Made by a program: the position numbers and the translations under genes. This document shows positions 1-64,000 of a stretch of DNA of 64,000 nt, piece by piece (positions within the stretch are counted from its first letter, which is position 1; each line of letters opens with the position of its first letter). The notes below the pieces were generated by a model. That model saw only the letters and a program-made list of their open reading frames with translations, had not been told where the DNA came from and did no database searches. Source of the stretch: Planctomycetota bacterium (GTDB lineage: Bacteria; Planctomycetota; UBA1135; JACQFD01); NCBI GenBank assembly GCA_016200225.1, contig JACQFD010000025.1, positions 23,184 to 87,183 on the forward strand. Direction: 5' to 3'.

Positions 1-2259
1 CTGTTATCCAATCCGGATCCGTTGATCACGGGGCCGGTGCTCTCTCTACTCGGACGTTACAATTTGGTCGATGACTTTGCAAATGACGTCGAGAATGCGG
101 CGACGCGATTGATGGAATCGTTAAGAAACGAAAAAACTCCGGAAGCGGCGCGCGTGCGGGCGTTTTCGATTTTAGTGAATATAACACTACACCGCGACGC
201 GGCGATCGAATCGGCGGCGACGCTGCTCTCCGCGTCCTCGAAACCGGAGTCGCAGCTTGCGGTACTCGAACAGATCGCGCGCGGAGGTTACGAATCGGCG
301 GGCGGGATACTGTGCGATGCCGTCGTTTCGCTGACGGGCGCCGTCCGCGACCGTGCTTTTGATATATTAGTCGAACGTAAAATCTGGTCATTACAAATGA
401 TCGAGCGCATCGAAAACGGCGACGTCGCGCCCGCCGCGCTCGGCCCGCATAAAATACATAAACTAAGATCCAACCCCGACGCGGCCGTGGCCGCGCGCGC
501 GGTCTCGGCGTTCGAAAAAATCATGGGTCCCGAAAACAGAAAAGTCGACGAAACCGTGGCGCGCATTCTGCCCGAAGTCGATCGACCGGGCGACGCTGCG
601 AACGGAAAATTAGTATTTACAAAAAACTGCGCGGTCTGCCACACGGCATTCGGCGAAGGTGGAAAAGTCGGCCCCGAAATCAGCGGCATCGGCACGCACG
701 GCGCGCGAACTCTGTTGCCTACAATTCTGGATCCGAATCGCGAGGTCGAGCCGGCCTACTCCGAATGGATCGCGTGGCGGCGCGACGGGCGTTCGGTCGC
801 GGGCGTGCTCGTGCGCGAGTCCGAGCGATCCGTAATGTTGCGTTCGAGCGCCGGCGAATTTGATATTCCGCGCGACGAATTGTCCGATTTAAAGAATACG
901 GGCCGCTCGCCGATGCCCGGCGGATTCGAGGCGCTCGGCGCGGCGAATCTGCGCGATTTGATCACTTACCTTTCCGGCGGTTATTCGGGTTTTCGCGTTC
1001 TGAATATTCGAAAGGTCGCGACTTCGAACACCCACGCGGGACTTTATGATACAAAACGCGACCCGAAACCGATGACGTTTCGAAAATATGGAATTGTGGA
1101 TTTGAAGGGCGTTCCATTCGAAATTCTCGACCCCGTGCGCAGCGACAGCGGTAATAATTGTATTGTGTTGAAGGGCGGGCAGGTCGCCGACTGGGAGTCG
1201 AAAAAGTTAAAACCACAAAAAGTCGAGATTGCGGCGGGATTTCCGATTGTTAAAGTTCACGTGATCGGCGGCATCGGCGCGTGGGCGTATCCGACGTCGA
1301 ATGCCATCAAACCGATTCTCAAATGGACGTGGAAGTACGCCGACGGGACGACGGAGGAGACGATACTAAAAAACGGCGTCGAATTCGCGGACTGGATCGG
1401 GCACTTCGACGTTCCGGGCTCCGAATACGTCGACGAACTGTTAAAATCCGACTCGTGGGGCCAGGTGCGCCGCCACGCGGTCGCGCCAAAACAACAAAAA
1501 GTCGTCGATTCGATCGTCCTCGAAAGTTATGACAACGAACTCGCGCCGACGTTGATCGCGCTCACGGCGGAACTACCGGGCGCGTCCGCGAAACCGGTCG
1601 CAACCGCGCCGCCACCGCCTCCTCTTGATTTATTTATTTTCGGAGGCGGATCGAGCCACGATTTCGATCATTGGTTTCGCGACGCCGATCTCGCGACGCT
1701 GCGCGCCGCCGGAATTGTAAGTTCGGATTACGGCGACCGGCCGTCCGAATTGACGCCGCGGCTCGAACAGTTGAAAACGCTCGTGCTCTGCGCGAACCAA
1801 CCGCTCGCGGATCCGGCGTTTCGCGCGGGATTTCAACAATTCATCGCGCGCGGCGCCGGCCTCGTGATTTTGCATCCGTCGAATTGGTATAATTGGAGCG
1901 ACTGGCCGGAATTTAATAAAAACCTGGTCGGCGGCGGCGCGCGCGGCCACGAAGCGCTCGGCGAATTCGAGGTCCGCGTCGTGAAACCCGATCATCCGAT
2001 CGCGAAAGACGTGCCCGCGACGTTCCGCATCACCGATGAGTTATATCAATTCAACCGCGACGCCGCGGGCGCGGAAATCGAAGTGATCGCGATCGGAAAA
2101 TCGTTAAAATCCGGCGCCGAATTTCCCGTCGTCTGGACGGTCGCGCGTGCAGTCGGACGGACGGCGTGCGTGACGCTTGGCCACGACGGATCCGCGCACG
2201 AACTGCCCGCGTTTAAAACTATATTAACCAATGCCGCGAAATGGGCCGGCAATCCATAA
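1..2259 (+). CDS. 5'-truncated PVC-type heme-binding (CxxCH) membrane dehydrogenase-like protein with C-terminal ThuA-like domain
   Basis: Frame is open from base 1. GKLVFTKNCAVCH...GKVGPEI...ILDPNREV...SPMPGGF matches the planctomycete putative heme-binding domain. C-terminal GGGSSHDF...DELY...TLGHD is ThuA-like. Confidence 0.8.
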   Translation: MLSNPDPLITGPVLSLLGRYNLVDDFANDVENAATRLMESLRNEKTPEAARVRAFSILVNITLHRDAAIESAATLLSASSKPESQLAVLEQIARGGYESAGGILCDAVVSLTGAVRDRAFDILVERKIWSLQMIERIENGDVAPAALGPHKIHKLRSNPDAAVAARAVSAFEKIMGPENRKVDETVARILPEVDRPGDAANGKLVFTKNCAVCHTAFGEGGKVGPEISGIGTHGARTLLPTILDPNREVEPAYSEWIAWRRDGRSVAGVLVRESERSVMLRSSAGEFDIPRDELSDLKNTGRSPMPGGFEALGAANLRDLITYLSGGYSGFRVLNIRKVATSNTHAGLYDTKRDPKPMTFRKYGIVDLKGVPFEILDPVRSDSGNNCIVLKGGQVADWESKKLKPQKVEIAAGFPIVKVHVIGGIGAWAYPTSNAIKPILKWTWKYADGTTEETILKNGVEFADWIGHFDVPGSEYVDELLKSDSWGQVRRHAVAPKQQKVVDSIVLESYDNELAPTLIALTAELPGASAKPVATAPPPPPLDLFIFGGGSSHDFDHWFRDADLATLRAAGIVSSDYGDRPSELTPRLEQLKTLVLCANQPLADPAFRAGFQQFIARGAGLVILHPSNWYNWSDWPEFNKNLVGGGARGHEALGEFEVRVVKPDHPIAKDVPATFRITDELYQFNRDAAGAEIEVIAIGKSLKSGAEFPVVWTVARAVGRTACVTLGHDGSAHELPAFKTILTNAAKWAGNP

Positions 2260-2294
2260 TTCAAAATAAATTGAATAAACGAACATAGTTAATA

Positions 2295-3167
2295 ATGAAA
2301 AACAATTCATCCAATGCGCCGCACCTCCAGCGTGCCAATATACTGAAACGATTTCGCGAACAGATCGCCCGCGGCGTGCCGATCATCGGGGGCGGCGCCG
2401 GCACGGGGATTTCAGCGAAAAGCGAGGAAGCCGGCGGCATCGATTTATTGATTGTTTATAATTCCGGACGTTACAGAATGGCGGGTCGCGGTTCGACGGC
2501 GGGATTGATGCCCTACGGCAACGCGAATCAGATCGTCAAAGAAATGGCGTACGAGATTCTTCCGGTTGTAAAAAAAACGCCGGTGCTCGCCGGCGTATGC
2601 GGCACGGATCCGTTCATAATTCCGCGGCTTTTTCTTCGCGAATTAAAAGAATTGGGATACGCGGGAATACAAAACTTTCCAACCGTCGGGCTCATCGAGG
2701 GCGAATTGCGCGCGACGCTCGAGGAAACCGGAATGGGTTTCAGTCTCGAAGTCGATTGCGTCGCGCTCGCTCATAAAATGGATTTGTTAACGACGCCGTA
2801 CGCGTTCAATGTTAACGAAGCGACGGCGATGGCGAAAGCCGGCGCGGACATCGTCGTGGCGCACATGGGCTGCACGAGCGGCGGCTCGATCGGCGCGAAA
2901 AGCGTAAAATCGCTCGACGACTGCGTCGGATGGATACAACAGATCGTCGACGCGGCGAAACGCGTCCGAAAAGATATTATATGTCTGTGCCACGGCGGAC
3001 CGATTGCGATGCCATCCGACGCCCAATATATTATCGATCGCGTCGCCGGCATCGACGGTTTTTACGGCGCGAGTTCGACGGAACGCCTGCCCGTGGAAAT
3101 CGCGATTCGCAAACAAATCGAATCGTTCAAATCGATCCGGCTGCCGCGCCGTTCGCCGAAGAAATGA
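2295..3167 (+). CDS. Phosphoenolpyruvate hydrolase-like TIM-barrel protein
   Basis: [39 protein letters not shown] and [12 protein letters not shown] are motifs of this family. Confidence 0.9.
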
Positions 3168-3190
3168 TTTTTACATAAAATATTATTTAT

Positions 3191-3604
3191 ATGTGCGCCG
3201 AACACTTCCTCAAATTTGTCACGTCCGCCGAGGCGAAAGTGGAATTGTTGCCTTGGGGGCCGCACGAGTGGTTCTCGCGGCCGGACTTGACCGGCGCGAA
3301 ACAGATACAAGTCGTGCGCGTCACGATGCCGCCGGGCAAAGCCCACGCGTTTCACCGGCATCCTTGCATGGAGGAAGTGTTATATTACATTTCCGGGAAG
3401 GCGGAACAGTGGGTGGGCCGCGAAAAAAGAATCGTTCGCGCTGGCGAGACCGCGTTCGTGCCGATAAACGAAGTTCACGGAACTTATAATATATTTAACG
3501 ATCCGCTCGTTTTTCTTGCGATTCTGTCTCCGGCCGAATTCGACGGCCCCGCGCTGATCGACGTGTCGATGGACGAGCCGTGGCGTTCGATTCGAAGTGG
3601 TTAG
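3191..3604 (+). CDS. Cupin domain protein
   Basis: HAFHRHP..EEVLYYISG and AGETAFVP..VHG cupin metal motifs. Confidence 0.85.
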   Translation: MCAEHFLKFVTSAEAKVELLPWGPHEWFSRPDLTGAKQIQVVRVTMPPGKAHAFHRHPCMEEVLYYISGKAEQWVGREKRIVRAGETAFVPINEVHGTYNIFNDPLVFLAILSPAEFDGPALIDVSMDEPWRSIRSG

Positions 3605-3795
3605 GGCAAAGGCGCGGCGCTCGAAGGGTGCCGGCATTGGAGCTTTGGATCCGCCGGGCGTGAAATCGCGGTGATTGGAAATAGGACCTTGGCAATTTTC
3701 GGCGCGTCGGTGATCCTATTGAATTCACCCCCCGCGAATGGGCACGCACCCCTTCGGCGGACCTGGCCGAACCCGCATCCATTGGAACCTCAACG

Positions 3796-5460
3796 ATGAA
3801 ATCTTTAATCGAACTATCAGTTATGTTCACGGCGCTTTCGGGCGCGGCGTTCAGCCAGTCGACGGTATTAACGATTGCCGCGCCGTCCGGATCGTCAACA
3901 TTCGGACAATCGACCGCGATCGTGGGCGACGTCAACGGCGACGGCGTTAAAGATATCATCGTCGGCGACGCCGCTTACAATTCCTTCACGGGACGCGTAA
4001 ATGTATATTCCGGCGCGACGGGCGGATTGATATATACTTATCAATCCGGATCGTTGGGATATTCTTTCGGCAAATCGGTGGCCGGCGTCGGAGATATCAA
4101 TTTGGACGGACGCGACGATTTTATCGTGGGCGCGCCCCAGGACCAGTGCGATTGCGCGTTCCTCGGAGGTTTTGCAAGAGTATATTCCGGCATCAACGGA
4201 TCCTTAATATATCAATTGTCGTGGGGGAGCGAGTCGTGGGCCGGTTGGGCCGTTTCGGCGGCCGGCGACGCCAATGCCGACGGCGTGCCGGACTTTATGA
4301 TAGGAATTCCCGGATTCCCGATCTGGTCGACCGGCACCGGTCGCGCAACGGTGCGATCCGGCGCCGACTCGTCCGTACTTTATTTATTTTCAGGCGCGGC
4401 GTCGGGCGATTTCTTCGGCGGGGCGGTTTCGGCGGCCGGCGACGTCGACCTCGACGGGCGGATCGATTTCGCGGTGGGCTCGCCGCAATCGCTGTTGCCG
4501 CCGTACGGAAAAGGTTATGTTTCGGTTTACTCCGGAGCGACCGGTTCGTTAATATATACAAAAATCGGCGATGCGGCGGGAGATGCGCTCGGTTATAACG
4601 TCGCTTCCGCGGGCGACGTCGATCGCGACGGACGCCCGGATTTGCTCGTCGGCGCGCCCGGCGCGGCCGCGTGGGCGGGGAAAGTTAAGATCCTCTCCGG
4701 CGCGACGGGAAACACGATTACTACATTTAACGGCATGGCCGCGGGCGACGCACTCGGACTTTCGATCGCCGGTTGCGGCGACAGCGATCTCGACGGTTAC
4801 GCCGACTTCGCGATCGGTTCGCCGTTCGCGCAGGTTGGGATTCACCCCGCGGCCGGAAGAGTCGACGTGATTTCCGGGCGGCTGATGAATACTAAATATT
4901 CAATCACCGGAACTGTAAACAACGACGGATTTGGAGCCGAAATCGACGGCGGCGCGGATATTAATTTAGATTCGTTTCCGGAATTGCTCGTCGGCAATCC
5001 ATCGAATGCGGGAGCCGCGGGCGCAACGGTTATTTCGCTCGTTCCAGTCGGACTGTCCGAATACAGTTTCGGAACGCCGGGATGCAACGGTTTTCACCGA
5101 ATGCTCGCGGATTCGGTGCCGAATATAGGTAATAATACATTTGGCATCGTTTGCGATCACGCGCCGCAGTCGTCGCTCGGACTCCTCATTATCACCAACG
5201 AGCAGGACATTCCCGGGACGGATGTGTTTAGTCTCGGAATTCTCATGCATTGCGGTTTCGTGAACGCCACCGAACTGTTCGCTTTCGATATTTATAGCGA
5301 TGATCACGGGTTCGGACTCGCGACCGCGTCGATTCCCAATAATCCAAATCTGATCGGAAATCACTATTACGGCCAGTCGGTCTGGGCCTTCCCCGCTCCG
5401 TGCGGCATCAACCCGTTCGGTCTCAGCAGTTCGCGCGGATTGGCGATCACGATTCAGTAA
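3796..5460 (+). CDS. Secreted FG-GAP/integrin-alpha repeat beta-propeller protein with conserved C-terminal domain
   Basis: Signal peptide and about 7 repeats of FG.sVa.aGDvngDG..DfiVGaP, followed by a ~135-aa C-terminal domain also found in the 35184 protein. Confidence 0.9.
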   Translation: MKSLIELSVMFTALSGAAFSQSTVLTIAAPSGSSTFGQSTAIVGDVNGDGVKDIIVGDAAYNSFTGRVNVYSGATGGLIYTYQSGSLGYSFGKSVAGVGDINLDGRDDFIVGAPQDQCDCAFLGGFARVYSGINGSLIYQLSWGSESWAGWAVSAAGDANADGVPDFMIGIPGFPIWSTGTGRATVRSGADSSVLYLFSGAASGDFFGGAVSAAGDVDLDGRIDFAVGSPQSLLPPYGKGYVSVYSGATGSLIYTKIGDAAGDALGYNVASAGDVDRDGRPDLLVGAPGAAAWAGKVKILSGATGNTITTFNGMAAGDALGLSIAGCGDSDLDGYADFAIGSPFAQVGIHPAAGRVDVISGRLMNTKYSITGTVNNDGFGAEIDGGADINLDSFPELLVGNPSNAGAAGATVISLVPVGLSEYSFGTPGCNGFHRMLADSVPNIGNNTFGIVCDHAPQSSLGLLIITNEQDIPGTDVFSLGILMHCGFVNATELFAFDIYSDDHGFGLATASIPNNPNLIGNHYYGQSVWAFPAPCGINPFGLSSSRGLAITIQ

Positions 5461-5475
5461 GGTGCCGCGCGACAA

Positions 5476-6126
5476 TTGAAGCATCGACCGCTCGCGGCCT
5501 GTATTGTAATATCATCGATCGCCGGCTGCCGCACGCCGGTTGGAAGTTATCTTGAAGACCGCGTAAACGACACGCTCGACGTCGTGCCGATAACAGTTTC
5601 GTTCGGACCGGGGCTCTTCGCGGGCGTCCAGGCGACGCCGTTTTTCGGTACAGGATTCGGCGTCGCGAAGGAATGGTTACGATTCGGATGGTTGAAGACG
5701 AAAAGTTATAATGCGGAGACACGGCTCGATTTGCAGAGAATGTTCCTGGCATCGTCGGGATTCACCGGCGGAACGCTGCTCGCATGGGCGCACGTGGTCG
5801 AAGTCGCGAATGCGGCCGCGGACGGTGGCACGACGTCGGCGCTCAACGCCGGAAATTCGCTATTGTTTATACCGATGATTCCGTTTCATCTCGGCGATCA
5901 TCCATATTTCGACGCGGTTTCCAGTCTTAATATCGAGGTCGACTTGCACGTGGCCATCATCGGCGTCCACGTGGGCATTTCGCCGGTCAATGCCGTCGAC
6001 TGGCTGCTTGGCTGGTTCTCGATCGATTTTGCCGGCGACGATATGAATCTTCGGTTTCCGCGCGAAGCGAAAATCATCGAAAAGGCAATCGATAAAGAAA
6101 GCCCCGCGCCGCGCGGCAACGAATAA
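5476..6126 (+). CDS. Hypothetical lipoprotein
   Basis: TTG start 16 nt after the upstream stop; lipobox-like IAGC; no family recognised. Confidence 0.6.
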   Translation: MKHRPLAACIVISSIAGCRTPVGSYLEDRVNDTLDVVPITVSFGPGLFAGVQATPFFGTGFGVAKEWLRFGWLKTKSYNAETRLDLQRMFLASSGFTGGTLLAWAHVVEVANAAADGGTTSALNAGNSLLFIPMIPFHLGDHPYFDAVSSLNIEVDLHVAIIGVHVGISPVNAVDWLLGWFSIDFAGDDMNLRFPREAKIIEKAIDKESPAPRGNE

Positions 6127-6130
6127 ACTG

Positions 6131-6700
6131 TCAGGCCATTTTTGATAATTTAACGACGGTGTTCCAGTTGCGCGTCGTCGCGCGGACGTCAAATGTATCT
6201 TCGATGAATTTATTAGGAAACCCGGGGCGGCCGTCGATGCGCCGGGCAATCGTATAGAATTCTCGACCGGAGACGCGAATGACTTCGACGTCTTTTCTGG
6301 GCGAAACGAGCGGGAGTTTGGATACTTTAGGAGGCGCACCGGAGATAAAAGTAATATATGGTTTCGGCGCATTGTCTTCGTTATATTTAATGAACGGTTC
6401 GATCGCGGCGATGGCGCGCATTTCGTCGGCCGTGCGCAGGAATATTTCGATGCGATGGCCGAGCGTTCTTTGCAATCCCGCCTCGATCCGCGCGGCCAGC
6501 GCGCTCTCGTCCCGCGCATCCGCGTCGAAAAGCACGTTTCCGCTTTGTATATACGTAACGACGTTCTCGAATCTTAACGATCGAAACGCGCCCGCAAGCG
6601 CCTCCATTTTAATGATCTTCTGTCCCGCAACATTGATGCCGCGCAACAGTGCGACGTGGCGGTGCTCGTCGATTTTCGCATTCGCGAGTTTTTTTAACAT
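6131..6700 (-). CDS. DUF1697 family protein
   Basis: VALLRGINVAG, VVTYIQSGNVLF and TTRNWNTV motifs; ATG at 6700 preferred over TTG at 6721. Confidence 0.9.
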   Translation of the reverse strand: MLKKLANAKIDEHRHVALLRGINVAGQKIIKMEALAGAFRSLRFENVVTYIQSGNVLFDADARDESALAARIEAGLQRTLGHRIEIFLRTADEMRAIAAIEPFIKYNEDNAPKPYITFISGAPPKVSKLPLVSPRKDVEVIRVSGREFYTIARRIDGRPGFPNKFIEDTFDVRATTRNWNTVVKLSKMA

Positions 6701-6862
6701 AATTCGGAAGGGCGGGGTCAAGTGTAACGAAACCGCGAGCGTCGCGCGATGGCGACGCGTTCGGAAAATTCGTGGCCGGACGCGGAATCGCGCCGCGGGC
6801 GGATGCCGTTTGCACCTTCGGTCATTTCAGCCGGCCGAGGCCAAATAGCGAAAGAAGTCATC

Positions 6863-7321
6863 ATGACGCCAAAACATTCGCTTCCATCGTTCTTGAATAA
6901 TATTATTGATGATAGAACATACCAAAAGTGGCTGCATCGAAAAGCCGCCGCGCACGTAAAGCGCGACCGCTCTCGAGATCCGAGTTGTAATATTTCCGAA
7001 TATAAAGGTGCGATTCACGCCGCCGTGAAAGAGTCCAACGGCAACGACCATTACACGGGAGAACCGCTCGCATGGGACCAGATCAGTAAGTATAATAATG
7101 AAGAGTCAAAGCGACGCCGCCATGAATACAAAGCGGAATTCGCAATGCTTCCTACGGTCGATCACATCGCCGCGGGCGCCAAAAAAGCGACGTTCTGCAT
7201 TTGTAGTTGGCGGACCAACGATGCGAAGAACGATCTTTCGCGCGACGAGTTTTATAAATTATGCGCGAAAGTGCTGAAACACGCGGGGTATCGCGTCGAA
7301 AGGGCTCTCGTTAATTGTTGA
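6863..7321 (+). CDS. Hypothetical protein with HNH/His-Me finger-like nuclease motif
   Basis: DHYTGEPL...PTVDHI...ICSWRTNDAKND resembles an HNH core; ATG at 6863. Confidence 0.6.
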   Translation: MTPKHSLPSFLNNIIDDRTYQKWLHRKAAAHVKRDRSRDPSCNISEYKGAIHAAVKESNGNDHYTGEPLAWDQISKYNNEESKRRRHEYKAEFAMLPTVDHIAAGAKKATFCICSWRTNDAKNDLSRDEFYKLCAKVLKHAGYRVERALVNC

Positions 7322-7344
7322 TATTATAATCATTTCGCCGCGCC

Positions 7345-8886
7345 TCAATCCATGTGCGCGACCACGCGTTCGTCGCCCATTTGTAATTTTGGAGTCAGGC
7401 GCTGGACGACTTTCGCGCCGGCCATCGACAGAACGCTAATGAAACTCTTCTTCACGACGCGCGACCCGAAGTCGACGGGCGCCCACGTCTGCGGTCCGCG
7501 CATTCCCTGCGCGCGACGGTAGAGCATGTTCTGTTCGGTGACGAGCCACTCCGAATAAAGCGCGTACATCGCGAGGAGGGGGCGCTTCAGCCATTTGTTA
7601 CGAACGGTCCGGCGCGCAAGCGGCATCAATTTGGGATGGCGCACGAGCAGCGGAAACCATTTGTGTAAATTCTCCACGGCGCATTTGTCGGGGATGTCGA
7701 TGCTCGCCGTTCTATTAAATTGCGACGGAAAATTGTCATATTCCGCGACGGCGATTCCCATGTTGCGCGTGATTTCGTTAATTTCAAATTCGGGATAGGG
7801 TTGGACGATCGAGCAGAGCGGGTGGTCGACTTTGCATTCGATGTTCAATTGTATCGTCGCGAAGTCGTCTTCGAGCGTGCCGCCCGGCGCGCCGAGCATA
7901 TTTAACGATCCAAGCCGGATGCCGTGTTTTTTGATCCAACCGGCCGCGTCGGTCAGATGTTTGCGATCCGTGTTTTTGCGAAAAATAGTATTTCGAATAT
8001 AATCGTTCGCGGCTTCGAACGCGATGCGCGCGTATACGCAGCCCGCGTGTTTCAATTGTTTAATATGTTCTTCTTTCGTCATATTCGCCATCAAGATGGC
8101 GTCGAAGGGGACTCCGACCTCCTTCGGCCAACGTTCGGAGAATTCCGCCAGCCAGTCGCCGCGAACATTAAATATATCGTCGACGAAGTGTACAAATTGC
8201 AGCGGGTATTTTTCGCGCAACTGTTGCACTTCCGCGATCACGTGACTCACGGAGCGTTTGCGCACGTATTCGCTGAGGCGCGCTTCGTATATTTTGCCGC
8301 GCCAGACGTGGTGGAAACAAAAACTACAACTCATCGGACAGCCGCGCTGCGTCGAAATGACTTTTCGCGGACTGTTTCTGTAAAGAGGCTCGGCGTCGTA
8401 TATCACCGAACGGTCGGGGATGCCGATCGAGTCGAGATCCTTTATGAGCGGCCGGAGCGGATTTTTGTGTAGTGTTCCGTCGGCGTCGGCCCACGCGAGG
8501 TTTTGTATCGAATGCCAGTCGCCGCCCTTTTCGAGCGTATTTAACAATTCGACGAGCGCGCCTTCGCCTTCGCCGAGACAGATCGCGTCGACGCCCGGCT
8601 GTTTCGCCGAATCGGGCACGAATGTGACATGCGGCCCGCCGAGCAATGTAAAGAATTGAAACTTTGATTTTAAGTATCGATTTAAGCTAAAGATCGGGAC
8701 GTGATTTCCCGTCATGATCGAGAACGTCACTACGTGCGGCGCGTACTCGCGAATTTTCCGCAGCCAATGCGGATCCGGGAGACAAATCGCCTTCATGTCG
8801 TGCCCGGCGTCCTTCACGACGCGGCTCAGGACCATCGGGCCGAGCATTTCCTGCGGCAGAGTTCGAGTGATGTGGAGTACACGCAT
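7345..8886 (-). CDS. Cobalamin-binding radical SAM protein (class B methyltransferase-like)
   Basis: N-terminal B12-binding domain (LGGPHVTF, GEGE), RGCPMSCSFC CxxxCxxC motif and FVDDIF. Likely start MRVLHI at 8886. Confidence 0.9.
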   Translation of the reverse strand: MRVLHITRTLPQEMLGPMVLSRVVKDAGHDMKAICLPDPHWLRKIREYAPHVVTFSIMTGNHVPIFSLNRYLKSKFQFFTLLGGPHVTFVPDSAKQPGVDAICLGEGEGALVELLNTLEKGGDWHSIQNLAWADADGTLHKNPLRPLIKDLDSIGIPDRSVIYDAEPLYRNSPRKVISTQRGCPMSCSFCFHHVWRGKIYEARLSEYVRKRSVSHVIAEVQQLREKYPLQFVHFVDDIFNVRGDWLAEFSERWPKEVGVPFDAILMANMTKEEHIKQLKHAGCVYARIAFEAANDYIRNTIFRKNTDRKHLTDAAGWIKKHGIRLGSLNMLGAPGGTLEDDFATIQLNIECKVDHPLCSIVQPYPEFEINEITRNMGIAVAEYDNFPSQFNRTASIDIPDKCAVENLHKWFPLLVRHPKLMPLARRTVRNKWLKRPLLAMYALYSEWLVTEQNMLYRRAQGMRGPQTWAPVDFGSRVVKKSFISVLSMAGAKVVQRLTPKLQMGDERVVAHMD

Positions 8887-9166
8887 GATGCAAATCAATT
8901 GGTCCGAGGAAGTGGATCCAGTCGACACACGATTCGAGCCGCCGCGTGCTGACGCGACGCTTCGAAGGATCTGTCCATCGACAACTGTCAAATCGAGTGC
9001 CCGGCAGGCGACATGTACAACCAACAGATCCCGCCCGCGGCACTCGGGCAAGCGGCCCACCCCGCGCCTTAATAAACATCAAGGCCTTGGACATTCAGAT
9101 CGGACGCGCCGCCGCGTTATTTTTGCATCCGATTTGAATCGCGCGGGCTCATAGGGTTTCACAGCC

Positions 9167-11863
9167 GTGGCAACGAGCAATCCATCTCCGCCAATGCCGT
9201 CGAATGCCGACTTCGCCGAGCAGGATTCGTGCATGCGCGCAATCGCTTTCGGATTATTAAGAAACGTCGACGACGCGGACGACGCCGCTCAGGACGCGTG
9301 GCTGGCGGCGGTCGCCGAGCCGGAATCGAAAATAAACATTCGCCGGTGGCTGGCAAATGTAACAAAACACTTCGCCATTCGAAAATTAAGATCCGACGCG
9401 AGGATCCGATCGCGCGAAACCAGGGCCGCGCGCGCCGACTCCGTTCCTTCGATCGCTACAATTATCGAACGCGAGGAGGCGCGGCAACGAATCCTCGCCG
9501 CCATTCTGAATCTCGAGGAACCATACAAAACGGCGATATTGTTCCGTTATTTTGAAAATCTGCCGCCGCGCGAAATCGCGGCCCGACTCGGAACGCCGGT
9601 CGAAACGGTAAAGTCCCGGCTGAATCGCGGACTCGCACAATTACGCAATAGTCTCTCGAAAACGCTTGGGATCGCGTGGGCCGACTGGTGTTTACAAATA
9701 GCCGAAGCGGGCCCGTCGGCGACCGCCGGTTTGTCGGCGGCGTCCGGCCATTCCTACATTTACTATTTATTGTTTATCATGAGCAAAAAAGTCCTCGTAT
9801 CTTCGGCGGCCGTCGCGCTCGCGATTCTCGCATGCTGTTTATTGTATTTTGGACCGCCGTTGCGAGAAACCGGATCCGACGTCTCGAAAGATACAAAACA
9901 GATCGCCATCGCTTCGCTGCCGTCCTCAAAAAATACAGATATTCATATCGATAAATCCGCGGCCGCGTCGAGGACCTCCATCGCCACAACCGGGAGTTCG
10001 CCGTCCAACGCCGACGCGGATTTCGCTTCGCTCGTGATTCGTGTACTTTGCGACGATCGCGCGCTGCCGGGAGTGACCGCCACCGTCGCGTGCTGGGGGG
10101 AATCCGAAGCGCTGCTGAACGCGCGCACGGTCGTCACCGATGCCGCCGGAAGAGCGCAATTGTTACATCTGGCGCCGGGTAATGTATCCGTGAAAACCGC
10201 GCTTGGCGCATCCGGGTACATCGAGCTTGTTCGCGGTCGCGAGAACACGCTGGATATTAAAATAGAAAGGGGCGTTTCCGTCCCCGGTCGAGTTGTTCAT
10301 TCAAACGATGAGCCCGTGCCCGGCGCATCTGTACTGTCGGAAGACGGACTAACTGTTGCGATCGCGGACAAAGCGGGACGATTTCTAATTGAATGCATCG
10401 CGGTGAATTCGAGTCTCATTGCGATCGCGCACGGCTATGCATGTTCGACGCGGACAGTCATACATAATCGGCGAAGTGACGATCCGCCGATCAAACTCGT
10501 GCTTTCGGGCCCGGGTTGCACGCTCTCCGGATCTGTAATTGATGGGGCCGGGCAGCCTGTTCGGGGATGCTCCGTGATGTTAATAAAGAAGTTTACAGAA
10601 ACCGATCCTGACAATATTCAAGGCAATCGAGCGGAGTCGCGCCGAATCATGCTTCGCACGGACGAGAACGGCTCGTTCATGACGGATAGTCTCGCGCAAG
10701 GTTCTATAACGTTGTGCGCCCGCGCCGCCGGGTACGCGCCGTCGAAAAAGAAGATTCGGATAAGTAACGATTCGCCGACGCGATGCGACATCGTGTTGGA
10801 AATCGGTTGCGTCGTGGAGGGCTCCGTATTTACAAAAAAAGGCGAGCCGGTCGCCGGGGCCAGCGTGGGGGTCGATCCCTACTGGATTGGCGAGGCTCCC
10901 GTCGCGTCGTCCGACGTGAATGGTAAGTTTAAACTGACGGGAGTTCCCGCCGGCGTCGTTAAATTAAATGCGACCGATCATCGCGGAGGCAACGCCGATA
11001 AAACCGTAACATTAGGAATCGGCGCGAATTATTTGTGGGAAGTCGTACTCTCCCGAGGCCCCGAAATCTCCGGTCAAGTCGTCGATGAATCCGGAAAACC
11101 GCTGCCCGGACTCTTTATCATTGTTCCAACGAATAAAGATGGAAATCTCTGGGCCAGCGACGCTGTCACCGATTCCGCTGGAAAGTTTATATTGCCGCAT
11201 TGCGCCCCCGGTCCGAATCGAGTGGAAGTCCGGGGAGACCAGTGGTCGCCGCTATCGTTTATGATCGCGAAAGATAATATTTATCCCGACATGGCGGATA
11301 CTATTATTGTCGTGCCCGCCGCGGCGGTTCCGAGCGCGTTTTTCGACGGCAAAATTGTGGACGAAAGCGGCGTTTCCGTGGCGGGGGCGCGCATTTGGAT
11401 CCGGGAATCCACAAGCGATTACGGTCCAACGTTTCCGGTCGAAGCGGAGACGGGTCGGTTTCACGCAGGTCCGCTCAAGAGCGGCGATTATGCAATAATA
11501 GTCATCACGCCCGGGCGACCGACTGTGAATCTCGGACGCAAATCCGCGCGTCCGCATGATATTACAGATCTTGGATCCATCATTGTCGAACACGGTGGGC
11601 AATTGCGCGTGCTCGTGAACGATAAGAATGGAAAACTGGTTGGTTTTTCCGTGATTTGTAATATTATCGATAAAGATGGTGTCCGTAAATTCACGACGAA
11701 CCGGGACAAGAACGGATATTACATTTCCGAGCCGCTCGCGCGCGGCAACTATCGCGTCAGCGTCGAGTGGAGCGTCAACGGCATCGACAAACCGCGCGCC
11801 GAAACGTGGGTCGACGTCCGAAGCGGCGCCGTCGCGGATGTTACAATTCAGCTCGATCCGTAA
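9167..11863 (+). CDS. ECF sigma-70 factor fused via a TM helix to carboxypeptidase-regulatory-like (prealbumin-fold) repeats
   Basis: Sigma2 (DADDAAQDAW) and sigma4 (EIAARLGTPVETVKSRLNRG), then a hydrophobic helix and repeated G.VvD..G.Pv.GA.V / TD..G.F motifs. Confidence 0.85.
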   Translation: MATSNPSPPMPSNADFAEQDSCMRAIAFGLLRNVDDADDAAQDAWLAAVAEPESKINIRRWLANVTKHFAIRKLRSDARIRSRETRAARADSVPSIATIIEREEARQRILAAILNLEEPYKTAILFRYFENLPPREIAARLGTPVETVKSRLNRGLAQLRNSLSKTLGIAWADWCLQIAEAGPSATAGLSAASGHSYIYYLLFIMSKKVLVSSAAVALAILACCLLYFGPPLRETGSDVSKDTKQIAIASLPSSKNTDIHIDKSAAASRTSIATTGSSPSNADADFASLVIRVLCDDRALPGVTATVACWGESEALLNARTVVTDAAGRAQLLHLAPGNVSVKTALGASGYIELVRGRENTLDIKIERGVSVPGRVVHSNDEPVPGASVLSEDGLTVAIADKAGRFLIECIAVNSSLIAIAHGYACSTRTVIHNRRSDDPPIKLVLSGPGCTLSGSVIDGAGQPVRGCSVMLIKKFTETDPDNIQGNRAESRRIMLRTDENGSFMTDSLAQGSITLCARAAGYAPSKKKIRISNDSPTRCDIVLEIGCVVEGSVFTKKGEPVAGASVGVDPYWIGEAPVASSDVNGKFKLTGVPAGVVKLNATDHRGGNADKTVTLGIGANYLWEVVLSRGPEISGQVVDESGKPLPGLFIIVPTNKDGNLWASDAVTDSAGKFILPHCAPGPNRVEVRGDQWSPLSFMIAKDNIYPDMADTIIVVPAAAVPSAFFDGKIVDESGVSVAGARIWIRESTSDYGPTFPVEAETGRFHAGPLKSGDYAIIVITPGRPTVNLGRKSARPHDITDLGSIIVEHGGQLRVLVNDKNGKLVGFSVICNIIDKDGVRKFTTNRDKNGYYISEPLARGNYRVSVEWSVNGIDKPRAETWVDVRSGAVADVTIQLDP

Positions 11864-11876
11864 TCGGCGGGGCGAT

Positions 11877-13505
11877 TTACTCCGCAATCATTGACTTTTC
11901 AGGCGTCGCCTCGGGCGGCTCGGGACGCTCGATCTCGGTCGGCCGCCGGCCGGCGGCGGCTTCGCGATCGAGGATCGCGAGCGTGTGATCATACAGTTCT
12001 TCGACTTGGTCGCGGCTGTTCGCGATCGCGGTCATGCCGAGTTTTCCGTATTGGGAAACGGCGCCGATCAAATGAAACAATACGCCGGATTCGCTGCGGT
12101 GATTGTAGTGAAGCTTGTCCAGCGTTAATATATCAATAATGTCCTCGGGCAGCAGTCCGCGATAATCCGGCGAACTTAAATTATCCGTCGCTTTATAATA
12201 TTTCGCCTGGCCGGATTGCGAATAGAACAATCCCGTTCCCGGATCGAGCTGGCCGCCGGTGAGGAATTGTAATGCAAGAAACGGATGCGTCGTGCCGCCC
12301 ATGCGAAGATTGATTTCGAGCGCGCACATGTTCCAATCGCGGCGGTCGTTCTCGCGCCAGACGAGAAAATCGACGCCGAAACGGCTCATGACGCCGTGGC
12401 GCGCGAGCACGTCGCCGACGCGCGCGCCGGCGTTTTGTATACGAATTCGATACTGATCCTGCGCCGGAAACGTGCACCCGAGAAAAACCTGTCCGCCCGG
12501 GCCGCCGAGAATTTGATCGTGCGTCGAAATAATCGAAACTTCCTGCTTCGGACTCACGCGAACCTGCGCGCTGGGCGATCGTTTTTCGTTCGCTTCGACG
12601 AATTCTTCGGCGATGCCGCCCATTTTAGTAAATTTACCGAAATACGAATCGTACGATTCGGTTTTTACGGCAAATTCGACGGCATCGAGCGCGCGCCGCA
12701 TGGAATCTTTATCTTTGCGCTCGGGATAACGAAAAAGCGCGTTGCCCTCGCCGCTGAAACTTTCATTTAATTTAACGACTGCGCGCTTCGCCTCGGGCCG
12801 TTTGCCGCGGATGTCGGCGAGCGCTTCGACGACCTCGTCGGTCGATTTTAAATCTTCGGCGCCTTCGGGAAGGGGAATTTCGGCCTCGCGAAAAACTTTG
12901 CGGCTGCCGCTCTTCGTCCCCAAATCGCACAATTGCGGATCGACGCCGTTCATCGGAATTCCAAGCAGCGCCGAGAGCCGCCGTTCGAGCGGCGTCGAAT
13001 TGAATACTGTTAAATACGCGCGATTCTTATCATCGATGCCGTCGCGGATTCGCTGGATCAGGCGCGGGCGCTCGAGAATTTTCTCGGTCAGCGAACGCGG
13101 CGACGCGTCGTACGCGCACAGGAGCGTGAGGCGCGCGCGCGCGTGGCTCGCCGGGATGCCCGCGAGAAACTGAAAGTAATATTCCAGAATCATCGGATGA
13201 ACGGGCTGCGATGTTACGTAAACCATCCGCGCCCTCGGATTGCGCAGGCGTATCAGTAAAAATAACAATCTTTCTTCATAAAACGACGCGCCGGCGATTT
13301 TTTGCAATTCCGACTGGTCGAGCGTCAGCGACGGAACGACGACGGATGTGTAGGCTTCTTCGTCGCGCGACATCACGGTCTGCCACATGACCTGCAGTCG
13401 CGGTTTCAGCGCCTGAAATGACGCCATCTCCTCTTCGAGGGACATCTGCCAGGGAAACGGAGGCTCGACGGAGGACATGGGGGGCGCGGTCCGCCCGGCA
13501 GTCAA
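11877..13505 (-). CDS. PGM1-related ATP-grasp peptide ligase family protein
   Basis: VVVPSLTLD...YEERLLFLL, VVKLNESFSGEGNA, SPSAQ, HDQILGG and EINLRMGGTTHP. Confidence 0.8.
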   Translation of the reverse strand: MTAGRTAPPMSSVEPPFPWQMSLEEEMASFQALKPRLQVMWQTVMSRDEEAYTSVVVPSLTLDQSELQKIAGASFYEERLLFLLIRLRNPRARMVYVTSQPVHPMILEYYFQFLAGIPASHARARLTLLCAYDASPRSLTEKILERPRLIQRIRDGIDDKNRAYLTVFNSTPLERRLSALLGIPMNGVDPQLCDLGTKSGSRKVFREAEIPLPEGAEDLKSTDEVVEALADIRGKRPEAKRAVVKLNESFSGEGNALFRYPERKDKDSMRRALDAVEFAVKTESYDSYFGKFTKMGGIAEEFVEANEKRSPSAQVRVSPKQEVSIISTHDQILGGPGGQVFLGCTFPAQDQYRIRIQNAGARVGDVLARHGVMSRFGVDFLVWRENDRRDWNMCALEINLRMGGTTHPFLALQFLTGGQLDPGTGLFYSQSGQAKYYKATDNLSSPDYRGLLPEDIIDILTLDKLHYNHRSESGVLFHLIGAVSQYGKLGMTAIANSRDQVEELYDHTLAILDREAAAGRRPTEIERPEPPEATPEKSMIAE

Positions 13506-13587
13506 TCGCGGCGCGCGCGGAACTTTATCAAATATACCAAACGGCGACGCCTCGTGCGACGCGGAATCGAACGCGCGGACGCGGCCG

Positions 13588-14409
13588 TTATTCTTTGTGT
13601 TTTCGTGGCGCGACGACCGGGCTGTCGATCAGTTTTTGAATGTTTGGATTAGCCTGCTCACGCATCCACGACTCCAAAATCGCATGCGCGCCGGGCTCCC
13701 GCGACAATTTGAGTCCCTGCGCGAGCGCCCAGCGGACTCCGTTGTTCGTCGTGGAATCGGAAAGCAGCGCCGCGACGTCCTCCAACGTTCGATCGCTTGC
13801 GTTGGCGGCAACGGCGCGCCCGGCGAAGACTCGGACCTCTTCGGAGCAACCGTCTCGAAGTGCAATATTAGAAATCAGAAATTCCTCGACAACGAGTTCG
13901 CCCAACGGGAGCGCGGCGATCGATTCGCTGCACGCATCGACGTCGAGCGGACACAATCCGGCGGCGACATCGCGAACAAAATCGACAAGCGATGGCGAGA
14001 GGCGCCCGTCCGGATTTTTTAGTAATTTTTCCGCCGATGCGAGACGCAATTCGGCCGACGCTAATTGTAATGTTCGCGCATTGCGCGCCGTCGGCGCCGC
14101 ACGGAGCGCGAGGGGTCGAACATGGTTAACAATCTGTTCGGTGCGCGCCGGCTCGTCCGTTAATTGTAATGTTTGCGCGCCGGGCTCTACAACTTTGTAC
14201 TCTTGATTGGGTATCAGTGAAACTGTGTCGTCGGCCGAAATTTGAACGGCGCTTCCGCCTGTGCCTGAGAGTGAAAATGCCACTGCCGCGGTGGCGAGTA
14301 CAGCCACCGCGACAGTGAAGATGATGCGCGAGCGCTTCCGCAGATTTGCTGAGTGTCGGACGCGAAGCGCTCGCGCAAGGAAGAGATCGTCCGGTACTCG
14401 CTTCAACAC
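13588..14409 (-). CDS. Membrane-anchored hypothetical protein with C-terminal HEAT-like repeats
   Basis: Starts 5 nt after the large cytochrome stop; N-terminal TM helix; EEVRVFAGRAV and GVRWALAQGL are HEAT-like. Confidence 0.6.
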   Translation of the reverse strand: MLKRVPDDLFLARALRVRHSANLRKRSRIIFTVAVAVLATAAVAFSLSGTGGSAVQISADDTVSLIPNQEYKVVEPGAQTLQLTDEPARTEQIVNHVRPLALRAAPTARNARTLQLASAELRLASAEKLLKNPDGRLSPSLVDFVRDVAAGLCPLDVDACSESIAALPLGELVVEEFLISNIALRDGCSEEVRVFAGRAVAANASDRTLEDVAALLSDSTTNNGVRWALAQGLKLSREPGAHAILESWMREQANPNIQKLIDSPVVAPRKHKE

Positions 14410-14413
14410 GTCT

Positions 14414-17400
14414 CTAGTTCTCGTACCCTACCGGCGGCACATACGGAGCACCCACCGCAACACCCTTCAGGTCGAAGTAGGCAGCCTGAAGGATGTTCAC
14501 CGCGAATCCCGTATTGTGGATTCCGCCGCTATTATCATTCTTGTTAAAGTCATAGTCATACGCAGCCTTGTAGAGCTGCTCCCACCGAGCCTGCTGAGTC
14601 GGCGTGAGTGCATCCCAGTCGGTCTGTTGCGTAGTACCGGCACCCGCAGGTCCGGGGAAAGTTCGCGATGTACCAGCCGCGTTCACATAGGAGACCTTGC
14701 TGCCGAACGACAGTGTGTAGGGTCCGCCGCCGATTCCCTTGGGAAGGGCCGCGTCGTTGACGCCGGCAAGTACCTCGGTCAACAGTTGGGCCGCGATTCC
14801 GGCGACTTCCTTCTGGACAGTCTCGGTCACGCCATTCCCGTCATAGTCGGCCCGAGCAGTGAACTCGAAGTCCGGACTCGCCGGGTGGCACTGTGCACAC
14901 GCGTTGGTGTGGTACTTCGGAACAGAGGTAATCGTCCAGCTGGTCGCCTGAGTCGTAGCATTGAAATTCGCCGCGGCCGTCACGGTCAAACTGTATCCGC
15001 TGTTCACGGAATTAATAACATAAGTGCCGGCATCGGAACCATTGGCAAGTGTGAGCTTGTCGCCGACAACGACCCATGTCAGGAAACTTGCTCCAGTCGA
15101 AACGGTGAACAACTTGGTACCCGCGGTCACGACGCCACCTGTATGTGTGGTCTCGTTTGCGACGAGTTTATTGTTGCCTTGTCCGTCTCCGCCCTGCGAC
15201 ATGTTCCAAGTGTGACTGCCCAAAGCCTGATACCCTGACTGTCCAGAGGTTGGCGCGGCATTCATGTGACATGTGATGCAACGCGCGTTCTCAGTCTGGC
15301 CGGGGACGATGAACTTACTATCGAGTCCATGCGGCGCGGATTTGTAGTTCCAACCCGGATAACGAACCGCGTTCGCCATCGTTAACATTTCCGCCGCGGT
15401 GCTATCGTGTGGCGCAACGCGAGTCGCCATGAAGCCTGTGCCAGGGGTGTAGTCCGTAGTATCTTTTCGACTCTGGTGGCACATGAAACATGCCGCTGCG
15501 CGACCTGCTTCGACCACTGTGCCGTCCATGAACTTCACTTGACCGATCAGACGGAGTTGTTGGCTTGAGCCACCTTCCGGTGTGCCCTCCGTAGGCTTGT
15601 GCGGATTGTGACACACGGCGCAGGACTGTGCGCGACGCTGCTCTTCCGGAACCGGTGGCAGTCCCGAAGGATCATTTGAAGAGAATACTTTGCGCGGCGC
15701 CGGGAGCGCTGCGCGAATCTTCATAGCCTCCACGGATCCCGACGCCTCGTGACATGGGATGCATGAAGAGTTGCCGCCTGGAGATACTACAACTTTCGCG
15801 TGTGCCGACAGATCCCACTGTGTCGGAAAACTGTGGCAGCGCGCGCAGACGCCTTCGTCATAACTCTTGCGAATACCCTTGGTGTCACCAATGTGCTGGC
15901 TGCCCGGTCCATGGCAGGCCTCGCATTGAACATTTGTAAACGCAGCGACGTCCGGGTGGTTATTCTTAAGATCGTCCCAAGTCAGGCCGACATGGTTGAA
16001 ATTCGCGACAGTTGCGCGATCGTCGAATCCCGCGTTCGAATAACTACCGGTCGAAGTGCTCGTGGAAGCGACAAGCGTGGTGAATGGTTGCGATGCATCG
16101 AACTGATTGGAGTAGCTGGTGCCAACACCTGTGTTGTGGAAACTGGTGAAAGTATTAATATCGCGCCAGTCTTCCTTGGCTTGAAACGCCGGCCAATCCG
16201 CGTCGGCTGGATCCATGGCTTCCTTGAGTACTCGAGAGTGCAGTGTTCCCTGCCACTCTTCTCGCATGTTCTCGAGGAAATTGATACTGCCTCCGTGGCA
16301 CGAACCACACTGGCCTTTCGCGGGATCCGGAGCCGTTCCCACGATTGTACCCACGCCGACATACTGTCCAACTGTAATGAAGAACGAGTAGTTATCGACG
16401 GTCGAACCGATGCCTCGAACGAGCACTACCGTGTACTGTCCGAGTTTCGTCGGAACAAAGAAAGGAGTCTGTTCCGTTGTCGACGAACCGAGTGCTGTCT
16501 TGTCGGGACGCGAGAGTGAAACCGAAGCGCCGGATGGATCGGTAACGTCCCAGTTCCAGTAGTCGGCGACCCACGCCTGATAGTCGAAGCCATTGGTCTT
16601 CGGACTGGTGTTGTCGCTCGCGTGTACCCAGAGAGTACCCGCGCTCCAGTACCACGATCCGGGAGTCGCCTCGACGAGTGCGACGGATGTCACTTGGACG
16701 ATGGGCTTTGTCTTCTCGCGCATCGAGCGAACGGTGGCCGCCTCGGCAATCTTGTAAGTGTACGTTTGTCCCGCTTCGAGAGCGAATGAAGAGGCGGACT
16801 CTTGCTTGCGGAATCCACCGCCGCTCAGGAACACCGGATCGCCCACCGCGACATTGTCAGTGCCATTGTTGGCCTGTCCGCAGCTCATGGTGACATCGTC
16901 CGAATCGGACACATCATCTGTAGTCGGAGCGGTGCCGACGTCGTCGGTGACCTTGATGTTGAATTGATAACGTCCCATCGCGGCGCTTCGAATTCCAAGA
17001 GTGCTTGGCTCGAGCGGAATAGGCAACAATGCTGGCAACTTGGGAGTTGTAAATGTGATCGTATTTGTAGTCGCGCCTGCGAGAGGCATTGCGGCCGGCG
17101 CGCCTGTCCATGAATAGGTCAATGCGCCCGTGGTAGTCCCGATGACGAGCGCGACAAGCGAATTGTTCGTTCCGTAACCGAGGAAGTACGGGAACTCATT
17201 CAGAATCGTCCAGCTCGCGGGCGTGGAACCGATGAAAGCCATCGGGCTATTCACTATCAGCGCGGTATTGCTGCTGACTTTATTAATTCTGTAAAAACCG
17301 TAGTCGACGCCGTCCAAAATAAACAATGTGTCGCCCGGTGCGACGCCCGATGCGATGAAGTTGGAGCCGCCCGTAATAGTAAAGTTCTTCGTTCCGGCCG

Positions 17401-17860
17401 CGGACGCGCCGCCTGTGGACGCCGTCTGCGACGCGCGGAACTTGCCCGCGCGGACGATGAACGGCCTGACGTGAACAGTAGCATTCGAAGTCGAGGACTC
17501 CGCGCCGTTTGAAACCGTCAATTGAAATGTCAAATCGCCGCTGACTCCGGGGGCGGTGAATGTCGGCGCGCCGGCAGTATTGTTAGAAAGGGCGACGGCC
17601 GGACCGCCGGTTTGCGTCCAAGAGAACGTCAGCGGTTTTCCGTTTTTATCATACGACGCGGTTGCATCGAGCCGGACGACGCCGCCGGGCGCGGCTTTCG
17701 CGGCTTGTCCCGCGGTGGCTATAACATTTGGCGATGTGACAGGCGGAGGAGCGGGCTTCGCGGCGGTGCCGCCTCCGCCCCCGCCGCAAGCGAACAATGC
17801 CAACGCTGCAAGACCCGATGATAAGAATAGACGGGAGTTTATGTTAAATTTAGCAATCAC
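14414..17860 (-). CDS. Large octaheme c-type cytochrome lipoprotein with PKD-like and accessory beta domains (putative cell-surface cytochrome)
   Basis: AGGAG RBS with GTG start; lipobox LFAC then a Gly linker; PKD-like LDATASYD..LTFSWTQTGGP; 8 CxxCH (CGSCH, CEACH, CARCH, CIPCH, CAVCH, CFMCH, CITCH, CAQCH); helical C-terminus with SGGIHN. Confidence 0.85.
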   Translation of the reverse strand: MIAKFNINSRLFLSSGLAALALFACGGGGGGTAAKPAPPPVTSPNVIATAGQAAKAAPGGVVRLDATASYDKNGKPLTFSWTQTGGPAVALSNNTAGAPTFTAPGVSGDLTFQLTVSNGAESSTSNATVHVRPFIVRAGKFRASQTASTGGASAAGTKNFTITGGSNFIASGVAPGDTLFILDGVDYGFYRINKVSSNTALIVNSPMAFIGSTPASWTILNEFPYFLGYGTNNSLVALVIGTTTGALTYSWTGAPAAMPLAGATTNTITFTTPKLPALLPIPLEPSTLGIRSAAMGRYQFNIKVTDDVGTAPTTDDVSDSDDVTMSCGQANNGTDNVAVGDPVFLSGGGFRKQESASSFALEAGQTYTYKIAEAATVRSMREKTKPIVQVTSVALVEATPGSWYWSAGTLWVHASDNTSPKTNGFDYQAWVADYWNWDVTDPSGASVSLSRPDKTALGSSTTEQTPFFVPTKLGQYTVVLVRGIGSTVDNYSFFITVGQYVGVGTIVGTAPDPAKGQCGSCHGGSINFLENMREEWQGTLHSRVLKEAMDPADADWPAFQAKEDWRDINTFTSFHNTGVGTSYSNQFDASQPFTTLVASTSTSTGSYSNAGFDDRATVANFNHVGLTWDDLKNNHPDVAAFTNVQCEACHGPGSQHIGDTKGIRKSYDEGVCARCHSFPTQWDLSAHAKVVVSPGGNSSCIPCHEASGSVEAMKIRAALPAPRKVFSSNDPSGLPPVPEEQRRAQSCAVCHNPHKPTEGTPEGGSSQQLRLIGQVKFMDGTVVEAGRAAACFMCHQSRKDTTDYTPGTGFMATRVAPHDSTAAEMLTMANAVRYPGWNYKSAPHGLDSKFIVPGQTENARCITCHMNAAPTSGQSGYQALGSHTWNMSQGGDGQGNNKLVANETTHTGGVVTAGTKLFTVSTGASFLTWVVVGDKLTLANGSDAGTYVINSVNSGYSLTVTAAANFNATTQATSWTITSVPKYHTNACAQCHPASPDFEFTARADYDGNGVTETVQKEVAGIAAQLLTEVLAGVNDAALPKGIGGGPYTLSFGSKVSYVNAAGTSRTFPGPAGAGTTQQTDWDALTPTQQARWEQLYKAAYDYDFNKNDNSGGIHNTGFAVNILQAAYFDLKGVAVGAPYVPPVGYEN

Positions 17861-17950
17861 GACAGGTGCTCCTATTCAATAAGGCGTCGAGAACGCCCGG
17901 ACATCATTGTAATAATTAGCTGGTTTCGGAGTTGAATAGCTTGTAATTGG

Positions 17951-17965
17951 TCAAGATCCGTGCCG
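17951..17965 (-). promoter_or_regulatory. Sigma-54-like -24/-12 element upstream of the surface cytochrome
   Basis: Minus strand reads CGGCACGgatcTTGA (GG-N10-GA, a variant -12). Confidence 0.45.
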
Positions 17966-18031
17966 CGATCGGCCGCTCGTCGATGGGAATCGTTTTCCAC
18001 GAGTCCTTGAAACATAAGAGGTTATGAAAGA

Positions 18032-18067
18032 CGCCTCCCGTCGCACTTTGCGATGTTTCGGGAGGCG
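18032..18067 (-). terminator. Hairpin, probable terminator after the HAO-like gene
   Basis: cgcctcccg...cgggaggcg 9-bp stem with an inner tcgca/tgcga helix, followed by TCTTT on the minus strand. Confidence 0.5.
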
Positions 18068-18142
18068 CCATTGACCTGTGTCATACGTGTGTCACGAAGC
18101 GCAACGACTCCGGACACATCGGTCTCGCCGCGCGGCGAAGCA

Positions 18143-19552
18143 CTATCGAACGTTTTGTTTATATCGATCCTGATAGAACTTCGTGATCTTCGCGCGGCTA
18201 TCGGCGCCCATGTCGGTCGGCCACGCGCTGCCCGAATCTTTTAGTGTACTTTCGATAAATTTTGAGACTTCCGGATTCGATTTCGCGAGATCCCGCGCCT
18301 GTTTCAGGAAATCTCCATAAAACGTGCGCGCCACTTCCGCGAAACCCTCCCATTGCGCGAACGACGGACCCATCATCGCCGAACCCATGCGCGCCTGGCG
18401 TCCATCGCGGTGCCATAGGAAATACCACGTCCACTCGATCGGGTCGTCGAACGGACTTTGTGTAATAAGTCCCGATTCCGCAAGTTTATCCATAATTTTG
18501 GTTCCCGGCTCGCCGAATCTGTTATTCCACAATTCGACGGCCGTGTCGTATTGTTTAAAATGGCCGTCGACCCACGCGGGCGAATGGCAATTTAAACAAA
18601 TGCTCTGCATGTTCACTCTGTTGACTTCCCAATCTTCGGGATGTACGGAAACGGGCGGCCGGCAATTCCACGCGATGCGCTGAGCAGTATTGTGAGTCAT
18701 CGGTTGATCGGGCGACGCGCTCATGTGACAGGTCGCGCACGTCGGCGCGGCGCTGTAATCGACCCCGACGACCCACTTTTTCTTATCGAGTTTCATCAAT
18801 CCCTGGCTCAGCGCATTGTTAAATGCGACGCCATGTTTGCTTTCTTCATAAATGCCTTCCTGCGGATGGTCCGGTCCGGTGTGGCACTTTCCGCACGCTT
18901 CGGGCCGCCGCGCCATCGATATATCAAATCGGTGTCTCGAATGGCACGCGGTGCACGCGCCGCGCGAACCGTCGGGGTTGATGCGGCCCATGCCGGTATT
19001 CGGCCACGCGCCCTCGGCGAACATGGGTTTGCCGTCGGATTCTTTAAGGATCTTTCCTTTATCATCCATTTGAAAATCAATCTTAACACCATGGCATTTC
19101 TGGCAGCCGACCGCCGCGGTGCCCTTGCCTTGCAACTTTTCCGCGAGCAGCGCGTCGATCGAACCGTCGACGTCGGCCGCGCGCGCGTGCGAGCTTTTCG
19201 AAAATTCATCGGCGATCTTTTCGTGACATCGCCCGCAGTCTTTCGGAGTGACAATGGTAGCGATCAGGCGTCCGTTGTGTTTCCACGCGTCGATGTCCTT
19301 TTCCTCGGCCTTGTGGCATTCGTAACATCCGATGCCGACTTCGCCATGGCGGCTGCCGATCCATTGGTTAACAATTGCGGGAGTCTTTTCCTTGTGGCAA
19401 TTATAACATCCGGTGCTTTCTTCCGAAAGCAACATTTCCGGCTCGGGTTTGAACCGCTGCTTGCCGCCTTCGACCCAGGCGACGATCAGCAGGGATCCCA
19501 GAAACACAATCGCCAGAATGGATACGATGATTTTCTTTGCGTCGATGGACAT
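18143..19552 (-). CDS. Hydroxylamine oxidoreductase-like octaheme cytochrome c, membrane-anchored
   Basis: 8 CxxCH; NTGMGRINPDGSRGACTACHSRH, CGKCHTGPDHPQ..IYEESKHG and APTCATCHM; N-terminal TM helix. Confidence 0.88.
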   Translation of the reverse strand: MSIDAKKIIVSILAIVFLGSLLIVAWVEGGKQRFKPEPEMLLSEESTGCYNCHKEKTPAIVNQWIGSRHGEVGIGCYECHKAEEKDIDAWKHNGRLIATIVTPKDCGRCHEKIADEFSKSSHARAADVDGSIDALLAEKLQGKGTAAVGCQKCHGVKIDFQMDDKGKILKESDGKPMFAEGAWPNTGMGRINPDGSRGACTACHSRHRFDISMARRPEACGKCHTGPDHPQEGIYEESKHGVAFNNALSQGLMKLDKKKWVVGVDYSAAPTCATCHMSASPDQPMTHNTAQRIAWNCRPPVSVHPEDWEVNRVNMQSICLNCHSPAWVDGHFKQYDTAVELWNNRFGEPGTKIMDKLAESGLITQSPFDDPIEWTWYFLWHRDGRQARMGSAMMGPSFAQWEGFAEVARTFYGDFLKQARDLAKSNPEVSKFIESTLKDSGSAWPTDMGADSRAKITKFYQDRYKQNVR

Positions 19553-19622
19553 GATGATGTTCCGAAAGTTTAATAAAATTTATGTTATATATTATAGTAA
19601 GAAATGAACGGGAACGCCGCGG

Positions 19623-20702
19623 TCACGCGATGGCCTCCCAAATCGTGAGCGCGATCAGCGTCGCGAATCCGATAATTCCGAGGAATATGGATATTTCGCT
19701 GTTCGGCCGTTTGCGGCGAATCGCCGCGTCGATGAACGGCCAGAAAAACAGCACGGCTCCCGCCATGCCGGTCGTGACGACGGCCGTTTCGAGACCGGTT
19801 AATTTTAGCCATCGGAATGTAAAGAAAAAATACCACTCCGGTTTGATGTGCATCGGCGGATTCAATGGATCGGCGCGCTCCGCGAGACCGGCGGGGAAGG
19901 CGCACGCAAGCGTATTCAATACAATCGTGATCGTTAAGAAAACGAGGCACTCCGTCAGCATGTGATCCGGAAAGAACGGAAACGATTTTCGGTCCGCGGC
20001 GCGCTTCGAATCGACTTGCGCGACGCCGTGGAGACGCACGAGAAATATATGCGAACAAAGTATCAAGAAAAGCGCCGTCGGCAGAATGCCGATGTGTAAT
20101 ACAAAGAATCGCGTCAGCGTGTTGTCCGAAATGTTATCGCCGCCGCGCAGTAGCGACGCGAGATATTTGCCGATGAGCGGCGTCGCGGCCGTCAGATTGC
20201 CCGCGACCGTCGCGCCCCAATAGGATAATTGTTCGTATACGAGCGAATATCCGGTGAATCCGAAGAATAGTGTAATTCCGAGAATCGCGACGCCCGCCAT
20301 CCACGTGAATTCGCGCGGTTTTCTGTAAGTTCCGGTGAAATAGACGCGCATCACATGTAATATTACAGATGCGATCATCAAATGCGAAGACCATCGGTGC
20401 ATGCTGCGGATCCACCAACCGAAGGTCACTTCCTCGGTGATCCTTTTTACGGAATCGTAGGCCCGGTCGGGCGACGGAACATAATAAAATGTCAATAAGA
20501 TCCCCGTCGTGACCTGCACGAGAAATAAATAAAGCGGCGTGCCCCCGAGCGCGAACCACCAACGCTTCAAATGTCCCGGTATCGGTTCGTTCAATCCCTC
20601 GACGAGGCCCTCGGATCGGATCGGAAGCCGCTCGGCGAAGAAACCCTTTTTTACAGTTCCTGCGGCCCCGGGCTCGCTTCCCGCGTGATTCGTAGTATGC
20701 AC
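19623..20702 (-). CDS. Cytochrome b of a Rieske/cytochrome b complex (b6 plus subunit IV-like)
   Basis: RSMHRWSSHLMI..LHVMR, TGYSL, SYWGATV, RFFVLH and the HIKPEWYF Qo-site motif. Confidence 0.93.
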   Translation of the reverse strand: MHTTNHAGSEPGAAGTVKKGFFAERLPIRSEGLVEGLNEPIPGHLKRWWFALGGTPLYLFLVQVTTGILLTFYYVPSPDRAYDSVKRITEEVTFGWWIRSMHRWSSHLMIASVILHVMRVYFTGTYRKPREFTWMAGVAILGITLFFGFTGYSLVYEQLSYWGATVAGNLTAATPLIGKYLASLLRGGDNISDNTLTRFFVLHIGILPTALFLILCSHIFLVRLHGVAQVDSKRAADRKSFPFFPDHMLTECLVFLTITIVLNTLACAFPAGLAERADPLNPPMHIKPEWYFFFTFRWLKLTGLETAVVTTGMAGAVLFFWPFIDAAIRRKRPNSEISIFLGIIGFATLIALTIWEAIA

Positions 20703-20704
20703 GG

Positions 20705-21178
20705 TCAGCCCTCCGTCAATGTAATATAAAGAGCGCTATCCACGGGTTGAATTTCATATTTCGCGAGGCGCTGGCCGGCTTTCGCGGGCGGACCCGAAAT
20801 GGCGACGCCGTTCACGTCGAAAACGCCGTTGTGGCACGGACAAATGAACTGTTTGGAGGATTCGTTCCAATGCACTTTGCAGCCGAGATGCGGGCAGACG
20901 TCCGAAAGCGCAGTGAATTGTTCCCCTGTATTCGTAATAACTACTTTTCGGCCGTCGGGAGAATTGTAAATTTTGCTCGTGCCGGCGGGAATGTCGTGGA
21001 CGCCGCCCGCGTAGGCTTTCCAAATCCTGGGCTTGCGATTCGGCGTCAAATATCGGAGCGCGTGCACCGCGGCCGTTCCATAGGATGCGGCGAGTCCGCC
21101 GATCATGATAATCCATGTCATCATTCCGCGCCGCGTCGGCTTTGGATTCGTAATATTTAGATCACTTGAGTTTGTCAT
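20705..21178 (-). CDS. Rieske [2Fe-2S] subunit
   Basis: Tat-like TRRG plus TM helix; CPHLGC and CPCHNG boxes. ATG at 21178 overlaps the upstream gene end. Confidence 0.93.
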   Translation of the reverse strand: MTNSSDLNITNPKPTRRGMMTWIIMIGGLAASYGTAAVHALRYLTPNRKPRIWKAYAGGVHDIPAGTSKIYNSPDGRKVVITNTGEQFTALSDVCPHLGCKVHWNESSKQFICPCHNGVFDVNGVAISGPPAKAGQRLAKYEIQPVDSALYITLTEG

Positions 21179-22583
21179 GAATCGCCTCGAGGTCTTTGTC
21201 CGCCTGATCAAATATCGACTCGGCGTAGGGGAAATTGTGCGCGGCGTGGCCGAGTTTCACTAATGCAAGATTGGCTTCGACAGTCTTAATAAGCGTCGCC
21301 GCGGCATTTTTATTTGTATCGGCGCCCTTGTACGCGTCGAAGCTCTTGCGCGCTTCCTCGAGTTTCGCCGCGATCTCGCCGCCGCGTTCGGAACCGAAGG
21401 ATTTCCAGCCTTCGAGAATGTCGCCGAAACCTTTGTCGTGGCATTGATCGCAGGACTTCGCGTCGGCGGTTAATACTAATTCTCCGCCGTTGTGCTTGAG
21501 CGTCATGTGGCATGCGAGGCAGCCCGCGCGAACCTTAAACATGGGGCTCTTGATCGCCTCGACCTCGTGCGCGCCCGTGCCCGCGAACATCTTGCGTTGA
21601 TTTGTATGATGATTCGGATGGCAGGTCTCGCAGGAAGTCTCTTTTTCGACCCAGTCCTTTTCCAATGAATGCCGGATCTCAAGATGGCAATCCTGACAAT
21701 CGATCGTCATTTCGCGGACGTGTTTTTGATGGATGAATTCCTTGTCGCCGATCCGCGAAAGATTATCCAGCGAATTGTGACATTGCATGCAGCGTTGCTT
21801 CGGCGCGTGTCCGGTGCCGCCGTTCAGCCCCGCGTGACAACTCTTACAATCGACCGGAGACTTCTCGATTTTCTTATGATCGAACGTGCCGCCGTCGATC
21901 TTAACAATTCCGGGCGCCTCGTGGCAAAGTGTACATTTCGAACGCTCGGGAGGCGCGTCCGATCTCAAATGGCAGAGCGTGCACGCGTCGCGATTCACCG
22001 TCATGTGTTCGTCGCGGAGTATTTGTGTATGACAACTCGCGCACGTCAAAAAAGATGTAAACTGCGCGGCCGGCGTGCTCGCGACGCCCGCTTTCGCCGC
22101 GGCGGCGGCGAGGTGTTTCTCATGATTAAACTTGGATTTAAATTTAGAATTCTGCGCCGTCGGAATCAGGCCTTCGAGCGAATGACATCCGGAGCGCATG
22201 CATGACTCGTCGCGGATATGTGCAAACGGTTTCGGGCCCTGCGTCCCCGTGAAATATAAAGCAACCTGCGAAATCGCCGCAATTTTGCCGGAGATGAATC
22301 CCTCCATTCCGGGCGGGAAGTGGCACGCGATGCATGTAACATTTTTGTGCGATCCCTTCTTCCACGAATCGTAATAAGGCTGCATGTAATGGCAGCTCGT
22401 ACAGAACTCCGGGCGCGACGAGTACATCATCAATCCGCCGGCGCCGGCCGAAAGGACCACCGTCGCGCCCAGCGCGATTTTCAGCGCATGAATGGTAAAT
22501 ATTGCCCCGCACACCCATCCAAAGATGCGCGCAACGAGGCGCTTCCTGGGCATCGCCGGTTTGGTGTCCGCGGGTTTATTCAT
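21162..22583 (-). CDS. NapC/NirT-type membrane-anchored multiheme cytochrome c (11 CxxCH plus one CX4CH)
   Basis: TM helix then SRPEFCTSCHYM..YYDSW..GSH..VTCIACH (NapC/NirT N-terminus), CMRSGCH and nine further CxxCH. Confidence 0.85.
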   Translation of the reverse strand: MNKPADTKPAMPRKRLVARIFGWVCGAIFTIHALKIALGATVVLSAGAGGLMMYSSRPEFCTSCHYMQPYYDSWKKGSHKNVTCIACHFPPGMEGFISGKIAAISQVALYFTGTQGPKPFAHIRDESCMRSGCHSLEGLIPTAQNSKFKSKFNHEKHLAAAAAKAGVASTPAAQFTSFLTCASCHTQILRDEHMTVNRDACTLCHLRSDAPPERSKCTLCHEAPGIVKIDGGTFDHKKIEKSPVDCKSCHAGLNGGTGHAPKQRCMQCHNSLDNLSRIGDKEFIHQKHVREMTIDCQDCHLEIRHSLEKDWVEKETSCETCHPNHHTNQRKMFAGTGAHEVEAIKSPMFKVRAGCLACHMTLKHNGGELVLTADAKSCDQCHDKGFGDILEGWKSFGSERGGEIAAKLEEARKSFDAYKGADTNKNAAATLIKTVEANLALVKLGHAAHNFPYAESIFDQADKDLEAIHDKLK

Positions 22584-22614
22584 GATCGGTTATTGTTAGA
22601 ATAATAAAACGAAA

Positions 22615-22635
22615 GCCTGGCGACGCGCGCCAGGC
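22615..22635 (-). terminator. Intrinsic terminator-like hairpin inside the cytochrome cluster
   Basis: gcctggcg-acgcg-cgccaggc 8-bp stem followed by TTTCGTTTTATTATT on the minus strand. Confidence 0.6.
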
Positions 22636-22700
22636 GCCGGAAACTTATAATGTTCGGCCGCGACGCGCGCGGCCGGAGAGTCCATTCCCAACCCTATATA

Positions 22701-23303
22701 TTATTTCTTTTCCTTTTCGGGATTCTTGTGCGCGATTTCCTTATAAAACTTCTGGAAATCGAATTCCTTATAATTTGGGGAATCTTTGTTATGGCACTTG
22801 ATGCAGGTCTTCTCGTCGGGAATGATAATACCTGCTTTTTTGCCCAGATCGCGGCTCTTGGCGTGAACGTCTTCTTTGTGATATTCGCTGCCGGGACCGT
22901 GGCATGCTTCGCAGCCGATGCCTTCGGTTTTCTTAAACGTCGCTGCGAATTCCTCGGTTTTCGAACCGTAACCGGTGGAGTGGCATTTCATGCATTGATC
23001 GCTCTTCTGCGGATCTTCGATCTTTAACTTTTCGCCGATGGCTTTCGCTTCGGGCGACGCGAGCACTTCATAAGCTTTCGCGTGCTTGGTCTTTTTCCAG
23101 ACCATGTACGCCTCGCCGGTCGTTTTCTTAATATGGCAAAGTTTGCACTTGTCGACGCCGATGTATTGCCGCACGTCCGCGGGTTTGGAATCCTGGCCCG
23201 ACAGATAAATGCATGCATTAGCATTGGCCGGCCTTGTCTGCGCCGTCGCGAAGGCAATTCCGGCCGCGATGGTAATAATTCCGAGGATGCGCCTTGTTAA
23301 CAT
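22701..23303 (-). CDS. Cytochrome c554-like tetraheme periplasmic cytochrome
   Basis: Signal peptide from ATG 23303; YIGVDKCKLCH..W..TKH, CMKCHSTG, GIGCEACHGPGS and CIKCH. Confidence 0.87.
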   Translation of the reverse strand: MLTRRILGIITIAAGIAFATAQTRPANANACIYLSGQDSKPADVRQYIGVDKCKLCHIKKTTGEAYMVWKKTKHAKAYEVLASPEAKAIGEKLKIEDPQKSDQCMKCHSTGYGSKTEEFAATFKKTEGIGCEACHGPGSEYHKEDVHAKSRDLGKKAGIIIPDEKTCIKCHNKDSPNYKEFDFQKFYKEIAHKNPEKEKK

Positions 23304-23320
23304 GATATTGACCAATAAGT

Positions 23321-24331
23321 TTAGTGATGGCAGATAGTACAATTCTCGCCGTTGTCGGCGTGAATTAATAGATTCGGCAGGTGGCACGACCGGCAATCGG
23401 CATTCGGACCGGGGTGCGGAGGAGGAGGACGGTGCGGCGCCGACAGATGGGCCGGCGTCGATTTGTGACATGCCGAACAACCGTTCGCGCTGAGTGGTTC
23501 ATGACAGGAAAAACAGTGCGCGGAAAATGTGCCGCCCCACGCGCCGAGGTGGTTCGAAGGACGCACTTCCGAGTGGCATCGTATGCAACTATCTTCGCGA
23601 TGGCACGTCCCGCACGCCTCGCGGTCGAGTTCGGCCTCGCCCGCGTGGCCGCGCTGCCGCCAGAATTCATTATGATTCGCCGGCGGCGTTTCCGCGTGGC
23701 AACGCTCGCACGAATGATCCGATTGGGGACCGTGGCAAATTAAACATTTCCCTTCGGCGAGCGCGTCGGATGAGCCGCGCACGTCGCGTCCGTGAAGTTT
23801 AAGAAACGCCGCGTTGTGCGACGGCGGCCGCGCGTCCTCTCGAATATTATTATGACAACTCGCGCAGTCGGTCTTGCGGCCCTCTTTCGCATGACACGCG
23901 ATGCACGCGTCCATTTTTACAATAACCGATTCGTCGAGATCGGTGGATTGTTCGACGTCGCCGTGGCAGTCGGCGCATTTATACATTTTCGCGACGTGCG
24001 TCTTGTGCGAAAACTTCAAATCGACGAGTTTGTTCCATTCCGGAAACTTCAATTCGGTCGACGCTACAATTACTTTTTCGAAATCCTTCGGCGTCTTGTC
24101 CGGCTTGATGTCGTGGCATGTGATGCACACGTCGCGGCTCGGCATTCCCGCGCGGTCCTCGGATTCCGCGTCCGAGTGGCACGCCTCGCAGGTCATTTCC
24201 TTTTTGATATGTGTGGCGTGCGAGAACGGTATGTCGCGCTTGCGGCCCGCCACGAGATTGACGATCACGCACCCCGCGCACAGCGCCGTGCTGAGGCAGG
24301 TGACGATAATGAGCAGGGTTCGGAGTCGCAT
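23321..24331 (-). CDS. 13-heme c-type cytochrome (cytochrome c3-like motifs), probable lipoprotein and porin partner
   Basis: 13 CxxCH; FSH.TH c3-like motifs; lipobox-like CAGC; start overlaps the porin stop. Confidence 0.87.
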   Translation of the reverse strand: MRLRTLLIIVTCLSTALCAGCVIVNLVAGRKRDIPFSHATHIKKEMTCEACHSDAESEDRAGMPSRDVCITCHDIKPDKTPKDFEKVIVASTELKFPEWNKLVDLKFSHKTHVAKMYKCADCHGDVEQSTDLDESVIVKMDACIACHAKEGRKTDCASCHNNIREDARPPSHNAAFLKLHGRDVRGSSDALAEGKCLICHGPQSDHSCERCHAETPPANHNEFWRQRGHAGEAELDREACGTCHREDSCIRCHSEVRPSNHLGAWGGTFSAHCFSCHEPLSANGCSACHKSTPAHLSAPHRPPPPHPGPNADCRSCHLPNLLIHADNGENCTICHH

Positions 24332-25779
24332 TAGAATCGAATGATAAGATTAAAATCCGCGACGTGATACTCGCCGAGCGAGTCGGACTCGAAACGGTAA
24401 CCCGCACCGATGGAAATCCGTTCGGATAATTTAACTTTTCCGCGGAGCGCATATTCGCGGCTGCGGAAACGCTCTTCGCCGAGAATATAATCGAGGCGAT
24501 ATAACGTATAATCGGTCGATGCTTCAATTCGGGCGGTCTTGCCGAAACGTTTTTCGATGCTCACACCGCCGCCGCCGGTGTTGACACTGTTGCCGTCGAA
24601 GAGGTCGCCCCGGACGGAAACGGCCACGTCTTCGATCGGAAACGGATCGAGCGTCAGCACGGCGTACACCTGATCGAATTCATGATTAAAGAGTCCCTCG
24701 CTGGTGCCTTCGAGCAGCCGCCGGATGCGGTACCCGGCGCCGAGCTCGGCCGGTTTGAAAAGCGTTTTTGATGCATTCAACCGGCCTTCCAGATATGGAT
24801 GATAATTGCCGAGGACGCCAACCATCGGCGAAAACTCGGTCGCCGGAAGATCTGTAAAATCGTTTTGGCGGAGAATTTCGCCGCTCGCGCGGAAACCCGC
24901 GTCGCTGTCCGCGTAATTCAAACTGAAGTTTTCGCGGCGCTCCTTCGTGTCGAGCATCGAGTACGAGCCGCGCGCCGTCAGCGTTTTAAGCGGATGCCAT
25001 TCGGCGCCGAAAACGCTCAGCAATTCTTCGACGCGATCGGGCAACCCTGCGATTTGCCGTCGGTCGCGCATGTAAATTTCGTCGATTGTAAATGTTAACG
25101 TTTTCGACGCGTGCAGTTTGACGCCCGTGCCCGCGACGACGTCGCCCTCGGCCGAAGCTTCATAAAAATGCACGGGGACGCCGCCGTAGAACGTGAACGA
25201 TGCGGGGCCGACGCGCTTCGTCTCGAGGTACGCGCCGTCGAAGCGAATCCCTTCTTCGCGCCAGAGCATCTGCCGGCCGACGCGGACGTTTGACAACGGA
25301 CCGCCCGGGTTTGCCTCGGCGAACGCTTCATAAAGATAACTATGGAATCTTGAATTAAAGGTTTCCGAGAGACCGAAAAACGGACTTCCGTTCTGTGGAA
25401 AATCATTAACATCCAGAATCGCCGAACCCGAGAGTCGGAAATGGAGCCCTTCTTTACCGATATTGGGAATTGTCAAGTCGAGGCCGAGCGAACCGAAAAC
25501 GTCCTGATCCTTGACCCCGGTCGGACTGCTGCGCAATCGATAGCGCAAATCGAAATATCCGTCGAGTTTCATGCCCGCGACCTTGGCCGCGGGAGATTTG
25601 TCGGTCTTTGCTCCGTCGTCAGTTTTTATGTCGGCGGCTGCGGGGCGCGATGGCGCGGACTCGGGCGTTGCGGGCGCCGTTTGCTGTTTCTCAATTTTTG
25701 CATCCTGTCCAAGCGCAACGCCGACCCACACGCAGGTCGAAGCGATTATTAATGAAAAGCGAGTGTTGCGCGGTCGCAT
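24331..25779 (-). CDS. Outer-membrane beta-barrel (porin-like) protein
   Basis: Signal peptide, alternating amphipathic beta strands, VRVGRQ..FDGA motif and C-terminal Phe (FNLIIRF); translationally coupled to the multiheme gene. Confidence 0.75.
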   Translation of the reverse strand: MRPRNTRFSLIIASTCVWVGVALGQDAKIEKQQTAPATPESAPSRPAAADIKTDDGAKTDKSPAAKVAGMKLDGYFDLRYRLRSSPTGVKDQDVFGSLGLDLTIPNIGKEGLHFRLSGSAILDVNDFPQNGSPFFGLSETFNSRFHSYLYEAFAEANPGGPLSNVRVGRQMLWREEGIRFDGAYLETKRVGPASFTFYGGVPVHFYEASAEGDVVAGTGVKLHASKTLTFTIDEIYMRDRRQIAGLPDRVEELLSVFGAEWHPLKTLTARGSYSMLDTKERRENFSLNYADSDAGFRASGEILRQNDFTDLPATEFSPMVGVLGNYHPYLEGRLNASKTLFKPAELGAGYRIRRLLEGTSEGLFNHEFDQVYAVLTLDPFPIEDVAVSVRGDLFDGNSVNTGGGGVSIEKRFGKTARIEASTDYTLYRLDYILGEERFRSREYALRGKVKLSERISIGAGYRFESDSLGEYHVADFNLIIRF

Positions 25780-25963
25780 GCGTTAAGACCCTCTTTGAAT
25801 CGGGGATTCGAAGGTCCTTTCCATTCGGAGTTTATTATTAAAAATGAATGCGAAATCCAGAACAAAATCGAAATGATAATGAAACGATTCGGATCGGGAG
25901 CGATTTCGCGAAGTTTGTTCCGCGAGCCGCCGGCCAATCGAACCGTCCGTGAATTGAGCTATC

Positions 25964-25978
25964 GCAAGGTCCGTACCG
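25964..25978 (-). promoter_or_regulatory. Sigma-54 -24/-12 promoter upstream of the porin-cytochrome operon
   Basis: Minus strand reads CGGTACGgaccTTGC, i.e. GG-N10-GC, close to the consensus TGGCACG-N4-TTGC. Confidence 0.55.
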
Positions 25979-26226
25979 TTTGGGCCGTACTCGGAATCGT
26001 CGAATTAACAGTAAATTGGTGCTCATTCAAAACGGATCGTGGGGAGTCAGCGACATGCTCAATGGTGCAGGGGGTGACAGGGCGACGCTCGGCATCGCGG
26101 CGATCCGGCCGCGGCGCGCGATGGCAAAATCGAGGCTTCCGCGCTCCGCGGAATTGTTAAGAGTCGGCGCGGGACTCACGCGCGCGGGGGTCGACTGTTT
26201 TTCTTAAATAATCAAAAACGCCGAGT

Positions 26227-26442
26227 CTACTTTCCGGCCTGCAGCGCCAATTGCTCGAGTCTCAACGCTTCGCGCGCTTCATTCGAAACGGAAAATGTGT
26301 CGCGGATGTCGTCTTTGTTAACTTTATCGTTATCGTTGTTTTTAGTAGTCTTCGCGGTCGGATCGACCGCGGTGGCGCGAATGAGGACTTGAATCGCGCC
26401 GGCATTCGAGCAGGAATTGGAACCGCAGCAGGAAACGGACAT
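26227..26442 (-). CDS. Small hypothetical protein with Cys-rich N-terminus and D.FSVS.EA motif
   Basis: GGAG RBS before the ATG; 71 aa; C-terminal DTFSVSNEAREAL. Confidence 0.55.
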   Translation of the reverse strand: MSVSCCGSNSCSNAGAIQVLIRATAVDPTAKTTKNNDNDKVNKDDIRDTFSVSNEAREALRLEQLALQAGK

Positions 26443-26580
26443 GGTGCACTCCGTGAATGATCGTGAACCCCAACTTCAACGAATGAGCATCGGGCAGGGC
26501 GATGACGTCGCTTGAGCGCCCGCTCCGGGGCCGCATCGAATCGATACAATCGACGTGGAAGAAATTTCCGCATGCTAATT

Positions 26581-27258
26581 TTATTTCTTTTTCCGCGGCT
26601 CGTCGGCGCGGAGCGTTCGAAGTTCCGCGACCGGACAGTCGGGACCCGGAATTAAATATTCATCGGGTCGCAGAATTCCGTCTTTTCGGAGATTGTTTAA
26701 ATTGTATTCCCGAATGTCTCCGTTCGCGAACAAAACTACAGTAACGAATTGATGATTTGGCGTGGGATCCGTTGGATCCAAGGCAAATTGATTATCATCG
26801 GCGACGAGAGCCTGCGCGCTTGGATTTTTATCAATATCGGGATACGTCTCGAGATCCCGGCCGGCGTAGCCGGTGTATGTGCCGTCGACTGCGTCCCAAT
26901 CGTCGAACCAATTCGAAGGTCTGCGACCTCGGATACCCGTTAACAATTGGTGGCGAATTCCCGGGCAGGTGAACCGCTTTGCAAACGTATCATCTTGCAC
27001 GGTCGGGTCCACGCGCCACAAAGATAAGAAAAACTTGACGCCGGATTCCTTGGGCCAGTCGCGGAATCGCAACTTGTATTGTATTAAATCTTTATACAAT
27101 TCGCTTAAGTTAGCCCTGCAGGCCTCCACGTTCGCTTTGTCGATCGCCCCCGGAATTTTCTGGACGTACACCGCAAAAACAAGCACGGGAATCAAGAACA
27201 GAGCCAATATCACAATGGCTCCAATAATAACTATTTGTTCCGAATACTTGGCGCCCAT
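26581..27258 (-). CDS. Pseudopilin/type II secretion-like protein (planctomycete prepilin-like)
   Basis: N-terminal hydrophobic helix, ACRANL..L, FTCPG and NH..VTVVLFANG (H-X9-DG-like). ATG at 27258. Confidence 0.6.
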   Translation of the reverse strand: MGAKYSEQIVIIGAIVILALFLIPVLVFAVYVQKIPGAIDKANVEACRANLSELYKDLIQYKLRFRDWPKESGVKFFLSLWRVDPTVQDDTFAKRFTCPGIRHQLLTGIRGRRPSNWFDDWDAVDGTYTGYAGRDLETYPDIDKNPSAQALVADDNQFALDPTDPTPNHQFVTVVLFANGDIREYNLNNLRKDGILRPDEYLIPGPDCPVAELRTLRADEPRKKK

Positions 27259-27387
27259 ATTATTTATAATGTCAATCGAAGAACGCGAAGATGTCGCGAT
27301 CGCCGCGAGGCGAAACGAAATGGTAGCGATTGCGCGATTCGAGGTTGCAAGAAAAGACGGCCGGTCGTGGTCCGCCATTGACGTCGC

Positions 27388-29112
27388 TTGCGACACTGGA
27401 GACACCGCGTCGCCGTGACTCTCCGCCCCCTGTCGTGCGCGATCGCGATTATTTTCATACTCCCACGTTGGAGCGCGATGCCGTCGACGCAAGGAGGCGA
27501 GATCGCGCAATCCACGGCCTCGAGTCAAGCCGCGTCGAAGCCAAAATCATTTATTATCGTGGATGAACCCGTCTACGCACTTTGCGATATGCTAAGATTC
27601 GCGCGCGGTCGGCGGTCTGACACGGTTCCTAATGATACGGGCATTATCTTCAAGTCAATCCTTGATAAGTTAGATGGGTTCCAGCTTCCATCCGACGATG
27701 CCGTGGATGCCTGCAGCTCGTATGCTTGGTATTATCGGAATACAGAATATGATATGTGGCCGCTTGACCGATCGTTGCACGGCGACGTGCCGGGGGAAAA
27801 ATACACAGAAATTCGGAGTGCGTTGCAAAGACTAGCGAAGGTTATTGATATTGATGCATGGTGGAAGCGCGAAGAACAAACCCGCAACTCGATACGCAAA
27901 GTATACGAAACCGCGTTGGGCACGTCCGATCCTCCCAAGGATCAGTCAGATTATCTCCGCATGCCGATTCCGAGCGTCGTCATTCGATTTACATATTTCC
28001 GCGAACGATACAGTGGAGCGTGGTGTCGCGGAATCAACATGGCGGGGGACGCGACGTTTATTGAAGTTACTCCGGTCGAACAGCCATCAGACGTCGGACA
28101 GATGTTACGGTATAGTATTGGACATTCAATCATAGATCGGTTTGCTCCAGAAGCTGTAAAGAAGCGCTCGACGTTGATGAGTTTCCTGGTATCGCACTCC
28201 CGGTTGTGGGGCGAGAATGTAATGCAGTATCGTGATCCGAATTGTGCACTCTCCGAGCAGACCCTTCTCGCGATAGAAGGCCGCTACCAGTTGAAACACT
28301 TCGGCAAAGAGCAGGCCAGGCGGGATATGTCCTATCGAGTACACGAGGGGCTCGTCCTTTCGCCGCTCATCGAACCGTTGTTCGAACAATTCGAAATTCA
28401 TCCGGAGAAGTGGCCGACATTTGGAGACTTCGCCCCGCAACTATACTTGCTTCTTCAGGAGAAGGTGTACTCCGGAGTCGATTGGTCGGAATTGTACATT
28501 AATAATGATAATGACAAGATTGAGTCTTCCGAGCTTGCTCGCGACGTCATGCGGGCGTGCGAGAATTTTAGCTTCCCACAACGGAACGAATCGTCGCCGC
28601 CGGAGTTTCAGAGATTGACCGATTCATTTCTCTCGGCCATCGCGGTGAATTGGGGGGCCATGGCGCCGGCGAGCCGCCCCGCGACGACGGCCGGGAGCCG
28701 TCCGAACGCGGATACGGCCGTGCAAATTTATATTATCGAAAAAGGGGACGACCTGCCGCTCGGCGTGAGATCGCCCGTTCGTTTCGAGAAAGGCGGGTGG
28801 ATCGTTAACGATTCGTCGACGGAGCCGGGCGACGACACTCCAAAGAAACTAAAAATTGAAAACGCAATAATGAAAGGCGGTTTTGTCGCCGCCGGGCGGT
28901 TCCCAAAAAATTCGCCGGGCGCTCGGGATTGTATACTAGTCCATCCGCCCAAGTCCTGGCCCGACGGTTGGGGCGATTTATCCACAAACATTTTGACGGT
29001 GTCGCCGCTGCTTGTCGAACGCATGGATGCGACTAGTAATAGCAAGATGGAGGAAACGCGCACATGGCGGCCGGTCGCGGCAAGTCTGAAAACGATTAAA
29101 CGAAAAAAGTGA
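27388..29112 (+). CDS. Secreted hypothetical protein, DUF4932-like
   Basis: Signal-like N-terminus; GHSII..QY..LSE..LAIE and FEQFE..KWPTFGDFAPQL resemble DUF4932. Start uncertain. Confidence 0.5.
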   Translation: MRHWRHRVAVTLRPLSCAIAIIFILPRWSAMPSTQGGEIAQSTASSQAASKPKSFIIVDEPVYALCDMLRFARGRRSDTVPNDTGIIFKSILDKLDGFQLPSDDAVDACSSYAWYYRNTEYDMWPLDRSLHGDVPGEKYTEIRSALQRLAKVIDIDAWWKREEQTRNSIRKVYETALGTSDPPKDQSDYLRMPIPSVVIRFTYFRERYSGAWCRGINMAGDATFIEVTPVEQPSDVGQMLRYSIGHSIIDRFAPEAVKKRSTLMSFLVSHSRLWGENVMQYRDPNCALSEQTLLAIEGRYQLKHFGKEQARRDMSYRVHEGLVLSPLIEPLFEQFEIHPEKWPTFGDFAPQLYLLLQEKVYSGVDWSELYINNDNDKIESSELARDVMRACENFSFPQRNESSPPEFQRLTDSFLSAIAVNWGAMAPASRPATTAGSRPNADTAVQIYIIEKGDDLPLGVRSPVRFEKGGWIVNDSSTEPGDDTPKKLKIENAIMKGGFVAAGRFPKNSPGARDCILVHPPKSWPDGWGDLSTNILTVSPLLVERMDATSNSKMEETRTWRPVAASLKTIKRKK

Positions 29113-29184
29113 TTCTCCATTGCGCCTCGCGTATGGCCGCCATTCGCAAGAGACGACCGCGACTCAGCGGATCTTCCCATGGAC

Positions 29185-29244
29185 TTGACGCGAGGTAGAG
29201 TTCTGGATAGTCTGGATAGATACGGTTCCTATAACGTGAACCGT
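29185..29244 (+). promoter_or_regulatory. Sigma-70 promoter and operator-like repeats of the TA operon
   Basis: TTGACG-N17-TAGTCT, overlapping direct repeat TCTGGATAG x2, and inverted repeat ACGGTTC-N9-GAACCGT. Confidence 0.55.
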
Positions 29245-29257
29245 CCCGAACCGAAAT

Positions 29258-29533
29258 ATGGTTACCCATCGCCGTACAACCTCGACTAAATCCGCCATTG
29301 GCGTTTTTAACGTTAAACAACACTTGAGCGAAATTCTCGACCGCGTCGAGAAAGGCGAGTCGATCGTGATTACGCGCCACGGCGGTCCTGTCGCGCGACT
29401 TGTGCCTTTCACGCAGCCGATCAATTACACAAGCGTTGTAGACGTAATTAATAATTTAAAGAAACTCCGCAAGGGAGTTCGCCTTCCCAAAGGTGTCACC
29501 ATTCGACAGCTAATTGACGAAGGGCGGCCCTAG
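29258..29533 (+). CDS. Phd/YefM family antitoxin
   Basis: IGVFNVKQHLSEILDRVEKGESIVITRHGGPVARLVP. Confidence 0.9.
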   Translation: MVTHRRTTSTKSAIGVFNVKQHLSEILDRVEKGESIVITRHGGPVARLVPFTQPINYTSVVDVINNLKKLRKGVRLPKGVTIRQLIDEGRP

Positions 29534-29534
29534 C

Positions 29535-29954
29535 ATGCTTATCCTCGATTGTTCCGTTACAATTGCATGGTGTGTCGAGAGCGAAACAACGGCCTTTACC
29601 GAGGCGGTACTTGCCGCCGTTGCCCGGGATGGAGCCGTGGCACCCGGCCTTTGGGCGATCGAAGTCGCGAATGTGTTGTCCATCCACGAAAGGCGAAAGA
29701 TACTAACAAACGACAAAGTCAGGCGATTTCGTGAAATTCTCGCGAAATTTAATATTCAATTGGAGCATCACACGCGCGAACGCATGCTTTTCGAAGTGTT
29801 GGATTTGAGCCGAAAGCTCGGATTGTCAGCGTATGACGCAACCTATCTCGATCTTGCAATGCAGCTTCGATTACCTCTTGCTACGCTGGATCGTCCGCTC
29901 TTGGAGGCGGCAAAAAAAGTAAATGTCGAAATATTTCACGCCGCCGCCGAATGA
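29535..29954 (+). CDS. vapC: VapC (PIN domain) toxin
   Basis: LILDCSV, EVANVL, LSAYDATYL and LATLD; ATG 1 nt after the antitoxin stop. Confidence 0.9.
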   Translation: MLILDCSVTIAWCVESETTAFTEAVLAAVARDGAVAPGLWAIEVANVLSIHERRKILTNDKVRRFREILAKFNIQLEHHTRERMLFEVLDLSRKLGLSAYDATYLDLAMQLRLPLATLDRPLLEAAKKVNVEIFHAAAE

Positions 29955-30089
29955 TCCGATATCGTTCAATACACGCTATAATTAGTGATTGGTTCGCTCC
30001 GAAAATATTACCATAGAAGCGCCAATCTGGAAGTGTTATCACAAGCATCTCGCAGAGCGAGCTCGAGAGACTTATGAAACCACTTCTAA

Positions 30090-33000
30090 TCACTCAACTT
30101 CGAACGTCGCCGTCGCCCGTTTGCCGGCGACAATGGTAACATGCTGTTCGATCGGCTCGCGGTCGGGGATTTCGAGGCGGACGATGAGTTCACCGGTTGG
30201 AAATCCGTGTTCGGCGCTGACGCGATAGTCGAGGCCGCTTAAAGTATAAAGAGTTTTCCCGGCCGTATTTTTAATAATAATTTTCGAACGTTCGGCCATG
30301 TCCAATTGCGCCTCGGTCGCGGCCGGACCTGAGAATTCGAGTTTTATTAAAGTGCTATTTATCTTGATTCGAAGCGTTCCCGCCGCCGAGATTTCGGGAT
30401 CGCATAGGACTTCGTTCGCGCCGACGGTGATTACAGTTTCATGCGTCACTGCCCACTTCGCGGCGTATATATATTCTCCGTACGGATCGGGCGTTCTGTA
30501 AACAGAGACGCGCCAGATTCCGGGCGCGACGCCTTCAATCTTAAATTGACCATTCGCGGCGACGGCGGTCTTGGGCGACGGATGGCCGGCCGTATTCATG
30601 GTATCGACGGGGTCGAGTCCGATCTCGAAACCGTCGAGCGCGACGCCCGCGGGCGCGTGTACGGTTCCGCGGACGGCCGTGCCGTGTCCGAGCGCGGTCG
30701 CGCGCGAAGCCGTGGCGTCCGCGACAATGGTAATATTAGGAATCCGTTCGGTGGCATATCCCTCGGCCGAAACGCGCAATTCATATTCGCCGGGACCCAC
30801 TCCGTCGAATTGCGCGCGTCCGGGGATTCCGGGGCGTCCGTAGAACGAACGCAGACCGCGGACGAGCATCGCCGTGAATTTTAATAATGGTTTGCCCGTC
30901 GCGGCGTCCGTCACGGCGAGTTCGAGCGAGCCCGCGGGCGCGTCCGCGTCGTCGTTCTCGAATTCTAGTATTACATTTTCGGCGCCGGCGCTGATATTAC
31001 CAATCGACGATTGAATCGATTCGAATTTGCCCGTCGTCGTCCGCCGCTGGTGCCTCGCGGTTATAGTAAATACGCCCTCCGGAACGCCTTTTAACTCGAA
31101 CGATCCGTCCTCGCGCGCGGTCGTGTACGCGAGCGAGAAGTTCGGGTCGCGGGTCGTATTCTTTGGATCCGACACTTTAACAAAACTGCCGACGGCCGGG
31201 CCTCCGTCGTGGCGCAACGCGATTCCACGAATGGTCTTTGCCGGATTCATAATCAATTTTATTTGTTGGGTCTCACCGGCGCGCGCCTCGAACGACTCGG
31301 ATTCGACGCGGGAAAAACCGTCCGCCTCCGCCATGACCGAGCGCGTTTCCGCGCTCTCCGCGCTTGACGAACTCCGAACGCTTAGATTTATTTTAGCTTT
31401 CCCGCCGGAATCCGTCACGCGCGTCGCGGTCATTGTCGCGGGACCGAACGGTATGATTTGCAACCCCGCTCCCGCGACGGGCCGGCCGTCCGCGCTTATA
31501 ACAGTAACCTCGACGGTCATATCGGTTTTCTTCGGCGCATCCGGATCATGAGCAAGCCCGCGCGGAAGGACGAGATCGGGAGCGTCGGCGACCGTACCGG
31601 CGCGAATCTTAACATTCACTTCGTGACGCACGGGTTCCCGCGGCGGAATTGTATTGACCACCGGCGCGTCGAGATTCGTTCGAACTGTAACATCGGTCTC
31701 GTTCGTCGAACTCGCTTCAATGGTATTGATTTCATAGTGTCCGTCGGCGCTCGTCACGGCCATGGCGCCCGCGCCGGGCGCGATCTCGGGATCCACCCAC
31801 GAACGTTTTTCGCCCGACCCGCGCGGAACGAAAACTGTAACTTTCTCGAACGGCGCGCTGTGTTCGTCGACGACTCTTCCGCGAACCGTCGCCGCGCGCA
31901 TTAATCGTAATGTTTGTTCAACAGTGGAGCCCGCCGGCGCGGCGTCCACGTGCATTCCCATCGTTACATAACCCCGAGCCTCGACGGCGATCTCGCACGC
32001 CTTCGGTTTCTCGCCTTGGATACGCTTGATATCATTTTGAATTCCAGGCGCGTGCTCGAATATAAACGTTCCATCGGCGCCCGATTTCGTTTCTTTATAA
32101 ATCCACGTTCCGAAAGGATTCATAATTACAGTTCCACGGATGTTGTTCCCACCCAGTCCTCCGGTATTCCAAAGAACGATGCGCGCGTCGGAGACCGGTT
32201 TTCCAGTTTCGTCGTCGAGCACGGACCCTGTCAGCGTCACGCCGCGATTCATGACGAAATCCTTCGATAATTTAAGGTCGCCTGAAAAAGGATTCCCATT
32301 TTCGGATATAACAAGTGGAGCATAACCTTCGGCCCGTACCATGTAGCGATCGGCCGACATTCCTATCGAACCCGTTACTTTCGAAACGGAAAGTAAATCA
32401 TCAATTCGATAACTGCCATCCGCGGCCGACACGCCCTTTCGCTCGAAACCCGAGAATCCATGGAATACGCTTAATGTAATTTCCGCGCAGGCGATGGCGA
32501 CGCCCGCTTCGTCGACGACGCGGCCTGTTTGCGACTGCGCGTGTTCGAGCCGGTATTGTTGTTCGACGTTGGGCGTCGCCGGATGAATAAGTTCGGGAGA
32601 AAAGCCCTTCGCTTCGATCAGTAGTATCAATCGCGATTCCCCCTCGAGGAGCGGAATTTCGAACGTCCCGTCGGCCGCGGAAACAGCGGCGCGCACATTG
32701 TTACGATTCATTTTCGCATCCGATGCCACGATCGCGCTTTTCGGCGGGCTTGGCGCCGCCGTGATTCTCGCGCCTGCAATGTTGTGGTTTTGTAAGTCTG
32801 CAATTCGTCCGTACACGCGCGGCACGTTCGCATTCGCCGGCAGTCGCTGCGGTTGCGATTCCGCGCCGTTCTTCTTCGCGGCGGATTCCTTTTCGTTAAT
32901 AATTGTATTCGAGGGAACCGACGCGGCCGCGAGTCCTCCCGAGTCCGACGGTGGATTGTTTATAATAATTCCCGGCGAGTGAAGAACGCTCCAACCGATC

Positions 33001-33635
33001 CAGATTCCAAATATCAATAATGCCGCGACGGCGGCCGCCTGCATCCATGCTTTCATAAAGAGTACTCCCGCGCCCGCGGATGTGAATAAACTGGAACGTC
33101 CAATTTTAATAAAAGGAAGAAGCGAAACCGCCCATGCGTCGCGCCCGCCGGGCGTGCGCGCGTCGAGCGCCTCGCGAAGTTGTTCGGTCCCGCGGCGGAT
33201 GCGCGTCCGCGCCGTTTCGACGGGAATTCCGAGTCGGCGCGCGACTTCGCGCGGCGGCAATTGTTCATAATAATGCAACAAAAGCGCCGATTGGTACGGT
33301 GCGTCGAGTTTTAACAATTCTTCGACCACGGCGCGGCGCGCCGACTCGCGCTCGGCGACGTCGACCACCGACGGAACGGTCTCGCGGCGAGCGGCCGCTT
33401 TTTCGCGCGCCGCGCGGTTGCGATCGCTACGAATCATCTGGCGCGCCGAATTTCTCAAAACGGCGGCCACCCAGTTGCGCAACGGCGTCCGCGGACCCGG
33501 CCCGCGCCGCAAAAACGAAAGCCACAATTCCTGCGCCGCGTCCTCCGCGCGGTGCGGATCTGTTATCAACGCGCGCGCCAGATCGCGGACAAAATCACCG
33601 TCGGCAAGGAGCGTTTTGGGATCCATTGGAGGCAT
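30090..33635 (-). CDS. ECF sigma-70 factor fused via a TM helix to carboxypeptidase-regulatory-like repeats
   Basis: AEDAAQELW and EVARRLGIPVETARTRIRRG, then a TM helix and multiple G.VvDe.G..GA.I / ADG.f / AEGY repeats. Confidence 0.85.
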   Translation of the reverse strand: MPPMDPKTLLADGDFVRDLARALITDPHRAEDAAQELWLSFLRRGPGPRTPLRNWVAAVLRNSARQMIRSDRNRAAREKAAARRETVPSVVDVAERESARRAVVEELLKLDAPYQSALLLHYYEQLPPREVARRLGIPVETARTRIRRGTEQLREALDARTPGGRDAWAVSLLPFIKIGRSSLFTSAGAGVLFMKAWMQAAAVAALLIFGIWIGWSVLHSPGIIINNPPSDSGGLAAASVPSNTIINEKESAAKKNGAESQPQRLPANANVPRVYGRIADLQNHNIAGARITAAPSPPKSAIVASDAKMNRNNVRAAVSAADGTFEIPLLEGESRLILLIEAKGFSPELIHPATPNVEQQYRLEHAQSQTGRVVDEAGVAIACAEITLSVFHGFSGFERKGVSAADGSYRIDDLLSVSKVTGSIGMSADRYMVRAEGYAPLVISENGNPFSGDLKLSKDFVMNRGVTLTGSVLDDETGKPVSDARIVLWNTGGLGGNNIRGTVIMNPFGTWIYKETKSGADGTFIFEHAPGIQNDIKRIQGEKPKACEIAVEARGYVTMGMHVDAAPAGSTVEQTLRLMRAATVRGRVVDEHSAPFEKVTVFVPRGSGEKRSWVDPEIAPGAGAMAVTSADGHYEINTIEASSTNETDVTVRTNLDAPVVNTIPPREPVRHEVNVKIRAGTVADAPDLVLPRGLAHDPDAPKKTDMTVEVTVISADGRPVAGAGLQIIPFGPATMTATRVTDSGGKAKINLSVRSSSSAESAETRSVMAEADGFSRVESESFEARAGETQQIKLIMNPAKTIRGIALRHDGGPAVGSFVKVSDPKNTTRDPNFSLAYTTAREDGSFELKGVPEGVFTITARHQRRTTTGKFESIQSSIGNISAGAENVILEFENDDADAPAGSLELAVTDAATGKPLLKFTAMLVRGLRSFYGRPGIPGRAQFDGVGPGEYELRVSAEGYATERIPNITIVADATASRATALGHGTAVRGTVHAPAGVALDGFEIGLDPVDTMNTAGHPSPKTAVAANGQFKIEGVAPGIWRVSVYRTPDPYGEYIYAAKWAVTHETVITVGANEVLCDPEISAAGTLRIKINSTLIKLEFSGPAATEAQLDMAERSKIIIKNTAGKTLYTLSGLDYRVSAEHGFPTGELIVRLEIPDREPIEQHVTIVAGKRATATFEVE

Positions 33636-33773
33636 TCGACGATACGAAATGCGGCGCGGCGCGGATTCGGTTCACCGCCGCGCGGGCCGCCAGCATACGG
33701 CGCCGGCCGCCCGACCGTCGAATTGTATATGGATTCGGGCGCGCCGCCGTCTCCGACGGCGCGAGGGTTCTTA

Positions 33774-35066
33774 CTATTTCAGCGCGCCCTCCATCTGGAC
33801 GACGTTCGAATTATTACGAATCTGCACGCGGCGCCCGGCGAGATCGCGCGCGTCGGCAACGCCATCGGGAAGCGGATCGCCGAGGGACGTGTCCGCGTGA
33901 AAATTAGTCTTGCCCTTTCCGGACGGAAGCGGTTGGAGCAGTCCGGCGCGCGTGAATTTATTTGTATTATTGCCCGTTTCGACCCAGACGATCGACGAGG
34001 CGTTGACCGGAAAACCCGAGCCCGCGACGTCGAAGATCGAACGACCGTCTTTACCGTTAAATTTAATGGTAACGGCGGCTTTCGCCGCGGACAGCGGCCC
34101 GGCCGACGCCGTCGGCGCGAGCGGAGCCTTTTCATTAAGATTCTTCACCGAACCTTTCGCCGCGGGCGCGGGAATGTCGCACCAAAGAATGACACGATTT
34201 GTCGAATCGCGAATCTGCGCCGTGCGGCCCGCCAGTGCCGACATATGCGGAACGCCGAGCTCCTTCGGCGCGTTATTCAAACCGGAAAGTAACAGTTGAT
34301 TCTTCCCGTCGACTTTGGCGTCGAATGTGAGTCCCGCGACAAAGTTATAAATGGAACTCGTCGGCGTCGATTGTATGTAAAGGCCGTACGCGTTCTGGCC
34401 CAGAATCGGAAATTCGGCTCCGAGAATGCTCAATTCTTCGACGGATCCGGATTCATTAATTATCAATTTTGCCCGCGCATCGCCGGCGACCATCACCGCA
34501 TTCTCGTCGCGTTGCATGTACATGGCGCCCTTCAGCGAGGGCGTTTTGTTTATAGCTCCCGCGACGAGCCTGGGCACATATCCGATCAGGGCGGTGACGT
34601 GCGCATTATTACGAATTTCCAACTTGCGGTCCGCGAGATCGTCGAGGGACGCGACGCCGAGCAGCGGATCGGGCTCTGCGCCTCCGTCGAGATTGAGATT
34701 CCAAAGTTGCGGTCCGCCCGGCTTCGGCGTATTTGTAGTCATCGTCCCGAGCGGGATGAATACCGAGGAGCCGGCCGCGTTCTCGAGAAATACTGAATAT
34801 ACAAATCCGCCGGTCGCCGGGAGTCCCTCGGCCGAGACGTCGAAAAGGTTCTTCGCGGCGCCTTTGTCGAGCGCGACGTGCCCGATCGCGTGCGAAAACG
34901 CGGGCAAAACCGGCGGGTGGAGCGCGCCGGTATTCTTAACATCCGCCCCCGCCGGGACGGAAAGGGCCAAATGAGCAAATGTAAACGCGGCGGCGAGCAA
35001 AGTTGCCATGGGAAGCCAAAGGTGGGAGAATCGCGTTGCGAACGAGAATCTTGAATAGGACACCAT
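33774..35066 (-). CDS. Secreted hypothetical protein with three internal repeats
   Basis: Signal peptide (alternative start 35009); repeats ending LDDLADRKLEIRN, MSALAGRTAQIRD and ARDLAGRRVQIRN. Confidence 0.7.
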   Translation of the reverse strand: MVSYSRFSFATRFSHLWLPMATLLAAAFTFAHLALSVPAGADVKNTGALHPPVLPAFSHAIGHVALDKGAAKNLFDVSAEGLPATGGFVYSVFLENAAGSSVFIPLGTMTTNTPKPGGPQLWNLNLDGGAEPDPLLGVASLDDLADRKLEIRNNAHVTALIGYVPRLVAGAINKTPSLKGAMYMQRDENAVMVAGDARAKLIINESGSVEELSILGAEFPILGQNAYGLYIQSTPTSSIYNFVAGLTFDAKVDGKNQLLLSGLNNAPKELGVPHMSALAGRTAQIRDSTNRVILWCDIPAPAAKGSVKNLNEKAPLAPTASAGPLSAAKAAVTIKFNGKDGRSIFDVAGSGFPVNASSIVWVETGNNTNKFTRAGLLQPLPSGKGKTNFHADTSLGDPLPDGVADARDLAGRRVQIRNNSNVVQMEGALK

Positions 35067-35122
35067 TTCTTGCTTTCCACCAACGGACGCCCTTTATTTC
35101 ACAATCGTCCGACGGGCAATTG

Positions 35123-35157
35123 AAAAAAAAGCGGCGCGTTTGACGGCGCCGCTTTTT
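35123..35157. terminator. Intrinsic terminator, bidirectional form
   Basis: A8-gcggcgc-loop-gcgccgc-T5. Confidence 0.8.
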
Positions 35158-35183
35158 GTAGTAGCTCGATCTTCGCGATCAAT

Positions 35184-38048
35184 TCAATTTCCGCCGGGCG
35201 CGTCCTGAATCTCAAAACGGACGCCTTGCGATCCCGCAATTCCCGCCGGATTACAGGAATTGAGCGTGATCACCATGGCCGAGTAGAAGGAAGCGACCAA
35301 ATTCGGATTGTTAGGAATTGGAATCGCCGCCCAGCCGAATCCGAGGTCGTCGGCATACATGTCAAGGGCGAAGACTTCCGCGGCCGCGACGTCGACCCAC
35401 AGCGTGACGCCCATGATGTCCGGGCCCGGTTCGAGGCCGTCGCCGCTCGCCGCGATCAGTAACGATAGACCGTTCGGCGCGATTCCGGTGCATGTGAATG
35501 CAAAATTCGCATTGGCAATATAAGGATCGGAATTGGAACTGATATGAATATTCCCGGCGCATGGGGGCGTCGCGTGGCCGAAATTCTCGAGCACCGTGGA
35601 GCTCGTCTCCTCGGCATCGGGAATCCCGTTCATATTGTGATCGATGCCCATGCGCTGGCCGGATCCTTTCGGCACGCCCATCATCGTTAGCGTTCCGCCG
35701 GCCTGCACTTTTGTAACAAGTTGCGACCATGAGAACGGGCCGTAACCGCCTTTGTCCGTCTGAAAATTTCCGAACATGGGAACGTAAAGGAGGCCGTGCA
35801 ATTGTCCGTCGATCTTACCTTTCGCGATTACGTCGATCTCGCCCGCGTTCGCGCGCGAAAGTAACATGTTCACATCATTAGTAATCGAAGAAGTTGTTAC
35901 GTTTGTCGATTTCGCGGTTCGCGAATATCCCGCGGCGGGCGGAGTATTCGTATCGATGCACATCATGAACGATGCGAGATCGCGTTTCGCGATCGTGTCC
36001 GTCGCCATCGCCCCGAACGTGGACGGATTGCCAAGGAACGCCTCCATCGTCGCAAATGTCCCGTCGTGCGCGAATCCGAATCCGGAGAGCGACGTCGCGC
36101 CGGGCGTATTATCAAAATTCATTTTCTGATACGACGTGCGAAGCTGGGGGACTTTCAATCCTTGCGGCTGGCTGAGAACTGTTAGATTAACGATCTTGCT
36201 TCCGGTGCCGAGCGGAAGGTGGTGGCAGTTGTTACATGTGCCGATCGTCGGCACGGTCGAATTCTTAAAGATATTCTTCCCATTATTCGGATCGCCGCCG
36301 TTGATCGTCGCGGGGAGCGATCGGTCGAGATTTAAATTCGGATTTGGCTCGAAATCGCACGTCATGATGAAATCGGTGAACGCCTGCATGTTCGCCGCCG
36401 ACAACTGCGTTCCGCCCATCAGATTTTGAAATGCAATATTAAACGCGTTGAAGTCCGCGCGGTCGCCGCGCCAATGAAGCGGATTCGATCCCTGCGACAG
36501 TCCGCGAAGCGTTTGTGTAAACATGGGGCCCTTCATCGGATGCATCTTAATGATGCCGTAGGTATTCGACGGGTCCGGAATATCTATTTCCGGACCGCTC
36601 GGATCGCCGAGATCCCAATCTTCATGATCGGATTCCGCGTCGATGTGGCACGACGCGCATGACATCGTGCCGTTGCCGGATAACTTCGCATCGTATAAGA
36701 ATCCCCGGCCATTCTTGATCGCGGCGGGCGTCGGATCGAAGGACCCGATCGCGAATTCGAGGCCCGTTGTGTCGTTGGCGGTATTAATAATCGAAACTGT
36801 ATTTGTAATTCGATTTAATACATACAATCGACCGGCCGTCGGATGCATAGCGAGTCCGCGCGGGCCGCGCTTCGCGGCCGAATTTACCGTTGTCCCCGGG
36901 GTGACGCCGATTTCGATGCGCGACAGAATCGCGCCCGTCGCCGGATCCATCTTCGCGACGCGATCGGTGCCGAACGATGCAACATACATATACGTTCCGG
37001 TCGCGGGCGTGAATGCGACGTCGGTCGGCTGCGCGAGCGCGTTCGACTTGGCGGTCGGATTATTGGGATTTGTATAATCGATTCCGGGGTTGAGATCGAA
37101 TTTCGCGACGGCTCCGCTCGTAATGGTAATCTTCGAAACCTGATTGTCGACGGCGTGTCCGCGCAGGTTCGGCTCGAAACGTATGACGTTGCGCGAGTCC
37201 GTGTTGGGAATATATAAATCTCCAGTTCCCGGACGCACCGAAACATTAAAATTAGTCGTTCCGACGCCCGTGAAATAGCGCGAAACCGTGTTCGTGGCGG
37301 TCGAAATTTCCGCGACGTCGTTGTCCGAAACCGTGTACGGAATCGAACCGGTCCACGCGGGATCCGTCGAACTGACGATGAGCGCCGTCTTGGGCGCCGC
37401 GCTAATATTAGGATTGGTCGGCGGCGGCGGCGCGGGCGCGAGGCTCGCGGGAATAATTGTTGTTTTATTGCCGGACATCGTGACGGCCGCGTACACGTGC
37501 AAACCATCGGCCGCGGCCGCCAGTCCGCGAGGTTGAACGCCAAGAATCGAAATTGTAGTGACAAGCGCGTGCGATGCGACGTCGTAGACGCGCACTTCGC
37601 GGCTGGCGGCGACGCTTACATACGCCCGCACGGGCGAGCCGGCAAACACGACGTCACAGGGCTCGTCTTTACAATTAATCGTGTCGGTCACGATTCCCGA
37701 GGCGATTGAAACGATGCTAATGCTATCCGACGCGTGGTTGACGACCCAGAGTTCGTCGGTGGTGCGCGGCCGCACGGAAACCGGCTCCATGCCGACCGGA
37801 ATTTCACTTAATAAAACGGGATTCGACGCCGTTGTTGTATCAAATATCGAAAGGCGAGAATCCGGCGTGTTTACAACAAATAACTTCTTGCCGTCCGCCG
37901 AGACCGCGATCGGATGAATCTGCGGCGATTCGAAATTGAGAAACGTTCCGATATTCGTCGACGTGTCTTCGTCCTGACAATACGCCGCGGTCGACAAGGT
38001 CAGGGGCGCGGCAATACAAAGGATTTTTGATAAGAAGCGCATCGTCAT
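35184..38048 (-). CDS. YncE/YVTN beta-propeller plus di-heme cytochrome c peroxidase-like protein with conserved C-terminal domain
   Basis: Signal peptide from ATG 38048; NFESPQIHPI and propeller repeats; LSGNGTMSCASCH, HWRGDR, CNNCH and KVPQLR; shared C-terminal domain. Confidence 0.82.
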   Translation of the reverse strand: MTMRFLSKILCIAAPLTLSTAAYCQDEDTSTNIGTFLNFESPQIHPIAVSADGKKLFVVNTPDSRLSIFDTTTASNPVLLSEIPVGMEPVSVRPRTTDELWVVNHASDSISIVSIASGIVTDTINCKDEPCDVVFAGSPVRAYVSVAASREVRVYDVASHALVTTISILGVQPRGLAAAADGLHVYAAVTMSGNKTTIIPASLAPAPPPPTNPNISAAPKTALIVSSTDPAWTGSIPYTVSDNDVAEISTATNTVSRYFTGVGTTNFNVSVRPGTGDLYIPNTDSRNVIRFEPNLRGHAVDNQVSKITITSGAVAKFDLNPGIDYTNPNNPTAKSNALAQPTDVAFTPATGTYMYVASFGTDRVAKMDPATGAILSRIEIGVTPGTTVNSAAKRGPRGLAMHPTAGRLYVLNRITNTVSIINTANDTTGLEFAIGSFDPTPAAIKNGRGFLYDAKLSGNGTMSCASCHIDAESDHEDWDLGDPSGPEIDIPDPSNTYGIIKMHPMKGPMFTQTLRGLSQGSNPLHWRGDRADFNAFNIAFQNLMGGTQLSAANMQAFTDFIMTCDFEPNPNLNLDRSLPATINGGDPNNGKNIFKNSTVPTIGTCNNCHHLPLGTGSKIVNLTVLSQPQGLKVPQLRTSYQKMNFDNTPGATSLSGFGFAHDGTFATMEAFLGNPSTFGAMATDTIAKRDLASFMMCIDTNTPPAAGYSRTAKSTNVTTSSITNDVNMLLSRANAGEIDVIAKGKIDGQLHGLLYVPMFGNFQTDKGGYGPFSWSQLVTKVQAGGTLTMMGVPKGSGQRMGIDHNMNGIPDAEETSSTVLENFGHATPPCAGNIHISSNSDPYIANANFAFTCTGIAPNGLSLLIAASGDGLEPGPDIMGVTLWVDVAAAEVFALDMYADDLGFGWAAIPIPNNPNLVASFYSAMVITLNSCNPAGIAGSQGVRFEIQDAPGGN

Positions 38049-38079
38049 AATTTGGGTAAAAAGAGGATTTATTTGTAAG

Positions 38080-39918
38080 TTATAATTGCACGTCGGCGGC
38101 GACGGTCGCCGCTTTCTCCGCCGTGAATTGTATATGTACTTTTCCGCTGCCGCGGACGATCCAGCGCGCGGTGACGCGGCCGAACGATGGAATTCCGTCA
38201 TTTAATAATAATCGTCCGGGCTCGTGTTCGGCGAGACGCACTTCAGTTTTCTTGAAACGATCCGTGCCGATGCCGCCCGCGACCACTTCGACGCCGCTTC
38301 CCGAAATTGTTAATAAATCGGGCTCGCCCATTTCCTTGTTTGCCGCGATCGCGGATCGCGTCGGCATGCGATGCTTGTTTTTAACGGTAAAATTCACCGC
38401 GTGCAGTCCGTCGCCGAGTTTTTCGACGGACGTTTCTTCGACGACGACCTCCGGAAGCTGTTCGGCTTGATACAAAACGAAAATCGCGTTTCGATGTAAC
38501 ATTTCCTCGATCATGAATCCGGGCGGAACGCGGCCTGTCATTTTCCGGAACCCGCCGAGTTCGATTTCGCCATATTGCGGATGATTCACTTTGTGCCAAT
38601 TTACAAATGTGCCGCCGGCCATCACCAATTCGTCGAATGTAAGATCGTCCTGCGTCGTCGAATCGTCGGCGGCCGGAGCGCGCCTCGGCGGCGTCGACGG
38701 TGGCGCGCCGGCGGCGGCGCCGCCGAACGCGGGTCCGCGCCGCGCCTCGTTATTTTGATATAACTGATCGTCGCTCCACATTTCATTTGTGATCGCGTAT
38801 GCGCCGAGGCCCTCGTAGCCCCAGTTTACGAATCCGCCGTGAACTGTATATAAATCGCGGTGGATGATCATATAACGATAAAACGGGAGCATCTTTTCGC
38901 CGTTCAATCCGAGATCGTCGAACACCGAAATATCCGCGCGCGGATATTCGGGAACGTAGGCGGCTCCGGGACCGCGGAGTATCATGCCGCCGTTATTATG
39001 AAACGACTGGAATGCATGAATATTCGGGTGCCCCAATACAAAATTAGCGATGTTGCGCGGCTCCTCGTAGGAGAGCGGATAATCGCCCGCGCCAAATTGT
39101 ATATAATTCGGCTGCCAGTCGGACGGCCAGTTGCGATTTAAATCATAACCGCCCGGTCCGTCTTCGTTAATATCGCCGTCGCCGTCGTTATCGATGCCCT
39201 CCTGGCCGAGCATGACGTAATCCCCCGTTTTCGGAGGCGCGACGCGGATCATTCTGCGCGCATCGTCGGGATCGACGCGGTAATCGCCCTTGCCCGGGAC
39301 GTATTTCCGCATCGTTAACAATTCGCCGTCGCCGTCGATGTCGTCGGGGCCGTCCTCGTCAAAAAAGCCGTCGTGGTCGTTGTCGGTCGGCCGCTTGCCG
39401 CTGCGCGAAGACGACGGCGTGTTTGGCGCATGAAACCAATAATCGCGTCCGTCGGGATTCTGGCTCGGTAATATATAAAATACAGTTCGATCGACCGTCT
39501 CCTTGACAGACGGATTGTTATTGTAATTTTCGGTCAGATACCACGCGAGATAAACGCAGGCCTCGCCTCCCTGCACTTCGTTGCCGTGCACGTTGCCGTC
39601 GACCCACGTCGCGGGTTTTTCCTGCTCTTTTCCGGTCGCCGGGTTTTGTATCGTCATCACCCACATGTCGCGGCCTTCATAAGTCTTTCCGATCGATTGA
39701 ATACTACATAAATCCGGATGCGCGACCGCGACCTTTTTTAATAATTCGCTCAATTCTTCATAATCGTAAAACCGGTTCCACGCGATTTCGACTTTGTGCG
39801 CGTTCGCGGACGGCGCGCGGCCCTGCGTTTGCGCCGCGACGACAATCGAAGGCGTGCGGACGGCGCCCGCGCACGACGCGAGCAGCGCGAAAACGGCGGA
39901 AATGTAAAATTTATTCAT
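38080..39918 (-). CDS. M14 family zinc metallopeptidase, lipoprotein
   Basis: Lipobox LASC; HGNE, NPDGR, DLNRNW and SFHNNG zinc/catalytic motifs; DxDGDG repeats. Confidence 0.88.
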   Translation of the reverse strand: MNKFYISAVFALLASCAGAVRTPSIVVAAQTQGRAPSANAHKVEIAWNRFYDYEELSELLKKVAVAHPDLCSIQSIGKTYEGRDMWVMTIQNPATGKEQEKPATWVDGNVHGNEVQGGEACVYLAWYLTENYNNNPSVKETVDRTVFYILPSQNPDGRDYWFHAPNTPSSSRSGKRPTDNDHDGFFDEDGPDDIDGDGELLTMRKYVPGKGDYRVDPDDARRMIRVAPPKTGDYVMLGQEGIDNDGDGDINEDGPGGYDLNRNWPSDWQPNYIQFGAGDYPLSYEEPRNIANFVLGHPNIHAFQSFHNNGGMILRGPGAAYVPEYPRADISVFDDLGLNGEKMLPFYRYMIIHRDLYTVHGGFVNWGYEGLGAYAITNEMWSDDQLYQNNEARRGPAFGGAAAGAPPSTPPRRAPAADDSTTQDDLTFDELVMAGGTFVNWHKVNHPQYGEIELGGFRKMTGRVPPGFMIEEMLHRNAIFVLYQAEQLPEVVVEETSVEKLGDGLHAVNFTVKNKHRMPTRSAIAANKEMGEPDLLTISGSGVEVVAGGIGTDRFKKTEVRLAEHEPGRLLLNDGIPSFGRVTARWIVRGSGKVHIQFTAEKAATVAADVQL

Positions 39919-41711
39919 TGAATTTCTCCCGTGAAAACGGAGTCGGGTCCGAAAGGATAGTTAACTTCCAATTTTACTTTCGATCCGGGTTTGCCCTGCA
40001 CGACCCACGTCCATTCGACGGGCGCGTCCTGCGGATCGAGATTACTAACCAAATATTGCGGCCGTCCGGCGACGATTTGTCCGCCATCGACGGTGAGGCG
40101 CACGCGAACGGGGCGCGTCGTGCCGGCGCGCCGCGCCATCGCGGAGAGCGCGGGGGCTTTTCCATCATTACGAATGGACGCCTTGAACGTCGCGAGGCCG
40201 TTTTTATTTTCTGTAAATTTCGCGGAAGCGATAACCACTTTTGGATAACACTCCGGAGCAATCGCTAACAAAAAATCCGTGTGCTTTTTTGTTATTTCGG
40301 CGAGATCGCCCGCCGGAGGATTGAACAGAACGCCGGGTTTCCAACCGCCGATCTCGGCGCCGATCGCTTTCAATTCCGGATTTTCGGCGGCTTTCCATTG
40401 TACAAATCCGTCGCCGTTCAATGTTTTATCGTTCCATTCGAGGCGCGCGCGCTCCGACTTCGAGCGGTCCTCGTCCTCGGGTTTATCTGTTGTCGTTTCG
40501 CGTCGCGGGCCGCGCGTCGGACGGCTCTGGGATTCGCCTTCGCCGGACGGCTTCGAAGCAGGTCCGCTCGCCGCGCGGGTTCCCGAAGGAGGCGTCCACA
40601 CGCGGACGGCGAACGCCGGGAGCCCGCGATGAAAATACGCCCATTGGTGAATCGCGCCGTCGGAGGGCACGTCTTCGACGTCGCCCTCCGCGCCGACTTT
40701 TTCTTTATATATTTTCGCGGCGCGTTCATAAAGACTGCCGTCATCCTTAAGAATCGACGTCGGCGCGGCGCCGCCGCCTCCTCCCGCGCGTCCGCCCCGC
40801 CCGCCGCGACCGCCGCCGCCCGCGGCCGGCGCGGGCGTATCTGTTGCATCGTCCGCCGGCCCCGCCTCGGTTTTTGGAGCTTTGCGAACATTATCATGCA
40901 GTCCGTAAACGACGACCGCGGCGATATTCGTATGATTTAACAAAAAATCCGCGAGCGCGCGCGACTCGGGTTCCGAAACGGCGCTCGATCCCGTCGCGCG
41001 GTCGAATTCCTTCCATTGATAAGGAAAATTGCGGTCGATGCGCACGCCGCCGACGCCATCTTCGTTCCATTTGCCGTCGTGATCGTCGTCGACGCCCTCG
41101 GCGACGAGTTTGTGCGTTCCGCGCTCGCCCTTGGCCGAATCCGCCTTTCTAACAATTCGCGGATCCTTGGCATCGATGACGTATTCGCCCTTCGGATCCG
41201 GAAATCGCATCATTGTAATCCAGCCGTCGCCGTTGGCGTCGTCGGGCGGGTCTTCGTCGGTGCGGCGGTCGCGGTCGTCGTCGACGGGGCGCGCGTTCGC
41301 CGGATGCTCCATTTTGGGATTCGCGAACATGAATTTCGCGCCCTCGGGATTGAGCAACGGAATCATATAAAAACAATGTTCTTTTAACAATTGAGCGACG
41401 GCCGGATCCGCGTCGGCGCGCTCGAGAATTTGTGTAACATTCGCGAGCGCCGCCTCCACGCCGACTTGATGCGCGCCGTTGGCGCCGCCGAGAACGAGAA
41501 CGGCCGATTTCTGACGTTCGTCGCCTTCTGTTAGCGTGACGCACCAGATCGAATCGCCGGCCAGCGTTTTGCCGATCGAATCGATTTTGGCGCGATTGCC
41601 GTGCTTTGCGACGGCGTCGCGCAGCGTCTGTTCCACGGCGGCCGGATTATGATAATTCGCGCCGCCCGACTGGAGCGCGAACAACGCTATTGATAGAAGG
41701 GGTGCTGGCAT
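39915..41711 (-). CDS. M14 peptidase-like paralog with degenerate zinc site
   Basis: Same fold motifs (IGKT, NPEG, IDRNFP, SEPES), but HxxE is replaced by NGAH. Overlaps the downstream paralog by 4 nt. Confidence 0.8.
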   Translation of the reverse strand: MPAPLLSIALFALQSGGANYHNPAAVEQTLRDAVAKHGNRAKIDSIGKTLAGDSIWCVTLTEGDERQKSAVLVLGGANGAHQVGVEAALANVTQILERADADPAVAQLLKEHCFYMIPLLNPEGAKFMFANPKMEHPANARPVDDDRDRRTDEDPPDDANGDGWITMMRFPDPKGEYVIDAKDPRIVRKADSAKGERGTHKLVAEGVDDDHDGKWNEDGVGGVRIDRNFPYQWKEFDRATGSSAVSEPESRALADFLLNHTNIAAVVVYGLHDNVRKAPKTEAGPADDATDTPAPAAGGGGRGGRGGRAGGGGGAAPTSILKDDGSLYERAAKIYKEKVGAEGDVEDVPSDGAIHQWAYFHRGLPAFAVRVWTPPSGTRAASGPASKPSGEGESQSRPTRGPRRETTTDKPEDEDRSKSERARLEWNDKTLNGDGFVQWKAAENPELKAIGAEIGGWKPGVLFNPPAGDLAEITKKHTDFLLAIAPECYPKVVIASAKFTENKNGLATFKASIRNDGKAPALSAMARRAGTTRPVRVRLTVDGGQIVAGRPQYLVSNLDPQDAPVEWTWVVQGKPGSKVKLEVNYPFGPDSVFTGEIQ

Positions 41712-41746
41712 ATTCGCAACGCTCAAGAGCGAAGGGGGGTGGGTTA

Positions 41747-41906
41747 ACCCGCATTATTCATGAATTCCACGAATCTAGCCGCGCGGATTGTACCGAACTG
41801 CATCGTTGCTCCTCCGGCGAGACCGTACACGGTCGCGCCGTCGTCGCGCCTTGCATTCCGGTACAATCCGTCGGCCATCTTCGTAGACTTCATGAATAAT
41901 GCGGGT
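41747..41906 (-). ncRNA. Candidate structured RNA (160-nt rod-like hairpin)
   Basis: About 55-bp imperfect inverted repeat with an 18-bp perfect outer stem. Transition mismatches are G.U on the minus strand, and a TACAAT -10 box lies at 41917-41922. Confidence 0.55.
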
Positions 41907-42100
41907 GACGGGCCGGATTGTACGCCCCCCGCGCACCAAGGGTTCCGCGGATTTCGCGCGCAAAAACGGGCAATACTAATGTTTTCCGCCTCGCGTCGCG
42001 GGTTGCGTGGACAAAGGACTTCAACGAGTTTAGAATTCCGCCGTTCGACAGTTTTTTTCGACGTTCGGGCACCGAACCCGAGCGCGTTCGAGGTTGATCC

Positions 42101-42613
42101 ATGAAGTTCTCCCTATTGAGTTTGGCCGGTCCCGCTCTGCTGTGCATTCCGGCGCTCTCCGTCCCCGCCGCGGCGCAAAGTAATGATCCGCCGCCGTGCG
42201 TCTTCTCCGGAATCACGACGCAGGATTTTGATTATAATCCCGACGATTACACGGCCGCGTTTGTCACGTGGGCCCCGGATATCTGCAGTATCCATTTGTC
42301 CATCGAAAAGATAAGTCCGTATTTTATCGGTAATTATTATCTCGTCCAACATTATTTGATGTATGGGACTTCGATTCTTGACGATCCGATCTTCGTCGAC
42401 TGGCCGTTCTACGGACATAATTTACTGATCATGCCCGACGACATTCTCGGCCCCTTCGACGGCGGTTCGTCGGACATAGCGCCGCCCAACGATCCGAATC
42501 TCGTCGGCCAGACGTTTTATTTACAAGCGATCGCGGTGTTCATTACAACCGTGCATTTCCCGATCGAGCCCGAGTACGTGCTCCAGCAGGGAATCGCGCT
42601 GACGTTTAATTAG
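42101..42613 (+). CDS. Small secreted hypothetical protein
   Basis: GAGG RBS, signal peptide ending AAA-Q, and C-terminal PNDPNLVGQTFYLQA. Confidence 0.7.
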   Translation: MKFSLLSLAGPALLCIPALSVPAAAQSNDPPPCVFSGITTQDFDYNPDDYTAAFVTWAPDICSIHLSIEKISPYFIGNYYLVQHYLMYGTSILDDPIFVDWPFYGHNLLIMPDDILGPFDGGSSDIAPPNDPNLVGQTFYLQAIAVFITTVHFPIEPEYVLQQGIALTFN

Positions 42614-42630
42614 TATTTGGACGTTGAATC

Positions 42631-43188
42631 TTAGTTGAACAATGCCGCGAGCGCTTCGACGCGCTCGCGCCAGAATCGCTTCATTTCGGCGGCGGCTTTC
42701 GCGTCCTTCAGTTTATTGTGTTGAACGGACATTTGGCATTTGTTATCTCCTTTCGCGAGAAATCCGACCTCGAGATTGGCGCCGCCCGGCCAGTCGATTC
42801 GTAAATATTTGCCGGCCGTTTCCGAGCGAACGGCAAAATTCAGTCGAAGCCAAGTCCGGCTTTTCTTTACGTCTGTCCAGAATTTAGAAACTTCCGCGAC
42901 AGGAGCGGGCAGCGTCTTGCTCACGCTGATCTGAAATCCTTTTTTCGTTTCATGGCGAATGCGGCGCCCGCGCGCCTGTTCGTAGCCGACGGTCACCATT
43001 TGCCGCCACCACGGCGGGAGTTGGTGGCGGGCTCCGAGGAAATCGGCAATTTCGCGGTGCGACATCTTCGCCGCGCCTGCTTTGTCGAGAATCCCGCACC
43101 ATTCGTTCCAGTTCTTATCTGTAGCGTTCCGGAGCGCCTCGTCGCCGACGCGCAGTTGAATGGTCGAATTTAATGTTTTGGTTTTCAT
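42631..43188 (-). CDS. DUF4287-like/SRPBCC-like hypothetical protein
   Basis: ATDKNWNEW..LD...WWRQMVTVGYEQARG and SVQHNKL..MKRFW. Confidence 0.75.
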   Translation of the reverse strand: MKTKTLNSTIQLRVGDEALRNATDKNWNEWCGILDKAGAAKMSHREIADFLGARHQLPPWWRQMVTVGYEQARGRRIRHETKKGFQISVSKTLPAPVAEVSKFWTDVKKSRTWLRLNFAVRSETAGKYLRIDWPGGANLEVGFLAKGDNKCQMSVQHNKLKDAKAAAEMKRFWRERVEALAALFN

Positions 43189-43201
43189 TTTTATTAATTA
43201 T

Positions 43202-43798
43202 CTACTTTCCGGCGTCGGTGTCGTAAGCGGTCTTGAGCCATTTCTTCACTTCGCCGTCGATTTCGTCAATGGTAGCGATCGGAATGCGATGGGTGATGCG
43301 GTCTTTCTTCTCATAACCGCCGGTCGAGACGAGCCGCCCCGCGTGTTTCATCGCGCCGAGCGCGAAACCAATGTCGACGCGCGTCCTTGTCGACGGTTTT
43401 ATTTGTGCAAATACATGATTGCGAAACAACGGAACGATCGTGGCGCACGGGCAGGCTTTGGCCTCCGCGCCGGCCGCGAGGCCCATTTTTAGTAATTTAT
43501 CAAAAATGGGAACCAACAGCGGTTTCGATTCGAACATTTTGGCCACGAGATCCTCGGGATCATACAAATTCGGATTGCAACTCCTTCCGGCCGCCTCTTC
43601 GACGATCCAACTCGCGTAATTTGTAGTAATTGCGTGTTCGCGGGCGAGCCATGCGCGCCGTTCGGCGTCCGTGGCGGGGCCTTTTTTCTTAAGAATCGCC
43701 ATCCAATCCTCGAGCGGCTTTCCAGTGCGCTCCTTGAGATTTCGAATCGACGAATCCCACATTTTGTAGGAAGGATGCAAACTATAGATGGATTTCAT
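43202..43798 (-). CDS. DUF4287/DUF5655 domain protein
   Basis: NLKERTGKPLEDW, VFAQIKP.TRTRVDIG and RITHRI..EIDGEVKKWL.AYD. Confidence 0.8.
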   Translation of the reverse strand: MKSIYSLHPSYKMWDSSIRNLKERTGKPLEDWMAILKKKGPATDAERRAWLAREHAITTNYASWIVEEAAGRSCNPNLYDPEDLVAKMFESKPLLVPIFDKLLKMGLAAGAEAKACPCATIVPLFRNHVFAQIKPSTRTRVDIGFALGAMKHAGRLVSTGGYEKKDRITHRIPIATIDEIDGEVKKWLKTAYDTDAGK

Positions 43799-44298
43799 TT
43801 ATGAGTTCCTCGGTTTTGCGATCGATTGGGATCCGCGCGAATTTCCCGGCCATCGTGCGCGAATGCCACGCGGTCGCGATCGCTTATGTGGGTCCATAAG
43901 AAACAAAACTGCACGCGAACATGACAAAGGATGAATCCCGACGGCGCAAGATGTGAGATCCGGCGCCTGGACGCTTGACGAATTTCGGAAATTGGCGCGC
44001 TCAAATCTCCCGCAACGTATGATAATCCTCAAGCATCAAAAGTGCCCGCACCCCCTGATTTGCGAAACACCCTATCGTTCGGCGGACCTCCGACGCACCC
44101 TTCTTCGGAGATCGACAGCCACATTTCGGGATGGGAGCGGCTTTTGTTGTTCGGAAGCGGTATGGCAAGGCTTCAGCCAACCAACTCCAGTCAAGTTTAC
44201 TCGGTGACATTGGCATCCATGCCCAAGGGCCGTGTACGCTTTTTCCACTCAATCAACTTCGAATTCGTAGCCAAATCCCAGTTATCTGTAGACGCAAA

Positions 44299-46479
44299 AT
44301 GACTCAACTATCCACCTCCCCACGGACGCGCATTGGCGGTGCTATTGTTACATCCGCTGTTGTATCCGCCATCGCGCTTTTCGCTCTCTCATGCCATCGA
44401 ACGACGTCCGGCTTTTTCGCAGCCGGAGGGGGCGCCGGCGGCGGCGCGGCGGGCACCATCCAAAACGGCGGCAGCACCGTCGAAGTAACAAAACCGACAA
44501 GCCCGATTTTTGGCGGCAAGGTCGTCGGCGCTCCCGGCTCGGTCGACGTCGGCGAGACGATTACTCTTAAGATGCGCCCCGAGAAGGATCTTCCGGCTCC
44601 GCTGCCGGCGGGTTTTGTAGCGTTGGGGCCGTCCGTCGATATCACAAAAAATTCTGGTTATAACTTCTTAATTCCAGTGACGGCGACGTTGCCGTACAAC
44701 GCGGCGCTGCTGCAGGCCGGCGACGAACCGCTCGCGATTTATTGGGATGAAGTTTATGGCCAATGGCTGCCCTGCGGCACCATTTCGATCGACGAAGTCG
44801 GCCACTTCATTTCGTTCTCAACGATTCACTGCACGAGTTTTATTATCGTCGGCGCGCCCGGCGTCACATCCGCCCTTCCGAGCGTCGACACGGGATTTGT
44901 CGCCGGCGTCGACAGCATGTTTCACCCGAACTTCGGCGCCTATGACAATCCGGGCGGAAGCTCGATCGGCATCGTGCTGTTCGCGGACTGGTATTTTAAA
45001 TTTAAGAAAGCCTCCGACGGCAACGCGCTGCATGATAAGTATCGCCAGGGCGACCCGAATCTTTTCAAGGACGATGTCGTCGCCAAAGAATTGATCAATC
45101 GCGTATTTATTGCATCGAGCCAGATTTGGGCCGCGATTTGGGGCATGGGCAGCTGTCCGGCGACCTCGCCGACAACCGGTCTCGAAATAATCAATGCAAT
45201 GGCGATTTCGAATATGCCGCAGGTCATGATGATTCGCGGCACCGCGGCGAGCGGAAAGAAATTCGCGAGCGCGGTCCTTGTTTACAAATTCGACGCGGGA
45301 ACCGGCAAGTTCTCCATTTACGATCCGAACTTCCCGACGGAAGTCGTCACGTTGAACTACTCGACGGGGTCCGGTTTCAGTAATTATTCGAAAGCGCCGG
45401 CGTATCCCGGAACGATCGACGAGTATTGTTATGACGCGCTGTCGTCCTATCTGTATCCGTCGCAGTTCGAGCAGTACTACGACGCCGCCGAACAGGCGTT
45501 CACGAACGCCGGTCCGAGCACGTCGACGTCGAATATCGCGAACACGATCACGTTTATTACGATTGACGTCATCGCGCCGCTTCTCGACGCGAACGACGTC
45601 GCCACGATCACGGACTTTAATACTCCAGTGACCGTGAGCGGTCATGCGAATTCCGGCGCGATCAAGCCGAAGACGCTCGCTTATTACATTAACGGCGGCA
45701 TGAAACACAAGACGCCGATCGACGCGAGCGGTAATTTTACATTCGACATTCAACAGGTCGATCTGCCGAACGCCATCAACGCACTCATGATGATCGCGAC
45801 GGAGGATCCGCGCCAGGAATGGAACTCCCACTCGGGTTTCCGTTATATTAGCATCAAAAAGCAGGGCGTCGGATTCTTTAGCAATCTCGGATTCGAATCC
45901 TGCGATTTCACGTCGTGGACTCACGAATCGCACACCTGGCAGAACTCGACGCCGGGATCGTTCAATCCCGAGAAGAGCGCGATCGTAAACGCGGGCACCG
46001 ATCCGATCGCGACGACACTACAACTCCCGTACGCGGGAACGTGCTGCTGCCGTGTAAACAATTCGGATAATAACTATCACATCAGTTCCGTGTCGCAGAC
46101 GGCGGCCGTCCCGAATGTGGCGAACCCGCAATTACAATTCTACTGGGCCGCCGTGCTCGAAGATCCGAACCACGCTCCGCAGGATCAGCCGTACATGGAC
46201 ATCGTTGTTACAGATGATACGTCGTCGGCGATTTTGTATCAAAAGCACTTCTTCTCGAACGATCCGACGTATTCGGGCTGGATTCCGTTCAACGGCGGCT
46301 CTTGGAAAGCGATCGACTGGCAGGTCGTGTTCATTGACGTCACCGGCGCGCAGGGACACTCGGTCACCATCAAAGTCACCGGCGCGGACTGCGCGCTCGG
46401 CGGCCACGGCGGTTACACGTATGTCGACGGCGACGACACGGGCGTCATTTCGGCTCCTCCGTCAATTGTAACGAAGTAG
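44299..46479 (+). CDS. Multidomain secreted lipoprotein (ZU5-like, papain-like and beta-sandwich domains)
   Basis: ATG 44299; lipobox ALSC then a Gly linker; PVTATLPY..TIHCTSF; IYDPNFP; NLGFE..AVLEDPNH..DCALGGHGGY.YVD. Confidence 0.65.
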   Translation: MTQLSTSPRTRIGGAIVTSAVVSAIALFALSCHRTTSGFFAAGGGAGGGAAGTIQNGGSTVEVTKPTSPIFGGKVVGAPGSVDVGETITLKMRPEKDLPAPLPAGFVALGPSVDITKNSGYNFLIPVTATLPYNAALLQAGDEPLAIYWDEVYGQWLPCGTISIDEVGHFISFSTIHCTSFIIVGAPGVTSALPSVDTGFVAGVDSMFHPNFGAYDNPGGSSIGIVLFADWYFKFKKASDGNALHDKYRQGDPNLFKDDVVAKELINRVFIASSQIWAAIWGMGSCPATSPTTGLEIINAMAISNMPQVMMIRGTAASGKKFASAVLVYKFDAGTGKFSIYDPNFPTEVVTLNYSTGSGFSNYSKAPAYPGTIDEYCYDALSSYLYPSQFEQYYDAAEQAFTNAGPSTSTSNIANTITFITIDVIAPLLDANDVATITDFNTPVTVSGHANSGAIKPKTLAYYINGGMKHKTPIDASGNFTFDIQQVDLPNAINALMMIATEDPRQEWNSHSGFRYISIKKQGVGFFSNLGFESCDFTSWTHESHTWQNSTPGSFNPEKSAIVNAGTDPIATTLQLPYAGTCCCRVNNSDNNYHISSVSQTAAVPNVANPQLQFYWAAVLEDPNHAPQDQPYMDIVVTDDTSSAILYQKHFFSNDPTYSGWIPFNGGSWKAIDWQVVFIDVTGAQGHSVTIKVTGADCALGGHGGYTYVDGDDTGVISAPPSIVTK

Positions 46480-46500
46480 TCGAATCTTAAGATTCGCGAT

Positions 46501-46526
46501 CGCTGGCGGCCAAACGGCCGCCAGCG
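46501..46526 (+). terminator. Hairpin after the lipoprotein gene
   Basis: Perfect 11-bp stem cgctggcggcc-aaac-ggccgccagcg with a weak T tract. Confidence 0.55.
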
Positions 46527-46614
46527 TCGTTTCCGGCCGGGTTTATTCGGGAAACAGTGTATTTGGACTTTTCCGCTTGCTCCGGTCGAGGGCCCGGACG
46601 TTCAATCGAAAGCC

Positions 46615-49350
46615 ATGGTGCGAAAAACGCTCGTGCTTCTCTGCCTGTGCGCTCCGCCCGTGTTGTTACAGAACTCACCGCTTCCGGATTCGCGGCCTTC
46701 GCCCCCCGAGAGCCTGCGTTGTGAATATTTAGTAAATCCTGCAGCCGTACAATCGGCAACGCCGCGGTTTTTTTGGAAATTAAACGATCCGCGGCCGGGC
46801 GCGCGCCAGACGGCGTGGCAGATTCTCGTGGCGACATCGCCCGAAAAACTCGTCCCCGGACTGGCGGATCGATGGGACAGCGGAAAAGTGAACTCCGACG
46901 AAACTATACAAATCGAATACGCGGGAGCGCGGGTGCGATCGGGAGAGATTAATTATTGGAAAGCGCGGGTCTGGGACGCGGACGGAATGCCGTCGCCGTG
47001 GGGGGAGATTGCTACATTTCGCTTTGGATTATTAAAGCCGGAGGACTGGCGCGCGCGTTGGATCCGCCATGCGGAGCCCGCGCCGGATCGCGGGCGCGGC
47101 GACGGCGCGCTGCCGCCGGTATTGTTTAAAACTAATTTTATGCTCGAACGCAAGCCCGCGCGCGCGACGCTCTACGCCGCCGCGAGAGGTCTTTATGATA
47201 TTAAGATAAACGGCCGCGAAATCGGCGTGCCCGAACTCGCTCCGGATTGGACGGATTATAATCAAACGATTCAGTATCGGGCGTTCGACGCGGCGCCGTT
47301 TCTTACGGTTGGCGAACAGAAAATAACCATTCTCGCGGGCGACGGCTGGTACAGCGGCCGCATCGGCATGGCCGAATCGTTCGCGCCGGGAAAAATCAAA
47401 CGCGGGATCTACGGACGCCGGCCGGAAGCGATCGCGCAACTACAAATCGAGTTCGACGACGGCAAATCGATTGTTATCAAAACCGACGAACAGTGGAAAT
47501 CCACGACCGAAGGGCCGTTCCGCTCGGCGGATCTGTTGGATGGGATCGTTTATGACGGGCGAAGGGAGGACGAACCGCCCGCCGCGTCGTGGCGGCCGGT
47601 CTTGGCCTCCGCCCCCGGCGGCGAAAAGCTTGTCGCGCAGCCGAACGAACCCGTCGATATCTTCGAATCGCGCGCGCCCGTTTCGCCGCCGCGAATGAAA
47701 GGCGATACTTATATTTACGATTTCGGCCAGAATCTCGTCGGAATCGTCGAAATCGCCGTTTCCGCGAAGAAAGGCGCCGGGATCGCCGTCCGCCACGGCG
47801 AGGCACTCGACGATTACGGTGAATTGTATACTGCGAACCTGCGCGGCGCGCCGCAGGTCGATCGTTATATCGCCGGCCGCGACGGCCCGAATCTGTTCCG
47901 CCCGAAATTTACATTTCACGGATTTCGTTATATTTCCATTTCGGGCTGCGACGCCCCGCCCGTTTCCGTCACGGCTCTCGCGATGCGTTCGAATGCGCGG
48001 GAGTCGTCGCATTTCGAATGTTCGAACGCAATATTAAATAAACTCTGGCGCAATATTCTCTGGACGCTCCGCGGCAACACGCTCGGCGTGCCGACCGACT
48101 GCCCGCAGCGCGACGAACGTCTCGGCTGGATGGGCGACATGCAGGCGTTTTCGCGCACGGCAATGTTACAAATGGATCTCGCGGCGTTTTTTACAAAATG
48201 GCTCGCGGACGTGCGCGAGGCGCAGGCGGCCGACGGCCGGTTTCCGGATTTCGCGCCGCATCCGTTCCAAAAGAACGATCAATTCGCGGGAACGCCGGCG
48301 TGGGGAGACGCCGGGGTGTTCGTGCCGTGGGATTGTTATATTTATTATGCGGACCGGCGGCTTCTTGAAGAACATTTCGACGCCGCGCGGCGGTGGATCG
48401 ATTATATTTATGGTAAGAATGATAATAATTACCTCTGGCGCAACGGCCGCGGCAACGATTATGGAGACTGGCTGAACGCTTCGACGTTTTCGGCCGCCGC
48501 TCCGTCGGACGGCCCCGCCGCGATCCGCGGCGACATCGCGAAAGACGCGCTCGCATCCGCGTTTTTTGTACAATCGGCGCGGCTGGTCGCGAAAATGGCG
48601 GGCGCGCTCGGCCGGTCCGCGGACGAAAAGAAATATAAACAAATCGCGTCGCTCGCATTCGGCGCGTTCGTTAACGAATTCGTGCGCGACGACGGCCGGA
48701 TCGCGAATCATACACAATCGGCCTACGCGCTCGCGCTGACGTTCCAACTGGTTCCCCCGGAATCGATGCCGAAAGTTAAAGAATCGCTCGCCGTATCGCT
48801 CGATGAATACAAGGGCCGCCTTTCGACCGGGATCCAGACGACGCACCGATTATTAATAGAATGTTCGCGAAACGGTTTTCATGAAAAAGCCGTCGAAATC
48901 GCGACGTCGCGCACGTTTCCGTCGTGGGGATACATGATCGACCACGGCGCGACCACGATTTGGGAGCGCTGGGACGGTTATGTCGCAGGGCGCGGATTTC
49001 AGGATCCCGGAATGAATTCGATGAATCATTATGCTCTGGGTTCCGTCGGACAATGGCTCATGAATTGTGTGCTCGGCATCGAACCGGACGAAAACGCCCC
49101 CGGGTTCAAGCATTTTAATATTCGTCCCGGACCGTCGGAGCGTCTCGATTGGGCCGGCGGTTATTACGATTCGATCCGCGGCCGCATTTCGGTGCGGTGG
49201 CGCATCGATGGCCGGCGATTCATTGCCGACGTCGTCGTCCCGGCCAACACGTCCGCGACGTTTTTTCAACCGGACGGCCCGGCGAGGCGCGAACTGGCGC
49301 CCGGAGCGCACCATTTGGAATTTGATTGGGATCGAAGAACGGTAAGATAA
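46615..49350 (+). CDS. Alpha-L-rhamnosidase (GH78)
   Basis: LRCEYLVNP, DFGQNLVG, FTFHGFRY, PTDCPQRDERLGWMGD, GATTIWERW and MNSMNHY. Confidence 0.95.
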   Translation: MVRKTLVLLCLCAPPVLLQNSPLPDSRPSPPESLRCEYLVNPAAVQSATPRFFWKLNDPRPGARQTAWQILVATSPEKLVPGLADRWDSGKVNSDETIQIEYAGARVRSGEINYWKARVWDADGMPSPWGEIATFRFGLLKPEDWRARWIRHAEPAPDRGRGDGALPPVLFKTNFMLERKPARATLYAAARGLYDIKINGREIGVPELAPDWTDYNQTIQYRAFDAAPFLTVGEQKITILAGDGWYSGRIGMAESFAPGKIKRGIYGRRPEAIAQLQIEFDDGKSIVIKTDEQWKSTTEGPFRSADLLDGIVYDGRREDEPPAASWRPVLASAPGGEKLVAQPNEPVDIFESRAPVSPPRMKGDTYIYDFGQNLVGIVEIAVSAKKGAGIAVRHGEALDDYGELYTANLRGAPQVDRYIAGRDGPNLFRPKFTFHGFRYISISGCDAPPVSVTALAMRSNARESSHFECSNAILNKLWRNILWTLRGNTLGVPTDCPQRDERLGWMGDMQAFSRTAMLQMDLAAFFTKWLADVREAQAADGRFPDFAPHPFQKNDQFAGTPAWGDAGVFVPWDCYIYYADRRLLEEHFDAARRWIDYIYGKNDNNYLWRNGRGNDYGDWLNASTFSAAAPSDGPAAIRGDIAKDALASAFFVQSARLVAKMAGALGRSADEKKYKQIASLAFGAFVNEFVRDDGRIANHTQSAYALALTFQLVPPESMPKVKESLAVSLDEYKGRLSTGIQTTHRLLIECSRNGFHEKAVEIATSRTFPSWGYMIDHGATTIWERWDGYVAGRGFQDPGMNSMNHYALGSVGQWLMNCVLGIEPDENAPGFKHFNIRPGPSERLDWAGGYYDSIRGRISVRWRIDGRRFIADVVVPANTSATFFQPDGPARRELAPGAHHLEFDWDRRTVR

Positions 49351-49409
49351 TTGGTCTTTCCCGCTCCCGTCGCCTTGGCGGATATTCAATAGAAAATCAC
49401 AACACCTCG

Positions 49410-50288
49410 ATGGACTCCGCCATTTTTGTTAGAAATTTGACGAAGCGATTTAAAGACAAGGTCGCGGTCGATAATGTTACATTTCAAGTCGGCTACGGCG
49501 AATTCTTCGGTTTTCTCGGGCCGAACGGCGCCGGAAAGACGACGACGATCAAGATACTTTGCGGATTGATGAAAGCGGATTCGGGCGAAGCCCATGTCGC
49601 CGGATTGAACGTCCTCGACGACCCCCTCGCGGTGAAAGCCAAGATCGGCGTGCTGCCGGATGTTATCGATACATTCGACCGGCTCACCGGAAACGAACTC
49701 GCCGTCATGAGCGGTCTTTTGTATGGTTTGAAGGAGGACGAAGCGGCGCGGCGCGCGGGAGTGTTGTTCGAATTGATGGATTTGAAGAGGGAGGATCGCG
49801 AAAAACTCGTCATCGATTATTCGTTAGGAATGCGCAAGAAAGTCGGACTCGCGTGCGCTCTGATTCACGGGCCGAAAGTGTTATTTCTCGACGAACCCTT
49901 CAACGGCATCGATCCCGTCGCGACGGCGGCCGTGCAGCGTGTGTTACAGAATCTCGTCGCGCGCGGCGTCACGATTTTCTTTACATCGCACGTGCTCGAA
50001 GTCGTCGAAAAATTGTGCACGCGCGTTGGCATTATACAAAACGGAGGATTATTAGCGTGCGGCACCATCGCCGAGGTGGCGCAGTCGGCGGGAATGGCGC
50101 CCGGCTCGACTCTTTCGGATGTATTTAATAAAATTTTCGGCGCGCAGGCCGGCGAGGGCCGAGACCTCGACTGGGTGGCGGGTCTGCCGCCGGCGATCGA
50201 AAAAGAAACCGCGATACCGCCCGTCGCGGTTCCGCGTGCGGACGATGGCGCGGGCGCCGGAATCGCGGCCGAACGTCCGGAAGTATAA
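49410..50288 (+). CDS. ABC transporter ATP-binding protein
   Basis: GPNGAGKTT, YSLGM, LFLDEP and SH motifs; ATG at 49410. Confidence 0.93.
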   Translation: MDSAIFVRNLTKRFKDKVAVDNVTFQVGYGEFFGFLGPNGAGKTTTIKILCGLMKADSGEAHVAGLNVLDDPLAVKAKIGVLPDVIDTFDRLTGNELAVMSGLLYGLKEDEAARRAGVLFELMDLKREDREKLVIDYSLGMRKKVGLACALIHGPKVLFLDEPFNGIDPVATAAVQRVLQNLVARGVTIFFTSHVLEVVEKLCTRVGIIQNGGLLACGTIAEVAQSAGMAPGSTLSDVFNKIFGAQAGEGRDLDWVAGLPPAIEKETAIPPVAVPRADDGAGAGIAAERPEV

Positions 50289-50336
50289 GTAATTATTAAT
50301 TAGTAATATTTTTCAGTAATACTTATTGGGGCCGCC

Positions 50337-51974
50337 ATGTGGACTCTTACAAGGATTCTCTGCCGCCTTCGGTGGAGATACATGTGGTCGACGTCGTGGA
50401 AACGCCGGATCGGCGTCATCGCGATGTTCGCGATGTCCATCATGTTCGCGATTTGGCTTTCGATATTGATGTATTTCGGCCTCCGCGCGGCATCGCCGGA
50501 ATCGGAGAGCGCCCTGTTTCGCCGCGAGTGCCTCGTCGCCGGCGCGTTTATTATTTATGTCGGATGGATCTACTTCGGATCGTTCAACGATCTGTACGAT
50601 CCTCAGAAACTGGCGACTTATCCGATACCGCCGAGGCGATTATTTACGTGCGCCTGCGCTTCGTCCATTCTCGGCGCGGCTCCGATTTTTATTATTGCAA
50701 TGGTCGCCGGCACGACGGCCGCGATGGAGGGCGGTATTATAATAAAAATTGTCCGCGGCCTCTTCATCGTCGCGCTCGCGATGCATCTGATCATGCTCGG
50801 CCGCCTCGTCCGGCTCGTATTTTTACAAATATTGACGAGCCGGCGCTGGCGCGAGTTTTCGGGACTCCTCGGAATGCTCATGAGCGGCGTCATTTGGGTG
50901 GCGATGGCGAGCGGCTCGCGGTTGCAATCGAGCGAAACGTCGCAGGAGATCATTCGTTGGATTCACGGCATCGCGGCGGACGGAGATCTATCCATTTGGA
51001 CTTGTTGGATTCCGGCCACTTGGTGGGCGTGGGCATTCAACATGGAGGGCGCGCTCGCGCCGGTCGGCGCGTTTTTATTTGTATTGTCGAGTATACTGAT
51101 TGCGCGCGCCGGAGGCTGGTCGGAGGAGAAAATTGCATTTAGCGAGCCCGTTTTCGCCTACGCGCCGAAAAAAACCGCGCCGGGCGCGCCGCGACGGAGG
51201 TTTCTACGCGGTTGGCCTTCAGGATTCTTAAAATTCTTCGGGGGCGACATCGCCGCGGTTGTAAAGAAAGAGTTTTGTGTACTTGCGCGCGATCCGCTCG
51301 TCCGCATGCGATTCATGTCGACATTTTTTATGATCATCGTGATGGGAGTGATACCCATTCTGAGTCCGCGCCGTTCGATGTCGGCGGGCAGTTTCCCGCT
51401 CGGCGGAATTCTTGTATTCGCGCAGATCGCATTTTTATTTAATTTGTTCGGAACCGACGGCCTCTCGATTCGCGCGCTCTTCATTTCTCCGATGGACCGC
51501 GGCCGGATGCTGGTCGCAAAATCGCTGGCCTATGTCTTTCTGTTTATTCCGTTCAACCTCTCGGTGATTCTTGTGATCGGCCTTTTTTCCAAGCGCGCGG
51601 ATCTGGCCGAGGAGATGGGATATCATATCTGTTATTTTTTGATAACTCTTTCGGCCGGGCACATTTTTTCGATATATTTTCCGACGCGGCTCGTGCAGGT
51701 CGGCAAGCGCGTGCAGCGCGATTCCGACGTGCATCCGATTTATCGCGCGTTGACGGGCATTTTCGCGCTCCTCACGACCGGCATCGCGGCCGCGCCGGTG
51801 ATACTCGGCCGATATGTAGTGAGTCCGTTTTTCGATACAAAAGGAGAGATTATTATATTTATTATATCGACCGGTTATGCTTTGTTGTTATATTCCGTCT
51901 CGTTGAAGATCGCCGGCCTCCTGCTCGCGCGGCGCGAAGACAAACTCCTCGCATTCTTTTCGCAAAATAATTGA
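50337..51974 (+). CDS. ABC-2 type exporter permease
   Basis: More than 10 hydrophobic helices; KEF..LARDP and NLFGTDG; follows the ATPase gene. Confidence 0.8.
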   Translation: MWTLTRILCRLRWRYMWSTSWKRRIGVIAMFAMSIMFAIWLSILMYFGLRAASPESESALFRRECLVAGAFIIYVGWIYFGSFNDLYDPQKLATYPIPPRRLFTCACASSILGAAPIFIIAMVAGTTAAMEGGIIIKIVRGLFIVALAMHLIMLGRLVRLVFLQILTSRRWREFSGLLGMLMSGVIWVAMASGSRLQSSETSQEIIRWIHGIAADGDLSIWTCWIPATWWAWAFNMEGALAPVGAFLFVLSSILIARAGGWSEEKIAFSEPVFAYAPKKTAPGAPRRRFLRGWPSGFLKFFGGDIAAVVKKEFCVLARDPLVRMRFMSTFFMIIVMGVIPILSPRRSMSAGSFPLGGILVFAQIAFLFNLFGTDGLSIRALFISPMDRGRMLVAKSLAYVFLFIPFNLSVILVIGLFSKRADLAEEMGYHICYFLITLSAGHIFSIYFPTRLVQVGKRVQRDSDVHPIYRALTGIFALLTTGIAAAPVILGRYVVSPFFDTKGEIIIFIISTGYALLLYSVSLKIAGLLLARREDKLLAFFSQNN

Positions 51975-52015
51975 ACCGGCCGACGGCCGCGGATTCGAAT
52001 TTCGCACGCAATTTT

Positions 52016-52092
52016 TGGTACGCCCGGCAGGAATCGAACCTGCAACCCTCGGATTAGAAATCCGAAGCTCTATCCAGTTGAGCTACGGGCGC
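52016..52092 (-). tRNA. tRNA-Arg(TCT)
   Basis: Cloverleaf GCGCCCG...CGGGCGT-A-CCA, anticodon loop TTTCTAA and T-loop TTCGATT. Confidence 0.95.
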
Positions 52093-52147
52093 GCAACTTG
52101 CGGAAAGTGTCCGACGGTTAGCGTAACGTATCCCTGCGAGTTCACGC

Positions 52148-53632
52148 ATGCCTTCCACCAATCGAACTGACGCGCTCGGCACCGTTGGCCACGGCGAGCG
52201 GATTCTTGTAGTCGACGACGAGAAATTGATTCGTTGGACGATCGCAAAGTCTTTTGGTGAAGCCGGGTACGCAATTGAAGAGGCATCAACTGGCGCGGAG
52301 GCGCTTGCGGCCGTGGAGCGCGAACTCCCCGATCTCGTGCTCCTCGACTTCAAACTGCCGGACCGCACAGGCGTTGAAATACTGCGGGAAATTCGGCGGG
52401 CGTCGCCCGAAGTCCCGGTGATTTTGATCACCGCATTCGGCACGCTCGAAGGCGCGGTTGCGGCCATGCGCGAGGGCGCGTACGACTACCGAAGCAAACC
52501 GTTTGAAATCGACGATTTGTTATTAACAGTTCGGCGCGCGCTCGAAGCTTCGGGCCTGCGCGACGAAGTGCGCGCGCTTCGCGAAGAAACGCGCCGCGCG
52601 ACGGCGGGCGCCGGGCCCGAATTGGTGGCCGAGAGCGCGCCGATGAAAGAAGTGGTTCGTTTGATCGATCGCGTCGCCCAGTCCGAAGCCTCGACAATAT
52701 TACTATTAGGCGAGAGCGGCGTCGGAAAAGGCGTGGTTGCACGCGTGCTCCACGACGCGAGCCGGAGATCGTCGAGATCGTTTCTTAATATTACATGTAC
52801 GGCGCTGCCGGAAAATTTGTTAGAAAGCGAATTGTTTGGACACGAGCGCGGCGCGTTCACCGACGCAAGACAACAAAAACGCGGTTTGGTGGAGCTCGCG
52901 CAGGGCGGCTCGCTTTTTTTGGACGAAATCGGCGACTTGTCGCCGGCGCTTCAGGGAAAAATACTGAGATTTCTGGAAGCGAAGCAATTCCGGCGCGTCG
53001 GCGGAACGCGCGATATAACAGTAAGCGTGAGGATCATCGCCGCGACCAATCGCGATCTTTCGAAAGAAGTAAACGAAGGGCGGTTTCGCGAAGATCTGTT
53101 TTATCGGCTGAACGTCATTCCTATAAAAATTCCGCCGTTGCGCGAACGCCGGGAGGATCTGCGGCCGCTTGTCGAGCGGTTTATTACACATTTCGGGCGC
53201 GAGTTTAAGAAACATGTCCGCGGCTTCGACCCGGAGGCGCTCGACGTCATGGAATCGTATCATTGGCCGGGCAACGTCCGTCAGTTGCGAAACGCGATCG
53301 AGCGGTCGGTGTTGCTGGCCGATCATGATACTTTGTCGGTGGAGGATCTGCCGGTCGAAGTGCGCACGCCGCCTCCGGGCGGAGCCGTTCGCGGCGCGGC
53401 CCGGAATATTTATGAACTGCCGGCGGAGGGCGCGGAGTTCGATTTGCTCGAACGCGAATATGTACGTCAGGCGCTCGAGCGGACGAAAGGCAATCGATCG
53501 CGCGCGGCGCGATTATTAGGTATGAATCGCGATCAGATTCGATACCGGCTCGAAAAATTCGGATTCGAAAAAGTGGGCCAGCCTCCCAACGCGGAAGGCG
53601 ATGCCATCAACGACGACGGCGAGGAAGCATGA
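52148..53632 (+). CDS. Sigma-54-dependent response regulator (NtrC/AtoC family)
   Basis: REC domain, GESGVGK, GAFTDA, WPGNVRQL and a Fis-type HTH. Confidence 0.95.
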   Translation: MPSTNRTDALGTVGHGERILVVDDEKLIRWTIAKSFGEAGYAIEEASTGAEALAAVERELPDLVLLDFKLPDRTGVEILREIRRASPEVPVILITAFGTLEGAVAAMREGAYDYRSKPFEIDDLLLTVRRALEASGLRDEVRALREETRRATAGAGPELVAESAPMKEVVRLIDRVAQSEASTILLLGESGVGKGVVARVLHDASRRSSRSFLNITCTALPENLLESELFGHERGAFTDARQQKRGLVELAQGGSLFLDEIGDLSPALQGKILRFLEAKQFRRVGGTRDITVSVRIIAATNRDLSKEVNEGRFREDLFYRLNVIPIKIPPLRERREDLRPLVERFITHFGREFKKHVRGFDPEALDVMESYHWPGNVRQLRNAIERSVLLADHDTLSVEDLPVEVRTPPPGGAVRGAARNIYELPAEGAEFDLLEREYVRQALERTKGNRSRAARLLGMNRDQIRYRLEKFGFEKVGQPPNAEGDAINDDGEEA

Positions 53633-54093
53633 GCTACAAAAACATTCTGGTGCCGACGGATTTTTCGATGGAATCCAAAGTGGCGTTCGAGCCCGCCTGC
53701 GAACTTGCAAAAGCGTCGGGCGGGCGGATTACATTTATAACGATCGCGCAGGAAGCTGTAAATTTAAGAATGGCCGTTCTCGCGAACTCGGCGATCGTGA
53801 CTCCGGAGATCGACGAAGTCGCGAACGGGCTCGTGGAGAGCGCGCGGAAACGGCTGCTCGAAATTGCCGACGCGTTTCGCGCGCGCGTTCCGAATGTTAG
53901 CGTTGTCGCGGAGGAAGCGCTTTCGCCCGCGCGCGCAATCGTCGAATACGCCGACCGCGAGAAAATTGATATGATCGCGATGTCGCCCCACGGACACGGC
54001 GGTTTGAAGCGATTTTTGTTAGGAAGCGTCACCGAACGCGTCGTTCGCGAAGCGCACTGCGCGGTGTTGATCGTCCGGCGGCCGGTCGCCTGA
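53629..54093 (+). CDS. Universal stress protein
   Basis: YKNILVPTDFS and HG..GLKRFLLGSVTERVVR. Confidence 0.93.
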   Translation: MSYKNILVPTDFSMESKVAFEPACELAKASGGRITFITIAQEAVNLRMAVLANSAIVTPEIDEVANGLVESARKRLLEIADAFRARVPNVSVVAEEALSPARAIVEYADREKIDMIAMSPHGHGGLKRFLLGSVTERVVREAHCAVLIVRRPVA

Positions 54094-54130
54094 ACCGGAT
54101 TCGAATCATTAACATCGCGGTTTTATAAAT

Positions 54131-55135
54131 ATGTCCGAAATCCGTCGAGACCCGATCACGGGACGCTGGGTGATTTTCGCCGTCGAGCGGGCCCAACGCC
54201 CGTCCGATTTTGCGCTCGAGGAACGCGAGCCGCCGGTCGTTAATTGTGCTTTTTGTGAAAATAACGAATCGCAGACGCCGCCGGAAATCCATGCGGATCG
54301 GCCTGCGCGTTCGGCGCCCAACGGCCCCGGCTGGCGCATGCGCGTCGTTCCTAACAAATATCCCGCGTTGCGCGTCGAGGGCGAACTCGCAAAGCAGGGC
54401 GACGGCGTCTACGACCGGATGGCGGGCGTCGGCGCGCACGAAGTTTTTATTGAAGGCGCCGCGCACGCGACTTCGGTGACCGCGCTGCCGCACGATATTT
54501 ATCGTTCGACGATTTTCTCCTATCGAGACCGCCTCCGCGATTTAAAGAAAGACCGCCGGCTCGCGTACGCTTTAATATTTAAGAATGTCGGAGTCCGCGC
54601 CGGAGCTTCGATCGCTCACAATCACAGCCAGTTGATCGCGACTCCCGTCGTCCCCATTACCGTTCAGCAGGAAATGACGGGATCGAAGCGGTTCTTCGAT
54701 TATCGCGGCCGGTGCATTTATTGTGATATTCTCCGGCAGGAGAAAGCGGAAAAATCCAGAATGATACTCGAGACTCCCGATTTTGCGGCGATCGTGCCTT
54801 ACGCGGCGCGGTTTCCGTTCGAGATCTGGGTCGTTCCGACGCGGCATATGTCACATTTCGAGGACGCGTCGGATTCGGAACTCGAATCGCTCACGGACGG
54901 AATGTTATCTGTATTAAACAGGCTCGAACGCGCGCTCGGGGCGCCTCCTTACAATTACGTCATTCACACGTCTCCGTTCGTCGACGGGCATCTCGATTAT
55001 TATCATTGGCACATCGAGATCATGCCCCGCGTCACCATGGCGGCCGGATTCGAGTGGGGGACGGGATTTTATATCAATCCCGTGCTGCCCGAGGAGGCCG
55101 CGAAGTTTTTGTGTAATGCCCGCCACGGGCAATAA
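54131..55135 (+). CDS. galT: Galactose-1-phosphate uridylyltransferase
   Basis: RRDPITGRWVI, VVPNKYPAL, GASIAHNHSQ (HxHxQ) and GFEWGTG. Confidence 0.92.
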   Translation: MSEIRRDPITGRWVIFAVERAQRPSDFALEEREPPVVNCAFCENNESQTPPEIHADRPARSAPNGPGWRMRVVPNKYPALRVEGELAKQGDGVYDRMAGVGAHEVFIEGAAHATSVTALPHDIYRSTIFSYRDRLRDLKKDRRLAYALIFKNVGVRAGASIAHNHSQLIATPVVPITVQQEMTGSKRFFDYRGRCIYCDILRQEKAEKSRMILETPDFAAIVPYAARFPFEIWVVPTRHMSHFEDASDSELESLTDGMLSVLNRLERALGAPPYNYVIHTSPFVDGHLDYYHWHIEIMPRVTMAAGFEWGTGFYINPVLPEEAAKFLCNARHGQ

Positions 55136-55145
55136 TTGCAATAAC

Positions 55146-56513
55146 TTATTTTTTCAGTTGCGAAAGCGCCGCGGCGCAGAGTGCGCGCGCACCGGTTTCG
55201 ATGGTCGGATGCATCGCCGGCGCGTACTGGCTCGAATGCAGCGACGGCAGCGGCTTGCCGGCGGCATCATATTCTTTAATTTTACTTTCGGGGACCGCGC
55301 CGAGCCATAACATGAAACAGGGAATATCATGATTCGGCAAACTGTAAAATCCAAAATCCTCGGCGCCGAGCACGGGCGACTGTTCGACGACGTTTCCGGC
55401 GCCGAATTGCTCCCGAAGCGCGGGCAGCGTTCTTGCAACGAGGTCCGGATGATTGAACGTCGAGGGAACGAATTCGTCCGGGTGCAAATCCACGACGGGC
55501 GCGAGTTCCTTCGGAAAACCGGCCGCCGCCGCGGTTCCCGCCGCGACGCGCTCGATGCCTTTTAATAATGTCTCGCGCGTTTTACTACTATAAGATCGGA
55601 CGGTTAATTGTAACTTAACCTCGTCCGGAATAATATTATGTTTCGATCCTCCGTGGATCGAGCCGACGGTGATCACGGCGGGCTCGCCGGGAGCCGTTTC
55701 GCGGCTGACGATCGTTTGGAATGCAAGAATCATTTGCGACGAGAGCACGATCGGATCCTTGCACGACTGCGGATAGGCCCCGTGGCCTCCCGCGCCGCGA
55801 ACTGTTATATCGACGGTATCCGCGTTCGCAAGCGCATAGCCGCTGACGAATCCTACTTTTCCGGCGGCCAGCGTCGAACTGCAGTGCAGCGCGAAGGCCG
55901 CGTCCGGTTTTGGAAACTTATCATATAATCCCGCGCGCAGCATGGCTTCGGCGCCGCCCGGCGCGCGTTCCTCGGACGGCTGCGCGACCAATATTACAGT
56001 TCCTTTCCAGTGCGCGCGCAACGCGGCGAGCGCGCGCGCAGCGCCGACGAGCGCGGTCATGTGCATGTCGTGGCCGCACGCGTGCATCACGGAGACCTGC
56101 GTGCCCGAGTCATTTGTTGTTTTCACCGCGCTCGCATAGGGAAGTCCGGTTTTCTCCTCGACCGGCAGCGCGTCCATGTCGGCGCGAACCAAGACGACCG
56201 GGCCCTCGCCGTTTCTTAAGATTCCAACGACTCCGTGGGATTTCCGCGCCGGATCGTTATATTTACCAAAATCGCGCGTTATTTCAAATCCCGCTTTTTC
56301 GAGTTCGCCCGCGACGCGCGCCGAAGTCCGCTCCTCGCAGTAGGAGAGTTCCGGATTCGTATGAAACTCGAGGTAGAGTTTTTCGAGCGACGCGCTCTCG
56401 CGGGCCACCGCCTCGGCGATCCGATCCTGCGGACGCGCCGCCGGGGAACAAATGGATACAATCGACAAAAATATTATAATTCCGGAAATCCGGCGCGCGT
56501 GCATCGTGAACAT
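55146..56513 (-). CDS. M20D family amidohydrolase
   Basis: RADMDALP, MHACGHD, QPSEE, GGHGA and GAEDF; signal peptide. Confidence 0.93.
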   Translation of the reverse strand: MFTMHARRISGIIIFLSIVSICSPAARPQDRIAEAVARESASLEKLYLEFHTNPELSYCEERTSARVAGELEKAGFEITRDFGKYNDPARKSHGVVGILRNGEGPVVLVRADMDALPVEEKTGLPYASAVKTTNDSGTQVSVMHACGHDMHMTALVGAARALAALRAHWKGTVILVAQPSEERAPGGAEAMLRAGLYDKFPKPDAAFALHCSSTLAAGKVGFVSGYALANADTVDITVRGAGGHGAYPQSCKDPIVLSSQMILAFQTIVSRETAPGEPAVITVGSIHGGSKHNIIPDEVKLQLTVRSYSSKTRETLLKGIERVAAGTAAAAGFPKELAPVVDLHPDEFVPSTFNHPDLVARTLPALREQFGAGNVVEQSPVLGAEDFGFYSLPNHDIPCFMLWLGAVPESKIKEYDAAGKPLPSLHSSQYAPAMHPTIETGARALCAAALSQLKK

Positions 56514-56522
56514 GCGCTCAAC

Positions 56523-57005
56523 TTAATGAACGGCCGGCACAGGCGCAACTCCTCGCAGGAAACCATCGAATACCGCGACGTGATCCGCCTCGGCCTGTTC
56601 CATTTTCATTAGCAAAGGCGCCATGTGCGGACAGCCCGCGGCGCGCGCGAGTCGCGCCGCCGTCGCGTATTGTTCGACATTGACGCGTTCGAGCAACCAT
56701 GCGCAAAACATCGGAAGTCGCCGGCCGCTCACAAAACATAACCTTTCGAGCGCGCTCCCGATCGCTAACATTCCAATTTCGTGAAGCGGCAGCGTTCCCG
56801 CGCCGAGTTCGTCGAGCATCGCGCCCAGTTTCGCGCGATGTTCCCATTCGTCGCGTTCAATATGAACAATCGCGTCGCGTTCTATAATATTTCGAACCGA
56901 GGCTGCGTGGCCGCGGTAAGCGATCGCCGCGCCGCGTTCGGCCGCGTGGGCTTTTTGTAAAATTCGAACGAGCGCGGCGCGCGCTTTCCGGCGATTCGCT
57001 TCCAT
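56523..57005 (-). CDS. Ferritin-like domain protein (Coq7/demethoxyubiquinone hydroxylase-like)
   Basis: AERGAAIAYRGH, with DEWEH and EADH ExxH pairs. Confidence 0.75.
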   Translation of the reverse strand: MEANRRKARAALVRILQKAHAAERGAAIAYRGHAASVRNIIERDAIVHIERDEWEHRAKLGAMLDELGAGTLPLHEIGMLAIGSALERLCFVSGRRLPMFCAWLLERVNVEQYATAARLARAAGCPHMAPLLMKMEQAEADHVAVFDGFLRGVAPVPAVH

Positions 57006-57209
57006 GGGAAACGGAATCGCAAACGTTGTACCGCGCGTCCCGCGCGCCGGAGTCGAGGCGGCGCTTGCGTCTCCGCCGCTCGGGCGAAACGCGCCGCGGA
57101 CGCGCGAGCGCGGACAAATCCTTCGGAGTGGGCGCCTTTCCCGAATGGCCGCAACCGCGGTAGGATGTCGAAATCGACGTCCGCAGACCCCCCTGAATCG
57201 AGGAATTCC

Positions 57210-59651
57210 ATGCGTTTGACATTACAATTGACTCTGGGATCGTTATTATTAATAAACACCGCGGCGGCGCAGGAGAGTTATAAATTACCGCCCGACGACG
57301 TCGCGAAATTGATCGATTCGGCGGTGCCGCCGACAATGCACATGAGCCCGGATCGCGCGCATTTATTATTTCTCGAACGCGCGCCGCTTCCTTCTATTCA
57401 GGACATCTCGCGGCGAATGTTGAGACTGGCCGGGTCGCGCATCGATCCGGCGTGCAATGGCGCGTTCCGGACGCAATACGATCATACGATTTGGTACCGG
57501 CCTCTCGAGGATGCGGATAATAAACACAAGATCAAGATTACCGTTCCAAAGGGCGCCCGTATCGGCGGCGTTTCCTGGTCGCACGATTCCAAGAATTTCG
57601 TGTTTACGAACGCGACCGACGAAGGCACGGAATTATATGTATCATCCGTGGAACACCCCGACGCCCCGAGATTATTGACAAATCGATTGAATTCGGTCAC
57701 GGGATCGCCGTTCGATTGGATGCCCGACGGCAAGTCCCTTTTATGTAAATTAGTCCCCGAAAAGCGCGGACCGGAGCCGGCGATCGCGCGCGTGCCCGGC
57801 GGGCCGACGATTCAGGAGACGTCCGGCAACAAATCGCCGGTGCGGACGTTTCAGGATTTATTAACAAACGCATCCGACGAGGCTCTTTATGAATATTACG
57901 CGACTTCGCAGCTCGCGTATGTTCCGATCGACGGCGGAGCCATTCGAAATGTCGGAGAATCGAGAATTTATATGAATGTCGAGCCGTCGCCCGACGGCAA
58001 ACAAATCCTTTCGAACTCGATCCACCGCCCCTATTCGTACCTTTTCCCGGCAAACGAATTTCCAACGACGATTGAAGTGTTGGATTCGACGGGAAAACAA
58101 ATATATCTCGTCGCGGAGGTTCCGATCGCGGAGAACATTCCGATCGAAGGCGTCCGAACGGGGCCGCGAAATTGTTCATGGAAAACCGGCGAGCCCGCGA
58201 CGTTGCTTTGGGTCGAGGCGCTCGACGGCGGCGACCCGCGGACAAAAGCGGAGTATCGGGACAAGATAATTACACTTGCATCGCCGTTCGCGGGCGCGCC
58301 CGCGGAAATATTAAAAATCCAACAACGGCTCCGCGGCATCGGTTATATGCAGGATCCGAAACTGTTGACCGTGACCGATTACGACCGCGACAAGCGCTGG
58401 ACGCGGACGCGAATATACAATACTGCCGATTCCAAGTCGAAACCCGTCGTTCTCGACGATCGCAGCCAGAACGATCGATATAAAGATCCGGGCGCCATCC
58501 TCACGCGGCCAGACTCGAGCGGCCGCCGCGTCGCGCTCGAACATGAAGGTTATATTTACAGATCCGGCGCGGGCGCGACGCCGAACGGCGAACGTCCGAT
58601 GCTCTCGCGGCAGTCCGTCGGCGACGGAAAATTGGAGGAATTGTGGCGTTGCGAGGAGGGATGTTACGAATCCGTCGTCGACGTCGCGGCTTTCGGAGTT
58701 CATGGACAACTTTCGGTCATCACGAGACACGAAACGCCGACGATGCCGCCGAATTATCGCATGCGCGGCCTCGGCGTTTCCGGAAATAACATAAATCAAA
58801 TTACAAACGACGCGGATCCCCAGCCGCAAATTCGAGGTATCAAAAAACAGCTCGTAAAATATAAACGTCCCGACGGCGTCGAGCTTTCGGCGACGTTGTA
58901 CACACCGGCCGATTATAAGGAAGGGACGCGCCTGCCGCTCGTCGTCTGGGCGTATCCGCTCGAATTTAACGATGCGTCGACCGCCGGTCAGGTGAGCGGG
59001 AGTCCCAACCGATTCACGCGCATCGCTGGATTATCTCATTTAACATTTTTGACGCAGGGCTACGCCGTGATGGACAACGCGACGATGCCAATCGTCGGCG
59101 ATCCCGAGACGATGAATGATACATTTATCGAGCAAGTTGTAGCATCCGCGAAAGCGGCGATCGACAAAGCGGTCGAGATGGGCGTGGCGGATCGCAACCG
59201 CGCCGGCGTGGGCGGCCACAGTTACGGCGCGTTCATGACGGCCAACCTGCTCGCGCACTGCGATTTGTTCAAAGCGGGATGCGCGCGAAGCGGCGCTTAT
59301 AACAGAACGCTGACGCCGTTCGGTTTTCAATCGGAACGGCGCTCGCTCTGGGAAGCGCCGAAGATTTACAACGATTTGTCGCCGTTCATGTTTGCAAACA
59401 AAGTCAGCGCTCCTTTATTAATGATTCACGGCGAGGCCGACAGCAATCAGGGCACGTTTCCGATCCAGTCGCAGCGGATGTTCGCAGCGCTGAAAGGCAA
59501 CGGCAAAACCGCGCGATTGGTATTATTACCGAACGAAGATCATGGTTACACTGCGCGCGAGTCAGTGATGCACGTGCAGGCTGAAATGATCGGTTGGTTC
59601 GATAAATATGTCAAAAACGCGCAACAGCACGGCGAATCGCGCGAAAAGTAA
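57210..59651 (+). CDS. S9 family (prolyl oligopeptidase/glutamyl peptidase-like) serine peptidase
   Basis: GAGG RBS, signal peptide, GGHSYGAFM, IHGEAD and EDHGY. Confidence 0.93.
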   Translation: MRLTLQLTLGSLLLINTAAAQESYKLPPDDVAKLIDSAVPPTMHMSPDRAHLLFLERAPLPSIQDISRRMLRLAGSRIDPACNGAFRTQYDHTIWYRPLEDADNKHKIKITVPKGARIGGVSWSHDSKNFVFTNATDEGTELYVSSVEHPDAPRLLTNRLNSVTGSPFDWMPDGKSLLCKLVPEKRGPEPAIARVPGGPTIQETSGNKSPVRTFQDLLTNASDEALYEYYATSQLAYVPIDGGAIRNVGESRIYMNVEPSPDGKQILSNSIHRPYSYLFPANEFPTTIEVLDSTGKQIYLVAEVPIAENIPIEGVRTGPRNCSWKTGEPATLLWVEALDGGDPRTKAEYRDKIITLASPFAGAPAEILKIQQRLRGIGYMQDPKLLTVTDYDRDKRWTRTRIYNTADSKSKPVVLDDRSQNDRYKDPGAILTRPDSSGRRVALEHEGYIYRSGAGATPNGERPMLSRQSVGDGKLEELWRCEEGCYESVVDVAAFGVHGQLSVITRHETPTMPPNYRMRGLGVSGNNINQITNDADPQPQIRGIKKQLVKYKRPDGVELSATLYTPADYKEGTRLPLVVWAYPLEFNDASTAGQVSGSPNRFTRIAGLSHLTFLTQGYAVMDNATMPIVGDPETMNDTFIEQVVASAKAAIDKAVEMGVADRNRAGVGGHSYGAFMTANLLAHCDLFKAGCARSGAYNRTLTPFGFQSERRSLWEAPKIYNDLSPFMFANKVSAPLLMIHGEADSNQGTFPIQSQRMFAALKGNGKTARLVLLPNEDHGYTARESVMHVQAEMIGWFDKYVKNAQQHGESREK

Positions 59652-59652
59652 A

Positions 59653-60876
59653 TTATCGATTCGGTTTCTTCGACCGCGACAGCGTCGACGTGAGCGGCGT
59701 CTGCTGCCGGGGCATCGTGATGGAAAAGACGGCGCCGCCGTTGCGATGATTTTCAACGCCGATCGTGCCGCCGTGGGCTTCCGTATTTTTGCGGCAAATC
59801 GCGAGTCCGAGGCCGGTGCCGCGCGCTTTTGTAGTAAAGAACGGATTGAAAATGCGCGCGACGTGCGGCTCGGGAACGCCCGGCCCGGAATCGTGTACTC
59901 GTATAATTGCAAATTCGCCCGAGGACTCGAATATAAGTTCGATCCGCCCCTGTCCGTCCGTCGCGTCGCAGGCGTTTTCGAGCAGATTCTGGAATACTTG
60001 ATACAAAAGACGCTCGTCACAGTCGACGTGAATTTCGTCGACGCCGCTCGTCACGATTTCGATATTTTCAAATCGCGGATCTTCGCGGAGTATTCCAGCG
60101 AGCGACGTTATTAACGATCGCAATTCGCGTTTTTCGAAGACCGGATTTTCGGGACGGGCGAATCTTAGTAAATCGCGCACGGTCGCGTCGAGCCGTCGGA
60201 TTTGCGTCGCCATACGGATGAGGATTTCGTGTCGCGGATCGCCGGTGTCGGTTTGTTTAATTAATATTTGCGACGCGCCGTGAATGCCCGCGAGCGGATT
60301 CTTTATTTCATGCGCGACGGTCGCCGCGAGTTCGCCGAGCATCGCGAGACTGCGCGCTCTCGACAACTCCTGTTCCACTTTCGCCTGTTCGCTGACGTCG
60401 CGCAGGATCGCGGTCCAACCGACGATTTCGCCTCTCGCGTCGCGGAGCGCCGAACGCGATAAAGATACAATTCGCTCCGCGCCGTGTTTCGTGACGCGCC
60501 GCGTGAGATGGTTTCTTAATGTTCCATGTTCGTTCGTGAGTTGTTCGAGGGATTCGAGCTCGCCCGAAGCCTTCAAATCCTCCGGTAGTAATAAATCATA
60601 ATAAGCGCCGGTCGCCTCTTCGCGCGTGTAGCCGAACATTTCGGTCGCGCCGCGGTTCCAAAGGCGGATGCGGCGATTTCGGTCGATAAATAATATCGCA
60701 TCGGGGGTCGCGTCGACGAGCGCTTCGAGCGCGATGGGCTCCGACCCGAGCGATCCGCCGATATTATCTAAAAAAAACCGCGCGCCCTGCGCGTCCGCGC
60801 CGCCGGTTTCGGAGAGGGGCGCGTTTGGATTGCGTCCGGGATCGGTAGTATCGGGCGAAGGGGACATCGGATCCAA
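59653..60876 (-). CDS. Cytoplasmic PAS-domain histidine kinase (NtrB-like)
   Basis: PAS domain (WNRGATEMFGY), AHEIKNPL, NLLENA, DSGPG and FFTTK.GTGLGL. Confidence 0.93.
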   Translation of the reverse strand: MDPMSPSPDTTDPGRNPNAPLSETGGADAQGARFFLDNIGGSLGSEPIALEALVDATPDAILFIDRNRRIRLWNRGATEMFGYTREEATGAYYDLLLPEDLKASGELESLEQLTNEHGTLRNHLTRRVTKHGAERIVSLSRSALRDARGEIVGWTAILRDVSEQAKVEQELSRARSLAMLGELAATVAHEIKNPLAGIHGASQILIKQTDTGDPRHEILIRMATQIRRLDATVRDLLRFARPENPVFEKRELRSLITSLAGILREDPRFENIEIVTSGVDEIHVDCDERLLYQVFQNLLENACDATDGQGRIELIFESSGEFAIIRVHDSGPGVPEPHVARIFNPFFTTKARGTGLGLAICRKNTEAHGGTIGVENHRNGGAVFSITMPRQQTPLTSTLSRSKKPNR

Positions 60877-60892
60877 TAATTATATATTAATT

Positions 60893-61312
60893 TCAGAGGC
60901 CGCGCACGAGCCGCGCGTGATCCTGAAATATGCAACGTCCCACGACCGTTACAAGGCCCGCGGCCCGCGCATCGGCGGCGGCTTCCTCGTTTTCCGCGCC
61001 CTCCTGCATCCAGACGGCGCGCGCGTTCTTAATGATGGCGGCCCGGACCACGTCCGGCACGTGCCGCGGCGAGCGGAATATGTTAACGATATCGATCGCG
61101 CCCGGGACGTCCGCCAGTGTTTTATAACAAATCTTGCCGAGTCCGAGTTCGAGCCCCGGATTGACCGGAATGACGCGGTATCCGTTTTGTTGTAAATATT
61201 CCGCGATCCAGTGGCTCGGGCGCGCGGGATTCTTGGAAAAACCGACGACCGCGATGGTTTTCGATTCTTGAAGTAGCGCGCGCAGCGAGTTGTCGTCGGG
61301 GTTGGTCGTCAT
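60893..61312 (-). CDS. CoA-binding protein (YccU-like)
   Basis: TIAVVGFS..RPS, VIPVNP and VWMQEG. Confidence 0.9.
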   Translation of the reverse strand: MTTNPDDNSLRALLQESKTIAVVGFSKNPARPSHWIAEYLQQNGYRVIPVNPGLELGLGKICYKTLADVPGAIDIVNIFRSPRHVPDVVRAAIIKNARAVWMQEGAENEEAAADARAAGLVTVVGRCIFQDHARLVRGL

Positions 61313-61336
61313 GCGAGCGTCTCCGCGGTCTGCAAT

Positions 61337-62131
61337 CTAAAGATTTCGAATCCAAATATTACGATAACGGACGGGGTTGCCGTGGTCTTGTAACAACAAC
61401 GGTTCCTTTGCCGCGTGCGGAACGTACTTGCCGACCGCGCGGTGCGCCGTGGCGCCGATGAACTCGTCCGCGTGATGCACGACGACGCCGTTGTGGAGGA
61501 CCGTCGCGCGCCCGGGGGCCGTTACCTTTTCGCCGTCGAATCGCGGCGCATTGAATATAATATCATAAACCTGCCATTCGCCCGGCTTGCGGCATGCGTT
61601 GACGAGCGGCGGAAGCTGGCCGTACATCGCCGCGGCCTGTCCGTCGGCGTAGGTTTCGTTTTGATAAGAATCGAGAACTTGTATTTCGTAACGGCCCATT
61701 AAGTAAACTCCGCTGTTGCCGCGTCCCTGAGAATCGCCCTCGGGTTTCGACGGCGACGCCCATTCGACGTGGAGTTGACAATCGCCGAACGCGTCTTTTG
61801 TATGAATATCGCCGGTGCCGTTCACGGTCATCACGCCGTTTTCGACCGCCCACTTCGCGTCGCCGTTCGCCGCGCTCCATTTTGATAGTTCCTTTCCGTC
61901 GAAAAGTACAATTGCGTCGGAGGGCGCCGCGGACGCGTCGCCGGGCGTTATAACAGGTGGACGCGGCCGTTTCGAATCGTGCACGCGCCACTTGCCGTCG
62001 GGGAGCATCGGCGTGTCGTCGTAACCGACCTTGTGATCCTGCGCGGCCGACGCGTGGAGAATGCCGCCCGCGAGCAGCGCGGGAATCGAAATAATTAGAA
62101 TAAGCGCTATATTGTGCCGGAGCGTGTTCAT
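61337..62131 (-). CDS. DUF1080 / 3-keto-disaccharide hydrolase family protein
   Basis: LFDGK, GNSGVYL, YEIQVLDS and LQDHGNPVRYRNIWIR. Confidence 0.92.
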   Translation of the reverse strand: MNTLRHNIALILIISIPALLAGGILHASAAQDHKVGYDDTPMLPDGKWRVHDSKRPRPPVITPGDASAAPSDAIVLFDGKELSKWSAANGDAKWAVENGVMTVNGTGDIHTKDAFGDCQLHVEWASPSKPEGDSQGRGNSGVYLMGRYEIQVLDSYQNETYADGQAAAMYGQLPPLVNACRKPGEWQVYDIIFNAPRFDGEKVTAPGRATVLHNGVVVHHADEFIGATAHRAVGKYVPHAAKEPLLLQDHGNPVRYRNIWIRNL

Positions 62132-62254
62132 GAGCGATATAAATTATTGAATGCCGAAGAATCCAAACGATTGCGGACGGATGATCGTTAAATTTAATGA
62201 AAGAATTCCCGTCTCTCCCGTTCGTCCTGAAAATTAATTATCAAATCCGTCGAT

Positions 62255-62331
62255 TGGTCGGGGTGACAGGACTTGAACCTGCGGCCTGAGCGTCCCAAAC
62301 GCTCCGCTCTAGCCATCTGAGCTACACCCCG
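62255..62331 (-). tRNA. tRNA-Pro(TGG)
   Basis: CGGGGTG...CACCCCG-A-CCA with anticodon loop TTTGGGA. Confidence 0.95.
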
Positions 62332-62485
62332 TCGATGGGCTCACAGATTACCGAATTTTCTCTCGCGAGACACCGCCCCTGGGACGCCAGGCACGCGATC
62401 GGCGCGCTGCGCGCCTCGAAGGTTGATTGACCGCGAGGCGTGGAATCGCGATTCTCGTCTCACCTGAAACCCATTTCGTAGCTCA

Positions 62486-63766
62486 ATGAAAATTCTCGTA
62501 GTCGGCGGTGGCGGCCGCGAACACGCCCTGTGCTGGAAAATTGCCAAGTCGCCGAAGGTGAAGCATCTCTTTTGCGCGCCGGGCAACGCCGGCATCGCCC
62601 AAGTTGCGCAGTGCGTGCCGATTTCCGCCCGCGATATTGCGCAAATCGCCGACTTCGCCGTGCGCGAAAAAATCGATCTCGTCGTGGTCGGTCCCGAGGA
62701 GCCGCTCTGCGCCGGTCTCGCCGATTTATTACAAAAACGCGAAATCCGCTGTTTCGGTCCGTCGGCCGCGGCCGCCGAAATCGAGGGTTCGAAGGTTTTT
62801 TGTAAAGATCTGCTCCGCCGCCATCGCGTTCCGACGCCCGGATTCCAAACATTCAACGATACAAATCAGGCGATCGCTTTTCTCGAAGCTCAGGACGAAT
62901 TTCCGATCGTCGTGAAGGCCTCCGGTCTCGCGGCCGGCAAAGGCGTCACGATTTGTAATGATCGAAACGAAGCAAAGCTGCTTGTAAAGAAAATGCTCGA
63001 ACTGCGCTCGCTCGGCGACGCGGGATCGCAAATCGTGATCGAGGAATTCGTCAAGGGCTCGGAGATTTCCGTGCTCGCGCTGACCGACGGCAATGCGATA
63101 TTGCCGCTCGAACCGGCGCGCGATCATAAACGTTTGAAGGACGGCGACGCGGGTCCCAACACCGGCGGCATGGGCGTCATTTGTCCGGTTCCGACGCCCC
63201 ATCGCTTTCGTTTACAAATCGAACAACAAATCCTGCTTCCGGTCGTCCACGCGATGAATCGCGAGAATCGTAAATTCAAGGGCGTCCTCTATGCGGGGCT
63301 CATCCTGAGTCCGAAGGGTCCGATGGTGCTCGAATTTAACTGTAGATTCGGCGATCCCGAGGCGCAGGGAATATTATTAAGATTCGCCGATGATATTGTT
63401 CCGTATCTCGAGGCCGTGGCCGACGGCACGCTCGAAAAATGCGAGGGGCCGCGTTTCGATCCGCGCGTTTCCGTCACGGTCGTCGCCGCGTCTCCCGGTT
63501 ATCCCGACAATCCCGAGACAGGCCTTCCGATCGCCGGACTCCAATCGATCGACGAGGACGACACGCTGCGTGTTTTCCACGCGGGGACAAAGTTGAGCGA
63601 AGGAAAATTTGTAACAACCGGCGGCCGCGTGCTCGCCGTCTCCGCGCTCGGCGCCGATCTGATGGAAGCGCGCGCGCGCGCGTACGACGCGATGGATGCA
63701 ATCAAATTCGTCGGAAAACAGATCCGCCGCGATATTGGTATACGCGAATTGGCGGACGCAACGTAA
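62486..63766 (+). CDS. purD: Phosphoribosylamine-glycine ligase
   Basis: MKILVVGGGGREHAL, APGNAG, GPNTGGMG and EFNCRFGDPE. Confidence 0.97.
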   Translation: MKILVVGGGGREHALCWKIAKSPKVKHLFCAPGNAGIAQVAQCVPISARDIAQIADFAVREKIDLVVVGPEEPLCAGLADLLQKREIRCFGPSAAAAEIEGSKVFCKDLLRRHRVPTPGFQTFNDTNQAIAFLEAQDEFPIVVKASGLAAGKGVTICNDRNEAKLLVKKMLELRSLGDAGSQIVIEEFVKGSEISVLALTDGNAILPLEPARDHKRLKDGDAGPNTGGMGVICPVPTPHRFRLQIEQQILLPVVHAMNRENRKFKGVLYAGLILSPKGPMVLEFNCRFGDPEAQGILLRFADDIVPYLEAVADGTLEKCEGPRFDPRVSVTVVAASPGYPDNPETGLPIAGLQSIDEDDTLRVFHAGTKLSEGKFVTTGGRVLAVSALGADLMEARARAYDAMDAIKFVGKQIRRDIGIRELADAT

Positions 63767-63794
63767 GCATCCTATTATCTGGCGATCCGCCGAC

Positions 63795-64000
63795 ATGAAA
63801 AAAGCCCGCGAGATCTTTATAGAACTCCTCCGAAAGGACGGTCTGCGCCTCACGCGGCAGCGCGAAGCATTATTAAATGCGGTTTTTTCGACGCATCGCC
63901 ATTTCAGCGCGGAAGAGTTGTATCGCGATCTCGAAAAAGACGGCCACGGCGTCTCGATCGCCACGATTTACCGATCGTTAACTTTGTTGGTCGAAGGCGG
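63795..64000 (+). CDS. fur: Fur family transcriptional regulator, 3'-truncated by the window edge
   Basis: Not in the ORF track. Translates as MKKAREIF...GLRLTRQR...HFSAEELY...VSIATIYRSLTLL. Confidence 0.88.
   Translation, partial: MKKAREIFIELLRKDGLRLTRQREALLNAVFSTHRHFSAEELYRDLEKDGHGVSIATIYRSLTLLVEG

Follow-up and report, generated by a model that had tools for sequence, protein, structure and literature searches.

Does the gene cluster described here form a single electron path between the quinone pool of a planctomycete and its cell surface, and if so in which direction would electrons flow? The cluster lies in a 64,000-nucleotide stretch of a Planctomycetota bacterium (assembly GCA_016200225.1, contig JACQFD010000025.1, positions 23,184 to 87,183), the whole of which is called the window below. 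Judged from its gene content and the conservation of its parts, the cluster probably carries electrons between the respiratory chain and the cell surface. Our preferred reading, to which we give a probability of about one half, is that two units of different origin make up a modular electron-transfer system at this locus, in which the path would run outward from menaquinol to the surface.

Gene content and genome setting

The initial annotation had described nine co-directional genes at 13588-25779 with about 45 c-heme motifs. Both descriptions hold: all nine are minus-strand open reading frames, and the motifs number 44 CXXCH and one CX4CH. The features of the cluster and its flanks, in window positions, are as follows.

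24331..25779, minus strand: outer-membrane beta-barrel, porin-like, 482 aa, 0 heme motifs (AlphaFold2, Foldseek)
23321..24331, minus strand: 13-heme c-type cytochrome, 336 aa, predicted lipoprotein, barrel partner, 13 CXXCH
22701..23303, minus strand: tetraheme cytochrome c554-like protein with signal peptide, 4 CXXCH (PF13435, 60.5 bits)
22615..22635, minus strand: terminator-like GC-rich hairpin and T-run, within the 117 nt that separate the 4-heme and 12-heme genes
21162..22583, minus strand: membrane-anchored 12-heme cytochrome, 473 aa, 11 CXXCH and 1 CX4CH (PF03264)
20705..21211, minus strand: Rieske [2Fe-2S] protein with twin-arginine-like N-terminus (PF00355, 44.3 bits)
19623..20702, minus strand: cytochrome b of b6 type with subunit-IV-like C-terminus, 359 aa (PF00033, PF00032)
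18143..19552, minus strand: HAO-family octaheme protein of IhOCC type with N-terminal membrane anchor, 469 aa, 8 CXXCH (PF13447, 88.4 bits)
14414..17860, minus strand: octaheme lipoprotein, 1148 aa, 8 CXXCH, with lipobox and PKD domain
13588..14409, minus strand: membrane-anchored HEAT-like protein, 273 aa (HEAT_2, 25.1 bits)
38080-41726: M14 peptidases, flank
46615-49350: GH78 gene, flank
57165-59651: S9 peptidase, flank

The heme-motif density of the cluster is far above chance, since the 5.31-Mb source genome holds just 18 stop-to-stop frames with at least three CXXCH and five of these lie inside the cluster. The flanking GH78 and peptidase genes, already named in the initial annotation, are borne out by the annotated genes and suggest a heterotroph. 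The host is a non-anammox planctomycete, and hydrazine dehydrogenase is absent from it. Heme-copper oxidases are encoded in the genome, so that any extracellular respiration would be facultative. A second HAO-like gene of this genome lies near an Nxr/Nar-type molybdoenzyme. As the reading frames were translated with the standard code, a selenocysteine gene would have escaped notice.

The hairpin at 22615..22635 (8 pairs, 7 of them GC) may mark where one transcription unit ends and another begins, but it is only a lead, because the terminator scan as a whole did not rise above shuffles (26 found against 20.0 ± 4.5). Together with a 282-nt gap it splits the cluster, so that two or three transcripts are possible.

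The barrel-cytochrome pair and the cytochromes around it

The product of 24331-25779 carries a signal peptide, is disordered and rich in Pro/Ala at its N-terminus and ends in Phe; no Pfam or NCBIfam model matches it. Its proposed identity as a porin passed a structural test: the AlphaFold2 model, built from a 115-row alignment, is a large beta-barrel with 22 strands across residues 70-481 (pLDDT 84.9, pTM 0.80), and its Foldseek matches are outer-membrane barrels (OccK/OprD, AlgE; E ~1e-9, TM 0.36-0.50). The proteins matched are substrate porins and exporters. The barrel family comprises 757 representatives at E<=1e-3 and has members in 87 of the 401 genomes sampled from the phylum; it is absent from the nearest genomes examined, G271 from the same genus and G191 from the same family.

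The start of the 13-heme gene overlaps the stop of the barrel gene by 1 nt, and the two genes directly adjoin each other in 30/30 loci and then in all 66 of a wider set. In these loci the gene that follows the barrel gene encodes a cytochrome with 12-17 hemes, and all but one of 35 homologues of the 13-heme protein (34 of 35) have the lipobox Cys. Two anammox genomes hold a counterpart of the barrel at 24% identity, next to 14-heme lipoprotein partners of 338 and 343 aa that share 31-33% with the 13-heme protein; by these sequence comparisons the pair is homologous to the anammox two-gene Pcc cluster. Complex modelling of the barrel and its cytochrome, two of the three proteins for which the initial annotation had proposed it, gave a score of 0.54, against 0.02 for the best of three controls, with contact agreement of at least 71% and a partner pLDDT of at least 64 in the runs. 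Of 80 solved complexes, 58 attained the mark used, as did 2 of 110 mismatched pairs; just 7 of the 80 solved complexes had scores of up to 0.60, and so did both mismatches that passed. The prediction thus stands clear of its controls but hints only weakly that the two proteins form a complex.

Three further cytochromes may extend the pair. The mechanical frame of the tetraheme gene spans 22701-23480, with the true start probably at residue 60 (signal-peptide-like N-terminus). A homologue occurs within ~9 kb of the barrel in 37/66 loci, and we regard the protein as a putative periplasmic shuttle. The 12-heme protein has an N-terminus of NapC/NirT/NrfH type (PF03264, 44.6 bits), matches NrfH in PDB 2j7a at 5.2e-8 and scores 58.5 bits with the NrfH model TIGR03153, under its cut-off of 134.2, making it a candidate quinol dehydrogenase; its homologues are found in 45/401 genomes and near the barrel in 5/66 loci. 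The 1148-aa protein consists of a lipobox, a Gly/Pro-rich tether, a PKD domain and a C-terminal 8-heme domain that weakly resembles the surface cytochrome OcwA (6i5b, 2.6e-5). Lipobox and Gly-rich linker recur in 6/6 homologues, and the lipoprotein is a candidate surface cytochrome, probably exposed on the outside of the cell. Its heme domain has homologues in 6/401 genomes; in four of the five other genomes having it, it lies within 3 kb of a barrel-13-heme pair.

The 273-aa gene begins 4 nt after the lipoprotein gene. The initial annotation had called its product HEAT-like; there is a HEAT_2 match, but at 25.1 bits it is weak and under the cut-off of 27.7.

The Rieske/cytochrome b/octaheme triplet and its neighbours elsewhere

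Both cluster-binding boxes of the Rieske protein (CxHxGC and CxCH) can be read in the translation. The cytochrome b matches PF00033 at 179.9 bits and, in its b6f subunit-IV-like C-terminus, PF00032 at 35.4 bits; two His pairs are readable and Cys is absent at the heme-ci position. It also scores 214.9 bits (1e-63) with the NCBIfam model ExtP, under the cut-off of 290, and the ExtQ model gives 17.3 bits against 150. The octaheme protein matches PDB 4qo5 at 3.6e-45 and HAO and HDH entries at 4e-18 to 2e-14, and on this similarity it is nearest to Ignicoccus IhOCC rather than to anammox HAO-like proteins. We presume that it serves as the c-type subunit of the Rieske/cytochrome b module. Its Asp-His motif GPDHPQ is invariant in 24/24 sequences, an invariance that suits an enzyme better than a wire, and the protein probably still is an enzyme.

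Rieske and cytochrome b genes lie directly upstream of the octaheme gene in 14/23 loci, and the triplet occurs on its own in Acidobacteriota, Chloroflexota, Myxococcota, Omnitrophota and other phyla. By gene order, then, it is a separate module spread across many phyla. The initial annotation had tied this arrangement to anammox bacteria; the modular reading stands, but the triplet is no anammox speciality.

How far the whole set is conserved was judged in other Planctomycetota MAGs. An eight-gene order is kept in two of them (L002, L003), and in L001 the three genes that fit on the contig recur as far as it reaches. Eight of the nine genes are thus co-conserved and the HEAT-like gene is not: it has no tblastn match at 1e-5 in L001-L003, and we rejected it as a member of the conserved set. 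A cytochrome b module other than that of the cluster lies beside the barrel pair in 7/66 other planctomycete loci, from seven families. In six of the seven, the gene immediately following cytochrome b encodes a 9-heme protein, and in six a Rieske gene was found: matches at E<=1e-8 in 5/66 loci, plus one weaker match (L117/L127). Elsewhere the neighbours of the pair are fusions of a multiheme domain with cytochrome b561, which we read as CbcL-like (L034, L053, L058), or a NapC/NirT protein (L051). On this comparative evidence, the pair with a cytochrome b module is a recurrent design in planctomycete barrel loci. The union of both modules at one locus, as first proposed, is in accordance with the co-location of the genes and with their modular nature, yet it is not unprecedented, given these seven loci and the Geobacter ext cluster.

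A possible electron path, its alternatives and known systems

For the path itself we infer contacts, surface exposure, substrates and direction of flow. Module A would be a Kuenenia-type porin-cytochrome set, the 22-strand barrel and its 13-heme lipoprotein cytochrome, to which the c554-like tetraheme shuttle, the NapC/NrfH-type 12-heme quinol dehydrogenase and the PKD-bearing octaheme lipoprotein were added. Module B would be a Rieske/cytochrome b6-type complex in which the membrane-anchored HAO/IhOCC-type octaheme replaces cytochrome c1 or f. At the inner membrane, menaquinol would give its electrons either to the Rieske/cytochrome b module, a route that would conserve energy by means of a Q cycle, or to the 12-heme NrfH-like protein. 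By way of the octaheme and the tetraheme shuttle they might reach the 13-heme cytochrome inside the barrel, and from there go through the octaheme lipoprotein to an acceptor outside the cell whose potential is fairly high, for instance Mn(IV), Fe(III) or humic substances. Rieske centres mostly lie at positive potentials, which speaks against low-potential Fe(III) oxides as acceptors. Also against the scheme are the invariant motif of the octaheme, the triplet loci with no barrel nearby, the splitting of the cluster by hairpin and gap, the heme-copper oxidases, the absence of the barrel from G271 and G191, its strand count below the 26 of MtrB, and the low scores with the MtrA/DmsE and MtrC/OmcA models. 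The conserved catalytic-looking pocket of the octaheme could provide a second, periplasmic outlet to nitrite, NO or hydroxylamine. The "one wire" and the N-oxide chemistry of the initial annotation would both find a place in such a scheme.

Electrons could instead flow inward, which we consider unlikely. Here the barrel, the 13-heme cytochrome and the octaheme lipoprotein would draw electrons from a donor outside the cell, be it Fe(II), a reduced mineral or humic substance, a cathode or a partner cell, and the tetraheme shuttle would deliver them to the octaheme for periplasmic reduction of nitrite, NO or hydroxylamine. The Rieske/cytochrome b and NrfH-like modules would link this node with the quinone pool, whether they act as a second donor or run backwards to supply reducing power. 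Acidophilic iron oxidisers run Rieske/bc complexes in reverse, which lends the idea some support. So do the invariant GPDHPQ motif, the second HAO-like gene near the molybdoenzyme, and locus L059, where tetraheme and HAO-like genes lie divergently beside the barrel pair and Rieske/cytochrome b genes were not found in the 13 kb of sequence covered. Against it, the flanks point to a heterotroph, the sequence fixes no direction, and the same pair is joined elsewhere to CbcL-like and NapC-like modules. Such modules serve metal reducers as well as oxidisers, however, and these neighbours do not decide the direction. A nitrite reductase is how IhOCC, the closest solved relative of the octaheme, has been described (PMC9250108), and nitrite reduction is proposed for Caldithrix, where Rieske and cytochrome b genes lie beside epsilon-Hao (PMC5317091); both fit inward flow.

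It is improbable, in our view, that the cluster merely places two units side by side that exchange no electrons: a porin-cytochrome unit of barrel, 13-heme and 4-heme cytochromes, perhaps with the 12-heme protein and the lipoprotein, and a self-contained quinol:N-oxide reductase of Rieske, cytochrome b and octaheme. Such independence would agree with the lack of a nearby barrel in 12 of the 14 triplet loci, with the pair standing alone in anammox genomes, with the 59/66 barrel loci that show no cytochrome b, with an HAO-like gene close to the barrel in G000 and G141 only (401-genome sample), and with the terminator-like hairpin between the 4-heme and 12-heme genes. But the triplet sits between the 12-heme and lipoprotein genes, two genes that at other loci are associated with the barrel pair, the exact order is retained in L002 and L003 at 44-77% identity despite different flanking genes, and a second, unrelated cytochrome b module lies beside the same pair in the seven loci from seven families. 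Finally, it is very improbable that the barrel is a substrate channel admitting a soluble oxyanion (selenite, tellurite or another metalloid) for the cytochromes to reduce, as proposed for Geobacter ExtI: the ext layout is the same, the reduction of selenite and tellurite is one in which ExtI is implicated (PMC5877670), the cytochrome b resembles ExtP (1e-63) and the Foldseek matches are substrate porins and exporters, but the 66/66 pairing with a lipoprotein cytochrome better fits a barrel-cytochrome complex than a free channel, the ExtP and ExtQ scores stay under their cut-offs, and Pfam and NCBIfam scans of the nine cluster proteins gave no rhodanese domain.

The menaquinol-to-surface reading can be set against several known systems. 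Its logic is that of Shewanella MtrCAB and Geobacter OmbB-OmaB-OmcB, where a quinol dehydrogenase of NapC/NirT type at the inner membrane goes with a barrel, a multiheme cytochrome inserted in it and a lipoprotein cytochrome. The scans place no cluster protein in these families: the best of the nine scores 18.6 bits with the NCBIfam MtrA/DmsE model (cut-off 192.2) and 16.4 bits with the MtrC/OmcA model (cut-off 209.3), and the barrel matches neither Pfam nor NCBIfam models. MtrB has 26 strands, against 22 predicted here. Rieske, cytochrome b and HAO-family octaheme are likewise encoded together in Caldithrix abyssi (Cabys_2558-2556; PMC5317091) and in the anammox R/b-3 complex with Kuste4574 (PMC12485887). 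For both it is proposed that quinol electrons reach nitrite, and their descriptions there include no outer-membrane conduit; anammox HAO-like structures match our octaheme at 4e-18 and weaker, against 3.6e-45 for IhOCC.

The pair itself resembles the two-gene Pcc cluster kuste4024/4025 of Candidatus Kuenenia stuttgartiensis in the catalogue of Shi, Fredrickson and Zachara 2014 (PMC4245776), in which a porin-like gene lies directly beside a ~340-aa cytochrome with 12-14 hemes. We equate the pair of our two anammox genomes with kuste4024/4025 because it matches that description, and we call these genomes anammox because hydrazine dehydrogenase scores over the cut-off in 4/4 tested genomes of the family. 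The anammox pair stands alone, whereas that of the window sits amid four more cytochromes and a Rieske/cytochrome b module; the Kuenenia partner is called periplasmic (PMC4245776) and ours is a predicted lipoprotein; and, unlike Kuenenia, our organism is without hydrazine dehydrogenase. Syntenic but sequence-divergent porin-multiheme clusters of non-model phyla, here uncultured Acidobacteriota and Verrucomicrobiota of peat, have also been read as extracellular electron transfer machinery (bioRxiv 10.64898/2026.05.27.727921); these are other phyla, and the words Rieske and octaheme have 0 occurrences in the main text. The closest known layout is extHIJKLMNOPQS of Geobacter. As described for G. 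sulfurreducens, this cluster, of only partly known function, encodes a porin-like protein, 5-, 12- and 10-heme cytochromes, the Rieske protein ExtO, cytochrome b ExtP, the subunit-IV-like ExtQ and the lipoprotein cytochrome ExtS (PMC5877670), and thus likewise unites porin-cytochrome and Rieske/cytochrome b components. What sets the planctomycete cluster apart is an octaheme of HAO/IhOCC type and a 13-heme lipoprotein as the partner of the barrel.

Gene layout and conservation of the cluster

The cluster consists of nine co-directional genes that fill positions 13588-25779, which from the upstream end are:

24331-25779, minus strand, predicted outer-membrane beta-barrel protein
23321-24331, minus strand, 13-heme cytochrome
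22701-23303, minus strand, 4-heme cytochrome
21162-22583, minus strand, 12-heme protein with an NrfH-like N-terminus
20705-21211, minus strand, Rieske protein
19623-20702, minus strand, cytochrome b
18143-19552, minus strand, HAO-family octaheme protein
14414-17860, minus strand, octaheme lipoprotein of 1148 aa
13588-14409, minus strand, HEAT-like protein

In this order the translations hold 0, 13, 4, 11 (plus one CX4CH), 0, 0, 8, 8 and 0 CXXCH motifs, and the resulting 44 CXXCH and one CX4CH agree with the roughly 45 c-heme motifs of the initial annotation. Over the whole genome (5.31 Mb, 40 contigs) 18 stop-to-stop frames carry at least three CXXCH, and five of these lie in the cluster. The barrel and 13-heme genes overlap by 1 nt, the Rieske and cytochrome b genes are 2 nt apart and the lipoprotein gene is separated from the last gene by 4 nt. 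Longer gaps are found between the 4-heme and 12-heme genes (117 nt) and preceding the lipoprotein gene (282 nt); the former contains a terminator-like hairpin at 22635-22615, in a promoter and terminator scan whose overall counts were not above those of shuffled sequence. The 4-heme protein is cytochrome c554-like and its ORF as called probably begins too early; residue 60 looks like the start of a signal peptide and gives the boundaries 22701-23303.

The order barrel, 13-heme, 4-heme, 12-heme, Rieske, cytochrome b, octaheme and lipoprotein recurs in two loci of related Planctomycetota MAGs (L002 and L003), with identities of 44-45% for the barrel, 57-58% for the 13-heme, 63-72% for the 4-heme and 56-58% for the 12-heme protein, 63-71% for the Rieske protein, 76-77% for cytochrome b, 71-73% for the octaheme and 54-56% for the lipoprotein. 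A third related locus, L001, keeps the order for the three genes that its contig holds. The genes neighbouring these loci differ from those of the window, and since the eight-gene order is conserved despite this, the eight genes travel as a unit. The co-conservation on which the initial annotation had staked its proposal was therefore found, for eight genes in L002 and L003 and for three in L001. The HEAT-like last gene, which had been counted in the set, drops out of it: its HEAT match falls short of the cut-off set by Pfam, and it has no match in L001-L003. Two neighbours, the 315-aa gene upstream (26581-27528) and the ATP-grasp gene downstream (11877-13505), were likewise rejected as components as neither has a match in L001-L003.

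The downstream end of the cluster is flanked by a B12-binding radical SAM protein (7345-9060, minus strand) and by this ATP-grasp protein (11877-13505, minus strand), which has a PGM1-type C-terminus; neither is conserved beside the cluster in the related MAGs. Further observations concern the rest of the window. Proteins of 898 aa (9167-11863, plus strand) and 1181 aa (30090-33635, minus strand) begin with regions 2 and 4 of an ECF-type sigma-70 factor, fused to arrays of carboxypeptidase-regulatory-like domains. A 1005-aa protein (35184-38201, minus strand) matches a lactonase-type beta-propeller and a di-heme cytochrome c peroxidase (MauG-like), and its gene is followed by two M14 carboxypeptidase genes. 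The 745-aa protein encoded at 22-2259 (plus strand) matches cytochrome c and also has a ThuA (trehalose utilisation) domain.

The barrel and its 13-heme partner

The barrel protein has no Pfam or NCBIfam match. A word-index homologue search returned only 4 proteins and it was a full HMMER search that revealed a large family, with 757 relatives at E<=1e-3, of which 369 reach E<=1e-30, in a profile search of 1.84 billion representatives. A single-sequence fold (pLDDT 29) was superseded by a model built from a 115-row alignment (pLDDT 84.9, pTM 0.80), which predicts 22 beta-strands over residues 70-481 following a disordered N-terminus of about 63 residues, the strand count being taken from the secondary structure of the model and not from inspected coordinates. 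The model thus bears out the large beta-barrel that had been proposed for 24331-25779. Foldseek matches listed for it are OccK/OprD porins (18-strand), AlgE and ushers at E values of about 1e-9 and TM scores of 0.36-0.50, with no MtrB structure among them, and the modelled protein is a barrel of generic outer-membrane kind and not a member of the Mtr family. In our 401-genome sample of the phylum, which does not comprise all Planctomycetota, the barrel profile matched 87 genomes (57 of the 243 of high quality); neither the single other genome of the same genus nor the single one of the same family in the sample gave a match.

The partner cytochrome (336 aa, 13 CXXCH) shows generic multiheme domains only, with an N-terminus resembling QrcA and ActA. 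A homologue of it lies directly 3' of the barrel gene in 30 of the 30 best loci (13 CXXCH in 28, 12 in one and 17 in one) and beside the barrel in all of 66 wider loci, so that the pairing is obligate in the loci covered. These 66 places are all non-anammox matches to the barrel profile that cover most of the model, fetched with up to 9 kb per side and excluding fragments in four genomes (G290, G318, G077 and G332); the two sets overlap, some of the 66 being the same places fetched wider, and ORFs in the loci of other genomes were called by simple scripts with approximate start codons. A lipobox Cys after the signal peptide is present in 34 of 35 homologues of the 13-heme protein as well as in the window's own, which is thus a predicted lipoprotein.

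The barrel profile also finds full-length matches (about 1e-82 to 1e-90) in a family of the sample, f35, that is anammox: all 4 of its genomes tested exceed the cut-off for hydrazine dehydrogenase. In two f35 genomes the barrel is followed by a 14-heme lipoprotein of 338 or 343 aa, 31-33% identical to the 13-heme protein, and the pair stands alone there. The porin-cytochrome (Pcc) pair kuste4024/4025 of Kuenenia is described as a porin-like protein with a 338-344-aa cytochrome of 12-14 hemes (Shi et al. 2014, PMC4245776). From this matching description we infer that the f35 pairs are kuste4024/4025, and by sequence the window's pair would belong to the same known Kuenenia-type Pcc class.

A complex prediction using barrel residues 64-482 and cytochrome residues 30-336, modelled without hemes, gave scores of 0.54, 0.36 and 0.57 (median 0.54) against 0.02 for the best of three controls, with at least 71% contact agreement between runs and a partner pLDDT of at least 64. 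Of 80 solved complexes 58 reach the mark applied, as do 2 of 110 mismatched pairs; scores of 0.60 or less are seen in only 7 of the 80 solved complexes, yet in both mismatches that passed. The prediction weakly supports a complex of the barrel and the 13-heme protein.

Quinone-pool modules and the Rieske/cytochrome b/octaheme triplet

The genes accompanying the pair in other genomes were counted over the 66 barrel loci.

Genes found near the barrel pair in 66 barrel loci (E<=1e-8)
Gene: loci
c554-like tetraheme: 37 of 66
Cytochrome b: 7 of 66
Octaheme-lipoprotein heme domain: 6 of 66
12-heme NrfH-like protein: 5 of 66
Rieske: 5 of 66, plus one weaker match (L117/L127)
HAO-like octaheme: 2 of 66 (L059, 40% identity; L075, 24% identity)

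Just upstream of the barrel, three planctomycete genomes (L034, L053 and L058) encode fusions of a multiheme domain with cytochrome b561 (Ni_hydr_CYTB), which we read as CbcL-like, while a NapC/NirT protein occupies this place in L051 and proteins with MtrC-like domains in L037 and L043. From these adjoining genes, the pair is repeatedly joined to several kinds of inner-membrane quinone-pool modules, a pattern that resembles the use of CymA, CbcL and ImcH in Shewanella and Geobacter (in part PMC6295460). A cytochrome b of 25-47% identity to the window's adjoins the pair in seven families (L058, L066, L067, L068, L069, L107 and L117/L127); six of these seven loci also have a Rieske gene next to it, none having been found in L107, and a 9-heme gene follows it directly in six, L058 being cut by the contig start. 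L067 has two such Rieske/cytochrome b/9-heme sets in tandem, and the order there, all on one strand (G099:C1:2010000-2029000), is barrel, 13-heme, 4-heme, the two sets, a 16-heme NrfH-like and an 11-heme protein.

The window's 12-heme protein has a membrane helix and an N-terminus of the NapC/NirT/NrfH type (PF03264, 44.6 bits against a cut-off of 24.1, residues 33-188; PDB 2j7a NrfH, 5.2e-8), with eight further hemes appended after this heme domain; it scores 58.5 for the NrfH equivalog, below the cut-off of 134.2. In the 1148-aa protein, the second predicted lipoprotein of the cluster, a lipobox is followed by a Gly/Pro-rich tether, a PKD domain and, at the C-terminus, an 8-heme domain; a PDB sequence search gave just one short match for this domain, to OcwA, a surface cytochrome (6i5b, 2.6e-5). 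Comparison with a protein atlas gave generic NrfA/c554-like multihemes only, the best score of 0.81 being below the counting level. The heme domain of this lipoprotein is found in 6 of the 401 genomes and, apart from the window's own genome, 4 of the 5 have it no more than 3 kb from a barrel pair; a lipobox and Gly-rich linker are present in 6 of 6 homologues examined.

The remaining three genes of the unit form a triplet of Rieske protein, cytochrome b and octaheme. In the Rieske protein (PF00355, 44.3 bits) both [2Fe-2S] boxes, CxHxGC and CxCH, are readable in the translation. The cytochrome b is of b6 type with a fused subunit-IV-like C-terminus (PF00033, 179.9 bits; PF00032, 35.4 bits), and its translation shows two His pairs, the second with b6-like spacing, which we take to bind hemes bL and bH. 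The octaheme has 8 CXXCH, an N-terminal membrane anchor and a PF13447 match of 88.4 bits. Its best solved relative is IhOCC of Ignicoccus hospitalis (4qo5, 3.6e-45), with HAO, HAO-like and hydrazine dehydrogenase structures matched at 4e-18 to 2e-14. A cross-linking tyrosine (P460) marks the oxidising HAO and HDH enzymes, and the alignments to HAO structures stop at query residue 366-382, short of the region expected to hold it. The octaheme is not a hydrazine dehydrogenase, reaching 74.1 bits on NF052343 where 900 are required, and a genome-wide search at 1e-100 gave no hydrazine dehydrogenase match where 4 of 4 anammox genomes match. An anammox-type system was rejected because the genome lacks this enzyme and because IhOCC is the closer relative of the octaheme.

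Searching 185,579 species genomes with the octaheme as query yielded 23 loci, 14 of which have Rieske and cytochrome b genes directly upstream; L001 is a fifteenth, with cytochrome b at its contig-cut start, and two of the other 8 had less than 300 bp of upstream sequence. In 12 of the 14 triplet loci no other part of the window's cluster was found at 1e-5, and the MAGs that carry these loci are labelled Planctomycetota, Acidobacteriota, Thermoanaerobaculia, Vicinamibacterales, Deltaproteobacteria, Polyangia, Omnitrophota and Epilinea. Besides its copy of the cluster, the MAG of L003 carries a triplet that stands alone (L005), with an octaheme 54% identical to that of the window. The triplet is a separate, widespread module. 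Among the 401 phylum genomes the octaheme is matched at 1e-40 in 106 and is close to the barrel only in the window's own genome and in one other, G141.

The cytochrome b of the window shares 50-77% identity with that of the triplets, and therefore in its clade an HAO-type octaheme fills the place taken elsewhere by the 9-heme protein. We read the two cytochrome b modules joined to the barrel pair as a probable case of independent recruitment. From the gene order the octaheme may serve as the c-type subunit of the Rieske/cytochrome b complex. After its sixth heme motif a GPDHPQ motif is invariant in 24 of 24 aligned octaheme sequences; its Asp-His pair lies at the place that is presumably over the catalytic heme of HAO, where the IhOCC alignment has Asp-Val. 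Since this Asp-His is invariant, the sequences suggest that the octaheme is a retained enzyme. IhOCC has been termed a nitrite reductase (PMC9250108), and nitrite reduction was proposed for a Rieske/cytochrome b and HAO-like arrangement in Caldithrix (PMC5317091) and, as a hypothesis, for the Kuste4574 arrangement (PMC12485887).

Outside the window, the genome contains a second HAO-like octaheme (L061, G000:C9:7490-19365; 44% identity) with no adjoining Rieske/cytochrome b genes; about 5 kb from it is an Nxr/Nar-like set of a 1154-aa molybdopterin protein, a 4Fe-4S protein and an EB_dh subunit that carries two cytochrome c domains. Another Rieske/cytochrome b pair (L063, G000:C12:143885-150424; 30% and 38% identity) precedes an 8-heme protein of 1309 aa that has cytochrome c and FixO-like domains, and we take this to be the probable main bc-type complex of the cell. 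Co-directional genes at G000:C22:27610-35773 (L062:4611-12774) make up a second large cytochrome cluster, which encodes a 24-heme protein of 627 aa, a protein of 572 aa without Pfam match, a 26-heme protein of 807 aa and a 4Fe-4S and pyridine-nucleotide-disulphide oxidoreductase of 749 aa.

Proposed electron path and comparison with known systems

In the path that we propose, menaquinol would be oxidised by the Rieske/cytochrome b module or by the NrfH-like 12-heme protein, and the electrons, relayed by the octaheme and then by a tetraheme shuttle, would reach the 13-heme protein inside the barrel and finally the PKD-bearing octaheme lipoprotein at the surface. We give outward flow to extracellular acceptors a probability of about 0.5, favoured by the heterotrophic flanks (GH78, peptidases) and by analogy with reducers. 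Two heme-copper oxidase genes of the genome exceed the family cut-off, while cytochrome bd gave no match, and with these oxidases present any extracellular respiration would therefore be facultative. Electrons might also flow inward and feed N-oxide reduction at the octaheme, for which the conserved octaheme pocket and the second HAO-like gene near an Nxr/Nar-type molybdoenzyme speak; we hold inward flow to be unlikely. That two systems merely neighbour each other, in a cluster whose eight-gene order outlasts changes in its surroundings, seems to us a shade less likely again.

A further reading, which we hold to be doubtful, has the octaheme doubly employed, as c-type subunit of the Rieske/cytochrome b complex and as junction to the trans-outer-membrane conduit. 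If this were true, a non-anammox planctomycete could couple periplasmic N-oxide chemistry directly to extracellular solids, with the quinone pool as a third port. In one form Fe(II) or reduced minerals would supply the electrons that reduce nitrite, NO or hydroxylamine; in the other, hydroxylamine or a related compound would be oxidised and Fe(III) or Mn(IV) would accept the electrons, as in a Feammox-like route. The barrel pair would in that case have become connected, independently and in a single phylum, to two different cytochrome b modules.

Planctomycetota abound in soils, sediments and wastewater, yet how they respire anaerobically outside the anammox lineage is poorly understood. The barrel pair appears to be wired modularly, to NapC-like, CbcL-like and two kinds of cytochrome b modules, and the window's cluster is the version with an enzyme-like HAO-family octaheme at the junction. 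It offers a testable candidate link between extracellular (metal/humic) and nitrogen-oxide redox chemistry in a heterotroph and bears on the role of the widespread, uncharacterised triplet. Were it only a metal- or humic-reducing conduit, it would be one more among the growing porin-multiheme systems of uncultured phyla, an active topic (bioRxiv 10.64898/2026.05.27.727921). Pcc genes have been flagged earlier in Planctomycetota MAGs (PMC10732223). In the literature that was searched we found no description of a planctomycete cluster joining the barrel pair to a Rieske/cytochrome b module, nor of an HAO/IhOCC-type octaheme at a porin-cytochrome junction; the supplementary tables of PMC10732223 and PMC7188810 might list such loci.

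Among known systems, an Mtr homologue was rejected on the NCBIfam cut-offs: against MtrCAB of Shewanella the 13-heme protein scores 18.6 on TIGR03508 (cut-off 192.2) and 16.4 on TIGR03507 (cut-off 209.3), the octaheme lipoprotein scores 30.8 on TIGR03508, and the barrel has no MtrB-family match in Pfam, NCBIfam or the Foldseek matches listed. With Pcc clusters of the two-gene Kuenenia/Anaeromyxobacter type the window shares a porin-like barrel gene adjacent to a multiheme cytochrome gene. The overall layout of the cluster is closest to extHIJKLMNOPQS of Geobacter, which comprises the porin-like ExtI, 5-, 12- and 10-heme cytochromes, the Rieske protein ExtO, the cytochrome b ExtP, ExtQ and the lipoprotein cytochrome ExtS (PMC5877670). 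ExtP is the best NCBIfam match of the window's cytochrome b, which scores below the cut-offs for both ExtP (214.9 versus 290 bits) and ExtQ (17.3 versus 150) and is thus a relative of the Geobacter protein and not its equivalog.
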